Origin: Sedimentisphaerales bacterium
GTDB taxonomy: Bacteria > Planctomycetota > Phycisphaerae > Sedimentisphaerales > SM23-30
DNA: 64,000 bases
Assembly: GCA_963666285.1 (NCBI GenBank)
Contig: OY762711.1
Reading direction: 5' to 3' (one strand)
In this document: piece by piece, positions 1-64,000 of the stretch
How the letters are laid out: each line of letters begins with the position of its first letter
Position numbering within the stretch: position 1 is the first letter of the stretch
Program-made: the position numbers and the translations under genes
Notes under the pieces: model-generated
Told to the model about the DNA's origin: nothing
The model's input: the letters and a program-made list of their open reading frames with translations, nothing else
The model's database searches: none

Positions 1-564
1 GTATCAAATAAGCTGTTCGACCTGATACTGCTGGACCTTATGCTGCCAAAAATAAGCGGCGAACAGTTATGCCTGCAATGGCGTCAACAAGGATTGAAAA
101 CTCCGATCATTATGCTTACCGCTAAAGGACAGGAAAAGGAAAAGATTGCAGGCCTGGATATGGGAGCAGATGATTATGTAACCAAACCGTTCTCACTGGA
201 AGAACTTTTGGCACGTATACACGCTGTTTTGCGGAGGATCGACCCTTCCCGCTCTGTTGGCACAGTATTTTCGTTCGGCCCGTTCAGTGTTGATACAGAT
301 GAGTTAAAGCTAAAGCTCAACGGTAACACTAATAAACTAACACCCAGGCAGGCACAGATACTACAGCTTTTTGCTTCTATGCCCGGTAAAATCGTAAGTC
401 GTGAAGAACTTTACAAAATAGCCTGGGGTGACTCACTCGAAGGTATTGAAACCCGCACCATTGATATGAATATTGCTCGCCTGCGAGACCTGCTAACTGA
501 AGCGGGAAGTTCAAAGGAACTAATACAGACTATTCGTGGTGCAGGCTATAAATATGAGCGTTAG
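1..564 (+). CDS. OmpR/PhoB-family response regulator (5' end outside window)
   Basis: Frame is open from base 1 (VSNKLFDLILLDLMLP); receiver motifs IIMLTAK and GADDYVTKPF; winged-helix end TIRGAGY. Confidence 0.93.
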   Translation, partial: VSNKLFDLILLDLMLPKISGEQLCLQWRQQGLKTPIIMLTAKGQEKEKIAGLDMGADDYVTKPFSLEELLARIHAVLRRIDPSRSVGTVFSFGPFSVDTDELKLKLNGNTNKLTPRQAQILQLFASMPGKIVSREELYKIAWGDSLEGIETRTIDMNIARLRDLLTEAGSSKELIQTIRGAGYKYER

Positions 565-578
565 CTGTCTGATAGTTT

Positions 579-757
579 ACTTTCGCAGTTTTTAAGTTGC
601 AAAATACGCCTAAAAGGGCCTTCCTGCAACACTTTGAATTAGATATACTTTAGAGAATTAGCTCGGAAATACAATTAAATGAAAAGATTTTCATTCACAA
701 GGCCCTGTTTCGGCCTTTGCGTGTAATGTTGAACAGTCAAAAGTGCGATACCGCACC
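579..757 (+). repeat. Dispersed ~200 bp element, copy 1
   Basis: Blocks ACTTTCGCAGTTTTTAAGTTGCA, CGCCTAAAAGGGCCTTCCTGCAACACTT and GGCCTTTGCGTGTAATGTTGAACAGTCAAAAGTGCG recur at 14268-14475 (-) and 34023-34219 (+). Confidence 0.9.
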
Positions 758-768
758 GATATAATATA

Positions 769-2802
769 ATGATAAAAAGATTTACTATAATTTGTTCCAT
801 TATTGGCCTGGCACTTCTGGTTCTCAGCATACTGGGAATGTCATCGCTTGGCATGCACGCCAAATCACTGCAGTCTGAACGACAGCAGGAATTCTTCTCG
901 GTCGCCAAAAAAGTGCGTTTTGATGTTAAGAAAAAACTGGACGACTTTTTACTGACCGAGCAAACACGGCCTTATACTGACTATCAATATTACTATGTGC
1001 CAATGACAGCAAACCGAGCCAATGCTCTAGTCAGGAGTCCACTGGCTGACAAATTCTCAAACGGGCTGGCAAATGGATACTTCCAGCTAAACTCAAATAA
1101 CAATATTATCAATCCTTACGCCCAATCAATAAATCAGGCTGCTCCTGAGGTTAAAGATTATCTTACGAATCTATCGAAAAACCTGCTGCCCTCACTAGGT
1201 TACGGTTCAGGACTGCAGGTTTCACGTGTAGAACCAAATAATGAAAATTTAGACTTAAATAACTCACTGGTTGACAGTTATAATTATGCCAGACAAACAA
1301 GCAGGTCAGGATATCAAAATAGCACTAAACAGTCTGAATCAAAAAACGCCTCCAACCGCAGCAAACGATATGAAATAGGACTTGACAATGAAAAACAGGC
1401 TGTTCAGACGCAAAATCTCACCAGAGATAATTATGAGTCTAATATCAATATTAACAATGACCTGGTCCGCTCGCAAATGGCTCAACAGACAATACCGCAA
1501 AACGACAATAAAAGAAAAAATGATTTTGACGAAAACAACAGAACTGACCAAAGGAATCAGAACTCCCAAGAAGAATTTGGGCAATATAATGAGAATAATC
1601 AAAACATACAACAGAGAGCCGGCAATTCATCGCTGATGGGCATGGGAATGAATGCCCTTGGAAGTATGGACACATATCAAAGTGAAGTGATACAGGCTCG
1701 AATAGAACCATTTGTACCAATGACAATAGCAGCCGAAAATGGTACTAATGGCATTTTTTCCGGCCAGGTCTTTATGCTCAGACATGTGCAGATCGAAAAC
1801 AATCATTACCTGCAGGGTTTCAGGCTTGATGAAACAGAACTGCTCAAACAGGTAAAAGAATCTGCTGATAAATTCATGTTAAGGGGGATGGGCTTCAAGA
1901 TATCAAAACAGGAAATACCTGAATCTGCTTATACCGCTGTACTTGATTTTGGCTTCGGGGAACTCGCGTTGAATTTACTGGAACTGCAACCGGAATGGAT
2001 TCCAAACCGGGTATCACAGGTAAGAAACTGGTTTTTTGCCATATTAAGCATCGTCTGGCTGGCTGTAATTATCTCACTGACAATGTTCTGGAAAAATATG
2101 TATGAACAAGTACAGCTATCCCATAAGAAAGATGATTTCATATCTGCTGTATCGCATGAACTCCGCACTCCTCTTACCAGTATCCGCATGTACACTGAAA
2201 TGCTCGAAAAAAACTGGGTAAAGACTGATGATAAACGTCGAGAATATTATTCTAATATGCGTCAGGAAAGCGAACGACTTACCAGGCTGGTAGAAAACGT
2301 TCTGGATTTCTCTCGTATCCAGCGTGGCAAAAAACGGTATGATCTAACTATGGGCAATATAAATGAATGCATTAACGATACCGTTGAGATGATGAAACCT
2401 TACGCAGAGCGAGCCGGTTTTAATATAATCACAGAATACTGCAATTTGCGTGAATTTTCTTTTGATAAGGATGCGGTAGTTCAGATTGTAATAAACCTGC
2501 TTGACAATGCATTCAAGTATGCAAAGGACGCTGAAAATAAAACTATAATAGTACGAACAATAGAAGATAAAAACCTTGCCATACTTGAAGTAGAAGATCG
2601 CGGCCCAGGTGTAGCACGAAGTGAACAGAAAAAGATATTTGAAGAATTCTATCGCTGCGGTGAAGAATCGACTCGTCAGACAACCGGAACCGGTCTGGGA
2701 TTGGCATTAGTTAAACGATTTGCTGAAGCTCATAACGGCTATGCAGAAATCACCAACATAAAACCTAACGGAGCGTTATTTAGAGTAGGCCTGGCAAAAT
2801 AA
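769..2802 (+). CDS. Membrane sensor histidine kinase with Q/N-rich extracytoplasmic region
   Basis: Two TM helices; H-box SHELRTPLT; N-box NLLDNAFKY; G-boxes DRGPG and GTGLGL. Confidence 0.95.
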   Translation: MIKRFTIICSIIGLALLVLSILGMSSLGMHAKSLQSERQQEFFSVAKKVRFDVKKKLDDFLLTEQTRPYTDYQYYYVPMTANRANALVRSPLADKFSNGLANGYFQLNSNNNIINPYAQSINQAAPEVKDYLTNLSKNLLPSLGYGSGLQVSRVEPNNENLDLNNSLVDSYNYARQTSRSGYQNSTKQSESKNASNRSKRYEIGLDNEKQAVQTQNLTRDNYESNININNDLVRSQMAQQTIPQNDNKRKNDFDENNRTDQRNQNSQEEFGQYNENNQNIQQRAGNSSLMGMGMNALGSMDTYQSEVIQARIEPFVPMTIAAENGTNGIFSGQVFMLRHVQIENNHYLQGFRLDETELLKQVKESADKFMLRGMGFKISKQEIPESAYTAVLDFGFGELALNLLELQPEWIPNRVSQVRNWFFAILSIVWLAVIISLTMFWKNMYEQVQLSHKKDDFISAVSHELRTPLTSIRMYTEMLEKNWVKTDDKRREYYSNMRQESERLTRLVENVLDFSRIQRGKKRYDLTMGNINECINDTVEMMKPYAERAGFNIITEYCNLREFSFDKDAVVQIVINLLDNAFKYAKDAENKTIIVRTIEDKNLAILEVEDRGPGVARSEQKKIFEEFYRCGEESTRQTTGTGLGLALVKRFAEAHNGYAEITNIKPNGALFRVGLAK

Positions 2803-2920
2803 TTATATTTTCTATATTAATGCAAATCACTTAACAACAAGGCTTAACATATGTTATGATTACTTCTATAACATGATAATTCATCAATAATTACTTTAGC
2901 TCACCATAGTCACTACTAAA

Positions 2921-2971
2921 GTCAAGTTCCGTATTAGGAACTTGACATAAAATTGTATCAGCGAGTATAAT
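2921..2971 (+). promoter_or_regulatory. Sigma70 promoter with a perfect inverted repeat overlapping the -35 box
   Basis: TTGACA 2942-2947, 18 bp spacer, TATAAT 2966-2971; GTCAAGTTCC-N6-GGAACTTGAC at 2921-2946. Confidence 0.75.
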
Positions 2972-3052
2972 ATATCCAAATACAGAACACAGGTTTCAAA
3001 TACGAACTAACAGTTGTGTTCTTAATTCAATATAGTGACAGGAGAGTATTAT

Positions 3053-5455
3053 ATGAAATCGCTAATTCAAGTTCTTATGCTAATTGCGTTTACCATAACG
3101 TCAACAATGGCAGCAAATGTAATTAAATTTAATGACAATGGCGGATGGTGCTGGTATCAGGACGAAAGAGTCATAGTGCAAGATGGTAAAGTATTTCTTT
3201 CCTCTGTAGCAAGCGAACCGGGCAAAGATGGTTCCAGCCGCAAAGGCGATATCCAGATAAACAGCTATGACATCGTCAAGGGAGGCCCAGTCGAGAATTT
3301 TATTCTTCATAAAAATCTTCAGTCCGATGACCATAACGTCCCGGCCCTGCTTACCCTGCCTGATGGCAAAATTCTGGCAATGTACAGCAAGCACGGCGGC
3401 GACAAAAATGCTCGATATAGAATAACTTCTAAACCCGGCGATATAACAAGCTGGTCTGAAGAACAAATTGTTTCTCGCAGCTATGGAACTAAACATGGAG
3501 TTACATATTCCAACCTTTTCAGGTTAAGTAATGAAAATGGCCGTATTTACGATTTCTATCGCGGCGAAAACTATAACCCAAACTTTTTGATTTCTGACGA
3601 TAATGGTCAAACATGGGAATATGGCGGACACTTGATTAAGAAAGACGGCCAGCGTCCATATGTGAAATACGCGTCAAATAACAAAGATAAAATTCACTTT
3701 GTCACAACCGAAGGCCATCCAAGAAATTACGACAACAGTATCTACCACGGATACATATGCAAAGGAAAGATATATGATTCATTCGGCAAAGAAGTCGGCG
3801 ATTTGTCCAAGGGTCCGGTAGCCCCGGAAGAACTAACAAAGGTATATGCCGGGGATAAAAATAATGTAGCATGGACGATCGATCTGCATCTGGATAAAAA
3901 CGGCAACCCTTACACTGCATTCAGCGTACAAAAAGACAGCGCCGGAATGCCAGTGGGCCAGGGAGGAGAAGACCACCGGTATTATTTTGCAAAACTAACC
4001 GGTAAAAAATGGCAGGTCAATGAAATAGCTTATGCCGGTTCAAAACTCTACTCTCGAGAAGATGACTACACCGGCCTCGTTGCCCTGGACCCTCAAAACC
4101 CAGATCGTATGATCATATCAACTAATGCCGACCCGGTATCAGGAAAAGCCCTGATAAGTAATGCTGACGGCGACCGTCATTATGAGCTTTTTGAAGGTAA
4201 ATCAACAGATAATGGTAAGAGCTGGAAATGGCAGGCTTTGACCAAAAACTCATTATTTGATAACCTTAGGCCGATTATCCCAATCTGGGACAGCTCAGAT
4301 ACTTTTTTAATCTGGCTTCGGGGTAAACTGGACAGTTTTACATGGTACAACCTTGAAATCGTAGGCGTACTAAACCCATCGGTCAATGATCCCGTTCTTT
4401 GTCCAGAAGTTGAACTGAAAAAATATTCAAATGAAATAGAAAAGCCAGCGATCATGGAAGTTATGACAGCTGTTGCTGACTGGCAAATAGCTAATCCAAG
4501 CGGTCACAGACTGACAGATTGGACCCAAGGTGCTTATTTTGCAGGACTTACCGAATTTGCCAAAATGTATAAAAATGATAAATATTTTGACGAACTAAAA
4601 AGCCTGGGTGACAAGACAAACTGGAAACTGGGCAGAAGAAAATACCATGCAGATGATCAGGCAGTAGGTCAAATGTATGTTGACATGTATCTGAAATATA
4701 AAGATCCAGAAATGCTGAAGGATACTCAGGATGTTTTTGATTATGTAATCAAGAACCGCTCATACATGCCGCTGGATCTTCGCAGACCAATAAAGGGTAA
4801 AGACCGTTACTGGTGGTGTGATTCACTGTTTATGGGTCCTCCAGCCCTGGCAAAGCTCACAACAGCAACCGGCGACAGCAAATATATGGACTTTATGATA
4901 GAAGAATGGAAATACAGCTACTGGTATCTGTATGATCAGGAAGAACATTTGTTTTTCCGTGACTGCAACTACTTTGACAAACGTGAAGCCAACGGCAAAA
5001 AAGTATTCTGGTCACGCGGTAACGGTTGGGTAATGGGCGGCCTGGTAAGAGTACTTGACGAGATGCCAAAGGATCATCCGGACCGACCATTCTTCGAAAA
5101 GCTATACAAGGAAATGGCTGAAAAGATCGCTAAAATTCTACCAGAAGACGGGCTGTGGCATTCGAGCCTGATGGACCCGGTAAGTTTCCCATCTAAAGAA
5201 GCAAGCGGCAGTGGATTCTACACTTATGCCCTGGCATGGGGAATCAACCGCGGCTACCTGGATAAGGAACAATATCTACCGGTAGCTACCAAGGCATGGA
5301 AGAACCTGGTAAGCTGTGTGCATCCCAACGGTAAACTAGGTTACGTACAGCCAATCGGTGCCGACCCACGAAAGGTACAATCACATCAGACAGAGATTTA
5401 CGGTGTGGGTTCATTTCTACTGGCCGGGAGTGAAATGTACAAACTGGCAAAATAA
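3053..5455 (+). CDS. Secreted BNR-4 beta-propeller fused to GH105/GH88 unsaturated uronyl hydrolase
   Basis: Signal peptide; GGWCWYQD, DDHNVP and Asp-boxes SDDNGQTW/STDNGKSW; C-terminal HADD, WWCDSLFM, FWSRGNGW, YGVGSFLLAG. ATG at 3053 follows GGAG. Confidence 0.88.
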   Translation: MKSLIQVLMLIAFTITSTMAANVIKFNDNGGWCWYQDERVIVQDGKVFLSSVASEPGKDGSSRKGDIQINSYDIVKGGPVENFILHKNLQSDDHNVPALLTLPDGKILAMYSKHGGDKNARYRITSKPGDITSWSEEQIVSRSYGTKHGVTYSNLFRLSNENGRIYDFYRGENYNPNFLISDDNGQTWEYGGHLIKKDGQRPYVKYASNNKDKIHFVTTEGHPRNYDNSIYHGYICKGKIYDSFGKEVGDLSKGPVAPEELTKVYAGDKNNVAWTIDLHLDKNGNPYTAFSVQKDSAGMPVGQGGEDHRYYFAKLTGKKWQVNEIAYAGSKLYSREDDYTGLVALDPQNPDRMIISTNADPVSGKALISNADGDRHYELFEGKSTDNGKSWKWQALTKNSLFDNLRPIIPIWDSSDTFLIWLRGKLDSFTWYNLEIVGVLNPSVNDPVLCPEVELKKYSNEIEKPAIMEVMTAVADWQIANPSGHRLTDWTQGAYFAGLTEFAKMYKNDKYFDELKSLGDKTNWKLGRRKYHADDQAVGQMYVDMYLKYKDPEMLKDTQDVFDYVIKNRSYMPLDLRRPIKGKDRYWWCDSLFMGPPALAKLTTATGDSKYMDFMIEEWKYSYWYLYDQEEHLFFRDCNYFDKREANGKKVFWSRGNGWVMGGLVRVLDEMPKDHPDRPFFEKLYKEMAEKIAKILPEDGLWHSSLMDPVSFPSKEASGSGFYTYALAWGINRGYLDKEQYLPVATKAWKNLVSCVHPNGKLGYVQPIGADPRKVQSHQTEIYGVGSFLLAGSEMYKLAK

Positions 5456-5550
5456 TAGAGTTTACCTCTCAAGCTGACAGGTGGTAAGTTTGAAAGGTAT
5501 TAGTTAGGCAGTGCAAAACCGGTCACTTTGAGTTCAACAATCTGACAAAA

Positions 5551-5588
5551 TGAAAAAGGAATCCGACTTAACCGGATTCCTTTTTTCA
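5551..5588 (+). terminator. Intrinsic terminator
   Basis: AAAAAGGAATCCG-loop-CGGATTCCTTTTTT. Confidence 0.8.
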
Positions 5589-5628
5589 TAAATATCAATC
5601 ACGCTGTTATCCCTAGTATTTTTCACAA

Positions 5629-6725
5629 CCCGGATTTTTTTCTGAAGTGCAACAAATGTTTTATTTGTAAAACACTTCAGTCGGTGTCCGATATCCCAGA
5701 CACTTTCTGGGACGATTATTGAGTTTATTGACTACTTTGTCAATTTCTTTTTGGCTGACAAGGTTAAAATCTGTCCCTTTAGGGAAGTATTGCCTTAACA
5801 GTCCGTTAGTATTTTCATTTGTACCCCTTTCGCAAGAACTATATGGGTGGGCAAAATACACCCTGGTCTTAAGTTCTTTCTCCAGAGTCTTAAACTCAGC
5901 AAATTCTTTACCATTATCAACTGTCATTGTTTTGATCATTTCTAATGGTATTTCACGAAGCTTACTTATTGAGGCTTTGTTGTAATCAGCTGCTGACTTA
6001 CTGTCAAGTTTGACAGCTACCAGATACCTGCTTTTTCTTTCAACATGGGTAGCAATATAGCTCTTATGGTTTCTGCCAACCATAGAATCTGACTCCCAAT
6101 GCCCAAGGGTACTTCGCTTATCTACATAGTCTGGGCGATCATCAATCATGCGTTTATCCGGTATCTGACCACGTTTATCGCTACTACCATACTTTTTACG
6201 CTTCTTCTTCAAGCCACGCCTTAACTTCATGTATAGCACACCGCCATCAGATTTGTCATTACGAACATAGCGATAAATTGTGCCGGCACAAATACTCATA
6301 TTACTACCATCTGTCAATAGCCTGCCGCTGATCTGCTCAGGTGACCACTCCTGGTTAAGTTTATCAAGAACATGATCTCGAAGTTGCTCATCCTGAAGTT
6401 TATATGGTTGTTTTGAGTTCTCACGCCTCTTCAAATAGTATTTCTGGGCGAGATGAGCCTTATATTCTCCTGTCGAAGAAACATTACGGCAAAGCTCTCT
6501 GTAGATAGTTGACCGGGATCTACCTAGTTTTTCAGCAATTTCTTCCATTGTTTTAGAATTTTCTCGCATTTTTAGTATCACTTCTCGCTCGTCAATTTTA
6601 AGATGTTTGTAGCCCATTACACCTCCGTCCTCTGGCTAGAGTCTTTGTTCGATATAAACTCTATCGGACGTTAAGTGTAGTGGGTTTTGTTACTTACATT
6701 TGTTGCACTTCAGAAAAAATCCGGG
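5629..6725 (-). mobile_element. Complete IS30-family insertion sequence
   Basis: ~30 bp terminal inverted repeats CCCGGA(T6-7)CTGAAGTGCAACAAATGT at 5629 and 6725; flanking 3 bp direct repeat CAA at 5626-5628 and 6726-6728. Confidence 0.93.
5661..6617 (-). CDS. IS30-family transposase
   Basis: N-terminal HTH (LGRSRSTIYREL), WSPEQI, GHWESD, TVDNGKEF, ERGTNENTNGLLRQYFPKG, NNRPRKCLGYRTP. Confidence 0.97.
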   Translation of the reverse strand: MGYKHLKIDEREVILKMRENSKTMEEIAEKLGRSRSTIYRELCRNVSSTGEYKAHLAQKYYLKRRENSKQPYKLQDEQLRDHVLDKLNQEWSPEQISGRLLTDGSNMSICAGTIYRYVRNDKSDGGVLYMKLRRGLKKKRKKYGSSDKRGQIPDKRMIDDRPDYVDKRSTLGHWESDSMVGRNHKSYIATHVERKSRYLVAVKLDSKSAADYNKASISKLREIPLEMIKTMTVDNGKEFAEFKTLEKELKTRVYFAHPYSSCERGTNENTNGLLRQYFPKGTDFNLVSQKEIDKVVNKLNNRPRKCLGYRTPTEVFYK

Positions 6726-6730
6726 CAACA

Positions 6731-6758
6731 AAAAAGGGAATGCTCGAAAGCATTCCCT
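6731..6758 (-). terminator. Intrinsic terminator of the 6801-9512 gene
   Basis: AAAAAGGGAATGC-TCGAAA-GCATTCCCT; the U-tract is on the minus strand. Confidence 0.75.
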
Positions 6759-6800
6759 GAATAATCACAATTTTATAATAACCTATTATAAAATATAAGC

Positions 6801-9512
6801 TTATTCTTCGGTTTCTTCCTGCCATAACCAAGCACGAGCAAACATACCAAAGTCAGCAAGATCAACAGATCCGTCAAGGTTAAAATCTGCACGAGCCGGA
6901 TTAAAGGCAACGCTTAACTGAATCAGCTTACCACCAGCATATCCATGTGATGCAGCATCAACAACATTCAATTCAAAATCCTGTTCCATCTCACTTACAA
7001 GAGTTACAGAATCCAACCCACTAATATCATTATTGGCAATCCAGATAATATCAAATGAGTCACCTTCCTGCCCCTGATAACCATCAAGGGTATTAACAAC
7101 AATTGTCAGGTTATCAAGCTTAGCTCCACCATTATATTCACTATCGGCATCGGCACCAACAGTGATTAGAGAAGTACCGTTCTGGTCAAGATTTAAGCTA
7201 ATCTTAGCAGAATCATCTTCAACTGAAAGTTCTTGAATATCAATTGATTCAGCATCAGAACCTGAAATAATGAAATCAGCATTCACATAAAGTTTCAGAG
7301 AACCAACATTTGTCAAGCTACCGCCAGAAATTCCATATTCTCCGCCAGCACCAATACTGCTAGAGCTACCAATTTTCAACTCAAGCCCGTTTAGATCCGT
7401 AACACCACCAGTCTGTTCAACAGAGCCATAACCACTATCAGCATAACCACATAGCAGCCCAGAACCTGTACCTTCAGTTTTTGCAGCATTGAAAACACCA
7501 CCATTTATTGCCAGACGGCCAATAGCAAGGTCACCAACACAAACAGGAGTATCAGTAAAATTAAGTTCTCCATCATTCAATATGACTTCTGCGGTTCCAG
7601 AAGAATCATGACCGACAGAAACCTTTTCAAAACCGGTAAAGCTGGCTGAACCACTATCAACTACAAAATCAGAATCACGCATAATGTAGATACGACGTCC
7701 GGCATAACTATTATTAGTAAATACTGCGTCTCCACCATTGATATAAAACAAGTCGCTTTCACTACTTGCATCTCTACCCATCAACATAGACCAGAAATCG
7801 GCAGTTCCTGTAGTAGTTTCATCAACAACATAATCAACTTTCAAAGATCCACCAGTAAGATTATAAGTACCTGATATACCTGAAGTATCAGTAAACAGGA
7901 ACCCACGGCTAATCTGTGCATAATACTCTCCACCAGTCTGGTTAATTGTCGAAGATGTATTTTTAGAAAGAATAGCATACATAGTAGGTCCGACCAAAAG
8001 TTTACTATTATCTTCAATAGTTGTTACGGTAGAAGCACCTGAACCGCCACCAAAACGGCTACCTTCCGGACATATGAGTTGAGCATTATCCTGCAGGGTA
8101 ATATAGCTACTGTGGTAGAAATTACCAGAAAGATCAATATCTACTATAGCATCACCACCAATTAATACATCATCACTTGCGGTAGGTGCTATTTGCGCAT
8201 CCCAGTTACCTGCTTCTGACCATAAAGTAGTACCTGCATCACCTGTCCATGTCCATAAAGGCCATGCATCTATTACTGAATACTCTGAAGACTGAGAGGA
8301 ACCATAATTATTAGTGGCAATACAACTGTAAGAACCAAATGTTTCATCTGATATGACAACAGATAGAATAGATTCAGTATCAGTAAAGGAAACAGAATAA
8401 TTAGGATTCGTATCCGGATCTATTGCTACATCATTCAAATACCAGGTGACACTATTTACAGATGCCATTGTACTCTCATAAGTTGCTGTAACATCTACAG
8501 TTAATCCTTCTCTATAATGTTCACCCTCTGTAATATCAATCATCCTTGGTACATAATAAACAGTTGAAAAACTCCAAACCGGGCCAAAAATATTATTGGG
8601 ATCGCCAACGGGATATAAAACACCGGAATTACTGTAAACCGCTTCTTCCACCTGCCAATAATAAGTAGTATTATACTCAGTCATACCAATATTATAAATA
8701 CTACTTGCAGCAGGTTCAGCACTATTCAAACAAACCATATTATCTAGCGATGATCCCATATACACATAGAAGTCTTCTGATATAACACCATTTGGATCAT
8801 TTCCAGGCATCCAGGACAAAACTGTTTCCTGGGCTGTTAAACCTGCAACACCATTTTCCGGTGTAGGATTATAAGGCTTTAATGTAGGAATAACCAGCAA
8901 ACCATCATACCAGGTACGATCGCCTGTGACACCATTTAAAGTAAACTCGCCATCGTTAACAAAAACTTTAACACTACCAGAACTGTCAGTAACAACAGTG
9001 CCAACATATACAGCATACATACAAGCTCTATCAACATAGTCCTGCTCTTCTCTAAAAGGATAACTCCCAGTTTCCTCATTATAATATAAACCCAGATTAT
9101 ATTGCATAACTGAGCTATCATCAGCAAGAGTATTGGTTTCAAGAACATAGGAGCCAGACTCAAAACCAACCCTTACACCCCAGGTTGAACCTACTTTTCC
9201 TCCAGAAACAACATATACATCATAAGAAATTAAAGGATTTAACCCGGCAAGAGTTTCTTCAAACTCCTGATTATCTGTCCAAGTTGCCTTACTGGAATCT
9301 GCAAGGTTTCCCTTTGTCCCCCAATCCTTAGTCCTAAAACCAAGTTCACCATCAGAACCTTCATGATCAAAATAAATATAATCTGCAGGACCAATTAATT
9401 CATCCACTGCACTGTGTAAATCACCCAGAGTAGCTCCAATTGCATTAACCGAAACTACTGATAATAATAACATTAACGACACATAAATACTAAACAAGTA
9501 ATTCTTTTTCAT
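6801..9512 (-). CDS. Large secreted protein (FN3/Ig-like domains, beta-helix passenger-like region, C-terminal dockerin-like motif)
   Basis: Signal peptide; YYWQVEE...GPVWSFST; WSEAGNW; Gly-rich GG strand repeats; ADFNLDGSVDLADFGMFARAWL. Confidence 0.75.
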   Translation of the reverse strand: MKKNYLFSIYVSLMLLLSVVSVNAIGATLGDLHSAVDELIGPADYIYFDHEGSDGELGFRTKDWGTKGNLADSSKATWTDNQEFEETLAGLNPLISYDVYVVSGGKVGSTWGVRVGFESGSYVLETNTLADDSSVMQYNLGLYYNEETGSYPFREEQDYVDRACMYAVYVGTVVTDSSGSVKVFVNDGEFTLNGVTGDRTWYDGLLVIPTLKPYNPTPENGVAGLTAQETVLSWMPGNDPNGVISEDFYVYMGSSLDNMVCLNSAEPAASSIYNIGMTEYNTTYYWQVEEAVYSNSGVLYPVGDPNNIFGPVWSFSTVYYVPRMIDITEGEHYREGLTVDVTATYESTMASVNSVTWYLNDVAIDPDTNPNYSVSFTDTESILSVVISDETFGSYSCIATNNYGSSQSSEYSVIDAWPLWTWTGDAGTTLWSEAGNWDAQIAPTASDDVLIGGDAIVDIDLSGNFYHSSYITLQDNAQLICPEGSRFGGGSGASTVTTIEDNSKLLVGPTMYAILSKNTSSTINQTGGEYYAQISRGFLFTDTSGISGTYNLTGGSLKVDYVVDETTTGTADFWSMLMGRDASSESDLFYINGGDAVFTNNSYAGRRIYIMRDSDFVVDSGSASFTGFEKVSVGHDSSGTAEVILNDGELNFTDTPVCVGDLAIGRLAINGGVFNAAKTEGTGSGLLCGYADSGYGSVEQTGGVTDLNGLELKIGSSSSIGAGGEYGISGGSLTNVGSLKLYVNADFIISGSDAESIDIQELSVEDDSAKISLNLDQNGTSLITVGADADSEYNGGAKLDNLTIVVNTLDGYQGQEGDSFDIIWIANNDISGLDSVTLVSEMEQDFELNVVDAASHGYAGGKLIQLSVAFNPARADFNLDGSVDLADFGMFARAWLWQEETEE

Positions 9513-10611
9513 TCTATCTATACTCCTCTATGAAAAAAATTATAACTTTACCATTATTCAACAGAATCTAATTCAAATTAACAATACACAAATGTCTATC
9601 AAATAAGGTAAATTGACATATAGGCTTTCCTGCCTACTTTAGTCAGTCATTTTGACTACCATTTAATCAGGTAGAAATATGACATCCATTAAATGGAGCA
9701 ACACACTCCACAATTCAAATCAGAACTTATTCTATTATTACTGACTGATTTAAATAGATGTAACTTATTCTACTAACTGTAGACTTAACCTAAATAATAT
9801 GTCTTAATTCAAAATATACATATCACCCCTATATAAGTACATAATACTTACATACAGGATCAAAATAAGGCGGGTGTCTTTTTGCCTACCTGCGAAAAAC
9901 AATTATCGCAACAAAAAGAACTATTGGGAGGGAAGGTATAAGTTCTACTCTCTACTATTAAACTAAACCTTTGTTCTAATGGCTCGGAAATATTTTTCCG
10001 ATTTATTCCGCACACAAAAGTGATACAGAAATAACATCTTTTCCAATCTCTTACATTTCTACTTTCATATAAAACAAATCAATACATCAAATTTTTATTT
10101 CATCTACTCTCCTCCAAGTTTAAGGTGTCAAAATTAAATTTATTTACTTATACAATTGCACATAAATATCAAACTATCACAGCAACCAAGAAAAGGCAAA
10201 AATGATTAAAACCTTAACTAAGCATATGTTACAGTCATAATTTATGTTTAGTCTGCATATTTGCCATGCCTTCCAGAGTACGGCCTGCACAACCAGATGC
10301 ACAGTAGAGTTAAAAAATATTTTCTTATCTCTACTTCTTATCTACCTTAAAAACCAAAAAGTGTACCCCAAAAATAATATAAAAGTATAATTCTTACAAT
10401 AAGTTAGGTAAAATATCCTGCAAATTCAGGTGGACTAGAAGTAATATTAAAAATTTAATAAAATTGTGTTATTATAATGCTAATTAATATTAACAATCTC
10501 ATTTATCGGCAAGAACTGGTGATAAATATGCGCAAGGTGGTCTTCAATTTGCCATAAATTACTGATATGATGGGACTTTCATATTATAACCATAACAATA
10601 GGAGTTAAAAC

Positions 10612-12273
10612 ATGCCGTATGCAATAGGATTAGATTTTGGAACAAACTCGGTTCGCAGCCTTATCGTTGACATCAGTAACGGAAACGAAGTAGGTACAAG
10701 TATTTACGAATACGAGACCGGTCAGGCCGGAATAGTACTGGACGCAGCAGATCATAATGTAGCTCGCCAGAACCCAGCTGACTACCTGACAGGCATAGAA
10801 AAGACCATAACCGAAGCAATGGCGCAGGCAAAAAAGACGGTACCAGGTTTTAGTGGTGACGAAGTAATCGGTATCGGGGTTGATACTACCGGTTCAACCC
10901 CAATGCCAGTGGATAAAGATGGTACCCCCCTGAGTGAACTACCAGAATTTAAGGGTAATATTAATGCTATGGCATGGCTGTGGAAAGATCATACCTCCTA
11001 TGAAGAAGCGGCTAAGATAACCGAGATTGCCGCAGCTAACCGTCCGGAATATTTAGCCAAGTGCGGCGGAATCTATTCATCTGAATGGTTCTTCAGTAAG
11101 CTATGGCATTGCCTGAACATAGACCCTAAGGTGTTTGACGCAGCTTATACATGGGTCGAGTATTGCGACTGGATAACAGCGGTTCTTACCGGAAATGACA
11201 AACCCGAAGATATTGTCCGCTGTCGCTGTGCGGCCGGTCACAAAGCGTTTTATAACGACAGTTGGGGCGGCTTGCCAGACAAAGAGTTCCTGGCAATGAT
11301 AGATCCTAAAATGGCAGACCTGCGTGACAGGTTGTTTAATAAGACCGCAATGATAGATGAAGAAGCCGGCAAGCTAACTTCAGACTGGTCAGCAAAGCTA
11401 GGTCTTAAAGCGGGCATACCAGTAGCGGCAGCAGCGTTTGACTGTCATCTGGGTGCAGTTGGTGCCGGAGTGAGTCCAGGAACGATGGTAAAGGTAATCG
11501 GTACCAGTACCTGCGATCTTATGGTTTCAGACTCTCCAGAGCTGGCGGATATCCCAGGTGTATGCGGTATAGTTGACGGTTCTGTGCTGCCCGGAACGTT
11601 TGGAATCGAAGCGGGTCAATCAGCGGTAGGCGATATATTCAACTGGTTTGTCAACTATATCCAGCCTAAAGGTGAAGGTCATGTAGAACTGACGAAAAAA
11701 GCCGATGCGTTGAAGCCCGGCCAGAGCGGTCTGCTGGCGTTGGACTGGAATAACGGAAACCGTACTATCCTGGTTGACCAGAGGCTGACGGGGCTACTGA
11801 TAGGTCAGACACTGCATACCAAGCCTGAAGAAATCTATAGAGCACTGGTCGAAGCAACTGCTTTTGGCGCTTTAACGATAATCAACCGAATTGAAGAATA
11901 CGGAGTCGAGATTAAAGAAGTAGTAAACTGCGGCGGTATTGCCGAGAAGAACCCAATGGTTATGCAGATCTATGCCGATATCTGTAACCGTGAGATGAAG
12001 GTATCTCGTTCGGCCCAGACCTGTGCGTTAGGCTCAGCAATCGCGGCAGCGGTAGTAGCGGGCGGTCATCCGGACTTTGCGACAGCCCAAAAGGCAATGA
12101 CGGGTGTCAAGGAAGTGACATATAAGCCAATTCCAGAGAATGCATCGGTTTACGCGAAGCTGTATAAGCTATACAAGCAGCTGCATGACGGTTTTGGAGT
12201 GGCGGATAACAGTCTGAGTATGGCAAAAGTTATGAAAGAACTGCTGGACATAAAAGAATCCGCAAATAGCTAG
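10612..12273 (+). CDS. araB: L-ribulokinase
   Basis: FGGY kinase start IGLDFGTNSVR; GIGVDTTGST, LWKDHT, YSSEWF, LDWNNGNRT; adjacent to araD. Confidence 0.93.
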   Translation: MPYAIGLDFGTNSVRSLIVDISNGNEVGTSIYEYETGQAGIVLDAADHNVARQNPADYLTGIEKTITEAMAQAKKTVPGFSGDEVIGIGVDTTGSTPMPVDKDGTPLSELPEFKGNINAMAWLWKDHTSYEEAAKITEIAAANRPEYLAKCGGIYSSEWFFSKLWHCLNIDPKVFDAAYTWVEYCDWITAVLTGNDKPEDIVRCRCAAGHKAFYNDSWGGLPDKEFLAMIDPKMADLRDRLFNKTAMIDEEAGKLTSDWSAKLGLKAGIPVAAAAFDCHLGAVGAGVSPGTMVKVIGTSTCDLMVSDSPELADIPGVCGIVDGSVLPGTFGIEAGQSAVGDIFNWFVNYIQPKGEGHVELTKKADALKPGQSGLLALDWNNGNRTILVDQRLTGLLIGQTLHTKPEEIYRALVEATAFGALTIINRIEEYGVEIKEVVNCGGIAEKNPMVMQIYADICNREMKVSRSAQTCALGSAIAAAVVAGGHPDFATAQKAMTGVKEVTYKPIPENASVYAKLYKLYKQLHDGFGVADNSLSMAKVMKELLDIKESANS

Positions 12274-12374
12274 TTCTTAGAGTGATGAGTGAAGAGCTTA
12301 GAAATTAGAACAAAAAGTTGTGGTGTTCGTCTGCAGTGGCGGACTCACAACTTGTTTTTTATAAGGATAATACA

Positions 12375-13064
12375 ATGAAGCTGGAACAACTACGAGAAGA
12401 GGTATGTGCGGCTAACCTTGAGCTGGTAACACGTAACCTGATCATCTACAGCTGGGGAAATGTGAGCGGAATCGATCGCGAAAAGGGTTTGGTGGTTATC
12501 AAGCCGAGCGGTATCGATTATGCGGACCTGACACCAGATAAGCTGGTAGTACTGGACCTGGAAGGTAATAAGGTTGAAGGCGAACTGAAGCCATCTTCTG
12601 ATACCCCAACCCACCTTGAGCTGTATCGTCAGTTTGAGGGGATTGGCGGCGTGTGTCATACGCATAGTACCCATGCGACGGTATGGTCGCAGGCATGCCG
12701 GGGAATACCGTGTTTGGGGACGACCCATGCGGACTATTTCTACGGTGAGATACCGGTAACGGACGCAATGAGTAAGGAAGCGATTGAGAGCGACTATGAG
12801 CTAAATACCGGTAAGGTAATCGTCGAGCGGTTCAAAGGTATTGACCCGATGCAGATGCCCGCGGTTCTGGTAGCGAATCATGGGCCGTTTACCTGGGGAG
12901 CTAATGCGGGTAAGTCAGTAGAGTCTGCGGTGGTATTGGAGCAGGTAGCGATGATGGCGATTCGGACGGCTGTTATTAAGCCTGAGCTGCCGCCGATCTC
13001 GCAGGTATTACTTGATAAGCATTATCTACGTAAACATGGGGCTAACGCATACTACGGGCAATAA
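12375..13064 (+). CDS. araD: L-ribulose-5-phosphate 4-epimerase
   Basis: WGNVS, IKPSG, PSSDTPTH, HTHS, GTTHADYFYG, HYLRKHGANAYYGQ; ATG at 12375 follows AAGGA. Confidence 0.96.
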   Translation: MKLEQLREEVCAANLELVTRNLIIYSWGNVSGIDREKGLVVIKPSGIDYADLTPDKLVVLDLEGNKVEGELKPSSDTPTHLELYRQFEGIGGVCHTHSTHATVWSQACRGIPCLGTTHADYFYGEIPVTDAMSKEAIESDYELNTGKVIVERFKGIDPMQMPAVLVANHGPFTWGANAGKSVESAVVLEQVAMMAIRTAVIKPELPPISQVLLDKHYLRKHGANAYYGQ

Positions 13065-13230
13065 GGCAAAGCCTGGAACAGGCCGCGCTATCGCTCGGAA
13101 ATGAGCAAACCATGCTGGTTTGCTGAATGACTTGATAGTAAGTATATGTCAGACTACATAATTTGATTTTTTAATGGAAGGAAAATTGAGTTTGCTATTG
13201 AGTAGAATTATTTTAATGTAATGTTCAGTG

Positions 13231-13413
13231 CTGGTGCTACCAAAACAGCGAAAAAGCCGAATTTTGGCCTCTTTACGGCGTTAAACGCCGTCGAACGGAG
13301 GCATCGCGGGCAGGCAGCGAAAGGCTGTAAACGGCCACGGACGCTTACGGAGCTAGCGCGGCGAAGAAGTAATTTTGGGGTAAAATGGCTATTTTGCCTG
13401 TTGGGCTTACCAG
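13231..13413. repeat. GC-rich element with nested imperfect inverted repeats (MITE/REP-like)
   Basis: Ends CTGGTGCTACCAAAACAGCGAAAAAGCCGAATTTT and reverse complement CTGGTAAGCCCAACAGGCAAAATAGCCATTTT; internal hairpin ACGGCGT-TAA-ACGCCGT. Confidence 0.5.
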
Positions 13414-13511
13414 AAAAAACGGTTGGTAATTAAGTCGCAAATTGGTGGTTGCAGGTAACAGCGGGAAGATTTTTTAAGGCAATAGTGAGATATAAATGAG
13501 AAAGAAAAGTT

Positions 13512-14207
13512 GTATGCCGGCGAACGGAAACTTTAAAAATTATGAATGCTGAATTATGAGAGCGACAAGCTAAGCTGGTGCAGTCAAGTCGGCCAATCCG
13601 GCATGGGGAAGGGCTAGCCACTCGTCCATTACAGCACTGGACGTGCAGTGAGGTAACAAGTTGTGCGAAGCTCCGGGAAAGGAGTTTGTCAGCTACAACG
13701 TAAGTGAAGGTATTGAGCCTCGAAATTATTCCTTATCGCATCCTGGGCAGGGTTTTTATTTGCCTGAAGCCAATAACGATATATGCAAAATACGGCGAGT
13801 ATATATCGGGGAGCCGGGGGCTGAGTTCTTAGCTGGTAAAAGAACTGACTTCATTGGAACATCGGAGAACCAAAATGCTCTGAAAGGAAGCGACCAAGGA
13901 GCTGAAACTGTGACGCGTCCGTATGGCATTTTGGTAGTCGGGCTGACTCATAGTAGAGGAGTAAACAGGGTATTGGCCAGGCACTGAACTGGAAGAAATC
14001 ATGAACGTTCCACAGCGTCTTCTATCGGAGACATCTACAAGGCACATTACTTTGCCTTATGTAGCCGTCAAAGTGAGCATTAATGAAGAGCCGGATGAGG
14101 GAAATCTTCAAGTTCGGTTCTGGGAGGGGCATGCGTTTCCTTGCACTAAATATAATGAATCTCAGAATTTGCTAAATTAATGAAAGGAGGCGACATGCCT
14201 ACTCGAC
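13512..14207 (+). ncRNA. ORF-less group II intron (~696 nt)
   Basis: Domain V GAGCCGGATGAGGGAAATCTTCAAGTTCGGTTC at 14088, followed by a domain VI that ends CCTACTCGAC; DI-like segments (GGTAAC...CGAAGC, GAGCCTCGAAA) and DIII-like CATAGTAG; no RT ORF. The 5' boundary GTATGCCG is inferred. Confidence 0.88.
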
Positions 14208-14253
14208 AGGATGAGAAGAGTTAGAAGAAAGAAGCGAGAAGGGAGAGTTTAAA
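14208..14253 (+). repeat. Purine-rich ~7-nt periodic repeat (3' flank of the intron)
   Basis: AGGATGAGAAGAGTTAGAAGAAAGAAGCGAGAAGGGAGAGTTTAAA; near-identical copy on the minus strand at 50654-50699. Confidence 0.85.
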
Positions 14254-14267
14254 TTGTGAGTATTAGA

Positions 14268-14475
14268 GGTGCGGTTTATGCTTTGCATCATATGTATGTC
14301 GCACTTTTGACTGTTCAACGTTATACGCAAAGGCCGGAACAGTGCCAACTAAGTGAAAAATTATGATGTTGGACTATAGTCTCACGCTTTGTTTTAAACA
14401 TAAGTGTTGCAGGAAGGCCCTTTTAGGCGATTTACCAAAGGCACTTCGTTATTGCAACTTAAAAACTGCGAAAGT
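14268..14475 (-). repeat. Dispersed ~200 bp element, copy 2 (inverted)
   Basis: Reverse complement matches the conserved blocks of the copies at 579 and 34023. Confidence 0.9.
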
Positions 14476-14774
14476 GAATCTAGTGTTAACCTTTTAATAA
14501 ACTAAATCTGTCATTATTAATGATTTGTAAATCAATCTATAGCGATGATTATCGCAGGTATACAAGTATATTGGTGAGGCGATATCCTTGGTAAGCTTTT
14601 CTATGATAGAAAAAGGAATTAACATTATTTGCCCAGGTTAAGTATTTGTTATATAAATATCGATACTTTTTTCTTAAATTATTTTACTTTCCTGAAAATT
14701 CTCTTCTATAATACTGCAAAATAGAAAGTTAAGTACAAAATATAAACTAAAAGACATAGAAGAGAGGAATTTAA

Positions 14775-16145
14775 ATGAAAATTATTGTAGTCGGAATCAA
14801 TCATGCCGGAACATCAGCAATAAGGACATTATTGGCACAGAGCAGAGACCATGAGATAACTGGTTATGACAGGAACAGTAATATTTCTTTCCTTGGTTGC
14901 GGTATAGCACTGGCTGTAGGTGGAGAGGTAGATAATATTGAAAAGCTGTTTTATTGTAATCCTGTGAAGTTGCAGGAGCAGGGTGCTGTAATCAAGATGA
15001 GTCATGATGTAGTCGAGATAGATTACAAGAAACAGGTAGTGAAAGTAAAGGACCTGGAAAGTGGAAATGTATTTGAGGATGCTTATGATAAGCTGATCTA
15101 TGCAGCCGGTTCGTGGCCGATTGAGATCCCCGGAGTGCCGGAGGAAAACCGTTCGCTGGAGAATATCGAGATATGTAAGCTGTTTCAGCATGCAAAAGAG
15201 TTGATAGCAAAAGGTGATGATCCGGCAATTGAATCCGTTGCAGTTATAGGGGCGGGATATATAGGTATTGAGCTGGCAGAAGCTTATGAGAAGAAGGGCA
15301 AGAAAGTAACGCTTGTCGATTTTGAGAAAAGAGTTTTGCCGAAGTATTTTGATACCGAGTTTACAGATACACTGGAAGCGGATATGAGGGATAATGGTAT
15401 TACGCTCGCACTAGGTGAGAAGGTTGTAGACTTTGAAGGTGAGGGTGGAAAGGTAAAGAAGGTTGTAACGGAAAGAGGGAAGTACGAAGCAGATCTGGTG
15501 ATAGAGTGTATCGGATTTAAGCCTAATTCAGAATTGCTGCCGGATGCGGACAAGACGCCAAACGGCGCATTGATAGTTGATAGTCATATGAAGACGAGTT
15601 TGCCGAATATCTATGCGATAGGTGATTCGTGTGCGATGTATCACGCTGCTTTGGACAGGCCGGTACAGGTGGCGTTGGCAACAAATGCAGTTAAATCCGG
15701 TATTGCAGCGGCGAGTAATATTAACGGTAATGGGGTAGTGGCAGTTAATAGCGTAGCAGGAACAAATGCAATATGTGTATTTGATAATAAGCTTGCCAGT
15801 ACCGGCATAAACGAGGAAACAGCGGCTAAGTATGGAATAGATGCGGCATCAAGTTATGTAGAGGATAACGACAGACCGGAGTTTATGAGCTCGTATAACA
15901 GTACGCGGTTTAAGCTGATATATGAGAAGGATACTTTGAGATTGCTTGGCGCCCAGATTGGGTCATATGGTGACAGCAATCATACCGAGGTTATATATTA
16001 CCTGGCGCTGGCGGTACAGCGGAAGCTGACTCTGATAGACCTTGCCTTTACAGATGTATATTTTCTACCACATTTTAATAAGCCGTTTAACTTTGTGTTG
16101 ACAGCGATAATGCAGGTGCTGGGGCTGGACTATTATAAAAATTAG
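14775..16145 (+). CDS. nox: FAD-dependent NADH oxidase (Nox/CoA-disulfide reductase family)
   Basis: VVGINHAG FAD motif; SFLGCG redox Cys; GAGYIGIE NADH motif; IYAIGD; FLPHFNKP. Confidence 0.9.
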   Translation: MKIIVVGINHAGTSAIRTLLAQSRDHEITGYDRNSNISFLGCGIALAVGGEVDNIEKLFYCNPVKLQEQGAVIKMSHDVVEIDYKKQVVKVKDLESGNVFEDAYDKLIYAAGSWPIEIPGVPEENRSLENIEICKLFQHAKELIAKGDDPAIESVAVIGAGYIGIELAEAYEKKGKKVTLVDFEKRVLPKYFDTEFTDTLEADMRDNGITLALGEKVVDFEGEGGKVKKVVTERGKYEADLVIECIGFKPNSELLPDADKTPNGALIVDSHMKTSLPNIYAIGDSCAMYHAALDRPVQVALATNAVKSGIAAASNINGNGVVAVNSVAGTNAICVFDNKLASTGINEETAAKYGIDAASSYVEDNDRPEFMSSYNSTRFKLIYEKDTLRLLGAQIGSYGDSNHTEVIYYLALAVQRKLTLIDLAFTDVYFLPHFNKPFNFVLTAIMQVLGLDYYKN

Positions 16146-16185
16146 GCAGCTTCAGGGTGGGCAAGAATGTTATGAGCTATAGTAT

Positions 16186-16255
16186 TTCTAAGCCAGTTTT
16201 TCCGGCTTAGAATATATTTGTACTGAATAGTGTGGGCAGGTTGTGTATCTGCCCA
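16186..16255. terminator. Hairpins between convergent genes
   Basis: TTCTAAGCC...GGCTTAGAA (16186-16212) and TGGGCAG...CTGCCCA (16233-16255). Confidence 0.5.
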
Positions 16256-16330
16256 TTCATTATTATGCCAGCAAGTGTAAGCTGCTGATTGGTTGTGAGG
16301 GTAGGTGTAAGTGGGGATATTGGCTGGAAA

Positions 16331-17620
16331 TTATTTAGACTGTTTAGCAGCATTCAGAATGATATCGACGCATTTTTCTATGCCGTAATGGCTGGAGTTT
16401 AATGTCAGGTCATAGTTTTTGGATTGGCCCCACTGAGTATGTGAAAAATGTCTACAGTGGTTAGCTCTTTCTGTGTCGATATTGTGGATTTTCTTTTCGG
16501 CTTCCTGGGGCGGCAGTTTGTCGATTTCTACGATACGTTTGATCTTTGTTTTCATGTCGGCGATGATAAACACATGTAATGCATTTTTATGATTTAAAAT
16601 ATGATTTGCCAGCCTTCCAACTATAATGCAGGATTCTTTAGCGGCCAGTTCTTTTATTACATGTGATTCTATATGGAATATTCTTTCTATGATAGGCAGA
16701 TCTTCTTCTTTCGCTGTCGGTGTATACCACATATACAGATCATGCAGGATTGGATTATCAATTTTTTGCTCATTATTTTCTATGGTTTTTTCTGAATAGT
16801 TACTTTCCCGGGCTGCGAGCCTTATCAATTCGGAATCGTAATATGCTATGCCGAGGGCCTTAGCAACCATTTTACCAATCAACCGTCCTCCGCTTCCGTA
16901 TTCTCGAGATATTGTTAATACGAAGTTATTTTCCGGGATTTCAACTGCTGTGTTGTTATTAGAGATGGATTCCGGGAGCAGCAGCAGTGTTAGTGGTTTA
17001 AATTTGTACAGAAAAAACTTAACCATAAACCCGGTAATTATCGCTGCAATGATTGTTCCTTCTCTAACTCCAATCAATTCATGTAGAAATACCAGGCACA
17101 ATATGCCTGCGATAACAGCCATTGTTACATCAGAAATAACTCTGATCTCGCCGAATTTTTTTTTTATTACTTTGGTTATTGCCCTTACGAACGCATCGCC
17201 CGGCAACATTACAACATCAGCTATGACCTGAAGATAGGCCCCGGTTGCAATAATCACGCAACCGATAAGTAAAGATAGTATTTGTATGATGTAAATGTCG
17301 GGACTGAATAATTTGAGGCAATACATGGAAAAGTCGATGAAATAGCCGAATGCGAATGAGATAATCGCTTGGAGGATCAGCTCTATTTTATTGGCATTTT
17401 TTCCCAGTAAAATGATTTGGAAAAAAATAAGCAGCAGGCTGAATATTATTGTCCAGTTGCCCATGGTCAGGCTGGGGATTATCAAAGATAGTGTATAGGG
17501 TATTGCCGAAATTGGTGATGTGCCAAGCAGGGCTTTGGTTATGAATGCCACGCCGAATGCAGTAAGGGAAAGCCCGACGAAAAAAATCAGGTATCGTTTT
17601 GTTATTTCTCTTCTATCCAT
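16331..17620 (-). CDS. YczE/YitT-type membrane domain fused to a cytidylate-kinase-like domain
   Basis: Hydrophobic N-half with LGTSPIS and GVREGTIIAA; C-half TISREYGSGG, CIIVGR, YDLTLNS. Confidence 0.85.
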   Translation of the reverse strand: MDRREITKRYLIFFVGLSLTAFGVAFITKALLGTSPISAIPYTLSLIIPSLTMGNWTIIFSLLLIFFQIILLGKNANKIELILQAIISFAFGYFIDFSMYCLKLFSPDIYIIQILSLLIGCVIIATGAYLQVIADVVMLPGDAFVRAITKVIKKKFGEIRVISDVTMAVIAGILCLVFLHELIGVREGTIIAAIITGFMVKFFLYKFKPLTLLLLPESISNNNTAVEIPENNFVLTISREYGSGGRLIGKMVAKALGIAYYDSELIRLAARESNYSEKTIENNEQKIDNPILHDLYMWYTPTAKEEDLPIIERIFHIESHVIKELAAKESCIIVGRLANHILNHKNALHVFIIADMKTKIKRIVEIDKLPPQEAEKKIHNIDTERANHCRHFSHTQWGQSKNYDLTLNSSHYGIEKCVDIILNAAKQSK

Positions 17621-17709
17621 GTTTTTTTGCAGTGGTTTTGTTAAGGTAGGTTATTTAGCGTTTGTTTTGAGTGGTGCTGCGATCTCAAGGGTTGCTATGG
17701 TTGTGTGGA

Positions 17710-18123
17710 TTATCGGCTTATTTTGTCCAGTAAGTCTGATAAAGCAGCTTTTTCCTTTTTTGTCAGCTTTTTCAGCATAACCTGGCTTACATTTGTGCCG
17801 CAGGTTTCTAAAATTGTATATTTTTTGTGCCCTTTAGGAGATAAATGTATATGCTTTGAACGCGCATCATCCTCGTATACCTCGACCTCTAGCAGTTGTT
17901 TCTTTTTCATTCTTTCAACGATATTTCTTGCTGCCTGATGGCTGATTTCCAGGTGATTTTTAAGATCCTGTATTCGGACGCCATGGTTTCTCTTAAAAAA
18001 CAATATGGTTTCGGACTGGTTAGAGGTGAGATCCAGTTTGCGTAAATCTTTATTTCGTGTGTTTATTAGTTTGTTGCCGATTTTAAGGATTTTGCGGCCT
18101 ATACTAAATTCGTCACTAGGCAT
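17710..18123 (-). CDS. MarR-family transcriptional regulator
   Basis: LTSNQ, wHTH and DARSKHIHLS wing; GGAG precedes ATG 18123. Confidence 0.88.
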   Translation of the reverse strand: MPSDEFSIGRKILKIGNKLINTRNKDLRKLDLTSNQSETILFFKRNHGVRIQDLKNHLEISHQAARNIVERMKKKQLLEVEVYEDDARSKHIHLSPKGHKKYTILETCGTNVSQVMLKKLTKKEKAALSDLLDKISR

Positions 18124-18138
18124 TATTTCTTTTCTCCA

Positions 18139-18185
18139 AATATACAACAGGTTGTATATTGTAGCAAAAATTTACATAATGTCAA
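18139..18185 (-). promoter_or_regulatory. MarR promoter and palindromic operator
   Basis: Minus-strand TTGACA (18185-18180) and TACAAT (18163-18158); perfect palindrome AATATACAAC-AG-GTTGTATATT at 18139-18160. Confidence 0.8.
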
Positions 18186-18241
18186 TAAGCTGCTTTGTGT
18201 TATTATATTTGCTCTTAAGGTATTACCATCAATAACTTCTG

Positions 18242-18610
18242 CTATATTTCGTTGTATTTTTTGTTGCAGCCTTTGGCTTTATCGACCGGGTAGCGAGATT
18301 CGTTGAGTTTGAGCTTGTCGTTGATAGCTTTGGTTATGTCTATGTCGGCGGCGTGGGCGAATTCGAACAGCAGCATAGCAATATCAGCGACTTCGCTGGT
18401 GATCTCATTGCGTTTATCTGGATCGTTCATAGTTTCGTTTGACTCCTGGTCGGTATGCCAGCGGAAGTGAGCCATTAGTTCGCCGGTTTCGGAACCGACT
18501 GCCATGGCAAGATTTTTGAGGCTGTGGAATTGCCTCCAGTCGCGGGCATCGACGAAGGCCATTATTGTTTTTTGGATATCCGATATTGTAGTGGTGTTGT
18601 CGTTGGTCAT
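18242..18610 (-). CDS. MazG-like nucleotide pyrophosphohydrolase (DCTPP1-like)
   Basis: RDWRQFHSLKNLAM, ETGEL, EVADI, NESRYP; start may be 18664. Confidence 0.88.
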   Translation of the reverse strand: MTNDNTTTISDIQKTIMAFVDARDWRQFHSLKNLAMAVGSETGELMAHFRWHTDQESNETMNDPDKRNEITSEVADIAMLLFEFAHAADIDITKAINDKLKLNESRYPVDKAKGCNKKYNEI

Positions 18611-18639
18611 GGTTTTTATAATAATAGGTTTGTTGATTG

Positions 18640-20367
18640 CTATATTAGTATGGCTTTTCGCCATTTGCGGACGGAGTTAATGAGGAATATGTTATGTGTA
18701 GATTTAAGTTCATCAATGGTAATAACTTTTTCTGTAATTTCGCCGGATTCGAGTAGGTATCTGCGGAATGTGCCGGCGAGCAGTCCGGATGATACCGGCG
18801 GGGTGTATTTTGTGCCATTAATTTCAACTACGATATTTGAAATTGTCGATTCTGTAATTTCGCCATCCTGGTTGTAAAGGATAACATCATCGGCATCGGG
18901 GCAGCTTTGTGCGGCTTTATTATATACATCACGGTTAGTAGTTTTATGGTATAAGAAAACGTTGTTTTTGTCAATTGGTTCGGTGGCAAGTGCAATTTTA
19001 GCTGGGACAGAATTTGAGTTCAGTTCAATATTGAAAGACTGTATTTCAAAGGTATTGTCCTTATCGAGCAGCAGGCGGATACGCATAGGGGTATTAAAGG
19101 ATTGGGCGTAGCGGTTTAGTTCTGCGTTAATGATAGCAGCAGGGAAATCATAGCCGAAATATTCCGCGGACTGCTGCATGCGTAACAGGTGTTTATCGAG
19201 CAGAAAAAAGCCGTCATTTGGGGTATAAAGCATTGTTTCGAGTATCTGGAAGGGTTTGGCTGTAGGCTGGTTGAGCAGCATGGCCTTGAGGCATGCCTCG
19301 TCGAATTCGGCATGAGCGCATGAGTCCCAGACAATGCCGCCGCCGCTGCCGTATTCTACGGAAGAATTCAGTTTGTCGATGACAGCGGTTCGGATGGCGA
19401 CATTAAAGGAACAGTCTCCATTTGGCAGCATATAGCCGATAGAGCCGCAATATAAATTACGAGGAGTGGTTTCTCGCTGAGTAATGATTTTCATAGCAGC
19501 TCTTTTGGGGGCACCTGTGATTGAGGCGCAGGGGAAAAGGGCTGAAAAGATGTCGAGCAGGCTGTCTTCGGTGAAACATTGAACAGTGGAGGTCATTTGC
19601 CAAAGAGTAGGGTATCGTTCTGTAGTGAACATATCTGTTACGCTCACGCTTCCGGTTTTAGCGATTTTCCCCATATCGTTACGTATCATATCAACAATCA
19701 TAATATTTTCGGCACGAGATTTTTCGTCGGATGAGAGGTGTCTGGCGGCAGCTATGTCGGAATGATAGTCCAAACCTCGCGGATGGGTTCCTTTCATCGG
19801 TCGTGAGCAGAGTATTTCTCCTTTTCGGCTGAAAAACAGCTCTGGTGATGCAGAGCAAACGGCCAGATCATTGGTTTCGATATAAGCGGCATGTTTCGTC
19901 GGCTGGCTGGTTGTCAGCTTGTAGAAAAGGCTGTAGCAATTGCCTGAGTATCTGGCTTTGAGGCGGAAGGTGTGATTGACCTGGTAGGTATCGCCGTCTT
20001 CCAGGCGGTTTCGGATATAGCTGATATCTTCCAGATAGCGATCTTTGCTTATAGATGGCAGCCAGTCGATTTGTGGGGCTGGTGCTTCAGGTTGTTCTAA
20101 TGTATCCAGTTCTCGGGGAGCGTTAAAAATGCCAAAGAGGCAATAAGGGAATTCGTTATTACTTATAACTTCCAGGGCGGAATCAAATGCCGGGGCGGAA
20201 TCGTAACTGATATATCCGATAAGGTATTTTTCATGTTTTTTTGCATAATTTTCAGCATTTTGAATGGTTGTGCGGGTGTCTTTGAGTGCGTTAGCTCTGA
20301 AAGTTTTTACAGGCTGATCAAAATTCAGCCATGATTTTGTGTTAGAATTGTATATTATTGCCTTCAA
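18640..20367 (-). CDS. pabB: Aminodeoxychorismate synthase component I fused to ADC-lyase/aminotransferase-IV domain
   Basis: YQVN, SPELFF, PMKGT, ENIMIVDMIRND, FPCASITGAPK, IRT; C-terminal HLLRM, HKTTNR, GLLAGTFR, NSVR. Confidence 0.92.
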   Translation of the reverse strand: MKAIIYNSNTKSWLNFDQPVKTFRANALKDTRTTIQNAENYAKKHEKYLIGYISYDSAPAFDSALEVISNNEFPYCLFGIFNAPRELDTLEQPEAPAPQIDWLPSISKDRYLEDISYIRNRLEDGDTYQVNHTFRLKARYSGNCYSLFYKLTTSQPTKHAAYIETNDLAVCSASPELFFSRKGEILCSRPMKGTHPRGLDYHSDIAAARHLSSDEKSRAENIMIVDMIRNDMGKIAKTGSVSVTDMFTTERYPTLWQMTSTVQCFTEDSLLDIFSALFPCASITGAPKRAAMKIITQRETTPRNLYCGSIGYMLPNGDCSFNVAIRTAVIDKLNSSVEYGSGGGIVWDSCAHAEFDEACLKAMLLNQPTAKPFQILETMLYTPNDGFFLLDKHLLRMQQSAEYFGYDFPAAIINAELNRYAQSFNTPMRIRLLLDKDNTFEIQSFNIELNSNSVPAKIALATEPIDKNNVFLYHKTTNRDVYNKAAQSCPDADDVILYNQDGEITESTISNIVVEINGTKYTPPVSSGLLAGTFRRYLLESGEITEKVITIDELKSTHNIFLINSVRKWRKAILI

Positions 20368-20606
20368 TATTTGGTAGGTCCTTGTTTAGCATTTTTGTTA
20401 ATATTAGTATGATAGGCGGATTTGTAATATGAAGCAATTAAAATGAAGATGGGCCGGGTTGGTTGTCATGAAGTAACTTGTTTTTCTATAAAAACTTCTG
20501 GATATTCCCTAAGATATTATAGATAATATATCCAGCTTATATTTTTGTCGCAGACTTAACTGTCGTAATGCATTTAACTTATGGATTAAGTTTGAGTAAG
20601 CAGTAT

Positions 20607-20680
20607 GTTCCCGTGGCTCAACTGGATAGAGCGTGGGCCTCCGAAGCCCAAGGTTGGTGGTTCGAATCCACTCGGGAACG
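20607..20680 (+). tRNA. tRNA-Arg (anticodon CCG)
   Basis: Acceptor GTTCCCG/CGGGAAC; D-arm GCTCAACTGGATAGAGC; anticodon arm TGGGC-CTCCGAA-GCCCA; T-loop GGTTCGAATCC; CCA not encoded. Confidence 0.97.
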
Positions 20681-21203
20681 TTTTTAACTCTTGTATTTGT
20701 AGTGGGTTATGTGGGTTGAGGTTTTTGTGGTCACTTAGGAAAAATGCCTATTTGCGTCAATTTTGCGTCAGTCCCTTTTTCAATGGTTGGTCTATTGCAC
20801 CTATTTTCTATTATATAACCTCATTATTAGCCTAATTTAAGGGTTTTTAATGAAAATTGTAATGAGATACTTCCACCTTGGACTCTCTGGAGCCCAAGGC
20901 AAAATGATTCGCAATTATTGCCAGAAGTCTTACGTAGAGTTATTTTAAGTTGTTTAACTATAATCTATTACAGTTTTGTATCAACGGTATAGGAAACCGT
21001 TGATTATCTAATTGGTCTTATACATGACTGATTAAGTAAATTGCTTATTTCTAATTGATAATTAAGGCAGTATTTGCTATTATACTTTATATATAAAAGG
21101 ACTTATTGGGTAAGAATTTGGGCAAGAAGGAGTAGGCCGGGTTTAACTTTCATTAATAATATCGTTCGGATAATTTGCTTTACCTTTTTTAGGAGATAGA
21201 AAA

Positions 21204-24200
21204 ATGGGAAAGGTTACTATAAATTTAGTGGTTATTATATTATCGTTTTCTTTTTTGTGTAATTATTCTATTGCCTCCGGCGGCGATCTGGGCGCAACCT
21301 CTGGTGCCAACGGCTCTGAATCAAACCCATGGCTAATTCAGGACTTCGACGACTTCAACGCTTTCTGCTCCGACACCACAAAATGGGCCAGCAATCAATA
21401 TACCCGCCTCGAAACCGACCTCGACCTTGATCCTTCATTGCCCGGTAGACAGACCTACACTCAGGCACCAATAGCCGGTGATACTGATAGTAGTAATTAT
21501 TCACACGATGGAGAAGCATATGTAGGAAATTTTCAAGGAAGCAGCCATGCTATCAGTAATCTTACTGTTGATGGTGCATATTATTGTGGGCTATTTGGCT
21601 ATATTTCTTCAGGCGGTTCCGTCTCTAATCTAAGATTAGAACACGTTTCGGTAAATGGTACTGGTATGAACGTAGGTGGTCTCTGTGGCAGATGTCATGG
21701 TAGTATAAACACCTGTTCTATTAAAGGGGATGTTACAGGCGAAGATTCAAATGTTGGCGGTTTGTGTGGATTTATCCTGGGTAGTGAAATTATATCCTGC
21801 TATGTTACAGGTACTGTTACGGGAAATGGCAAAGTAGGTGGCCTTTGTGGATATGTTTACAATGGAAGTATAAGCGAGAGTTATTCTTCTGGAGTTGTAA
21901 ATGGAGTCTATGCTGTAGGCGGTCTGTGTGGATTTAACTCGGGTAGTGAAATTATCTCCTGCTATGTTACAGGTACAGTTAGTGGTTCAAGTAGAGAAGT
22001 AGGTGGGCTTTGTGGATGGAATAGTGGTAGTATGACTGAATGTTATGCAACCGGGAACATTACAGGAGAAGATCGTTATGTTGGTGGATTGTGTGGTAAG
22101 AGTTCAGGCATAATTGCCTCTTGCTATGCAAGTGGTAATATTGTTGGATCTGATGATTCTGTTGGTGGATTGTGTGGATATAACAATGAAGGAACGATTA
22201 ATAATAGTTATGCTGTTGGGGGGGGTATTGGTTATAGTTATGTAGGTGGCCTGTGTGGAACTAATTATGGTAGCATTATCAATTGTTATGCAAGTGGTTC
22301 TGTAACTGGTGATTTTTGTGTTCGCGGTTTATGTGGTTATAACGCTAGTAGTTCTGCAGAAATAGCAAATTGTTTTTGGGATATTGATACTTCCGGCCAG
22401 TCAGATGGATATTATAATTTCTCTAATAGTCCAGGTGTGATAACAAATGTTCAAGGTCTGGCGACCATTGAAATGCAAATTCAGTCCACTTTCACCAGCT
22501 CCGGTTGGGATTTTATTACTGAAACTAGCAATGGGATAGAGGATGTCTGGTATATGGATGGTTATCCAGTGTTATCTTGGCAAAGTGATCTTGTTGATGT
22601 TACTGTTCCTAAGATAGTAGGAATTAATATTAATCAAGCTGAAATAATAATTGAAAATTCAGGATTATTCATTGGCGATATTTTGTATGAATATAACACG
22701 ACAATTCCTGAAAATAGTGTTATTTCGCAAAGCTTAATAAGTGGAACTGTGGTTGCTGTAAATTCACATGTTGATATTGTTATCTCTCTTGGACCTGCGT
22801 TAATAGGTTCTGGAACAATTGATAACCCATATATTATTAGTAGCTATAATGATTTTCAGGAATTCATTAATGATCCATATTATTGGGCTGAAGGGGTATA
22901 TACATGTTTAATAGCAGATATAGATCTTGCCCCAAACCTTCCAGGACGAGAAGTATATACAAATGCGTTAATTGCTCCCTATACAGGTTATTCCAGTCCA
23001 AGTTTTAATGGCAACTTAAATGGAAATGGCTTTTCAATTGAAGGTCTGACTATCAATGGTGATTCGAGAAGCTATGTAGGTCTGTTTGGTACAATCGGAA
23101 GTGCTGAAATAAAGAATCTTGGTGTCAAAAGTTGTGATATCTCAGGCTATGATTATGTTGGTGGGCTGGTTGGATATATTGGATATCCTGGTATTATTAC
23201 CAATTGCTTTTCCACTGGAAGCATTACAGGTAACGCTAAAGTTGGTGGCCTTATTGGAGGTGGTAGTGATGGTAGTAGGGTAGTTAATTGTTATTCTCAA
23301 GGAATTGTTACTGGTGGCAATGGGGATGTTGGTGGCCTGGTAGGTTTTAGTTTTGGAAATATTACCTCTTGCTATTCGACAGGAGCTGTGACTGGAGACA
23401 ATAATATTGGCGGTTTGGTTGGTATGTTAGAGAGTGGTACTACAACTAATTCCTATTCTAATAGTAGCGTAACAGGCATAAACGCGAATGCTGGTGGATT
23501 AGTAGGGTGTAATTATGGTAATATCGTTAATGGCTATTCTACCGGTAATGTTGAAGGTAGCGAGAATGTTGGCGGTTTGGTTGGAGATAATTCTTTTGGC
23601 GATATCACCAATTGCTATTCTATTGGATCAGTTACTGGCAATGCTCAAGTTGGTGGTCTGGTGGGATTCGAATTATATCAAGTACTTATCACTAATAGCT
23701 ATTTCCTTGAGAATGCAGGCCCTGATAATAGTTTAGGTATGTCACTTAGTGATGAAGCAATGCGATTGCAGAGTAGTTTTGTCGGTTGGGATTTTGTTGG
23801 TGAAGTAAATAATGGGATAGATGATTATTGGCGTATGGATATGTATCCTGCCTTTTGCTGGGAAGAGGTATATGAAGACGGCTCAGAAGAGCATCCGTGG
23901 TTAATTGAGAACTATTCAGAATTTCAGATTTTTATTTCAGATCCAAACTTTTGGTCTGAGGGAGTACATGCAATACTAATGGATAATATTGACTTAGATC
24001 CAACTTTAGAAGGGAGAGAAATTTATTACAAAGCTCCAATTGCACCAGATACAGGTATTGCAACATCATCTTATGAAGGCCTGGCTTATTCAGGTAATTT
24101 TGACGGTAATAATTGCACGATTAGTAATCTCACAATAACAGGAAATCACTATTGTGGTTTATTTGGAAAGATCGATGGAGGAGAAGTTTCAAACCTCACA

Positions 24201-26426
24201 ATAAGTAATTCTAATGTTACTTCTTCTGGAAGGGATTCATCGTTGTTAGCTGGTGTAAATGCCGGACAAATTATTAATTGCACATCCAATGGCGTATTAT
24301 ATGGCAATAGTAGCAATGTTGGTGGAAATATATGTTTAGGTGGTTTAGTTGGAAGCAACCTTGGTTCTATAACCGAATCAAGCTCAGAAATTGATTTATC
24401 AGTGAGAAATACAAGTAATTGTATTGGAGGCCTGGCAGGTTATAGTTCAGGCAATATTCAAAATTGTAATTCTTCTGGAACTATAGATGGGGTTACTTCA
24501 CAGGTTGGCGGTTTAGTTGGAAGAGCAGATATTGGTATGATTAAGGGTTGTGTTTCTTTATGTGAAATAATATCTGGAAGTGGAGAGGCCGGTGGTCTTG
24601 TTGGTTGGAACAGAGGGCAAATTGAATGTAGTGCGTCTTCTGGTGATGTTAAAATTACAAAATATTCATACAACGCTGGTGGATTTGTTGGTAGCAATGA
24701 TGGGGTTATTAAAAGTAGCTATTGTGAAGGAAATATTGATGGATATTACCATTCTGGTGGATTGGTTGGAGATAATGGCGGTGCTGTCGATAATTGTTAT
24801 TCAGCTTCCAATGTATATGGTTATTCTAGTGTTGGAGGACTTGCAGGTGTTAGCTCGGGAGATTTTATGGCTTGTTATTCAATTGGTGCTGTGACAGGTA
24901 GTTATGGTCTGGGGGCAATAGTTGGTGAATATGAATCGGGAAATATAAGAAGTTGCTTCTGGGAAACTAATAGTTGTGAAATTGATACTCCTTCTGGAAA
25001 CTCTAACGAAATTAAAGGTGCTTTAGGCTTGTCTCTAGAGGAGATGCAGTCAGAAAGTACATTTATCGAATATTGTTGGGATTTTACTGGTGAAGATACT
25101 AACGGAAAAGATGATGTATGGTATATGGATGATTATCCAAGATTGAATGACAAGATTGCAAGTATTGAAGTTGGAGACCTTGGTGGAGGAGATGGTTCTT
25201 TTGAGTCTCCGTATTTAATAGAAAACTTTTTTGATTTCATTGAGTTTTGTTCTGATGGGAGTTATTGGGATGATTATGTTGAGTTAAAGTCAGATATTGA
25301 TTTAAATCCAATTTTGAACTGGCGTGAAACATACTCTCAGTATTTAATTGGTTATGAAAACTCATCTAGATATTCTGGTGTTTTTAATGGAAATGGTCAT
25401 GTGATACGAGATCTTACGATGAGAGGTGGGGCTTATCAATGTTTATTTGCAACTGCATCATCTACTGCGCATATTTCAAATCTTGGCCTTGAAAACATTG
25501 ATATTAAGGGAGGTGGAATTGCTGTTGGTTTATGTGGCGAACTGTACGGTGGAATAATTGAAGATTGTTACGTTACAGGAAATATCGAAGTTGGCTACAA
25601 TCCGTACTATGTTGCTGGTCTTTGTGGTGGTAATGAAAAAGGAACTATTACTGGGTGTTATGCGGATTGCAATATTATTTCAGGGGAATTGTCGAATTTT
25701 GTAGGTGTTCTTTGCGGTGCTACAGATGAAGGTACCGTAATCAATTGTTATTCTAAAGGTTCAATCGACTGTGGGCTTAATTCTATTGGTTGTGGCGGTT
25801 TTACAGGTGGTCTTTATTATGGTTATATTAAGTATTGCTATTCAACCGTTGAAATAAAAAACTATGGTGGTGGTTTTATTGGTAATCAAATTTACGATTT
25901 TGATATTCAGCATTGTTACTGGGATGTTGATGCATCTGGTGTTGGTGAAGATGGAGATGATGTTTACGGTGCTTTAGGCAGAACAACAGAATGGTTGCAG
26001 AATGTTGATAATTACCTTGATGATGGTTGGGATTTTACCGGGGAAATTGTCAATGGAGAATTAGATTTCTGGCATATGCAGGATTATCCGGTTTTAGCCT
26101 GGCAGGTAGATTTACCTGAAGGGGTTATTGGTGATCTAAATGGAGATGATATTGTTAATTTGGTGGACTTTGCTGTTCTTTCTTTATACTGGCTTGATAC
26201 GTGCGACGATGATAACGAATGGTGTCATGGAGCTGATCTAGATAGTTCTAGTGATATTGATATATTGGATTTATACTTATTTGCAGAATGTTGGCTGAAA
26301 ATTGAAATAGACTTAAATGATGACGATACTGTCGACCTTGAAGACTTTGCAATACTTTCTGCAAGTTGGATGGAAAATTACAATGTTAATGATTTAGCTG
26401 CAATGTTTCGTTATTGGTTATGGTAA
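21204..26426 (+). CDS. Giant secreted GLUG-repeat protein with PASTA domain and C-terminal dockerin-like repeats
   Basis: Signal peptide; four modules beginning GxG...P(W/Y)(L/I)I, each with VGGL(C/V)G repeats and ending WDF..E..NG...W.M..YP; PASTA-like VTVPKIVG...VISQS; GDLNGDDIVNLVDF. Confidence 0.9.
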   Translation: MGKVTINLVVIILSFSFLCNYSIASGGDLGATSGANGSESNPWLIQDFDDFNAFCSDTTKWASNQYTRLETDLDLDPSLPGRQTYTQAPIAGDTDSSNYSHDGEAYVGNFQGSSHAISNLTVDGAYYCGLFGYISSGGSVSNLRLEHVSVNGTGMNVGGLCGRCHGSINTCSIKGDVTGEDSNVGGLCGFILGSEIISCYVTGTVTGNGKVGGLCGYVYNGSISESYSSGVVNGVYAVGGLCGFNSGSEIISCYVTGTVSGSSREVGGLCGWNSGSMTECYATGNITGEDRYVGGLCGKSSGIIASCYASGNIVGSDDSVGGLCGYNNEGTINNSYAVGGGIGYSYVGGLCGTNYGSIINCYASGSVTGDFCVRGLCGYNASSSAEIANCFWDIDTSGQSDGYYNFSNSPGVITNVQGLATIEMQIQSTFTSSGWDFITETSNGIEDVWYMDGYPVLSWQSDLVDVTVPKIVGININQAEIIIENSGLFIGDILYEYNTTIPENSVISQSLISGTVVAVNSHVDIVISLGPALIGSGTIDNPYIISSYNDFQEFINDPYYWAEGVYTCLIADIDLAPNLPGREVYTNALIAPYTGYSSPSFNGNLNGNGFSIEGLTINGDSRSYVGLFGTIGSAEIKNLGVKSCDISGYDYVGGLVGYIGYPGIITNCFSTGSITGNAKVGGLIGGGSDGSRVVNCYSQGIVTGGNGDVGGLVGFSFGNITSCYSTGAVTGDNNIGGLVGMLESGTTTNSYSNSSVTGINANAGGLVGCNYGNIVNGYSTGNVEGSENVGGLVGDNSFGDITNCYSIGSVTGNAQVGGLVGFELYQVLITNSYFLENAGPDNSLGMSLSDEAMRLQSSFVGWDFVGEVNNGIDDYWRMDMYPAFCWEEVYEDGSEEHPWLIENYSEFQIFISDPNFWSEGVHAILMDNIDLDPTLEGREIYYKAPIAPDTGIATSSYEGLAYSGNFDGNNCTISNLTITGNHYCGLFGKIDGGEVSNLTISNSNVTSSGRDSSLLAGVNAGQIINCTSNGVLYGNSSNVGGNICLGGLVGSNLGSITESSSEIDLSVRNTSNCIGGLAGYSSGNIQNCNSSGTIDGVTSQVGGLVGRADIGMIKGCVSLCEIISGSGEAGGLVGWNRGQIECSASSGDVKITKYSYNAGGFVGSNDGVIKSSYCEGNIDGYYHSGGLVGDNGGAVDNCYSASNVYGYSSVGGLAGVSSGDFMACYSIGAVTGSYGLGAIVGEYESGNIRSCFWETNSCEIDTPSGNSNEIKGALGLSLEEMQSESTFIEYCWDFTGEDTNGKDDVWYMDDYPRLNDKIASIEVGDLGGGDGSFESPYLIENFFDFIEFCSDGSYWDDYVELKSDIDLNPILNWRETYSQYLIGYENSSRYSGVFNGNGHVIRDLTMRGGAYQCLFATASSTAHISNLGLENIDIKGGGIAVGLCGELYGGIIEDCYVTGNIEVGYNPYYVAGLCGGNEKGTITGCYADCNIISGELSNFVGVLCGATDEGTVINCYSKGSIDCGLNSIGCGGFTGGLYYGYIKYCYSTVEIKNYGGGFIGNQIYDFDIQHCYWDVDASGVGEDGDDVYGALGRTTEWLQNVDNYLDDGWDFTGEIVNGELDFWHMQDYPVLAWQVDLPEGVIGDLNGDDIVNLVDFAVLSLYWLDTCDDDNEWCHGADLDSSSDIDILDLYLFAECWLKIEIDLNDDDTVDLEDFAILSASWMENYNVNDLAAMFRYWLW

Positions 26427-26444
26427 AGAAAATGATAGTTATTC

Positions 26445-26662
26445 GTGTCCGTTCGGCGAACCACCCGTTGTGAGTTTGTAGAAGTTGCGTTATAATTGCT
26501 TTGCGGGGATTGTCGGCTAATTTATTCTGCTGAAGCCGACCAGTTATTTGGCAGCAGTTCACTCAATTTGCTATATGGTATATCGCTGATCCGGTCGATA
26601 ACATCTTTCAGATACACCTGCGGGTTCAAGCCATGGCGACTGGCACTCTGTAAAATCGACAT
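26445..26662 (-). pseudogene. IS66 remnant (TnpC C-terminus and probable right end)
   Basis: 26662-26522 reads MSILQSASRHGLNPQVYLKDVIDRI...ELLPNNW; GTGTCCGTTCGGCGAACC at 26445 resembles an IS66 terminus. Confidence 0.82.
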
Positions 26663-26911
26663 AACTTATTGAGTACGAAGCATGTATAAAAGTGAAAAAC
26701 GAGGCCAACACTCATCTTTCTTAAATGTCATATCTGTAATAGTTTATAGATTAATTTATCTTGATCACAGTTTTGACCCTACTGACCCACTTTGCCTGTT
26801 TTAGGGAGTGTTGGCTTAAAAATCCCAAGGTGAGAATGCTGTTTTAGTTGTTATTCGTTGTTTTAGTATAATGTAACCTCGATAAGTAGTATGATATTTG
26901 TGGTGATATGG

Positions 26912-26990
26912 TTGGATTTCTCAATTGGAAATTTAATATTTACCTTGGATTTCTCAAGTAAAAAGTCGATAATATGGTTGGAAAATTCAA
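26912..26990 (+). promoter_or_regulatory. Three TTG-N7-CAA boxes at 33 bp spacing
   Basis: TTGGATTTCTCAA at 26912 and 26945; TTGGAAAATTCAA at 26978. Confidence 0.6.
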
Positions 26991-27003
26991 CTGAGGTCCA
27001 ATA

Positions 27004-28320
27004 ATGAAGCGATTAGCAGAAAAGCAAATACTAAAATGGAAGAATTCAACTCGCCGAAAACCTTTGATAATTCGAGGAGCTCGGCAGGTCGGCAAGACAT
27101 GGCTGGTTGAAAACTGTCTGGCAAAAGAGTTTGAAAATTTTGCTAGAATCGATTTGGAACAGCAGCGATATCTTCACGGCCTATTTGGAGATGACCTTGA
27201 CCCTATTAAGATTATCGAGGAGCTTGAAGGTTCAGTCGGCAGGATAATACCTGGCAAGACATTGTTGTTTATAGATGAGATCCAAGCTTGTCCAAGAGCG
27301 ATAACAGCTTTGAGGTATTTTTATGAGCAAATACCGGAGCTCCATGTAGTTGCAGCAGGTTCATTACTTGAGTTTGCCTTTGGTGAGATATCAGTTCCGG
27401 TTGGAAGAGTTCAATACTTATATTTGCACCCAATGACTTTTTATGAATTTTTACTTGCAACAGGTAAAGATGTTTTGGCTGATAAAATTCTCATGCCGCA
27501 GCAAGAGATCTCACCAACGATGAGCAATCTAATTTTTGAGGAGTTGAAAAGATACTTTTTTGTCGGCGGTATGCCTGAATGTGTCAAGGCTTTTCGAGAT
27601 ACTAACTCCAGGCTTGAAGCTTTTGCTGTTCAATCTGAAATCCTGGATTCATACAGGCAGGATTTTGCCAAGTTCAAGCCTCAGGTTGATAATACTTGTC
27701 TGGATGCAGTTTTTAGCAAGGCGGCTCTTTCAGTTGGTGAGCAGATAAAATATACTCGGCTTTGTGATGATTTTAGTGGGACAACCAATCGCAAAGCATT
27801 TGATTTACTGGTAAAAGCCAGGATACTACACAAAATTCCAGCCTGTGATCCATCCGGTTTGCCACTCGGGGCAACTGCTAGTGGTCGAAAATTCAAATCT
27901 TGTATGCTTGACATTGGACTTTTGCAGAGCCTCTGCCAGATTGATGTTGCCCGTGAGACGGCAGAAAAGGATCTTCTCGCAATATATCGTGGTAAGCTGG
28001 CTGAACAGTTTGTCGCCCAGGAAATGCTTACCTGGCATAATCAGGACTTGTTCTATTGGTCAAGGAATACCAAAAACTCAGACGCTGAGGTTGATTACCT
28101 TGCTATACGAGATGGTAGTATATATCCGATTGAAGTGAAAGCCGGACCGTCAGGCAAGCTAAAAAGTCTTCATATGGTTTTGAAAACTTATTCAAACTGC
28201 CCGCAAGGCTGGGTGTTGTATAATGGTCCACACCAGGAGATTCCAGAACAGAAACTTGTATTCTGGCCGCTTTATGCTACTGCCCAAATGGGTGATCGTA
28301 ATCAATACCCTGAAATATAA
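27004..28320 (+). CDS. AAA_14 ATPase with DUF4143 / PD-(D/E)xK-like C-terminus
   Basis: GARQVGKT, FIDEIQ, AAGSLL, GGMPE, EVDYL...PIEVKAG. Confidence 0.92.
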   Translation: MKRLAEKQILKWKNSTRRKPLIIRGARQVGKTWLVENCLAKEFENFARIDLEQQRYLHGLFGDDLDPIKIIEELEGSVGRIIPGKTLLFIDEIQACPRAITALRYFYEQIPELHVVAAGSLLEFAFGEISVPVGRVQYLYLHPMTFYEFLLATGKDVLADKILMPQQEISPTMSNLIFEELKRYFFVGGMPECVKAFRDTNSRLEAFAVQSEILDSYRQDFAKFKPQVDNTCLDAVFSKAALSVGEQIKYTRLCDDFSGTTNRKAFDLLVKARILHKIPACDPSGLPLGATASGRKFKSCMLDIGLLQSLCQIDVARETAEKDLLAIYRGKLAEQFVAQEMLTWHNQDLFYWSRNTKNSDAEVDYLAIRDGSIYPIEVKAGPSGKLKSLHMVLKTYSNCPQGWVLYNGPHQEIPEQKLVFWPLYATAQMGDRNQYPEI

Positions 28321-28337
28321 ATGATAGGCAAATTACA

Positions 28338-28544
28338 ATGGATAACAAACATTCCATATTTTACGATGGTACTGAGGTTAATCCTGATCTTGTATTGAAT
28401 CCTTCCTTGTGTGTAAGTTGTAAAAGAGATGGCTTATCTGGCAAAGAAGATATTTTATGTAAATTGAACCGTCTGGACCAACAGGGTGAAGAAGATTTTA
28501 TTTGCGGTGCGTATGATCCGAAAAATAATGCTGATGATGAATGA
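28338..28544 (+). CDS. Small Cys-containing hypothetical protein
   Basis: 68 aa ORF with CxxC, C and CGAY. Confidence 0.6.
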   Translation: MDNKHSIFYDGTEVNPDLVLNPSLCVSCKRDGLSGKEDILCKLNRLDQQGEEDFICGAYDPKNNADDE

Positions 28545-28614
28545 TGGAAGTTAATTTTGAATCAAGATAAATATAATCAGCTTGAGAAACTACGTAAAGA
28601 GTTTGCAGTATTAA

Positions 28615-28887
28615 ATGCAAGAAGGCAGGTCAAATCTTGTCATTGCAACAGGTCGCTATTTAGGTGAAGGTTTTGACCATCCCAGGCTGGATACGTTATT
28701 TCTGGCATTGCCTGTGTCATGGAAGGGGACAATAGCACAATATGCCGGGCGATTGCATAGAGACCACCATAGTAAAAGTGAAGTAAGGATATACGATTAT
28801 GCCGACATGAATGTACCTATGTTAGCGAGAATGTTTGATCGAAGGATGGCTGGTTATAAAGCTATTGGGTATGAATTGAAGCAATAA
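28615..28887 (+). pseudogene. C-terminal fragment of an SF2 DEAD/DEAH (type III Res-like) helicase
   Basis: ATGRYLGEGFDHPRLDTLFLALP, QYAGRLHR, IYDYAD; all N-terminal helicase motifs are absent. Confidence 0.82.
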
Positions 28888-28911
28888 TGAAATTATTAAC
28901 TTGGAGCTGAA

Positions 28912-31575
28912 ATGGTAAAGAAAGAACTTACATTAAAGGATAGATTGTCAAGGCTTACTTATACCCAGGCGTGTAAATTGCTGGGCGAAAATGGTAGTAA
29001 GCTTATAATGCAGGGTGGAAAGTTTCAGTACAAAAATCTGGATGATATAGTGTATCTGGGTGATGATCTTTTTCGGCTGAATGTGGATGGTGTAGTTGTT
29101 ACTATAACTCTGATGGCAGAAGCTCGCAACAGGTTACATTACAACTGTAATAAATGTAATAGAGTTTGTGAACATGTTGGGGCTGCTTTTTCATTGATTT
29201 TAGAGGAAAAGACATTGCTTGGTCTCGCGAAGCCGCCGGTTAAAAGGGTACCTATTGAAAGCTTAAATGAAACCGAATTGGTAGATATTGCTCTGGAGGA
29301 AAGAGCAGAGCGGGCCAGGACTGAGCGTATGGTGGTAAAAAGCATCAATCCGAAAGTCTTATGGACAGATTATGTTGTAACCAATTCATTATCCGGCAAG
29401 AGTTATCGGGTAGCCTTGCGTGGCTTGGAACGTGGTGATTCGTATTGCAGTTGTCCAGATTTCAGGAAGAATACTCTTGGTACATGCAAACATATAATGA
29501 ATGTGCAGCGTAAGATGGAAAAGAAATTTACTTCTGTTACCAGAAAAAAGGCCTATAAGCAAAAAGTTTTTGCAGTCCATATTTTGTATGGAAAAACATT
29601 GGAATTGAGGTTGCTTGTTCCACAGAATATAGATAGTGATATCAAAAAGATAATCAAACCTGTCAATCAAAAAGCTATTACTGATATTTCAAAGTTGTTA
29701 AATATTGTCCGTAAACTTGAACTATTGGGCCATGGTGTGATCATTTATCCTGATGCAGAAGAATATATTGAGTTCCAACTACATCAAATGCGTATTGATA
29801 AGTTGGTGAATGGGATCAGGAAATCCCCGGCAAAACATCCGCTACGAAAAAGTCTGTTAAAAGCAGAATTACTACCCTATCAGCTTGATGGTATTGCATT
29901 TGCGACTGGTGCCGGACGAGCTGTCCTTGCTGATGATATGGGGCTTGGTAAGACCATTCAGGGTATTGGAGTTGCCGAACTGATGGCACAAGAGTCTGGC
30001 GTTAAAAAGGTTCTGGTGGTGTGTCCAACGTCTCTTAAGGCCCAGTGGCGAAGCGAGATTCATCGTTTCAGTGACAGAGACTGTCAGCTTATCTTAGGCA
30101 GTGTCCCGGAGAGAGTTGGGCAATATGATAATCAATGCTTCTTTACAATATGTAATTACGAACAGGTGTTACGTGATATAAAATCTATAGAATCTGTTAG
30201 GTGGGATTTAATAATTCTTGATGAAGGGCAACGCATAAAGAACTGGGAAGCCAAAACATCTCAAACTGTAAAGGCTTTACGAAGTAAGTATGCATTGGTT
30301 CTGTCAGGCACGCCATTGGAGAACAAATTGGATGATCTGTTTTCTGTTGTTGAGTTTGTGGATGATCGCCGCCTTGGTCCATCATTTCGTTTTTTTAATA
30401 CTCATAGAATTGTCGATGAGAAGGGAAAAGTTCTAGGGTACAAAAAACTTGATAAACTCAGGGAAAAACTTTCTCCTATTCTGCTTCGTCGGACCAGGGA
30501 TAAGGTAATGAAGCAATTGCCGCCCCGAATTGACGAGGTAATCAGAATTGCACCAACAGATGAGCAATTTGAGATTAATCGGTCTCAAAAGATGGTTATT
30601 CAATCTATTATCAATAAAAAGTATTTTTCTGAGATGGATTTGCTCAGGTTACAAAAAGCATTGCTTCTATGCCGGATGGCTGCTGATAGTACATATCTTG
30701 TTGATAAGCAGGAGCCAGGCTATTCTTCTAAACTTAAGTATCTGAGTGAGTTGTTTGCAGAGTTGAATGCAGAAAATAACCGCAAAATAGTATTGTTTTC
30801 AGAATGGACTACAATGCTGGATTTGATTGAACCGATTCTTGAAGCTAATGATATGGGTTTTGTGCGTCTTGATGGAAAAGTTCCTCAAAAGAAACGTGAT
30901 ATGCTAGTGCAGAAGTTTAGAAAGGATCCAGAATGTAAAGTATTTTTAACAACAAATGCAGGATCAACGGGATTAAATTTACAGGTTGCAAATACTGTTA
31001 TTAATGTAGATTTGCCATGGAATCCGGCGGTTTTGGAGCAGCGTATTGCACGTGCCCATCGTATGGGCCAAAAGAACCCGGTTCAGGTATATATTCTGGT
31101 TACTGAGCAAACCATTGAAGAAGGTATGCTTGGTACTCTTGCTTCTAAAAAAGAAGTAGCTCTTGCTTCACTTGATATGAATAGTGATGTAAAAGAAGTT
31201 AATATGGCAAGTGGTGCAGAGGCGTTAAAACGCAAGCTTGAAATCCTGCTTGGTCGTTCCGAAGATGTCCCATTAGATGAAAGTGAACTTGCTCGCCAGG
31301 GATCTATGGTTGAAATAGCAGAGAAAAAGGAAAAGGTTGCGGTTGCCGCTGGTGAAATGTTTACTTCTGCGTTTACTTTTTTGGGCGAAATTATGCCTGT
31401 GCAGCCCGATGATAATATTATGCAGCAGAAAAAAGAAATGATAAAAAAACATTTGCTTGATTGTGTAGAAGAAAATGATAATGGGCAAATTGAATTGAAA
31501 TTGAACTTGCCAGGTAAGGCTGCTTTAGATGGAATAGCAGCCGCACTGGCGAAGCTTTCTAGCATTGGGCAGTAG
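28912..31575 (+). CDS. SNF2-family helicase with N-terminal SWIM zinc fingers
   Basis: CNKC...CEH and CSCPDF...CKH; LADDMGLGKT, DEGQRIKN, SGTPLEN, DLPWNP...QRIARAHRMGQ. Confidence 0.93.
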   Translation: MVKKELTLKDRLSRLTYTQACKLLGENGSKLIMQGGKFQYKNLDDIVYLGDDLFRLNVDGVVVTITLMAEARNRLHYNCNKCNRVCEHVGAAFSLILEEKTLLGLAKPPVKRVPIESLNETELVDIALEERAERARTERMVVKSINPKVLWTDYVVTNSLSGKSYRVALRGLERGDSYCSCPDFRKNTLGTCKHIMNVQRKMEKKFTSVTRKKAYKQKVFAVHILYGKTLELRLLVPQNIDSDIKKIIKPVNQKAITDISKLLNIVRKLELLGHGVIIYPDAEEYIEFQLHQMRIDKLVNGIRKSPAKHPLRKSLLKAELLPYQLDGIAFATGAGRAVLADDMGLGKTIQGIGVAELMAQESGVKKVLVVCPTSLKAQWRSEIHRFSDRDCQLILGSVPERVGQYDNQCFFTICNYEQVLRDIKSIESVRWDLIILDEGQRIKNWEAKTSQTVKALRSKYALVLSGTPLENKLDDLFSVVEFVDDRRLGPSFRFFNTHRIVDEKGKVLGYKKLDKLREKLSPILLRRTRDKVMKQLPPRIDEVIRIAPTDEQFEINRSQKMVIQSIINKKYFSEMDLLRLQKALLLCRMAADSTYLVDKQEPGYSSKLKYLSELFAELNAENNRKIVLFSEWTTMLDLIEPILEANDMGFVRLDGKVPQKKRDMLVQKFRKDPECKVFLTTNAGSTGLNLQVANTVINVDLPWNPAVLEQRIARAHRMGQKNPVQVYILVTEQTIEEGMLGTLASKKEVALASLDMNSDVKEVNMASGAEALKRKLEILLGRSEDVPLDESELARQGSMVEIAEKKEKVAVAAGEMFTSAFTFLGEIMPVQPDDNIMQQKKEMIKKHLLDCVEENDNGQIELKLNLPGKAALDGIAAALAKLSSIGQ

Positions 31576-31584
31576 GAGTATGAA

Positions 31585-32091
31585 ATGAACTATAAATATG
31601 ATAATTTGGAAAAGAAGGCGAAAAGGAAAGAAAAAGAAAACTGGGAATTTCGCAGTTTTCTGAAGTTTTATGACGGCATGTCTGACGGGGAAATAGATAA
31701 GCTTGTATCTGAAATAACGGACCAGGTTTGGTCATCAATAGATTGCACCGAATGCGGACGATGTTGTATCGGGCTTAAGCCTACACTTTCTGAAGATGAT
31801 CAGAAGCGTCTAGCTGCTAAACTTGAAATTACAATTGATGAATTAAGAGATCAGTATCTGGTTTATAATGACGATGAGTATGAGTCAGGCTGGGAGGTCA
31901 AGGAATCGCCGTGTCCATTTCTTCAGGAAGACAAATGTACTGTTTATGATTCTCGACCGGATGATTGCCGTGGTTATCCTTATCTTTATGAATCGGATTT
32001 TATTTCCAGAACAATGGGAATGATTGGGAGAACATTTACTTGCCCAATTGTTTACAAGGTGATAGAAGTGCTTAAAAAGCGAGTAAAATAG
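31585..32091 (+). CDS. YkgJ-family cysteine-cluster protein
   Basis: CTECGRCC, PCPFL...CTVYDSRPDDCRGYP. Confidence 0.9.
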   Translation: MNYKYDNLEKKAKRKEKENWEFRSFLKFYDGMSDGEIDKLVSEITDQVWSSIDCTECGRCCIGLKPTLSEDDQKRLAAKLEITIDELRDQYLVYNDDEYESGWEVKESPCPFLQEDKCTVYDSRPDDCRGYPYLYESDFISRTMGMIGRTFTCPIVYKVIEVLKKRVK

Positions 32092-32794
32092 ATAATAAGT
32101 GGCACTTTTTCTGGCAATTTGGCTTCAAAAATATGGTCACCGAGTGGTCAGTCGCCATATGTTAGTGGCTGTATAAGCTGTAATTGGCATTTATTCAGCC
32201 TAATGCTAATGTCAGTGTTTTAAATGGTTTAGTAAAAGTTGACTAAAATTTTATATGAAGAAGGTATGGTTTGAGCCAGGCAATTTTATATTTGTATGTT
32301 CTTTGTAAGTTAAATATTACAATCTGCGTGTACTAGTGCTGTTTAGATAAGCTTTTTGTTATCCAAATATTGAAAAATTATGAGCTTGTATGAGATTAGC
32401 TTCGATTGATTATTTTATTGGAGTGGTGTACATTTAAGCGAAAGGTTACTATCGTAAAGTAAGCTTATCAATATAGAGCCAATCCATGCACTAGGTTTGT
32501 AATTGTCGATTTCAGCCATTTTATGTTGCCTGTGATATATATGCATTGTTTCATTATATCACCGGCGATCAAATCGCGTAATAGGCAAAAAATATCCGAA
32601 TGTGATTGTTTGTATTTTTAACAGTATGCAACTGGTATTATTCAGGTATCTCAAGTGTTGAATTGAGTGTTTAAGGGAGATTTCTATTGGGTTGTATGGT
32701 CTTTTGGGAATTTGTTTATCTGTTGTAAATGGCTTAAAAATCTATCTTTATGGCTCTATTTGTATTTTTATATGAAAATAATTTGATAACCAGT

Positions 32795-32833
32795 TTGACA
32801 TGTACGTACAGGTGTGGTATAGTTGTACGTACA
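32795..32833 (+). promoter_or_regulatory. Sigma70 promoter with two AraR-like TGTACGTACA operators
   Basis: TTGACA 32795-32800, 17 bp spacer, TATAGT 32818-32823; TGTACGTACA at 32801 and 32824. Confidence 0.85.
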
Positions 32834-32873
32834 GTAGTTGATGGGTATAATTTGTATTGATTGGATGGAAATA

Positions 32874-34004
32874 ATGGATACAAGAAAGCTAAAATCTGAT
32901 ATCGAAAATTTACCTGCCTCTCTGCCGAAGTGGCAAGCAGTTAAGGAATATATAATTTCATGTATTTCTTCAGGTCAATATTCACAGACAGAGGCATTGC
33001 CCAGTGAGAACAGTATTTGTGCCGATACCGGTTTGTCAAGGAGCACAGTGAGGCAGGCCTTTGATGTTTTGGAGAAGGAAGGTTATGTTTACCGGGTAAA
33101 AGGGAAGGGTACTTTTCCGGCTGATTATTCTGAATCAACTAAAAAGCAGAAAAGGCAGATTTTCAGTCTTGTAGTTCAGGATATGAGAAGAAGTTTATTC
33201 CCTTCTCTTGCCAATGGTTTTGATTCTTATCTTTCTGAAGTAAATATGCAAACATTGATCTGTGATTCAGGTAATGATGTTTTAAAGCAGGGTAATATTA
33301 TCCTGCAATTGCTTCATCGAAATGTTGATGGCATTGCCTTGTTGCCTGTATTAGGAGATAAGACACCGGCTTTCCAGGTACAGATTCTGATAGATAGCGG
33401 TGTTCCGGTAGTGTTGTGTCATCGTGGAATAGAAGGTGTTGATGCGCCGTTGTTGACCTGGGACAAGGTTGAGGTCGGTATGCTTGCCGGTAAATATTTA
33501 CTGGAAAGAGGGCATAAGGATATAGCATATTTTGGCATATTTAAATATGAAGTTCCTGAATCGCATGTTTTAGGTTTAAGAGATGTTTTTAATAAAGCTA
33601 ATATAGAAATACCAAAGCGGCGAGTAATATACGGTCCCATGAATGATGGAATGGAAGGCGACATTTTGCGTGAGCGCAGGTTAGCGGAACTTCTGCTGTC
33701 TGATGATAAGCCTACTGCTATTGTATGTAGTGATGATACGGAAGCTGAGAGAGTTTTCTGGCTGGCATATCGGATGGGTATAAAAGTTCCAGATGACCTT
33801 TCAATAGTTGGATTTGGAGATAGTTATCGAAATTCGATATTCAGAAAGATGCTTTGTTCAGTGACAATCGATGAGTTTCAGCTAGGAAATACAGCCGCAA
33901 AGCTTCTTTCTGATATGAGTCATTCAGGTGATCTAAATCAGTTTAATTCAATACCAAATATGAGTTTGCGAATGCATGAAGGCACAACTGTTTCCTCGTT
34001 ATAA
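32874..34004 (+). CDS. GntR-HTH / LacI-type ligand-binding regulator (AraR-like architecture)
   Basis: LPSE...SRSTVRQA...GKGTF plus periplasmic-binding fold (PTAIVC, VPDDLSIVGF). Confidence 0.92.
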   Translation: MDTRKLKSDIENLPASLPKWQAVKEYIISCISSGQYSQTEALPSENSICADTGLSRSTVRQAFDVLEKEGYVYRVKGKGTFPADYSESTKKQKRQIFSLVVQDMRRSLFPSLANGFDSYLSEVNMQTLICDSGNDVLKQGNIILQLLHRNVDGIALLPVLGDKTPAFQVQILIDSGVPVVLCHRGIEGVDAPLLTWDKVEVGMLAGKYLLERGHKDIAYFGIFKYEVPESHVLGLRDVFNKANIEIPKRRVIYGPMNDGMEGDILRERRLAELLLSDDKPTAIVCSDDTEAERVFWLAYRMGIKVPDDLSIVGFGDSYRNSIFRKMLCSVTIDEFQLGNTAAKLLSDMSHSGDLNQFNSIPNMSLRMHEGTTVSSL

Positions 34005-34022
34005 TTGTCAATATTTATGTTA

Positions 34023-34219
34023 ACTTTCGTAGTTTTTAAGTTGCACAAATCGCTCCAAAGGGCCTTACTGCAGCACTTTGAATTTTAGCCTGAAAACACA
34101 ATTAAATATAAAGACAACCTCTAAAGTTTTTCATTCACATGGCCCTGTTCCGGTCTTTGCGTGTAATGTAGAACGGTCAAAAGTGCGCCATGCATATAAT
34201 GCGAAGCAGAAACTGCACT
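34023..34219 (+). repeat. Dispersed ~200 bp element, copy 3
   Basis: ACTTTCGTAGTTTTTAAGTTGCA...GGCCCTGTTCCGGTCTTTGCGTGTAATGTAGAACGGTCAAAAGTGCG...AAACTGCAC. Confidence 0.9.
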
Positions 34220-34291
34220 TTATTGCAGTATTAAATTTTTTGTTTGATTTATAATTCTGTTAGATAATACAGTTTTAAAACAAGGAAAGTC

Positions 34292-36856
34292 ATGAAAAAA
34301 ACAGCTCTTATAATATCACTGATCTATTTCTGCATGTGTAATTTATGTTTTGCATCTGCAGAAATAATTGATTGGTCCTGTCTTGACCAATTACCACCGG
34401 TTGGTGCCGAGCAGGAGGCGTTGGGTGTCGCTGCGCCGTTTGCCGGAGTTTCAAATGGAGCTATCATTATTGCCGGAGGTGCATATTTTCCTAAGCCTTT
34501 TTGGGAATCAGAGAAGACCTGGGTTGATGATGTCTGGGTGTTAGATAATTATGATAACGAACAGCGTGAGTGGATTCAATGCAAACCGCTTGTCAGGCCG
34601 GCGGCGTATGGTGTATCTGTAACTACGCCCTTCGGCCTGGTGTGTGTGGGTGGAAAAGATGCCGAAAACGTATTTCCTGATTCGTTTCTTTTGAAGTGGG
34701 ATTCAGCTCTCAAAATAGTAGTGAGAAAAGAATTACCGGTCTACCCGTCTGGCTGTGCAGATTCCGCAGGAGTTTATTTTGATGGTAAATTATATATTGC
34801 AGGCGGAATCACTTCATTAAAAACAGGTAAAGGAACCAATTCTCTTTTTATGCTTGATTTAAGCACGGATATGGCCGAATGGAAGGAGTTGGCTAATATT
34901 CCCGGAGAGGCTGTTTCCGGCCATATGCTGACGGTTCAGCATAATGGAACTGAAGAATGTATTTACCTGATGGGTGGAACGAAATGGGATTCGGGAGTTG
35001 AGAAAAAGCATGCTAGTAAAGAAGTATATTCATATTTAATATCGTCGAATAAATGGTCACGCAATTCGGATATGCCTGTTACGCTGTCAGCATCGACCTC
35101 CTGTGAGATAGGACAAAGTGGAATTTTTGTGTTTGGTGGAGCCGATGGATCTCTCAGCGGGCAGGCAGATATTTTGAAAGATGCTCACCCGGGATTCCTA
35201 AAGACAGTTTATTATTATAATACTATTACAGATAAATGGACAAGTTTTGGCGATATGCCAAAGTGCCATGTTACATCTACCGCAATCAATGCAAATGATA
35301 GTCTTATAATCTTCCCAGGAGAGCTTCGTCCAAGGGTACGCAGTTGTGATATTATGATAGGCAGGTTGAAATCAAATATAATGCCGTTTGGCTGGATAAA
35401 CTTTGCCGCATTAATAATATATCTTTTGGCAATGGTAGCTGTTGGTTTGTATTTTGCTGCAAAAAACAAGAACACTAATGATTATTTCAGGGGCGGTCAA
35501 AAGATCCCATCTGTTGTTGCCGGTCTTAGTATTTTTGCGACATGCTTAAGTTCAATCACTTTTGTGGCAATGCCTGCAAAAGTTTATATGACAGACTGGA
35601 CTTTTTTGCCGATAAACCTTGCGATAGTGGCAGTTACGCCTTTAGTAATATTTTATATTATGCCAAAGTTCAAAAATATAGATATTACAAGTGCATATGA
35701 ATACCTGGAAATACGTTTTAACTTGTTTATTCGCTTGTTTGCCGCATTTTCATTTGTGATATTCCAGATAGGCAGAATGGCTATTGTAATGTTTTTGCCC
35801 GCCCTGGCATTATCTGTAATAACTTCGCTATCAGTAGTTGAATGCATTTTGATTATGGGTATTTTAAGTGTTGTTTATTGTACGGCAGGTGGTCTGGAAG
35901 CGGTTGTCTGGACGGACGCTTTACAGAGTATTGTGCTGCTGGGCGGAGCAGGTTTAAGTTTAGCTCTTATTATCACAAATGTTGATCATAGTTTTTCTGA
36001 GATATGGTCAGGTGTGCAGGCAGACGGAAAGCTCCATGTCGTTAATTGGGATTTTTCAAAAACAAGCATCTATACATCTTCATTCTGGGTAATGGTTGTT
36101 GGCGGATTGGGCCAGGCAATAATTCCATTGGCTTCGGATCAGGCCGTTGTCCAGAGATATTTGTCTGTTTCTGATGTCAGGCAGGCAAGGAAATCTCTTA
36201 TGACCAGTTTGTATGTTTGTGTATTAGCTACATTTATCTTTTTTTGTATTGGTACAGCACTATATGTGTTTTATCAAAGCAAACCTGACCAGATGATACC
36301 AGGATATCAGAATGATACCATATTTCCATTGTTTATCGCAACACAACTACCGGCAGGTATTGCCGGCATAGTTGTCGCCGGTGTCTTTGCTGCTGCTCAA
36401 TCAACAATTTCAACAAGCATGAATAGTATATCTACAGTGATAGTAACCGATTTCATGAGGCGATTTTCACTGCTGAAATCAGAAAGAGCCTATTTTAATG
36501 CGGCTCGAATATGTACTTTTGTGTTTGGAGTAATTGGGACACTAATGGCTGTTTTGATTGCTTCTGCGGATGTGAAGTCTCTCTGGGAGTCTTTTATGTC
36601 GGTATTAGGATTGTTTGGCGGGACAATGTGCGGTCTGTTTATGCTTGGAATGTTTGCCAGGCGGGTAGGTGGTGTTGCTTCTATTATTGGTGCTATTGTA
36701 AGTGTTGCTGTTGTTTTTTATGTGAAGAGTTATACCAAGGTTAGTTTTCTTTTATATGCTACAATTAGTATATTAGTATGTTATGTTGTCGGTTATATCA
36801 GTAGTTTTCTGGTACCGGAAAAAGTTAATATTATTGAGAATGAGGTTGCAGAATGA
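34292..36856 (+). CDS. Kelch (NanM-like mutarotase) domain fused to sodium:solute symporter (SiaT-like)
   Basis: Signal peptide; Kelch GG repeats (IIIAGG, LYIAGG, IYLMGG) and GELRPRVRS; then DYFRGG, SAYEYLEIRF, GGLEAVVWTD, DQAVVQRY, FAAAQSTISTS. Confidence 0.9.
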   Translation: MKKTALIISLIYFCMCNLCFASAEIIDWSCLDQLPPVGAEQEALGVAAPFAGVSNGAIIIAGGAYFPKPFWESEKTWVDDVWVLDNYDNEQREWIQCKPLVRPAAYGVSVTTPFGLVCVGGKDAENVFPDSFLLKWDSALKIVVRKELPVYPSGCADSAGVYFDGKLYIAGGITSLKTGKGTNSLFMLDLSTDMAEWKELANIPGEAVSGHMLTVQHNGTEECIYLMGGTKWDSGVEKKHASKEVYSYLISSNKWSRNSDMPVTLSASTSCEIGQSGIFVFGGADGSLSGQADILKDAHPGFLKTVYYYNTITDKWTSFGDMPKCHVTSTAINANDSLIIFPGELRPRVRSCDIMIGRLKSNIMPFGWINFAALIIYLLAMVAVGLYFAAKNKNTNDYFRGGQKIPSVVAGLSIFATCLSSITFVAMPAKVYMTDWTFLPINLAIVAVTPLVIFYIMPKFKNIDITSAYEYLEIRFNLFIRLFAAFSFVIFQIGRMAIVMFLPALALSVITSLSVVECILIMGILSVVYCTAGGLEAVVWTDALQSIVLLGGAGLSLALIITNVDHSFSEIWSGVQADGKLHVVNWDFSKTSIYTSSFWVMVVGGLGQAIIPLASDQAVVQRYLSVSDVRQARKSLMTSLYVCVLATFIFFCIGTALYVFYQSKPDQMIPGYQNDTIFPLFIATQLPAGIAGIVVAGVFAAAQSTISTSMNSISTVIVTDFMRRFSLLKSERAYFNAARICTFVFGVIGTLMAVLIASADVKSLWESFMSVLGLFGGTMCGLFMLGMFARRVGGVASIIGAIVSVAVVFYVKSYTKVSFLLYATISILVCYVVGYISSFLVPEKVNIIENEVAE

Positions 36857-38463
36857 TGTCATATGGATATTTAAAAGGATTATTAATTACATTTCTGTTG
36901 ATACTGTTATCATTTACAGCTTTTGCTGATGCTAAGGTTGAAGTAAAATCTCCGATGTTGCCAATTTTGATAAATCGTCCGGTCAATATGGTTCTGGAGA
37001 TATGGATAGAAGGACCGGCCTGCCTTGATGAAATTGTGTTGAATTCAAAAGGAACTACCTGTACTGAACATATTGAATCAGTTTCTGTTTATTATACAGG
37101 CAGGGCTTCATTGAAGAAAATAGTGAAAACAGACCAGGGGGCGATTTTTGCAAAAGCTGAAAATATATCAGGAAAAACTATTCTTAATGGATCTATGGAA
37201 GTTGGTCCGGGCAAGCATTGTTTTGCGGTATCGTATAGTCTCTCATCTGATACTGATTTGTTAGAGAAATTTCAGGTACATTGTGAATCTGTTACCGTTA
37301 GTGGAGTAAAAAACAATGTATCCAGCAGCGGTATTTCCCTGAAACCGGCTGTATCTGTCCGGGATTGTGGTGATGATGGCTGTCTCGGTTACAGAATTCC
37401 AAGTCTGGTAACAACTAATAACGGAACTCTGCTGGCAACTTATGATATTCGCTGGGACAGTCGTCGCGATCTTCAGGGTGACATGGATATAGGTTTGAGT
37501 CGAAGTGTTGATGGCGGCAAAACCTGGCAGCCAATGCAGCGAATAATCGATATTGGCTGCTATGGCAATCTTCCTCAAAAATTTAATGGAGTAAGTGATG
37601 CCGGTTTGCTGGTGGATAAAAATAGCGGAGATATTTTTTGTTTTGGCTTGTGGATGCATGGAATAAGAGATAAAGAGTGTCAATTTAAAGAGAATCTGAA
37701 AGAAGATTCCAAAGACTGGCAGCATCAATGGAAAGGCACTGGTTCCTGTCCCGGGATGACTCCGCGTGAAACCTGTCAATTTATGATGGTGAAAAGTTCT
37801 GATGATGGTAAAACATGGTCAGAGCCGCGTAATATGACAAGTGAGATTAAAGATCCGGATTGGATCCTTTTGGCTCCATCGCCCGGTTGCGGTATCACCC
37901 TGGCCGATGGTACTATCGTGGCTTCGGTGCAGGGCCGTAAGGATAATTATGGTTTTTCGACAGTAATCTATAGTAAAGATCATGGAGATACCTGGAGTAT
38001 AGGAAAATCACTCGAGCCTGATCTGGGCGAAAGTGGAATTGCTCAGTTGGCCGATGGGGCGATTATGATGAACGGTAGAACGCCGAGAGAATATGTGTAT
38101 AGAGCTGTGATTACAACTTCGGATCTGGGTAACAGTTGGGAGCGTCATCCTACTGATATGAAGGCACTTGTTGAGCCGTCCTGCATGGGTAGTTTTATCA
38201 AATATGATTATAAGGTAGATGGAAATGATGTTTTATTGTTTTCATGTCCTGACTCACAGCAGCGTCGCGAGTGTATGACAATATATGCTTCATTAGATCA
38301 GGGTAATACATGGTCAGAAAATAATCGTATTATGATTGATTCTTATGGAGGAGCTTACTCCTGCCTAACTACTGTCAAGGAAGGGGTAATAGGTATATTT
38401 TATGAGAGCAGCCAGGCAGACTTGATATTTCAGCAGGTAAGTATTGATGATATCGTTGACTAA
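36856..38463 (+). CDS. Secreted GH33 sialidase-family enzyme
   Basis: YRIP motif; five Asp-boxes (SVDGGKTW, SSDDGKTW, SKDHGDTW, TSDLGNSW, SLDQGNTW); AYSCL...YE. Confidence 0.92.
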   Translation: MSYGYLKGLLITFLLILLSFTAFADAKVEVKSPMLPILINRPVNMVLEIWIEGPACLDEIVLNSKGTTCTEHIESVSVYYTGRASLKKIVKTDQGAIFAKAENISGKTILNGSMEVGPGKHCFAVSYSLSSDTDLLEKFQVHCESVTVSGVKNNVSSSGISLKPAVSVRDCGDDGCLGYRIPSLVTTNNGTLLATYDIRWDSRRDLQGDMDIGLSRSVDGGKTWQPMQRIIDIGCYGNLPQKFNGVSDAGLLVDKNSGDIFCFGLWMHGIRDKECQFKENLKEDSKDWQHQWKGTGSCPGMTPRETCQFMMVKSSDDGKTWSEPRNMTSEIKDPDWILLAPSPGCGITLADGTIVASVQGRKDNYGFSTVIYSKDHGDTWSIGKSLEPDLGESGIAQLADGAIMMNGRTPREYVYRAVITTSDLGNSWERHPTDMKALVEPSCMGSFIKYDYKVDGNDVLLFSCPDSQQRRECMTIYASLDQGNTWSENNRIMIDSYGGAYSCLTTVKEGVIGIFYESSQADLIFQQVSIDDIVD

Positions 38464-38605
38464 GGTGTATTAGTTGTTTTTGAATAAATAATTATTGATA
38501 GAAAGGTGGTTTTGTATTGATTGTGCGGATTATAGGACTGAGACGCTATTTATACCGTTTTACACCGTTTATGGGTTGATTTGCATATATTTTTTTGTAA
38601 AATTA

Positions 38606-38621
38606 ACTTGTATAGACAAGT
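38606..38621 (+). promoter_or_regulatory. GntR-type operator palindrome
   Basis: ACTTGTATAGACAAGT, 45 bp upstream of the second GntR gene. Confidence 0.65.
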
Positions 38622-38665
38622 GATTCGTTATTAATGCCGATATCAGGAATATAAAGAGGTTTATT

Positions 38666-39790
38666 ATGAGTAATGTTGATACAAATAGCAGTAGGTTTAA
38701 TCAGCCAGCCAAATGGGAACAGGTTAAGAACTTTTTGGAAAAGGAAGTTGCCCAGGGCAAATACGGTTTGGGCGATTTGCTGCCAAGTGAAAACCAGTTA
38801 TGTTCGATTCTTGGAGTTACCCGGAATACAGTTCGGCAGGCACTGGATGAACTGGAGAAACAGGGTTTCGTTTTTAAGATTCGAGGAAAGGGTACGTTTT
38901 TAAGTAATGTGGATACACAAAATCAATATACAAAAGTAGGTGTTTATGCTTTGATTGTGCCTGATTTGAAACGCAGCTTGATACCTTCCTTAACCCAGGG
39001 GTTTGATGATCGACTCTACAAACAGGCATCGCAAACTTTGGTGTGTCAGAGCTATAACGATGTTAACAGGCAGGCAAATGTTATTTTGCAGTTGATATAT
39101 CGCGGGATCGATGGAGTCGCTATCAATCCGGTTAATAGCGTTGATACTCCTTTGTTCCAGATCCAGATGTTGTTGGATAATAATATTCCTGTGGTGACCT
39201 GCCATCGGCCTATTAATGGGTTGGATGTTCCCAATGTTGGATGGGATTGGAGGAAAGTAGGCAGACTTGCAGTCAGGCATCTTATAGAGCGAGGCCATAA
39301 GAAATTCATATATTTTGGAGTTAAAAAATATATAGTTACAGAGTACCACGTTAAGGGTATCAGAGATGTTTTGTCAGAAACCGAATTTCAATTACCGGAA
39401 GAGAACATAATCTGGGAGCCGGATTCAGTTGATTCTCCAAATGAATCAGGCAAGCTGCAGAGACTTGCAAAACTGTTATTATCAGAGCAAGCTCCAACTG
39501 CTGTAATATGCAATGACGATAATGAAGCAGAAATGGTTCACTGGTTCCTGACGACAAAATTGAAAATGGATGTCCCCCGGGATGTTTCATTGATAGGTTT
39601 TGGCAACAGTTTTCGTGATACTGTGTTTAGAGAATATCTTACTTCCGTTGTTATGGATGAATATCAGCTTGGGTCAGAAGCAGCAGAATTGCTTTGTGAT
39701 TTGAAGATCGGTAAATATCCTCTTAATTATAATTGTACCAGGTTGATTGAATTACAGGTCAGCAATGGCTCTAGTATTCAGTCGCTATAA
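38666..39790 (+). CDS. GntR-HTH / LacI-type regulator (paralog of 32874)
   Basis: LPSENQL...TRNTVRQA...GKGTF; PTAVIC; VPRDVSLIGF. Confidence 0.92.
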   Translation: MSNVDTNSSRFNQPAKWEQVKNFLEKEVAQGKYGLGDLLPSENQLCSILGVTRNTVRQALDELEKQGFVFKIRGKGTFLSNVDTQNQYTKVGVYALIVPDLKRSLIPSLTQGFDDRLYKQASQTLVCQSYNDVNRQANVILQLIYRGIDGVAINPVNSVDTPLFQIQMLLDNNIPVVTCHRPINGLDVPNVGWDWRKVGRLAVRHLIERGHKKFIYFGVKKYIVTEYHVKGIRDVLSETEFQLPEENIIWEPDSVDSPNESGKLQRLAKLLLSEQAPTAVICNDDNEAEMVHWFLTTKLKMDVPRDVSLIGFGNSFRDTVFREYLTSVVMDEYQLGSEAAELLCDLKIGKYPLNYNCTRLIELQVSNGSSIQSL

Positions 39791-39805
39791 AATGGAGAAA
39801 ATAAT

Positions 39806-40648
39806 ATGGCTAATAAAATACGTAACAGAGCATTTACCTTGATCGAGCTATTAGTCGTTATATCAATAATTGCACTACTTGTTTCTATTCTTATGCCTGC
39901 CTTGAATAAGGCTAAGGAAAGTTCAAGAATTATTGTCTGCTCATCTCGCCAGAGAAGTATAATGCAGGCAGTACACATCTATATGGCTGATTTTAATGAT
40001 AAGTTGCCGACTTCTATCCAGGGACAGGCAGATGCAGCAGCACCAACAGTATCAACATATTGGACAATTCCTAACAGGCTTAAATATTATTATAACACTC
40101 CATCAGCATTAAATGGCGGAAGTGTGATTGATATGTTTGGCAAGTATATGTCCGATCCTATTAACTGGAGCTGCCCGTTGTCTGCTGGTGATTCTGAATG
40201 GCAGAAGAAATATTACAATCAGTTAAAAGATGAGCGAGTCTTTATGATGGATAGTTCTTATCTGATATTATGGAATTATATGGGATGGAAAAGCAGTACG
40301 GGGTTTAATCCGGTTCTTGGTAAGCATACACTTATGTTGACGGATGTTTTTTTGAGGGCTGATTCATATAATAAAGATAATGGCGATCATATTTCAGCTC
40401 ATCCATTTAAGGGAGCGGCTAAGCGTGATTTTCTGAATGCATATGATCTGCAGGATACGAGCGGCGGTATTCTGGCGACAAAATATTATATGGGATTTGT
40501 TTCAGAGATGCCGGATATCAGGTTGAATTCAGCTTATCTGGATGGTCATGTTGAAACTTTATTGACCGGGGAGACATATTGTAATCTGTCAGAATTGGGT
40601 GGCAGTGGTTTATTTTACTTACCTGATAAGTCATATTGGAAACGTTAA
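39806..40648 (+). CDS. Prepilin-type N-methylation protein (DUF1559-like)
   Basis: AFTLIELLVVISIIALLVSILMPAL; C-terminal NSAYLDGHVE. Confidence 0.9.
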   Translation: MANKIRNRAFTLIELLVVISIIALLVSILMPALNKAKESSRIIVCSSRQRSIMQAVHIYMADFNDKLPTSIQGQADAAAPTVSTYWTIPNRLKYYYNTPSALNGGSVIDMFGKYMSDPINWSCPLSAGDSEWQKKYYNQLKDERVFMMDSSYLILWNYMGWKSSTGFNPVLGKHTLMLTDVFLRADSYNKDNGDHISAHPFKGAAKRDFLNAYDLQDTSGGILATKYYMGFVSEMPDIRLNSAYLDGHVETLLTGETYCNLSELGGSGLFYLPDKSYWKR

Positions 40649-40725
40649 TGTAGTTTATAGTTTTGGAGATATAATTAATGTAAACATGTAGTTTGCATAA
40701 GAGTCAAATTTTTGGAGGTTTTATT

Positions 40726-42972
40726 ATGAAAAAGTTATTATTAATTGCATTTTTAACAGGAATAATGTTTGCAGGTACGACGCAGGCTGCAATAGTTTTT
40801 GACTGGCAGTTTGATGATAAGTTGCCCGGTGAATCTTCTACCGCCGGCGAAAGAGTAATTGACAGCAGTGGCAATGGAAGAGATTTATATGCCGGGACAG
40901 ATTCAGATATGCCGGAATTTTGGTCCGGAGATCTAAGGTTTGGTGAAGGTTCTGCGATAAATCTGAGTACCGGATCAGACGAGCTTGTTTTTGAGGCAGG
41001 ACATGATTTTGGTGATGGTGGTGCTGTTGCCGGATCAGCGATTGTAATAGGTGGTACAGACAGTTTTACCATTGAAGCTGTTATTAAATTGTCACAGACT
41101 AATTTAACCAGTGGAAATCACCATGCATTAATTCAGGTACCGGCTGAAGGTGGTAAAGAAATGTTTATCAGAATTTGGGGAGGTAATCGAACTGACGGGA
41201 GAGATGGATATCTGGAATGGGTATTTGATGACGGTCCGCATAGAGTGTCTTTTACAGCACCGATAAATATGCATGATGCAAAATGGCACCATGTTGCATT
41301 TGTACGTGATTGCGATGAAAATATGGCGTATATATACGTTGACCATGAACTGCTGGCGTCCAAATATGATGGAGTTACCGAGGATATTTCCACTGCAACT
41401 CAGAATTGGTATGTGGGTTCATTCTATAACAGCAGTACCCGCGAGTTTAAAGGCAGTATTGATTTTATTCGCATGTATGATGAAGCAATGGGTCCAGCAG
41501 GTTTTACTCAAAAGATAGCCAGGGTAAATTATGATCCAAATACTCTTGATGGTGCTGTAGATATTGATCCTGAATTAGTTGAACTCATATGGGAATTGAC
41601 TGATGAACCCAATGTTACTGTTTCCGGACAATCTGTTGAACTGGCATCAGATGCTGAATTTACTGATATAATAAATTCTTTTTCACTATCTAATACTGAA
41701 ACACATGTTTATGTAAATTCATTAGATTATGGTAAGAGATATTACTGGCGTGTCAATGTTGATGGTGCCAGGGACAGTGATCCTTTTAGTAATAAAGGTT
41801 TGACATGGTGGTTCCAGACAAAATCAATAGATGAAGTTGTAGCAGGATATTGGAAATTTGATAATGGTATTTTAGGTGAAGCTGTAATTCCTGGTGAAAT
41901 GATGGTTGATTCCAGTGCAAATAACCGCCATATGGTCGCCATTCAACGTGACGGGCATCCAGCCGGCAGTTATGATACAGCATGTGCCAGCTATGGCAGC
42001 GGAGCTGCCTTCCAGACTCCGGCGGGTACTTTTGCACAATTAGAAACGGGTTACGACTTTGGTGATGGCAATATTGCCGGAACTCCTCCGGTTATGTCAA
42101 AGGCCAATGGAAATCTTACTATTGAGGCTGTTGTAAAAGCCAATACTCGTGACGATGGAGGCCATGGTGTTGTATTTTCTTATCAGCCAAGTGTTGAAGA
42201 TGATTTCTGGTATGGCTACGATAAATCACCAGCCACCTATTTCCGTGTAAATAATGATGGTAAAGTTCGCTTTACATTTTCGAACTGGACTGCCAGCAGA
42301 ACTGTTACCAGTTCTATGGATGTGCGTGATGCCTGGCATCATATTGCCGGTGTTCGTGACACAACAAGTGGTACTTTAAGTATCTATATTGACGGAGTTC
42401 TTGAAGTTCAGGATGTTGACTCTACAGTTGATGGTCAGGATTTTGTACCAAGTGGATTAGCTGCTATTGGTAATTTCTTTGCTAACACAAGTCAAACAAG
42501 AACATTTGATGGTAAAATAGATTTTGTAAAAATAACCAATGCGGCACTGACTCCGGAAGAATTTGTATTGCCGATAGAACTGCCGTCAGTTCCTGATCCT
42601 CTGGATGGAGCAACAGCGGTTCCTACATCTTATACCCTGAGTTGGAATCCTATTGCTGATGCAATAATTACTTCTGAAACTGTTGTGCTGGCATCTGATC
42701 CGTATATGACCAATGTCATTGATACAATCCCGGCTGTAAACAGCAGTGTTGAAGTTGTTGATCTTGCAGTTGAGACTGTTTACTATTGGAGAGTTGACAC
42801 TGTAGGCAGTGATGATAATGGTAGTTTCAGTCGCGAAGGAACGGTTTGGTCGTTTAGAACACCTATTTGTGTGCTTCACACAGAAGACGGTGACTTAGAT
42901 GGCAATTGCGTTGTTGATCTGGCTGACTTTGCAACCATGGCTCAGAACTGGCTCAGATCTGAATATGAATAA
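40726..42972 (+). CDS. Secreted tandem LamG-domain protein with dockerin-like C-terminus
   Basis: Two LamG units (FTIEA...WHHVAFVRD; LTIEA...WHHIAGVRD); YYWRV; GDLDGNCVVDLADFATMAQNWL. Confidence 0.85.
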   Translation: MKKLLLIAFLTGIMFAGTTQAAIVFDWQFDDKLPGESSTAGERVIDSSGNGRDLYAGTDSDMPEFWSGDLRFGEGSAINLSTGSDELVFEAGHDFGDGGAVAGSAIVIGGTDSFTIEAVIKLSQTNLTSGNHHALIQVPAEGGKEMFIRIWGGNRTDGRDGYLEWVFDDGPHRVSFTAPINMHDAKWHHVAFVRDCDENMAYIYVDHELLASKYDGVTEDISTATQNWYVGSFYNSSTREFKGSIDFIRMYDEAMGPAGFTQKIARVNYDPNTLDGAVDIDPELVELIWELTDEPNVTVSGQSVELASDAEFTDIINSFSLSNTETHVYVNSLDYGKRYYWRVNVDGARDSDPFSNKGLTWWFQTKSIDEVVAGYWKFDNGILGEAVIPGEMMVDSSANNRHMVAIQRDGHPAGSYDTACASYGSGAAFQTPAGTFAQLETGYDFGDGNIAGTPPVMSKANGNLTIEAVVKANTRDDGGHGVVFSYQPSVEDDFWYGYDKSPATYFRVNNDGKVRFTFSNWTASRTVTSSMDVRDAWHHIAGVRDTTSGTLSIYIDGVLEVQDVDSTVDGQDFVPSGLAAIGNFFANTSQTRTFDGKIDFVKITNAALTPEEFVLPIELPSVPDPLDGATAVPTSYTLSWNPIADAIITSETVVLASDPYMTNVIDTIPAVNSSVEVVDLAVETVYYWRVDTVGSDDNGSFSREGTVWSFRTPICVLHTEDGDLDGNCVVDLADFATMAQNWLRSEYE

Positions 42973-42996
42973 TATTTAGTTAGTGTTTAAATGCGG

Positions 42997-43028
42997 GTAG
43001 GGCGGAGGCCTGGTGTCTTCGCCCTATT
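42997..43028 (+). terminator. Intra-operon stem-loop
   Basis: TAGGGCGGAGGC-loop-GTCTTCGCCCTA; weak U-tract. Confidence 0.55.
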
Positions 43029-43057
43029 ACTTCCGTATAAAACTTTAAAAAGAAGTT

Positions 43058-44929
43058 ATGATTAATTTAAAGAATCAGTTTATGTTAACAAGATGCACTA
43101 AAATAATTATTCTGTTATTGATGCTTTTGCTGATAAATGGACAAGTTCACGCGAAACCATTATGCTATAAAACACCATATTACCAGGGGTATCAGGGGTA
43201 TCATACGTTTCGTATTCCCTCCTTGATATCAGCTACAGATGGAACTCTTTTAGCTTTTGCAGAAGGCCGCAGGTCCAGTTCAGGGGATACAGGGAATATT
43301 GACCTTGTTCTCAGAAGGAGTGTAGATTTTGGTAATACCTGGAAGGCTTTGCAGGTTGTCTGGAGTGATGGAGATAATACATGTGGAAATCCTGTTCCTG
43401 TCGTGGACCATTCTAATGGCCGTATCTGGTTATTTATGACGCATAACCTGGGCCAGGACACTCAAAGTGAAATATTTGCCGGTACTAGCGATGGTATCCG
43501 TACAATATGGTCGTGCTATAGTGATGACAGCGGTGCTACATGGTCTGTGCCTGTAAATCGCTTCAATGAAGTTCAGCCGTTAGGGACTAGATGGGATGCT
43601 ACCGGTCCTGGTAATGGAATTCAAATTGAAAATGGTTTCAATCCGGGAAGACTGGTTATTCCGGCAGAGAGTCGCAATATTCAAAGCGACGATCACGGCC
43701 TGACCTGGTATCAAAGTATGCGTACTACCAGTAATACGGGTGAAGGTGCTGTAGTAGAATTGAATTATGGTACGTTATTTCGTAATGACAGAGCTACCAG
43801 TTCGTGGAAATCATTCAATCGTAGAGTTATCTGCTATAGTTACGATCAGGGTAATAACTGGACTTCTTTGCAGATTTGTCCGGAACTCGTATGTCCAATT
43901 TGTCAGGCAAGTACGATTTCATACTTGACAGATGACAATACACGTCTTATCCTGTTTTCTAACCCGGCTGCAACAACCAGAATCCGGATGACAGTCAAAT
44001 GCAGCTATAATAATGCCAGGAATTGGCCTTTAGCTAAAATGATCTATAAAAAGGATTCTGCTTATTCATCTCTGGCTGAATTGGCAAATAATGAAGTTGG
44101 TTTGCTCTATGAAAATGGAGATGGCTGGCCGTATCATCGAATATCGTATGCAAGATTTGATCTGGATTGGATGCAGGATTCGACTGTTTTCTGTTGGGAT
44201 TTTGAAGAGTATGCTCCTGGTCAGGAAATATCGGCAAAATCCAATGCTGTATTTGACAGCCGCGGGTATGCTCTAAATGGAAAATCCAATAAAAATATCA
44301 CTGTTATTGACGGCAGCCAGACATATAATGGCACAGCAGCATTAAAATTTGACGGTATTGGTCAGAATCTAATAATAGATGATATAGATTCTAAAGATAT
44401 TCTTGATTTTGATGCAGATGAGAGCTTCTTAATTAGAGTTACTTTTCGTACAGAGGCTCATGCCGAACAGGATGCTGAATCATCAGGCTCCTTAGTCGCA
44501 AAAGATGTTGGAACTTCACAGCCATCATGGTGGTTCAGGGTGCAGGCAGGTAAACTGGTGTTCTTTGTTGATGATGGATCCGAATCAACTCTTGTTAGAA
44601 GCAACTTATTAGTAAATGATAATATATGGCACGAGGCAATAGCTTTTCGTGATTCCGAACAGAAGATTCTGCAAATTTATCTTGATGGTGTATTGAGTGG
44701 TGAGTCTCTGGACGATACTACCGGAACTTATGCTAATGATAACGATTTGGTTATAGGTAGTTTTAATGATGGCAGTCGTTCATTTATTGGAGAAATAGAT
44801 AAAGTGCAAATTGTTCGCGGTGATATGTCTGATGTGGTTCTTCTTCAGCAAGGTGACCTGAATGGTGATAATTTAATTAATATGGATGATTTGAATATTT
44901 TATTACAAAACTGGATAACATTATATTGA
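43058..44929 (+). CDS. Secreted GH33 sialidase with LamG and dockerin-like domains
   Basis: FRIP; Asp-boxes SVDFGNTW, SDDSGATW, SDDHGLTW, SYDQGNNW; AYSSL...LYE; GDLNGDNLINMDDL...NW. Confidence 0.9.
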   Translation: MINLKNQFMLTRCTKIIILLLMLLLINGQVHAKPLCYKTPYYQGYQGYHTFRIPSLISATDGTLLAFAEGRRSSSGDTGNIDLVLRRSVDFGNTWKALQVVWSDGDNTCGNPVPVVDHSNGRIWLFMTHNLGQDTQSEIFAGTSDGIRTIWSCYSDDSGATWSVPVNRFNEVQPLGTRWDATGPGNGIQIENGFNPGRLVIPAESRNIQSDDHGLTWYQSMRTTSNTGEGAVVELNYGTLFRNDRATSSWKSFNRRVICYSYDQGNNWTSLQICPELVCPICQASTISYLTDDNTRLILFSNPAATTRIRMTVKCSYNNARNWPLAKMIYKKDSAYSSLAELANNEVGLLYENGDGWPYHRISYARFDLDWMQDSTVFCWDFEEYAPGQEISAKSNAVFDSRGYALNGKSNKNITVIDGSQTYNGTAALKFDGIGQNLIIDDIDSKDILDFDADESFLIRVTFRTEAHAEQDAESSGSLVAKDVGTSQPSWWFRVQAGKLVFFVDDGSESTLVRSNLLVNDNIWHEAIAFRDSEQKILQIYLDGVLSGESLDDTTGTYANDNDLVIGSFNDGSRSFIGEIDKVQIVRGDMSDVVLLQQGDLNGDNLINMDDLNILLQNWITLY

Positions 44930-44943
44930 GGAATAGATAATTA

Positions 44944-46008
44944 ATGAACGATTTTATGAATATGTCTTTTGGAATGGGTTCTTTACCGTTACTTTCAAAT
45001 GCAAAAACACGTTCTATTTCGGCAGAAAATCCGACAGGTATGCCGGGTAATGGGGCAAAGGCTGTCCCGGGCGAGAATTCACCTGCCGGCTGGCTTGGTA
45101 AAGGATGGAAGGTTAGACCTTGTGTAGAGGTTAAAGCCGGTGAAATCTTTACGATGGCTGAAATAGAAGGTCCTGGGGTAATTCAGCACATCTGGCTTAC
45201 TACGGCAGTGAAATTTCATAGAGACATAGTAATTAGAATATACTGGGATAACGAAGAAAGTCCATCTGTGGAGTGTCCGCTAGGTGATTTTTTTGCTGTT
45301 GGTCATAGTGTTGTGTATAATGTAAATTCTCTGCCTGTTTGTGTTAATCCGACAGGTGGTTTTAATTGCTATTGGCCGATGCCTTTTCGCAAGTCGTGTC
45401 GGATAACAATTGAAAATCAACATTATGAAAATATACCGATGTTTTTTTACCAGGTTACTTATTCTTTAACTGATATTCCGGATAATGCTGCATATTTTCA
45501 TGCACAATGGCGCAGGACACGTACCACCGATTATGCCTGTCCGGAACACGTAATTGTTGATCAGGTAAAAGGCAAAGGGCAATATGTCGGAACATTTCTA
45601 GCATGGGTGCAGATGTCCGATCGCTGGTGGGGCGAAGGTGAAGTGAAGTTTTATATGGATGGTGATGGCGAGTATCCGACTATCTGTGGAACCGGAACTG
45701 AAGATTATTTCGGTGGTGCCTGGAGTTTTAAAGATACGTATTCGACCGCTTTTCTTGGATATCCTTATTGGAACAAAAAAGAAGCTTCGGTGCCAAAGCA
45801 TTCGATGTATCGCTGGCATATACCAGACCCGATCAGATTTGAAAATGAATTGAAGGTTTCTGTCCAGGCCCTTGGATGGTACCCGGGAGAAGAGAGATAT
45901 TATGAACCGCTGACTGATGATATTGCTTCGGTCGCTTATTGGTATCAGGCTGAACCTCATACTAAATTCCCTGAATTACTTGAAGCTAAGGATCGTTGGA
46001 CTCGATAA
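44944..46008 (+). CDS. DUF2961 / GH172 glycoside hydrolase (no signal peptide)
   Basis: RSISAENPTG, GPGVIQHIW, NCYWPMPF, WWGEGEVKFY, GTGTEDYF, YRWHIPDP. Confidence 0.9.
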   Translation: MNDFMNMSFGMGSLPLLSNAKTRSISAENPTGMPGNGAKAVPGENSPAGWLGKGWKVRPCVEVKAGEIFTMAEIEGPGVIQHIWLTTAVKFHRDIVIRIYWDNEESPSVECPLGDFFAVGHSVVYNVNSLPVCVNPTGGFNCYWPMPFRKSCRITIENQHYENIPMFFYQVTYSLTDIPDNAAYFHAQWRRTRTTDYACPEHVIVDQVKGKGQYVGTFLAWVQMSDRWWGEGEVKFYMDGDGEYPTICGTGTEDYFGGAWSFKDTYSTAFLGYPYWNKKEASVPKHSMYRWHIPDPIRFENELKVSVQALGWYPGEERYYEPLTDDIASVAYWYQAEPHTKFPELLEAKDRWTR

Positions 46009-46061
46009 TGTTTATAAAAGCCATATTTTGGTTATAACTAATATTTTAATAAGGATCAATA

Positions 46062-46991
46062 ATGAGTTTACGTGGTTTAATTGCGGCACCATTTACACCG
46101 ATGAAAAAAGATGGTTCAATAAATCTGGATATAATTCCGCAGTATGCAGAGTTATTAAAAGCTAATGGTGTTAGTGGAGGGTTTGTATGTGGGACAACCG
46201 GAGAAGGTATGTCCATGATAATGGAAGAAAGGATGCAGGTTGCCGAAGAGTGGTCAAAAGCCGACAGTTCCGATTTTAAGGTGATTGTCCATATTGGCTC
46301 TACAAGTATTGAAGAGAGTCGTATGTTAATGTCACATGCTGACAGGATTGGTGCTTCTGCTGTCGGTATGATGGGGCCGGGATACCTGAAACCGGATAGT
46401 GTTGATGCCCTGGTCAGCTACTGCAAAGGAGTAGCAAACGCAGCACCTGAAATGCCGTTCTATTATTATCATATGCCATCAATAACAGGGATAGGTTTTA
46501 GTATGCTGTCCTTCCTTGAAAAAGCATCTGATGAAATACCAAATCTTGCAGGTATAAAATATACTTTTGAAGATCTGATGGATTTTCATTTATGCCAAAA
46601 ATTTGATAACGGCAGGTATGATATATTATTTGGTCGTGATGAGATTCTGTTATGCAGTTTGGTTTTAGGAGCAAAGGGTGCTGTTGGCAGTACTTACAAT
46701 TTTGCGGCACCATTATATACCAGGTTGATCTCTGACTTTGAAGCTGGCGATCTCGAATCTGCCAGAACTTTACAGGGTGACGCTATGGAGGTTATAAAGG
46801 CCATAATGTCTGTATCGCCAACATATCTTCCTGCGGCAAAGTCATTAATGAAATATTTTGGAGTAGACTGCGGACCGGTTCGTTTGCCGCTAACCAATAT
46901 TAATGATATGCAATACCGTTCTTTAGTGGACAATAAAATCCTAAAGAAATTATTGGATAGCATGAAAGACTATTCATGTTTAGAAAAATAG
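46062..46991 (+). CDS. nanA: N-acetylneuraminate lyase-like aldolase (DHDPS family)
   Basis: GTTGEG, YYHMP, GIKYT (Schiff-base Lys), FGRDE, GAVGSTYN; sialidase context. Confidence 0.85.
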   Translation: MSLRGLIAAPFTPMKKDGSINLDIIPQYAELLKANGVSGGFVCGTTGEGMSMIMEERMQVAEEWSKADSSDFKVIVHIGSTSIEESRMLMSHADRIGASAVGMMGPGYLKPDSVDALVSYCKGVANAAPEMPFYYYHMPSITGIGFSMLSFLEKASDEIPNLAGIKYTFEDLMDFHLCQKFDNGRYDILFGRDEILLCSLVLGAKGAVGSTYNFAAPLYTRLISDFEAGDLESARTLQGDAMEVIKAIMSVSPTYLPAAKSLMKYFGVDCGPVRLPLTNINDMQYRSLVDNKILKKLLDSMKDYSCLEK

Positions 46992-47197
46992 AAAAACTAG
47001 TAAGCATTTACAGGTTTCAGATTTGCGATAAAACCTGTGTTTGCGAAGCTTTAAAATAGGTCGCCTATGGCGGCACCATAGCTTATTTATGCTACGCATT
47101 ACATACGTGGCTTCTTATTCATTACTGTAACCGTGAGAACGGTTACAAAAACTAATATTTATGGTAAATAAGGCTTTTTACCGAAAGGGTTTGCATT

Positions 47198-48385
47198 ATG
47201 AAAATAGAACGGTTTCAGTATAGTCGTATGTGTGTTATCGTAATAGCACAATTCCTGCTATTTACAGTTTGTTCTGGTATGTTATATGCAGATCAGCCAG
47301 GTGTATTTAATGGTCTGTATATGAATATGGGCAATCTGCCCAGGTTGTCCGATGCTAAATCCAGGTCTATCAGTCCAGAGAATTTTACAGGAGAAAAGGG
47401 CAAAGGAGCAATGGCTGTTGAGGGAACAGCATCCAAAGCCGCCCGTGATTTGGGTTTGGGTTGGAAGGTAAATCCATATATAAATATTAAATCGGGAGAA
47501 ACATTTAATTTGGCTCAAATCGAAGGTCCCGGCTCTATTCAGCATATCTGGATGACACCTACTGGTAATTGGCGATTTAGTATAATTCGTATATACTGGG
47601 ATGGAGAAGAAACACCTTCGGTTGAGTGTCCCATCGGTGATTTCTTTGCTTCCGGTTGGGGAAAATTTTCTCAGGTTTCATCCTTAGCGGTTTGTGTTAA
47701 TCCAGGTAGTGCATTTAATTGCTATTGGACAATGCCGTTTCGCAAGTCATGTACAATTACTATGACAAATATTGCAGATAAATCTATGCGGTTATTTTAT
47801 CAGATAGATTATACCTTAACCGATGTTCCTGAAGATGCTGCGTATTTTCATGCTCAATTTCGCAGGGTTAATCCGCTGCCGTATAAGGAAGTTTTTACTA
47901 TTGTTGATGATATTCGCGGCAAGGGACATTTCGTAGGCACTTATATGAGTTGGGGGGCAAATAGTTCAGGTTGGTGGGGTGAAGGTGAAATTAAGTTCTA
48001 TATGGATGGAGATAAGGAATTTCCAACTATATGTGGAACAGGAACTGAAGACTATTTTTGCGGTTCTTATGGCTTTAAAGTGAATACTGGTTCAGGTAAA
48101 AAGTATACTGAATTTTCTACTCCATATGCCGGAATGCCGCAAGTAATTTTGCCTGATGGCCAAACTCAATCTCAGACAAGATTCGGTCTTTACCGCTGGC
48201 ATATTACGGATCCTGTAAGGTTTGAGAGTGATCTTAAAATAACTATGCAGGCTTTAGGGTGGAGAGATGGTAAGAGGTATCTGCCTCTTCAGGATGATAT
48301 TTCATCTGTAGCATTCTGGTATCAGGCTGAGCCTCATAATCCGTTCCCAAAATTACCTGATAAAGATAGCCTGGAAATTAATTAG
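47198..48385 (+). CDS. DUF2961 / GH172 glycoside hydrolase (signal peptide)
   Basis: RSISPENFTGEKG, WWGEGEIKFY, GTGTEDYF, YRWHITDP. Confidence 0.9.
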   Translation: MKIERFQYSRMCVIVIAQFLLFTVCSGMLYADQPGVFNGLYMNMGNLPRLSDAKSRSISPENFTGEKGKGAMAVEGTASKAARDLGLGWKVNPYINIKSGETFNLAQIEGPGSIQHIWMTPTGNWRFSIIRIYWDGEETPSVECPIGDFFASGWGKFSQVSSLAVCVNPGSAFNCYWTMPFRKSCTITMTNIADKSMRLFYQIDYTLTDVPEDAAYFHAQFRRVNPLPYKEVFTIVDDIRGKGHFVGTYMSWGANSSGWWGEGEIKFYMDGDKEFPTICGTGTEDYFCGSYGFKVNTGSGKKYTEFSTPYAGMPQVILPDGQTQSQTRFGLYRWHITDPVRFESDLKITMQALGWRDGKRYLPLQDDISSVAFWYQAEPHNPFPKLPDKDSLEIN

Positions 48386-48442
48386 TCTGTTTTACTATTT
48401 CTTAGTTTTAATGTTTTTGATCAGATTTTATGTGTAATAATT

Positions 48443-50395
48443 ATGAATAAACTTCAGCCTGTTTATATTAAAAATGTTTCCATTAAAGATAGTTTCTGGT
48501 CTGGCAGGCTGGATATCAATCAGGACGTTACAATTCCTTATCAATATCAGATGTGCAGAAAAACAGGCCGGATAGATGCATTCAAGCTTGACTGGAATGG
48601 AACTGCCGCAAAAAAAACTCATATTTTCTGGGATTCTGATGTTGGGAAATGGCTGGAGGCTGTTGCTTATGTGTTAGCCTGTAAATCAGATAACCTATTA
48701 GAAAAAAAAGCTGATGCAGTAATAGATATTATTGCGGCAGCACAGCAGACAGACGGTTATCTTAATACATATTTTACTTCGGTGGAGCCGGAAAATCGAT
48801 GGACAAATTTGAGAGATAACCATGAGTTATATTGTGCAGGTCATTTGATCGAGGCAGCAGTTGCTTATTTTGAGAATACAGGCAAGGAAAAATTTTTGAA
48901 AGTTATATGCCGTTATGCCGATTATATTTGCTCTGTATTTGGTCCAGAAAAAGGCAAATTGAAAGGTTATGCCGGGCATCCGGAAATTGAATTGGCTCTG
49001 GTGAAGTTGTATAGAGTTTCAGGCTGCAAAAAGTATTTAAGCCTTGCAGTTTATTTTATCGAGCAGCGTGGCAATAAACCGGTATGGTTTGAAAAGGAAA
49101 TAGAGGCAGTACAAGATTTCACAGGTACTATCAGTGATAAGCATTATACTGCTGATTATAGTTATAATCAGGCTCATTTACCCGTTCGTTTGCAGAAAAC
49201 AGCAGAAGGTCATGCTGTTCGTGCCTGCTATTTATATTCAGCTATTGCTGATATAGCATATGAAACAGAAGATAAATCTCTTTTAACAGTATGTACAAAT
49301 ATCTGGAATGATATTGTTTCCAATAAGGTGTATGTAACCGGCGGTATTGGTTCTACTGATTATTCAGAGCGTTTTACTATTGATGGTGATTTGCCAAATT
49401 ATGAAGCTTTCAGCGAGACCTGTGCTTCAATTGCATTAGTCTTTTTTTCGCAGCGAATGTTCTACCTTACCATGGATTCCAGATATGCAGATCTTATTGA
49501 AAGGGCTCTTTATAATACAATTTGCGGTAGTGTCGGGATAGATGGAAAGTCTTTCTTTTATGCAAATGCTTTAGAGGAATGGCCTGAAAAACGTAAATAC
49601 CAGTTAAAATACCAAGGTAAAAAATATTCGCATTCTGTTCGGCAGCAGTGGTATGATACTTCCTGTTGTCCTCCTAATATAGCGCGTCTGTTTGCTTCTT
49701 TAGGAAGTTATATATACTCTAATTCCCCTTATATGTTGTTTGTAAATTTATACATATCGTCAAAAGTGACTATTAAGGTTGACGGACAGGACGTAACCTT
49801 GAACCTGAAAACAAAATATCCATATGATGGCAGGGTTTCCGTTAAAGTGGAGGTTGCTGTACCTTTAAATCATACGATTGCGTTAAGGATACCAGGTTGG
49901 TGCTCCAGGGCAGAACTAAAGATAAATGGCAGGAAAATTTCGCTGAGCAAAATTGTAAAAAAGGGTTATGTTATATTAAAAAGAATGTGGGTAAATTATG
50001 ACCATATTGAATTGAATATGGATATGCCTGTTGTATTGGTGACAGCTCATCCGAAGGTAGTTCAGGCTGCAGGCAAAGCTGCAATTCAGAAAGGTCCACT
50101 TATTTATTGTCTTGAAGGTATTGATAATAGCCGGTTTCTAAATGATATTGTTATACCGGAAGGAGTTGTATTTAAAGTGGTAAAAGGTAAAATCATATCT
50201 CAAAAAACTCAATTTATCCATTTTAATGCGTATAAAAGACTATATAGTAGTGGTTCTTTGTATAGTACCTGTGATGTAAAACTGAAAAAAGTCAAGGTAA
50301 AAGCCATACCATATTATTTAAGAGCCAATCGTAGTGATTCAGAAATGCTCGTCTGGATCAATGATGGTAGAACTAAGTATAATACTAAATTGTAA
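48443..50395 (+). CDS. GH127 (beta-L-arabinofuranosidase-like) glycoside hydrolase
   Basis: FWDSDVGKWLEA, HELYCAGH, GHPEIELAL, GHAVR, ETCAS, CCPPN. Confidence 0.92.
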   Translation: MNKLQPVYIKNVSIKDSFWSGRLDINQDVTIPYQYQMCRKTGRIDAFKLDWNGTAAKKTHIFWDSDVGKWLEAVAYVLACKSDNLLEKKADAVIDIIAAAQQTDGYLNTYFTSVEPENRWTNLRDNHELYCAGHLIEAAVAYFENTGKEKFLKVICRYADYICSVFGPEKGKLKGYAGHPEIELALVKLYRVSGCKKYLSLAVYFIEQRGNKPVWFEKEIEAVQDFTGTISDKHYTADYSYNQAHLPVRLQKTAEGHAVRACYLYSAIADIAYETEDKSLLTVCTNIWNDIVSNKVYVTGGIGSTDYSERFTIDGDLPNYEAFSETCASIALVFFSQRMFYLTMDSRYADLIERALYNTICGSVGIDGKSFFYANALEEWPEKRKYQLKYQGKKYSHSVRQQWYDTSCCPPNIARLFASLGSYIYSNSPYMLFVNLYISSKVTIKVDGQDVTLNLKTKYPYDGRVSVKVEVAVPLNHTIALRIPGWCSRAELKINGRKISLSKIVKKGYVILKRMWVNYDHIELNMDMPVVLVTAHPKVVQAAGKAAIQKGPLIYCLEGIDNSRFLNDIVIPEGVVFKVVKGKIISQKTQFIHFNAYKRLYSSGSLYSTCDVKLKKVKVKAIPYYLRANRSDSEMLVWINDGRTKYNTKL

Positions 50396-50653
50396 GTTAT
50401 ATTAAAATTGTGAAGTTTTGAGAAGAAGGTTGGAATATTGTTTTGATTTTTTGGGGATATCCAACGCGTAATATTTAAGGATTGTATCTAGCAGTTTGCG
50501 GAAGAGGAACGTTCGGCATGTCTGATGGTGCGATTAATAGTAGATAATTGTAAGTGCATAAAATGATTTTCCGGCATGCCCTGGAAGAGGCGAATGGAGA
50601 ATCAATGCGGACCTGTATCTTTCAACCGTTACCCATGTCCTGATCGAACCGGT

Positions 50654-50699
50654 TTAAAACTCTCACTTCTCGCTTCTTTCTTCTTACTCTTCTCATCCT
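50654..50699 (-). repeat. Purine-rich repeat, second copy (no intron)
   Basis: Reverse complement AGGATGAGAAGAGTAAGAAGAAAGAAGCGAGAAGTGAGAGTTT matches 14208-14250 with 2 mismatches. Confidence 0.85.
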
Positions 50700-50700
50700 T

Positions 50701-50914
50701 CAGGTGCCGTTTCACGGCACCTGTCTGGTCCGCCCAAAACCCAAAAATAACAACTTACGTAAATATCCGCAAAATCCCCTCCCCACCCGCACACTTCTCC
50801 AAACCCTCCTCGCACTCATTCTTATATCCCCGCACCCTTCAATTCCATTCCGTTTTTTAACCTCTCCTTCACCCATGGGAACGCTGAGCTGAATGAGATC
50901 CGCCTCAGGCGGAG
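50701..50914. repeat. REP-like palindromes in a C-rich patch
   Basis: CAGGTGCCGT-TTC-ACGGCACCTG (50701-50723) and TCCGCC-TCA-GGCGGA near 50899-50913. Confidence 0.55.
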
Positions 50915-50923
50915 CTTGGTACA

Positions 50924-51166
50924 TTATTTAAACAGGTCGCGTAGCGACACCTTTTTGACAATGAACAATACTGATTTCCAGTTATCCCAGATGCGGGATA
51001 ACCATACCCAGAATAGACGATCTGTATTTTTTATTTTAGGGCGTTTGACACTTCGCTGTAATATTATTATTTGCTGACGAAGAGCAATATTTTCAAGGAT
51101 TAGAGTTTGTTTACTTCTTACGGTAAGAAATAGTATTGTGTAAATTATTTTGTATAGTATTTTCAA
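50924..51166 (-). pseudogene. N-terminal fragment of an rve (integrase-core) transposase
   Basis: LILENIALRQQIIILQR...DRLFWVWLSRIW...IVK, truncated before the catalytic domain. Confidence 0.72.
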
Positions 51167-51338
51167 GTTGTATTCTCAATGTGGCAGCATTAAAATTGTA
51201 TTTTGTTGTTAAAATGATGATTTTACATTTCTGTTACAACTTGAGACATTGTATCATATTATGCCATATAATGTCAGTATATATTGTTTTATATAAGTGT
51301 TTGATAAACATTGCATTAGAGATAGAGTTTTAAGTCAT

Positions 51339-53105
51339 ATGCCTTCAAATAATAAAAATACCAAAGCAGGAATTAAAAAATTAACAGATGTACAATCCTT
51401 TGAGCGAGGGGAAGATTATTATGCTCGTGGCCTTGTGAAATCACTTATCATTGACGATGATGAGATAGTAGCAAAAGTGAGTGGGACTGCTAAATATAAG
51501 GTCGTACTGAAATTATCTGAAAAAGATATCGAAGCTGACTGTAATTGCCCAATGGGTAATGGCGGGTATTTTTGCAAACATTGTGTTGCAACTGCTCTTG
51601 CGTATATTTATGGTCAGACCATTGAGATGAAAACTAATAAAAAAGCAAAGAAAAAAGCTAAGACAACTCAAATTACTGTGAGTGATATCAGGAAATATTT
51701 CAACCGCAAAGAAAAGAAAGAACTGGTTGATTTGTTAATTGAGCAAGTAAAGGATAATGACCGTTTTAAAAGTAAGCTGACATTAGAATTGGCAATGGAA
51801 AGTGAAGATGAGGTAGCAGTAGCTACTCTGTATAAGATGGTTGACAAAGTATGTGATTCTTATGAAGATTATGATATTGAATTTGGATATAACTATCAGG
51901 ATACGGTTGATTGTGGGGATCAGGCTGATGAAGTAGTTAACGCTATAGAAAATCTGCTTAAAAAAGGATTGTGTATTGAGGTAATGGATTTAGCGGAATA
52001 TACTATTGAAAAGTTTGAGGCTGTCATAGCATTTACAAATGATTATGATAGCGGTTTGTATGATTGCATTGAAGATATTGCTGAGATGCATTTCGAGGCG
52101 TGTAAAAATGCTAAACTTGATTCAAAGGAGTTAGCTGAAAGACTATTTCGATTAAGCCTTCAGGAAGGTGATAGCTTTTATGGAGTGTATAAAACGTATT
52201 CGCCGACTCTTGGAGAAAAAGGAAAACAATTCTTTCGAGAATTATTATTGGAACAATACAACAGGCTGCCTTCGCTGGGAAAAGGGAAAAAACAACCATA
52301 CAATCATACTCGTAATCTAATTATCTCAATGATGGAAGATATTGCAAAGGAAAATGGCGATCTTGAGATGCTTGTTGAGATTAAAAGTAAAAACCTGGTA
52401 GATTCACGGGATTATTTGAGAATCGCTGAGTTATATAAAGAGTATAAACAGCGGGATAAAGCTTTGGAATGGGCAGAGAAGGCTGTAAAAGTTTTTGGGA
52501 AGAAAGAGCGTTACGGACAATTAGCTGAATTTCTTGCATCTGAATATAGTTTTAAGAAACAGAATGATAAAGCCATGGAAATTGTCTGGCAGGAATTTGT
52601 ACGGAATGTTGATTTAGGTTCATATAAGGACTTGAAAAAATATGCGGATAAGTGTAAGCAATGGAAAGTCTGGAAAGAAAGAGCGATAAGTTATATTGAA
52701 GAGGAAATAGCGAAGCAAAAGCAACAGAGAAAAGGCCAATGGGGTTATTCAAGGAATTCTGATCATTCAATATTGGTACAAATATATTTGTGGGAAAAGG
52801 CTCCGCAAAAAGCCTGGTCTGAAGCGAAGGCCGGTGGGTGTTCAACTGATTTATGGCTAAAACTTGCAAAACACAGAGAACAGAAATATCCAGAAGATTC
52901 TGTGCAGATTTATCAAAAGGCAGTTGAAATGTTTGTGGGGCAAACTAATAATGATGCTTATAAAGAAGCAGTTAGTTACGTCAAAATTATTAAAAAACTG
53001 ATGGCGGCAATGAAACAAAAAGACTCTTTTGACCAGTATATTGCTCAACTTAAGACTACTCATAAACGCAAGCGTAATTTTATCAAATTGATTGAAAAGT
53101 ATTGA
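51339..53105 (+). CDS. SWIM zinc-finger protein with helical/TPR-like C-terminus
   Basis: SFERGEDYY, CNCP...FCKHCVA, C-terminal HKRKRNFI. Confidence 0.88.
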   Translation: MPSNNKNTKAGIKKLTDVQSFERGEDYYARGLVKSLIIDDDEIVAKVSGTAKYKVVLKLSEKDIEADCNCPMGNGGYFCKHCVATALAYIYGQTIEMKTNKKAKKKAKTTQITVSDIRKYFNRKEKKELVDLLIEQVKDNDRFKSKLTLELAMESEDEVAVATLYKMVDKVCDSYEDYDIEFGYNYQDTVDCGDQADEVVNAIENLLKKGLCIEVMDLAEYTIEKFEAVIAFTNDYDSGLYDCIEDIAEMHFEACKNAKLDSKELAERLFRLSLQEGDSFYGVYKTYSPTLGEKGKQFFRELLLEQYNRLPSLGKGKKQPYNHTRNLIISMMEDIAKENGDLEMLVEIKSKNLVDSRDYLRIAELYKEYKQRDKALEWAEKAVKVFGKKERYGQLAEFLASEYSFKKQNDKAMEIVWQEFVRNVDLGSYKDLKKYADKCKQWKVWKERAISYIEEEIAKQKQQRKGQWGYSRNSDHSILVQIYLWEKAPQKAWSEAKAGGCSTDLWLKLAKHREQKYPEDSVQIYQKAVEMFVGQTNNDAYKEAVSYVKIIKKLMAAMKQKDSFDQYIAQLKTTHKRKRNFIKLIEKY

Positions 53106-53159
53106 AAATACACAGTAGTCTATAAACAAATTGCACTGTATGGCTTTGTGTCAATTATA

Positions 53160-53375
53160 TCAATCATCTTCCATGAGCTCCCATAGTTCATTTTGGTGCA
53201 AGAATATAGGATCGGCATTTTCTCGAATATAATCATCGATGGGCACACCATCGATAGTTGGCGACTTTTTGATGCGTTTTTGTTTGCCGTTTATGAAAAT
53301 AGTTTCATACTGCTGACTTTTGGCTTTACGGGCTGCTTTTTCTTTTGCGGTTAATTTACGTTTCTTTTTTGGCAT
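53160..53375 (-). CDS. Small basic hypothetical protein
   Basis: MPKKKRKL...FINGKQKRI...DPIFLHQNELWE, directly downstream of the AbiEii frame. Confidence 0.65.
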   Translation of the reverse strand: MPKKKRKLTAKEKAARKAKSQQYETIFINGKQKRIKKSPTIDGVPIDDYIRENADPIFLHQNELWELMEDD

Positions 53376-53380
53376 GAATA

Positions 53381-54346
53381 TTACTGCCTGTTTTTGTGTT
53401 GTTGGACATTGACCGCTTTCCATTGCAGTAGTGGATGGGCAGCTATTCGCTCGATCATGCCAGTGTCTCTAGTTAATAGTTCCGGTTTAATTTCACCATT
53501 GTCCAGAATTTCGTCAAGAAAATCGATTTCGTTTTCTCGAAGTGGCAAAATAATATCCATGGATTTTTTACATTCCAGAATCATTTTCTCTGCCCAGCCG
53601 GCAGACATTTCAGCTTCAATAAACTGCTTGCGAACCACTGGTAGAAGCAGGTTTTCCAATTCGAGTTTATCAAAACCAATATCATTGACACTTATGGTTC
53701 GCTAGTCTTTGCGGTTCATTGCACCGTATAACACAAAACCAAAGCGAAGCTTTTCGTAGTCAAGTTTGATTTTTGTCAGCAAATGGTGTGCATCAAACAA
53801 ATCACGGCTGGTATGGCGGGAGAGCAGGGCAGCTAGTTTTCCGGCGGCTAGTTCGTGAATGTCAAGTACGGGAATCTGCTTGGCCGAGTAGCTGCCGACT
53901 GTTGCGTCCATTTTTATGACCGGCCAAAGAGGGACGCGAAACATGAAGTTTAAATCCACTTCAAGGTTACTACCTTCCCCGATGGAACTTTCATAGCGTA
54001 GTCGCCATTTTCCGCCAGCGTGGTCGTCCGGTGTGCGTACAATATTCAATCCTTCCCGTGAACAAACTGCTTGAATGGCCAGTTCAACTTTTGGACGCTC
54101 ATCCATCATAGTCTGGCGATCTGCCGCGCCAATATAGTTCAGATCTATATCTACCGACAGTCGGGGCAGGTCAAACAGAAACAGATTCAATGCTGTTCCG
54201 CCTTTGAGTACCATCCTGCTTTTTAGAAAAGGATGGCGGTTGAATCCGTCAAGCAGATTCAGGAGTTGGATTACTTTTTCCAGAACTTCCGGGCGAAATC
54301 CGGTCTCATGTGCTTCAGCAAGTAGCCGTTTGTGTGAAATTTTCAT
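53381..54346 (-). pseudogene. abiEii: AbiEii-family nucleotidyltransferase toxin with one in-frame stop
   Basis: LKGGTALNL...RLSVDIDL and KLAALLSR...RDLFD; TAG at 53704-53702, after which the same frame continues to 53381. Confidence 0.88.
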
Positions 54347-55134
54347 ATTACAGTTTCCCATGACCGATCGGCAAGCCACTGTGGTATGACTATATTCCAA
54401 TCTCGGATTACGCTACCACTGCCTCCACGTTCCAGATAAAATGCCTGTTTGGGACGAAGTTTGCTAAGCTCGGCCAGGTGTGAATCATCAACCATCAATT
54501 CTTTCTTATGCTGCTGAAGGTAGAAACCGACCTTAGCAGCTGTCGTTTTCTTACCGAGTATATGTACATATTCTATTATGGTATCCAGATCGAAGTATTC
54601 TACCGATTCAAGCGAGCGATATATTTCCTCCCAACCGCCGCCAAGGTTTGGGCGGTCAAGCAGGTCAACCAGTGTTCGTTCGAGTGTGGTTACTCGTATA
54701 TTCAGCCCATTACGCTCTACTGTTGTGGTGGCAAAATAGGGCTGGTTTGCTTCAACCAATGCTTTGGATGTGGATGTGCATTCATAGCGACAGCTATCCA
54801 ATTCAAACGGGTGAAACGCCCGGACACTGCCATAGGTGTATTTCTGGAAGGTAGAGTAAGCTTTGCCGAAAAGCTCAAGAGCTGTGTGAAATGATAGATA
54901 AGCATCATTTGCCAGTTTGGAAGCCAGCTGGTAAGGATCGGCTTGGAAATGTTCTGGTGCGATCCCATCTGGCACAACGGCGTATATACCTTTACGGATA
55001 AGGTGGAGTCGTCCCTGTTTGCAGTATTGTGCCAATGAGCTTTTCCGTGTCCACGGACTTGTGTCTTTTTTGTATTCATCAAACTCATCGCGTCTGAATA
55101 CGGGATTGTTCGCAAAGAAGTTTTTTATGTTCAT
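54343..55134 (-). CDS. abiEi: AbiEi-family antitoxin / transcriptional regulator
   Basis: IRKGIY, YLSFHTALE, VTTLERTLVD...GGWEE; its stop overlaps the toxin start (ATGA). Confidence 0.9.
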   Translation of the reverse strand: MNIKNFFANNPVFRRDEFDEYKKDTSPWTRKSSLAQYCKQGRLHLIRKGIYAVVPDGIAPEHFQADPYQLASKLANDAYLSFHTALELFGKAYSTFQKYTYGSVRAFHPFELDSCRYECTSTSKALVEANQPYFATTTVERNGLNIRVTTLERTLVDLLDRPNLGGGWEEIYRSLESVEYFDLDTIIEYVHILGKKTTAAKVGFYLQQHKKELMVDDSHLAELSKLRPKQAFYLERGGSGSVIRDWNIVIPQWLADRSWETVI

Positions 55135-55146
55135 CGCAGTAACTCC

Positions 55147-55279
55147 GTTTACAATTTAGTCATATAAGGTTACTGAATATAGCCTTTTGTGAGAATTATG
55201 TCAATCATTATAAGTGTAGTTTACAATTCTGTCGATTAGGGTGTGTTTATGTAGCCTTTATAGATGGAATTGTAAACTA
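55147..55279 (-). promoter_or_regulatory. Repeats upstream of abiEi (probable autoregulatory sites)
   Basis: GTTTACAATT at 55147 and 55219; inverted GAATTGTAAACTA at 55267-55279. Confidence 0.6.
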
Positions 55280-56494
55280 GTGTTTTGTCAATTTATAAAT
55301 TTGGGATAGAGTGTTTTTAGTTTAGTTCTGGCATTTTCAACCGTGAATTGCCAATCTACGTCTCTTTGGTTTTGGTTGCATGAAGTTGCCCAAGCATGAG
55401 TTTCTTCTATAAGTGAATCTATATCAGCAATTAGTCTGCCAGTTATACATTGTCTGGTTAGTGAACTTAGTTCACATTCAGCGATATTTAACCAACTGCC
55501 ATGTTTCGGGGTATAATGAAACTCCAATCGTTCAATCAAAGCTCTGGCTTCCTTTGGAGCAAACACTTCATAAAAGGCTCCTTTTGTATGAGTATTAAAA
55601 TTGTCACAAACTAAAATAACTTTTTCTGCTTCACTATAAATCTTTTTACTTCTAATGCCCAGTCTGCTTTTGTACGGCAGGGCAAAGCACTTACATTACG
55701 CCAGGCAGCTAAGGGTTCAGCAAACATAAATATACATGCCGTTCCTGCTCGCTCATATTCATAATCTACCCTGCGAGGATGATTTATTCTTGCAGGTATA
55801 GTCTTCCTGGTTTCCTTGAGCAACTGAACCGGCTGTTCATCCATACATAATACCGGATATGCAGGATTGTATGATCGAGAATATATTTCGAGTACATCTT
55901 CCATGCATGCCACAAATTCGGCATTAGATTCAGGAGGAATAACCCAATATTGGATTTTTTGTTTGGTCATTCCATTTTTTTTAAGGTAGTGCGAATAGTC
56001 TCGTGACTTATTGAATCCACTATTTCTAATTCCACTACTTTTTCTGCCAACAAACGCAAAGTCCAGTGAGCATAACCTTTAGGTGGATCACTTAAACGCA
56101 AAGCTATAATCTCTGCTTCTTGTTTGCCGTCTAAAACCTTGGCTCTCGGTGGTTTAGCTTGTGGCTTACGATTCAGACAAGCCTCGAAACCTTCAGTTAC
56201 AAACTTCTGTCTGACATTCTCCACTGTCTGAGTTCTACACATAAAAGCTTCCGCTATCTGCAGGTCTTTCCAGTTTGGACCGTTAACGTCAGCTTTTAAT
56301 AAAATATTAGCTCTACGGACTTTTTGGGAAGAACCACTGAGTTTTTTTACTATCGAAAAAAGTATATCTCGTTCTTCATCCGTAAGACAAACTATGTACT
56401 TCTTTTCCATGATAAATTCTCCATAATATGGTTAATAGTATAGAAAATTTATCGGATTATTACTATCCTAAACTATAATTTTGACTAAACGCTA
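55278..56494 (-). mobile_element. Degenerate IS630-family element
   Basis: Ends CTAGTGTTTTGTCAA and reverse complement CTAGCGTTTAGTCAA with CTAG/TA at both sides; orfA 55967-56410 (HTH, HWTLRLLA) ends at an A8 slippery run; orfB is split into 55611-55970 (CMDE, YEYERAG) and 55288-55566 (YTPKHGSWLNIAE). Confidence 0.88.
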
Positions 56495-56495
56495 G

Positions 56496-56701
56496 TATGT
56501 TTTCGGCAGCAAACAATGCGAAGATAGCATTTATTGTACTATTTGATAATTCAGGCCAAACCTCTATTACCTGATTAAGCTCAGGATATTTTTGACATAT
56601 TTCAGCATAAGGTAGCGTATTTTCTGCAGAACTGATGTCGGAACTAGTTTGAGGGCTATTATAAGTGCTTGTTAGTAAAGTGTTTGCGTTGTATATTGTT
56701 T
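56496..56701 (-). pseudogene. Start-less reading frame running out of the att fragment (possible integrase C-terminal tail)
   Basis: Open frame ...ICQKYPELNQVIEVWPELSNSTINAIFALF..., continuous with the antisense frame of the tRNA fragment. Confidence 0.5.
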
Positions 56702-56757
56702 GGTCTTGAAAACCGTTGAGGGTAACACCTCCGGGGTTTCGAATCCCTCTCTCTCCG
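56702..56757 (+). other. 3' half of tRNA-Ser(TGA): probable att-site duplication
   Basis: GGTCTTGAAAACCG anticodon arm, long variable arm GAGG-GTAACA-CCTC, TTCGAATCCC T-loop, acceptor 3' strand CTCTCCG; no D-arm or 5' acceptor strand upstream. Confidence 0.85.
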
Positions 56758-57250
56758 TTATTATAATTCCTTATTGCTTAATTGGTTATAAGAAATTGTT
56801 TTAAATATACGATACTTTATTTCTATAAACATATCGTTTTTAGCTCAAAAATGCGTCCTATAACCGATGTAATTTCTACTTAATCGCTTGTGAAACTTAA
56901 GCTTATGGAAAAATATTTGTTTGTAGGCGTAAATTGGTAACCTATCATTCTATATTTCATTTTAGTTAGAATAAAGCCTATGGTGAAACGAATTGTCATG
57001 CCTTATGCATTTTGATGGTACAAGGAATTTGGTTTTTTAATATCGCTTTATAGTAGCTATGCTGAATTGGTTTATATGGGGATAGGGCTGTCTTATTTTC
57101 AATAATCTGTTACAGGAACATACAGATCAACCGTAAAATCTTCAATTGACCGTTGATCTTTGCCTAGGATATCTACTACTTGTAGCTGCCCGGCAGGAAT
57201 TCTCCTATGTTTCATAATTATATGTACTATTAATTGGATACTAATACTTT

Positions 57251-58090
57251 TCATGGTTGCCAGCCCAGATTTCCCCACGTAGCACGCTGGAAATACTTTA
57301 GGTCTTCGCTGGGCATGTCAACTTGCGGCATTTTGTATGCTCCATCAGCGACGGCATATGCTTCTTTAATTGCCTTGTAAGTTTCCATTGAAAATTTATA
57401 AGGATCAACATGACCGTCAGCAAAACCGTTTAAGGCAGACTGGCTGTGTTTGTAACTGGGGATATTCCACCATTGCGATTTACCATACCAGAGAGCAAAG
57501 TAAGCATCTTTGTTTTTGCCAATACCATCTACAAATAAAAATCTTTCTGACGGCCTTTTTATACTGTCAATTTTGTTGAAGACCTTTCCAGTTGTTGAGG
57601 TGTCATAATTAACTGACTTGTCAGATTGGGTGAATTTGCTTTGCCATTGAGCGGCCATGCCGTAGCTTCTAACCTGTAATTTATCAGGGTCAGCAGGGCA
57701 GCGCCAGCAGTCTGTGCTTTCAATGTATTTCCAGAGCTGTCCTTTAACCAGTCCGGTGTATGTGTCAGTTGAATTTCCGTAATTTTGCACTTGCGGATCC
57801 AGGGTGTTTTCTCCGTTAGCGTCATAAGTGTAGCCGCACCAACCCGGCTTGGTGACAGATCCATCTACCCAGGTGTTAGATGCATAAGGCGTATTTCCCT
57901 GGTTGTCGCCGCAATAATAGATAGTTGCCATTGCCAGGCTGCGTAAATTTGAGGAGCAAACAGTTTTTTTTGCCTGATCTCTGGCTTTATTTAGTGCAGG
58001 CATCAGGATTGATACCAGTAGTGCAATAATAGAAATAACAACCAGTAATTCGATCAGTGTAAAAGCCTTTGATTTAAATGTACATTTCAT
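57251..58090 (-). CDS. Prepilin-type N-methylation protein (DUF1559-like)
   Basis: AFTLIELLVVISIIALLVSILMPAL; WRCPAD; HSQSALNGFADGHV (H-x9-DG). Confidence 0.9.
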   Translation of the reverse strand: MKCTFKSKAFTLIELLVVISIIALLVSILMPALNKARDQAKKTVCSSNLRSLAMATIYYCGDNQGNTPYASNTWVDGSVTKPGWCGYTYDANGENTLDPQVQNYGNSTDTYTGLVKGQLWKYIESTDCWRCPADPDKLQVRSYGMAAQWQSKFTQSDKSVNYDTSTTGKVFNKIDSIKRPSERFLFVDGIGKNKDAYFALWYGKSQWWNIPSYKHSQSALNGFADGHVDPYKFSMETYKAIKEAYAVADGAYKMPQVDMPSEDLKYFQRATWGNLGWQP

Positions 58091-58188
58091 GTTTAGTCTC
58101 CTTTTTCATACTATTTTAGAATGAATGTTTATAATTATGTTAATTATTAAATTTTCTGTATTATCAGTTATTACATAATGAATACTGC

Positions 58189-60444
58189 TTACTCTAATGT
58201 GCCGCAGGAAATTTGTAGAGGATCAAGGGTGAATTCAATATTTGCATTGATATAACCCAGAGTAGTCTCATCCTTAAAAGTCAGTTTTTTCCCTTTATTG
58301 TTTTTCCAGACGCATGTTATAGGGGAGCGAGTGGTGTTAACAGCGGAAGCGATTATTTTGCCTTCTACCTTTGTGTATCTATAGAATATGCCTTTAACTG
58401 GTTTATTAGTTTCTGAATCGATCAGTTGATATTCGCCATAGGTTCCAATTGATTTAAGAGCAGTTTTTATTTTATCTGGAAAAATGTTGCTTTCGTATTG
58501 GTCCAGATTTAGGGCGGTTACTGCGGTGTCGTTAAATATATTGTGTTTCCTTGACTGAGCGTATTCATTAAACTTAGCAACATCATTGCCAATCAGGATA
58601 GCAGCGGCAGTATTTGAATGGAATCCCATTTTAAGGAAATAGTCAATTCCGTCTAATGCTTTATCGGTTACGTGGGTCGTACCTGGTAAAATAATAACTT
58701 TTACAGAAGGGAGTTTTCTTGAGAATTCGTCAGTTTCCAACATTTGTTCAGGGATAATTGCATAGTTAATGCCAAGTTCGTTAAAAGCTGCTACACAACT
58801 GGTGAATGCCGCCATTGAGTCCTGGTTTCTCAATAATGAGGCTCTTGAGTATAGTATGCCTACTTCCGGCTTAGCTTCAGCCAATGAAGCAATATAGGGC
58901 ATAAGTCTCATAGCGTCAAGACCTGTTCGTACGTATTCTTCAGTTTGAAGAGGGCGATATTTGAATAATCCTTTGAAAATGTTATTATCGACATTGTCCC
59001 TTCTTTCCCAGGACCATGCCGTAGAACCATGTTGTCCTGTTAATAATTGCAGCCACATGCCGGCTCTAACATGCCCCGGAAGGACATCGTTATTGTCTCT
59101 ATCTCTCAAAAGATGATTTTCTGTGTTGACGACAGGCAGCATTCTAGCTGACCTGAGCATAATATTATGTAATGTGACTTGAGTGGCATCAATGGCGTAA
59201 TTTGATTCTGAATTAACTTTTGCAGGTGATGCACCACCGTCCATGCCATTCATGTCAAAATACTGGCTAAGATAGTAATGGTCGATTCCCTGTATGAGAT
59301 CAAATTGCTTTAGTGATCTGTCAATAGCCTTCATGTGAGTAGGCTTTTCCTGGATGCCATTTTCTTTTAGAGCCAGTTTGGTAGTATCGCTTAATCCGAC
59401 CAGCCATTTAGAGAAAGTCTGGTCGTTAAATCTCATCCAGTCGAAAAGTACGGGCTCCTGAGGAAATGGAGTCCTGGGCGGCTGGAGATATGCAGGTACT
59501 TCAGACCAGTCAGCAAAAGTTGTGTTCCATTTTATATTGGCATTTTCGATAGTCTTAAATTTGTCTTTGAGATAATTTTCCCAGAGGCTACGAATTTCCG
59601 GTACTTGTGTCCAGATGAATGCTACTGGTTCATTAGCCATACACAAAGACCACAAACCAGGTTCATCTCCCATTTTTTCGACTATTGTGTTAATATGCCT
59701 GCTTAAAATATTATTCACTGTATTATTAAAGATGTTGACTCTTAAAAAACCTCCCAGGTGTGGATATAGTTTAGGGTATTTGCTTTTGGCCCAGTCTGGT
59801 GTGTAATGAGGAGAGATTAACAGATCAACCAGTACTCCGGATTTGTATGCTTTGGCCAAAAATGTTTTGTATTCATTGATGCGAGGTGTGTCAATTTCTG
59901 TTTCACTTTTGAGTGTACCTCTTGGACCTATTTCAGTTTGGGCAAAATTGGTTCCCAGTTTGCCGAGCCATTCTATTTCTTTTCGTAATTCATGGAAATG
60001 GCCAAAGCCAAAAAGATATACAGGTCTATCTTTTTCAACGGTTCCATCGCTCCAGATTACGTCCTGCTGAAAATGGCCGCCATTAATAACAGGGAGACAT
60101 TCCTTAATTCTATTTACAGTCTTTTGGTTTGATATATCGCCATTGATAATTAGGTTGAGTCGCTTTCTTTCATCATCAATGATTTTTCTGATATCTCTCT
60201 GGGAATATGAACCCAGGTCTGGATATTGTTTTATATCATTTGGTAGATATTGCAGAAATCTTTCTATAACCATTAATCTCATACTGCAGTATTGGTCTTT
60301 TTTGTTAATAGCTTCAGCTTTTGCTGCTAGTTGCTTTAAGCTTTCAAACTCACTTGCGAGTTTGGTTATACTATCTTCAGCAGCAATAACTGAGGTGGCT
60401 AAAAGCCATATAAGCATAGATGATATATACTTTGTAAGTTTCAT
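58189..60444 (-). CDS. Secreted GH42-like (beta-galactosidase-like) glycoside hydrolase
   Basis: Signal peptide; PHYTPDW; ANEP acid/base; N-xx-W-x-T; DWMRF; NTENH nucleophile region; trimerisation-like domain. Confidence 0.78.
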   Translation of the reverse strand: MKLTKYISSMLIWLLATSVIAAEDSITKLASEFESLKQLAAKAEAINKKDQYCSMRLMVIERFLQYLPNDIKQYPDLGSYSQRDIRKIIDDERKRLNLIINGDISNQKTVNRIKECLPVINGGHFQQDVIWSDGTVEKDRPVYLFGFGHFHELRKEIEWLGKLGTNFAQTEIGPRGTLKSETEIDTPRINEYKTFLAKAYKSGVLVDLLISPHYTPDWAKSKYPKLYPHLGGFLRVNIFNNTVNNILSRHINTIVEKMGDEPGLWSLCMANEPVAFIWTQVPEIRSLWENYLKDKFKTIENANIKWNTTFADWSEVPAYLQPPRTPFPQEPVLFDWMRFNDQTFSKWLVGLSDTTKLALKENGIQEKPTHMKAIDRSLKQFDLIQGIDHYYLSQYFDMNGMDGGASPAKVNSESNYAIDATQVTLHNIMLRSARMLPVVNTENHLLRDRDNNDVLPGHVRAGMWLQLLTGQHGSTAWSWERRDNVDNNIFKGLFKYRPLQTEEYVRTGLDAMRLMPYIASLAEAKPEVGILYSRASLLRNQDSMAAFTSCVAAFNELGINYAIIPEQMLETDEFSRKLPSVKVIILPGTTHVTDKALDGIDYFLKMGFHSNTAAAILIGNDVAKFNEYAQSRKHNIFNDTAVTALNLDQYESNIFPDKIKTALKSIGTYGEYQLIDSETNKPVKGIFYRYTKVEGKIIASAVNTTRSPITCVWKNNKGKKLTFKDETTLGYINANIEFTLDPLQISCGTLE

Positions 60445-60497
60445 AGGTACTCCTGTCACATTTAGTAAATTTTATTATATTCCTCAATGATTTCTAA

Positions 60498-63400
60498 TTA
60501 TCGGCATAGCCAGTAAGTGCTTAATATTCCAACGTCCTTGATGTCAATTATCTGGTCGTTATTGAAATCACCATTTTCCCATTCAGCATTATTGCTCAGC
60601 CAGTTTATGCTTAGGGTTGTTAGGTCTTCGTTGTTTATGCAGCCATCCATATTTGCATCACCTGGATCAACAAGATAGCCAAATGCAACTTCTAGAGGCT
60701 CAAGTTTTAGTAATGTGCTTGTTTCTTTAGGGTAGATGTTTAGGGTGTCAACAAAAACCTTTCTTTTTCCTTCATTGTCTTGTATGAAAAATGATTTTTG
60801 AGAATCAGATGTGTTTATTAATGTTACCAGATGTCTGGAATCTACTTTTCTGTTTGCATGGTGAATGTCAAAGGTGATTTCGTTACTTGCAGAATCTAAA
60901 AGCACTATGTCGGGGCCGCTTCCAATAGATAACATGGTTTGGTAAAGGCTGTTTTGTAAGGCAATTAAATCTGTATTTGCAAGGTTATAATAATCATTAT
61001 TATTAAATATGGTTGATCGTGTCTGGCAAAATTGATTGTAATATCCGATATTGCTGCCTATCCCAATCAGTTTAATAGAATTGCTGTTAGCAAAACTTAT
61101 CAGGCTGTTAAAAGTGTTGTCAGGGATATGGGTACAGCCGGGTAAGATCATGGTTTCAATATTTTTAATAATATTATATTCATTGTTGGCGAGTACCTGT
61201 TCTGTGATAACTGCAAGTGAGAATCCCAGTTCTTTTAACACGTCGTATGTGTTGAAAAGGATAGTGTCATAGTCTGGATTTCTTAATGCGGAAGTTTTTG
61301 AGTATAACAAGACAACTTTTTTGTTTTTTTCTCTTATTTGCACAAGTTCAGGCATAAGACGCATGAGATCCATGCCGGTTCTGGAGTATTCTTCCATCGC
61401 AAGGGGACGGTCGAGCCACATGCCGGTTTGGAAAGAGCTGTCAGTGTTATTGCCCCAGAGCCAGGCCGCCGAAGCGTCCAGGCCGGCAAGGGCCTGCAGC
61501 CAAAGGGCGGCTCTGGCATGGCCTGCAGCAACATCTTCATTGTTATTGTCACGAAGTATGTGGTTTTCTGAATTTATTACCGGCTTAGCAGTTATTGTTT
61601 TTTGAGTTACGACTGGTAATGTAGCACAGGCAGCAGAACCGAAAAGTGATATATCTTCGGTATTAACAGTATCCCATGGGGCAATACTACCATCCTGGCC
61701 GGCAATATCGGTTGTCCTGGGCATTAAGTCAATGTCACTTCCTTGTAAAACATGTTCCTGGGTATAATATCTGATAATCTGTTTGGTGTGGGTATAAATT
61801 GAATTATCGGCAGCTTTTACATGCCCTTGGAGCCAGTCTAGCCAGTTATTTACTCTATAATCATTGAATTTCATCCAGTCGTAAAGTTCCGGATCATCGG
61901 GGAAAGGAATTGAAGGTTGATGTTTGTACATTTTAACTGAATTCCAGTTTGAGTATGATGTTAACCATGCAGAATTCATTGCAGAAATAGTACCATATGT
62001 ATTTTTAAGATAATCAACCCACATGTCAGGGGTGGCATCATCGTCCCAGAACATAAATGCAGGTTCGTTGATCAGGCAGCAGGACCATATGCCTGGTTGT
62101 TCAGTTAATGCCTGTATAGTAAGTTGTGAAGTGTATCCAACTATTTTCTGAACTTCCGGGTGATTAAATTCATAATTGATAAATCCACCTAAAAGTGCGT
62201 AGTAATCAGGATATTTATCGATAAACCATGACTGAATCCAGTGTGGGCAAATATTTAGATCAGTGATAATTCCGGTATTATAGGCCTCGTTTATAGTGGA
62301 CATGTAATATGATATTACCCCAGAATCTAGAGAGCTTTCAAGTGGTGCTTCCGCGTTCCACATACTCTCATCTGGCATTGTATATCGTGGTCCGGTAAAT
62401 AAATGGATTAAGTTGGCTCCTAAGGCTTCACTTATAAATGACAAATCAGGCTGGATATCCTGTTGTTCTCCGCAGAAACCGTATAGGAATACAGGTCTGG
62501 TTTCTATAGTTCCGTTTGCCCATTGAACTTTTTGTTCCAGGTGAGAACCAATCATTTGCGGCATTTCGGTAGCGACACGTCGAGGTGAGTTTGTGCAGGC
62601 AATTTCATCTCTGGTGATAGCTTCCAGTCGTAAAATCTCATCGTCGATAATTTTATCCAGATATCTTGTTGCAAAAGCAGCTAATTCAGTTTTGCCATCT
62701 GATATCATTCTGCTTATAAGTGTTTGGAATTTTTGCGTTAGGCTGTTACGCATTATAGCGTAGGTATCTTGTTTTCCATATAAACTTGCTCTTGTATTAA
62801 GGTCATTCAGGAATCGACATTTGCGAGCCAGAGTTATATCTTTTTTCGGAATGTTTAGAAACATATCAGATGTAAGTGCTATTGAGGATATTTTAAGATT
62901 ATCTATGTCGCCAATGAAGTCACGCTCAGATTGCCATCCCGGTCCCTGGCCAATTACAAGGTCGTTTGCATGGTCTGTGTTGTCGTTATAATCGGATATA
63001 GCTCCTTGCCATTGTTTGTCTATATATAAGTCATATGTGTCGCTGTTGGCAGTGTGGGTGACGGCAACATGGTACCAATATCCATCGCTAATGTCTATAT
63101 TTGAAGTTATCTGTCGATTGGCAAGGGCGAAAGTAAGTTGACCGGTATAGTAATTCCAGTAAAACCCCCATCCTTTATTTGAACTATCAGCAGTTCCTTT
63201 GTGCATTATCCAGTTTAGTGGGCTTGAAGCGTAATTTTCATTATCGACTCTGATATAATATTCCAGAGTAAAATCTTCTCCATAGTCTAATGTGATGATA
63301 TCGGATTGTGGAATTGTTATGTAGTCGTCATCATCATCGGTAAATTGGATGTGCAGGTCGTTGCTGCTATCAGAACTGTATAGAGGGCCGTTATTGCTTA

Positions 63401-64000
63401 AATTAGCAGTGCCGGCAGTTATTTCGTTATTGTAGTTGCTTATTATCCACCCTACGTTGGATGGAACTGAGCCTGAGGTGCCAAAACCGTCAATGCCCTC
63501 ATTGAATTGCCAAAATGCAACAGTATTGGCGCCGAGAAATTCGTTTGCTTGAAGGGCAGTGTCAGATATTCTTATGTCATCAATACATCCAACAAAACAT
63601 CTTTGATTCGTCCAGCCATAACCGGCTCCAATTGTGAGAGGTTCATTTTTAACCGATCCTGAAGAATATTCAATAGAGGCTTCAGCAATATAATCAACAA
63701 ATAATGTATAGGTATTGGCATCAGCATCACGAACTATCGCAACATGATGCCATTCATTGTCCTCAAATGTGGTAGTACTTGAAATTGCCTGATCACGAAT
63801 TGAAAATTTGATTGTTTTTGAATCTCTATCGAAAGTGATATCCCACCCGCCCCAGGCGAGGAAAGATTTGCTGAAAACATATTCTGTTGAGCTGGAATCC
63901 CACCCGTCACCATTGCGGCATATAAAAAACTCCATCGTCTTTGGTTGTTCACCATACCATTGGAAGCTGTCGCTATTAAAAGTTGGCTGAACAGCATTCG
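60498..64000 (-). CDS. LamG + GH42-like hydrolase + dockerin-like protein (5' end outside window)
   Basis: Frame stays open to the window end; LamG WHHVAIVRD/WYHVAVT; INEP, DWMKF, NSENH; GDANMDGCINNEDL and GDFNNDQIIDIKDV. Confidence 0.8.
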   Translation of the reverse strand, partial: NAVQPTFNSDSFQWYGEQPKTMEFFICRNGDGWDSSSTEYVFSKSFLAWGGWDITFDRDSKTIKFSIRDQAISSTTTFEDNEWHHVAIVRDADANTYTLFVDYIAEASIEYSSGSVKNEPLTIGAGYGWTNQRCFVGCIDDIRISDTALQANEFLGANTVAFWQFNEGIDGFGTSGSVPSNVGWIISNYNNEITAGTANLSNNGPLYSSDSSNDLHIQFTDDDDDYITIPQSDIITLDYGEDFTLEYYIRVDNENYASSPLNWIMHKGTADSSNKGWGFYWNYYTGQLTFALANRQITSNIDISDGYWYHVAVTHTANSDTYDLYIDKQWQGAISDYNDNTDHANDLVIGQGPGWQSERDFIGDIDNLKISSIALTSDMFLNIPKKDITLARKCRFLNDLNTRASLYGKQDTYAIMRNSLTQKFQTLISRMISDGKTELAAFATRYLDKIIDDEILRLEAITRDEIACTNSPRRVATEMPQMIGSHLEQKVQWANGTIETRPVFLYGFCGEQQDIQPDLSFISEALGANLIHLFTGPRYTMPDESMWNAEAPLESSLDSGVISYYMSTINEAYNTGIITDLNICPHWIQSWFIDKYPDYYALLGGFINYEFNHPEVQKIVGYTSQLTIQALTEQPGIWSCCLINEPAFMFWDDDATPDMWVDYLKNTYGTISAMNSAWLTSYSNWNSVKMYKHQPSIPFPDDPELYDWMKFNDYRVNNWLDWLQGHVKAADNSIYTHTKQIIRYYTQEHVLQGSDIDLMPRTTDIAGQDGSIAPWDTVNTEDISLFGSAACATLPVVTQKTITAKPVINSENHILRDNNNEDVAAGHARAALWLQALAGLDASAAWLWGNNTDSSFQTGMWLDRPLAMEEYSRTGMDLMRLMPELVQIREKNKKVVLLYSKTSALRNPDYDTILFNTYDVLKELGFSLAVITEQVLANNEYNIIKNIETMILPGCTHIPDNTFNSLISFANSNSIKLIGIGSNIGYYNQFCQTRSTIFNNNDYYNLANTDLIALQNSLYQTMLSIGSGPDIVLLDSASNEITFDIHHANRKVDSRHLVTLINTSDSQKSFFIQDNEGKRKVFVDTLNIYPKETSTLLKLEPLEVAFGYLVDPGDANMDGCINNEDLTTLSINWLSNNAEWENGDFNNDQIIDIKDVGILSTYWLCR

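Follow-up and report, generated by a model that had tools for sequence, protein, structure and literature searches.

A conserved hairpin tail beside a tRNA-Ser fragment in a Sedimentisphaerales genome: a probable remnant of an integrative element whose integrase gene runs through attP

The window analysed here, a stretch of 64,000 nucleotides of contig OY762711.1 (Sedimentisphaerales bacterium, assembly GCA_963666285.1), contains a minus-strand reading frame that runs antisense through a piece of tRNA-Ser(TGA) into a conserved tail. This locus is very probably what remains of the attR side of a small integrative element that targeted a tRNA gene and in which the integrase gene would run through attP and exchange its C-terminal tail upon integration. 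The principle is known from the Myxococcus phage Mx8; the tail itself is undescribed and common in planctomycetes. At the level of the sequence, the layout, the reading phase and the two forms of the protein are established.

The preliminary description of the locus had reported a frame reading antisense through the tRNA-Ser core into the tail, and this frame was recovered with a length of 104 codons and no start before the conserved motif, its sole start codon (reading from 56777 to 56466) being a TTG at codon 87, 3' of the motif (Table 1). The linker that had been called Ser/Thr-rich is present as a frame, but largely represents translated att-arm DNA sites. The interruption of the tail by IS630, also noticed at that stage, was found as described: the insertion sequence enters the frame five codons past IFALF, so that the last codons and the stop of the frame are IS-derived. 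A contig from another organism matches exactly the span of this IS630 copy. A 12.9-kb contig of run X1 spans positions 50844-62000 without a difference and, since this run is probably the source sample, it argues against local misassembly only.

Table 1. Coordinates in the window of the features of the junction and of its surroundings
Feature	Position	Strand	Basis or remark
104-codon open frame lacking a usable start (in order, antisense tRNA, linker from the att arm, tail, codons from the IS element)	56466..56777	-	
3' part of tRNA-Ser(TGA), displaced att core, attR-type junction	56702..56758	+	BLAST against the intact gene, positions 31-85, 93%
Flank common with the locus of the intact tRNA-Ser gene, at a distance of 1.88 Mb	56759..56861	+	165-nt match at 90%, about 105 nt of it downstream flank
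Conserved helical-hairpin tail, putative C-terminus of the excised-form integrase	56496..56606	-	
YPEL motif of the tail	56577-56588	-	
WPEL motif of the tail	56547-56558	-	
A-rich ...ACTTA motif, fixed place in the att arm	56662..56674	-	
Direct-repeat pair with a 12-bp period, putative arm-type integrase sites	56627..56646	-	GAACT at 56629 and 56641
IS630-family element, CTAG at both ends, transposase in three pieces	55277-56495	-	NCBIfam NF033545 on three frames
AbiEii gene	53702-54400	-	PF08843
Gene upstream of the AbiEii gene	54343-55134	-	no family match

A search for the intact tRNA-Ser(TGA) gene, suggested with the preliminary description, located it at C1:c3539710-3539794, and BLAST extends the likeness of the two loci beyond the tRNA itself. 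The tRNA likeness at the fragment sets in exactly at 56702, and the crossover would lie in or near the anticodon arm. The variable arm of the fragment is 2 nt longer than that of the resident intact tRNA-Ser and as long as that of genomes G001-G003; consequently, the first 13 residues quoted for the frame are out of register with the resident tRNA, and the retention of the longer arm fits a displaced host half. The downstream flank includes an inverted repeat followed by T's, in the manner of a terminator, and is not common to G001-G003. An Rfam match over the tRNA fragment was discarded as a chance match to a plastid family. Separately, a decayed antisense tRNA-Lys fragment lies about 700 nt downstream of the intact tRNA-Ser (G000:C1:3538969-3539012), a further att relic.

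No PF00589 match was found near the window or near the intact tRNA-Ser, tblastn with the catalytic domains of the family returned nothing near the window, and a lone weak integrase match (E=0.018) lies outside the stretch, about 1.2 kb beyond its start, and roughly 20 kb from the intact tRNA. Because an integrase is absent near both tRNA-Ser copies, the tail is here an orphan, the attP of the local element is not rebuildable, and a fusion at this locus rests on homology with relatives; with the integrase end lost and the tail hit by IS630, the local piece is probably inert. Whether it is the relic of an element once present at this place is an even call, the other half of the expectation falling on an attR junction that came in from the genome of a relative or is a copy taken from the tRNA-Ser locus. 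The flank shared with the distant intact locus suggests the latter, as does the lack of both a partner att end and an integrase nearby, and genome G003, which retains the downstream neighbours of tRNA-Ser (here near 3.449 Mb), speaks against a large inversion; however, the two tRNA-Ser copies are on opposite replichores and both co-oriented with replication, an arrangement that an inversion about the terminus would equally produce, and the comparison rests on few genes in scrambled synteny. An inversion about the terminus as the origin of the orphan is not supported by the G003 neighbours, and import or copying would in any case leave the identity of the sequence unchanged.

Judging from position only, the AbiEii gene and its upstream neighbour (53702..55134, minus strand) are possibly cargo of the lost element. 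Upstream of this pair and adjoining the IS630 end, an inverted repeat with 25-nt arms (55217-55279) is a possible operator or terminator. Elsewhere in the window, 50610-50955 is a member of a non-coding, MITE- or REP-like repeat family that occurs dozens of times on the chromosome, and a cluster for the use of sialic acid or glycans (32838-50395) holds GntR regulators, a Kelch/epimerase-symporter fusion, BNR sialidases, a DHDPS-family lyase, DUF2961 and GH127.

The remark that similar tails occur beside tRNA att sites in planctomycetes was borne out on a broad scale. The window peptide matches in 8 of 41 related genomes, a tail profile built from 11 copies matches 164 of 301 genomes of the class (a count that takes in this genome and the unpublished G293), and a 97-row profile matches 52 of 201 genomes of the phylum. 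In GTDB, 433 of 526 pattern matches to the tail were confirmed and, among the best 80 of these 433, 78 bear planctomycete titles, the others being a Myxococcaceae bin and a bin titled Leptolyngbya. The tail was not found in the annotated phages (best E of at least 0.8) and plasmids searched, and a single-sequence protein search with the window peptide gave no match. The top match of the protein search with the tail, P0001, is a zinc-finger repeat artefact.

A tRNA half lies at most 260 nt upstream of the tail in 86 of 99 copies, with 2 matches in the downstream control stretch, and the same arrangement recurs in a second set (51/79). Specifically, these 86 junctions comprise 73 antisense 3' halves and 13 sense 5' halves (L099 and L132 exemplify the sense orientation), the best-matching tRNAs belong to 28 isotypes, and the distance from the tRNA half to the Trp codon of the tail has a median of 121 nt. 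The tails at which no tRNA half was detected (13/99 and 28/79 in the two sets) are in some cases parts of other proteins. Among individual loci, L102 (in genome G318) is an element targeting tmRNA, L094 has a 22-nt core at which ARAGORN called no tRNA, and in L006, L070 and L097 tails follow one another at 0.3-6 kb, as tandem integrations or stacked relics would give.

The owner of the tail was sought in 80 regions fetched around tail matches and picked for contig size or long open frames. Their 71 unique tails divide into 29 with a partner core and 42 without one in reach. In 20 of the 29 paired elements the far core is reached by an open frame 300 or more codons long, in all 20 this frame is in the phase of the tail, and all 20 frames contain PF00589 (E<=1.5e-5; 19 above the cut-off). 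The other nine have no 300-codon frame into the far core and are short-frame, tandem or decayed elements; one of the short-frame cases, L069, is an integrase end in phase with the tail. A replicate on 82 new loci yielded nine pairs, eight with an integrase, all eight in phase, and one without a long frame. Over the complete elements of both sets that have an integrase entering the far core, integrase and tail are therefore in frame in 28 of 28, for which chance would account with a probability of 4e-14 if the elements were independent and of 6e-7 if the 13 target types are counted, kin not being independent; the most alike pair among the 20 integrases has 73% identity. Since the elements fall in three phases relative to the tRNA T-loop and in both orientations, the match is no fixed property of the tRNA sequence. 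Of the two candidates named at the outset for the gene spanning attP, the integrase or a neighbouring gene, only the integrase stands.

The genome under study holds a case of its own: a 14.3-kb element at tRNA(CAT) (L275, G000:C1:2679635-2693980), flanked by 21-nt cores at 2679689-2679709 and 2693960-2693980, encodes an integrase that is interrupted by a single internal stop and shares its phase with a divergent tail. Its cargo includes a type I restriction-modification system, a YgjP-like peptidase and DUF4268. The GC-skew switch of the chromosome, in the terminus region at about 2.68-2.70 Mb of G000:C1, coincides with this element. Together with the 20 of 20 and the eight of eight in relatives, L275 provides the in-frame fusion across attP that had been anticipated.

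The core lies 64-207 residues past the catalytic Tyr region (about 65-130 in general, 207 once), and the PF00589 domain is wholly before it. As read from the frames, both arms of attP are inside the integrase gene. Past the core, the excised form has a median of 65 residues and the integrated form 14, the integrated form being the longer one in 2 of 20 elements; the expected removal of a C-terminal helical part upon integration is thus matched by the exchange of a segment that AlphaFold models as a hairpin. Fused proteins also occur naturally. Integrase-tail fusions are found at L047, L132 and L219, PF00589 is present in 18 of 18 long tail-bearing proteins (one close family), and four PF00589 proteins among 39 matches carry a fused tail, in line with the proposal that the tail would be found on tyrosine recombinases. 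Long and short versions of nearly the same enzyme are on record: P0187 (557 aa) is 95-96% identical to P0207 and P0210 (478 aa) within one 90% cluster and diverges from them at the core, and P0188 (599 aa) and P0213 (545 aa), again in one 90% cluster, also diverge at the core. Fused records on short contigs could represent excised circles, or assemblies in which the two att ends have collapsed, and are therefore no proof of excision or expression.

These observations suggest the following course of events. The tyrosine-integrase gene of this family, which points at the tRNA, continues past its catalytic domain through one arm, the tRNA-derived core, the second arm and the hairpin, and since it runs through both arms and the core, the whole attP is inside the gene. 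The free circle encodes the long form with the hairpin, integration replaces about 65 terminal residues by the short end read off the tRNA, and excision would bring them back. As the catalytic domain is kept, the swap presumably tunes the enzyme and does not kill it. Self-association of the hairpin may tether integrase subunits and aid the synapsis of attP with attB, so that the long form would integrate efficiently, while the short form would be weaker and the integrated state would be stabilised, as is reported for Mx8.

The arms have a regular structure of their own. A perfect 7-mer is repeated at a spacing of 12 between core and tail in 58 of 99 copies, against at most 8 at any other spacing, and in 13 of the 20 complete elements the element-specific repeat pair of the tail side is present again 150-225 nt ahead of the far core. 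Lambda-type attP is the model for reading such repeats as arm-type sites, and on this analogy the repeats with a 12-bp period are putative arm-type integrase sites. Moreover, AA....TTA peaks at W-105 (35 of 59 matches) and ACTTA at W-90; the ACTTA motif is a possible site of a DNA-bending host protein, and the consensus that we take to be IHF-like is met strictly in just 3-5 of 99 arms.

What is conserved in the tail is an amphipathic hairpin of about 28 residues, placed internally and modelled by AlphaFold as two helices (8-19 and 22-35, pLDDT 94). It has no Pfam, NCBIfam or significant PDB sequence match and no Foldseek match; the best VIA-align Z of 3.8 is below significance, in a list that includes several small dimerisation domains, and ESM Atlas matches are solely unnamed planctomycete clusters. 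A weak match to the N-terminus of PvuII (E=1.2 per copy) is not trusted. A hairpin of 28 residues can probably bury its conserved Leu, Ile and Trp only with the help of a partner, and its presence on two distant enzymes and on unrelated proteins favours self-association or a host partner over an integrase-specific surface. By this reasoning, self-association that tethers integrase subunits is the preferred function, at somewhat less than an even chance; the binding of a host or element protein is a more doubtful option, and an inhibitory or destabilising hairpin is less probable still, with further roles making up the remainder.

A destabilising role would make the tail a degradation tag or inhibitor, the free form being unstable or muted and the enzyme stabilised by integration. 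This reading accepts the layout and differs in function only, and the long low-complexity linker ahead of the terminal motif would suit a protease. It is nevertheless unlikely: the tails have no conserved C-terminal residues, and the hairpin lies 21-26 residues before the stop. An ssrA-like degron in particular was set aside, as the end A/L/V-Ala, which we take to be its pattern, occurs in 0 of 99 tails. A precedent for loss of a tag does exist in a mycobacteriophage repressor, which loses a C-terminal tag on integration according to the accessible text of PMC3694055.

Gene callers list thousands of short proteins with the tail (2,440 representatives at E<=0.001), and a start codon of some kind falls within W-120 to W-30 in 61 of 99 copies, for the most part where the arm repeats are. 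On these grounds the tail could be a small separate protein started in the att arm, such as an anti-repressor or a directionality peptide, its phase with the integrase being incidental. Such a protein is very unlikely, since the start is ATG in just 13 of 99 copies and follows an SD-like motif in 2 of 99, no start precedes the motif in the window copy, stop codons are avoided ahead of the candidate starts as well, and the integrase frame matches in 28 of 28.

Stops interrupt the tail frame in 5 of 99 unique copies and the other frames in 57-90 of 99, a count biased towards an open frame over the motif by the selection of the copies with a protein profile; the linker alone, which is less exposed to this bias, has stops in 5 of 99 in the tail frame and in 47-83 of 99 in the other five. 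Nucleotide identity over the three codon positions is 0.54/0.70/0.38, and six of six Leu codons are in use at the conserved L of the hairpin. To judge from this codon pattern, the tail is conserved as a protein. That a DNA site in the att arm is what is conserved, with the peptide as a by-product, is hardly credible: the linker is indeed site-like, with its 12-bp repeats and its ACTTA motif at fixed places, but third codon positions are the least conserved in the hairpin, all Leu codons are used, and stops are confined to other frames.

The integrases that own the tail are of more than one kind. Seven of the 20 form a supported clade (98/97) on a long branch, one of whose members, L111, has about 25% identity to the other group (best E=2e-4), and hairpin, arm repeats and spacing are common to these two distant groups. 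The elements measure 3.5-18.6 kb and target many tRNA isotypes and tmRNA. For a comparison with PICI-like phage satellites, which are small and combine an integrase with primase or helicase and AlpA or HTH_17 genes but no virion genes, 63 frames from 12 of the 20 elements were scanned: Prim-Pol, AAA_25, DUF3987, AlpA and HTH_17 occur in several, and no virion family was found. Many integrases akin to these do without the extension. Of the viral loci parsed, 16 of 39 end 56-72 residues past the HxLR motif and away from a contig end, without an extension, and the tail motif is present in just 3 of 57 viral loci.

The hairpin is found on other proteins too: behind primase and DnaB-N-like domains in L045 (3855-5522, minus strand), within a 380-aa protein of a viral contig in L139 (1919-3061), and in tandem repeats, four in P0065 and two in P0043; the predicted fold of the four natural repeats of P0065 has a pTM of 0.37 and no clear match. 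It is a tentative possibility, well short of an even chance, that the hairpin is a portable module placed behind the attP of at least two distant integrase groups, a directionality switch in the form of a handle, self-associating or binding a host factor, on a translated-attP tether, the handle being removed by integration, and reused on primase-like and other proteins. Two further sightings of the motif are on record: near position 6050 of L050 it lies in an unassigned, non-integrase frame, and at G000:C1:4843508-4845010 (L002, L011), as well as in G003 (L004), a degenerate arm and tail, marked by a stop codon and a 10-nt deletion, follows immediately on the stop of a tyrosine integrase of a third kind, which points away from tRNA-Val, and this tail has no tRNA half in front of it.

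The location of attP inside int in Mx8 was reportedly described by Tojo in 1996 and by Magrini in 1999. The preliminary description had invoked the SSV1-type split as precedent; the closest one is instead Mx8, in which the catalytic domain stays intact. In what is available of PMC4701971, PMC6070905 and PMC4383910, Mx8 is the precedent of an attP within an integrase gene, and the first of these gives 112 C-terminal residues as replaced by 13, with a less active short form. As far as these sources go, Mx8 (and also Mx9) shares with the planctomycete elements a tyrosine integrase, a tRNA target, an attP in the 3' part of int and a catalytic domain that is kept. The Mx8 record has a similar linker-then-tail layout, and the relatives have PF00589 in 20 of 20, the core after the catalytic domain in 28 of 28, and a long C-terminus swapped for a short one. 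The tails of the two systems have no similarity (hhalign probability 0.4%), and the Mx8 Int catalytic domain is only marginally like that of the planctomycete integrases (best E=0.004). The planctomycete enzyme thus appears to work like Mx8 Int while standing outside its family. Unlike Mx8, it belongs to small elements of Planctomycetota that use many tRNA isotypes and tmRNA in both orientations, with one tail for two integrase groups.

Other systems are more distant. The archaeal suicidal integrases of SSV1, pTN3 and pT26-2 have the att site in the integrase gene and a tRNA target; in them, by the part of PMC8371274 that was available, the gene is broken into an Int(N) part and a catalytic Int(C) part, whereas the planctomycete enzyme stays whole, with PF00589 entirely before the core. 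In BPs-type mycobacteriophages, a protein whose gene spans attP loses a C-terminal piece on integration; the accessible portion of PMC3694055 identifies the split gene as a repressor and the piece as a degradation tag, while the frame that enters the core here is an integrase with a folded hairpin and no tag-like end. The streptococcal rumA-targeting ICEs, in the excerpts of PMC4701971 at hand, have att inside a serine integrase gene whose C-terminus is exchanged by integration; they differ in the class of the enzyme and in the protein-gene target, and no such tail is described for them there. A literature search confined to main texts outside subscription retrieved no description of this tail, nor of this layout in planctomycetes, and neither is mentioned in the available parts of PMC12884075 and PMC13626063.

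Attachment sites inside the cognate integrase gene are called very rare in the accessible sections of PMC4701971, and self-disrupting integrases are treated as archaeal in those of PMC8371274. The present data make an Mx8-like layout common across a bacterial class and tie it to one unannotated domain of 28 residues and to two distant enzyme groups. They provide many natural pairs of long and short forms for testing the control of recombination direction by a C-terminal swap, and explain thousands of "hypothetical proteins" beside tRNA fragments as products of gene callers from orphaned tails, and they make the tail a marker of att junctions in Planctomycetota. Integrases cloned from the integrated state would be without their native end and, if the reading of the hairpin as a portable module is true, those mined from planctomycete genomes would systematically be the weaker, truncated form.
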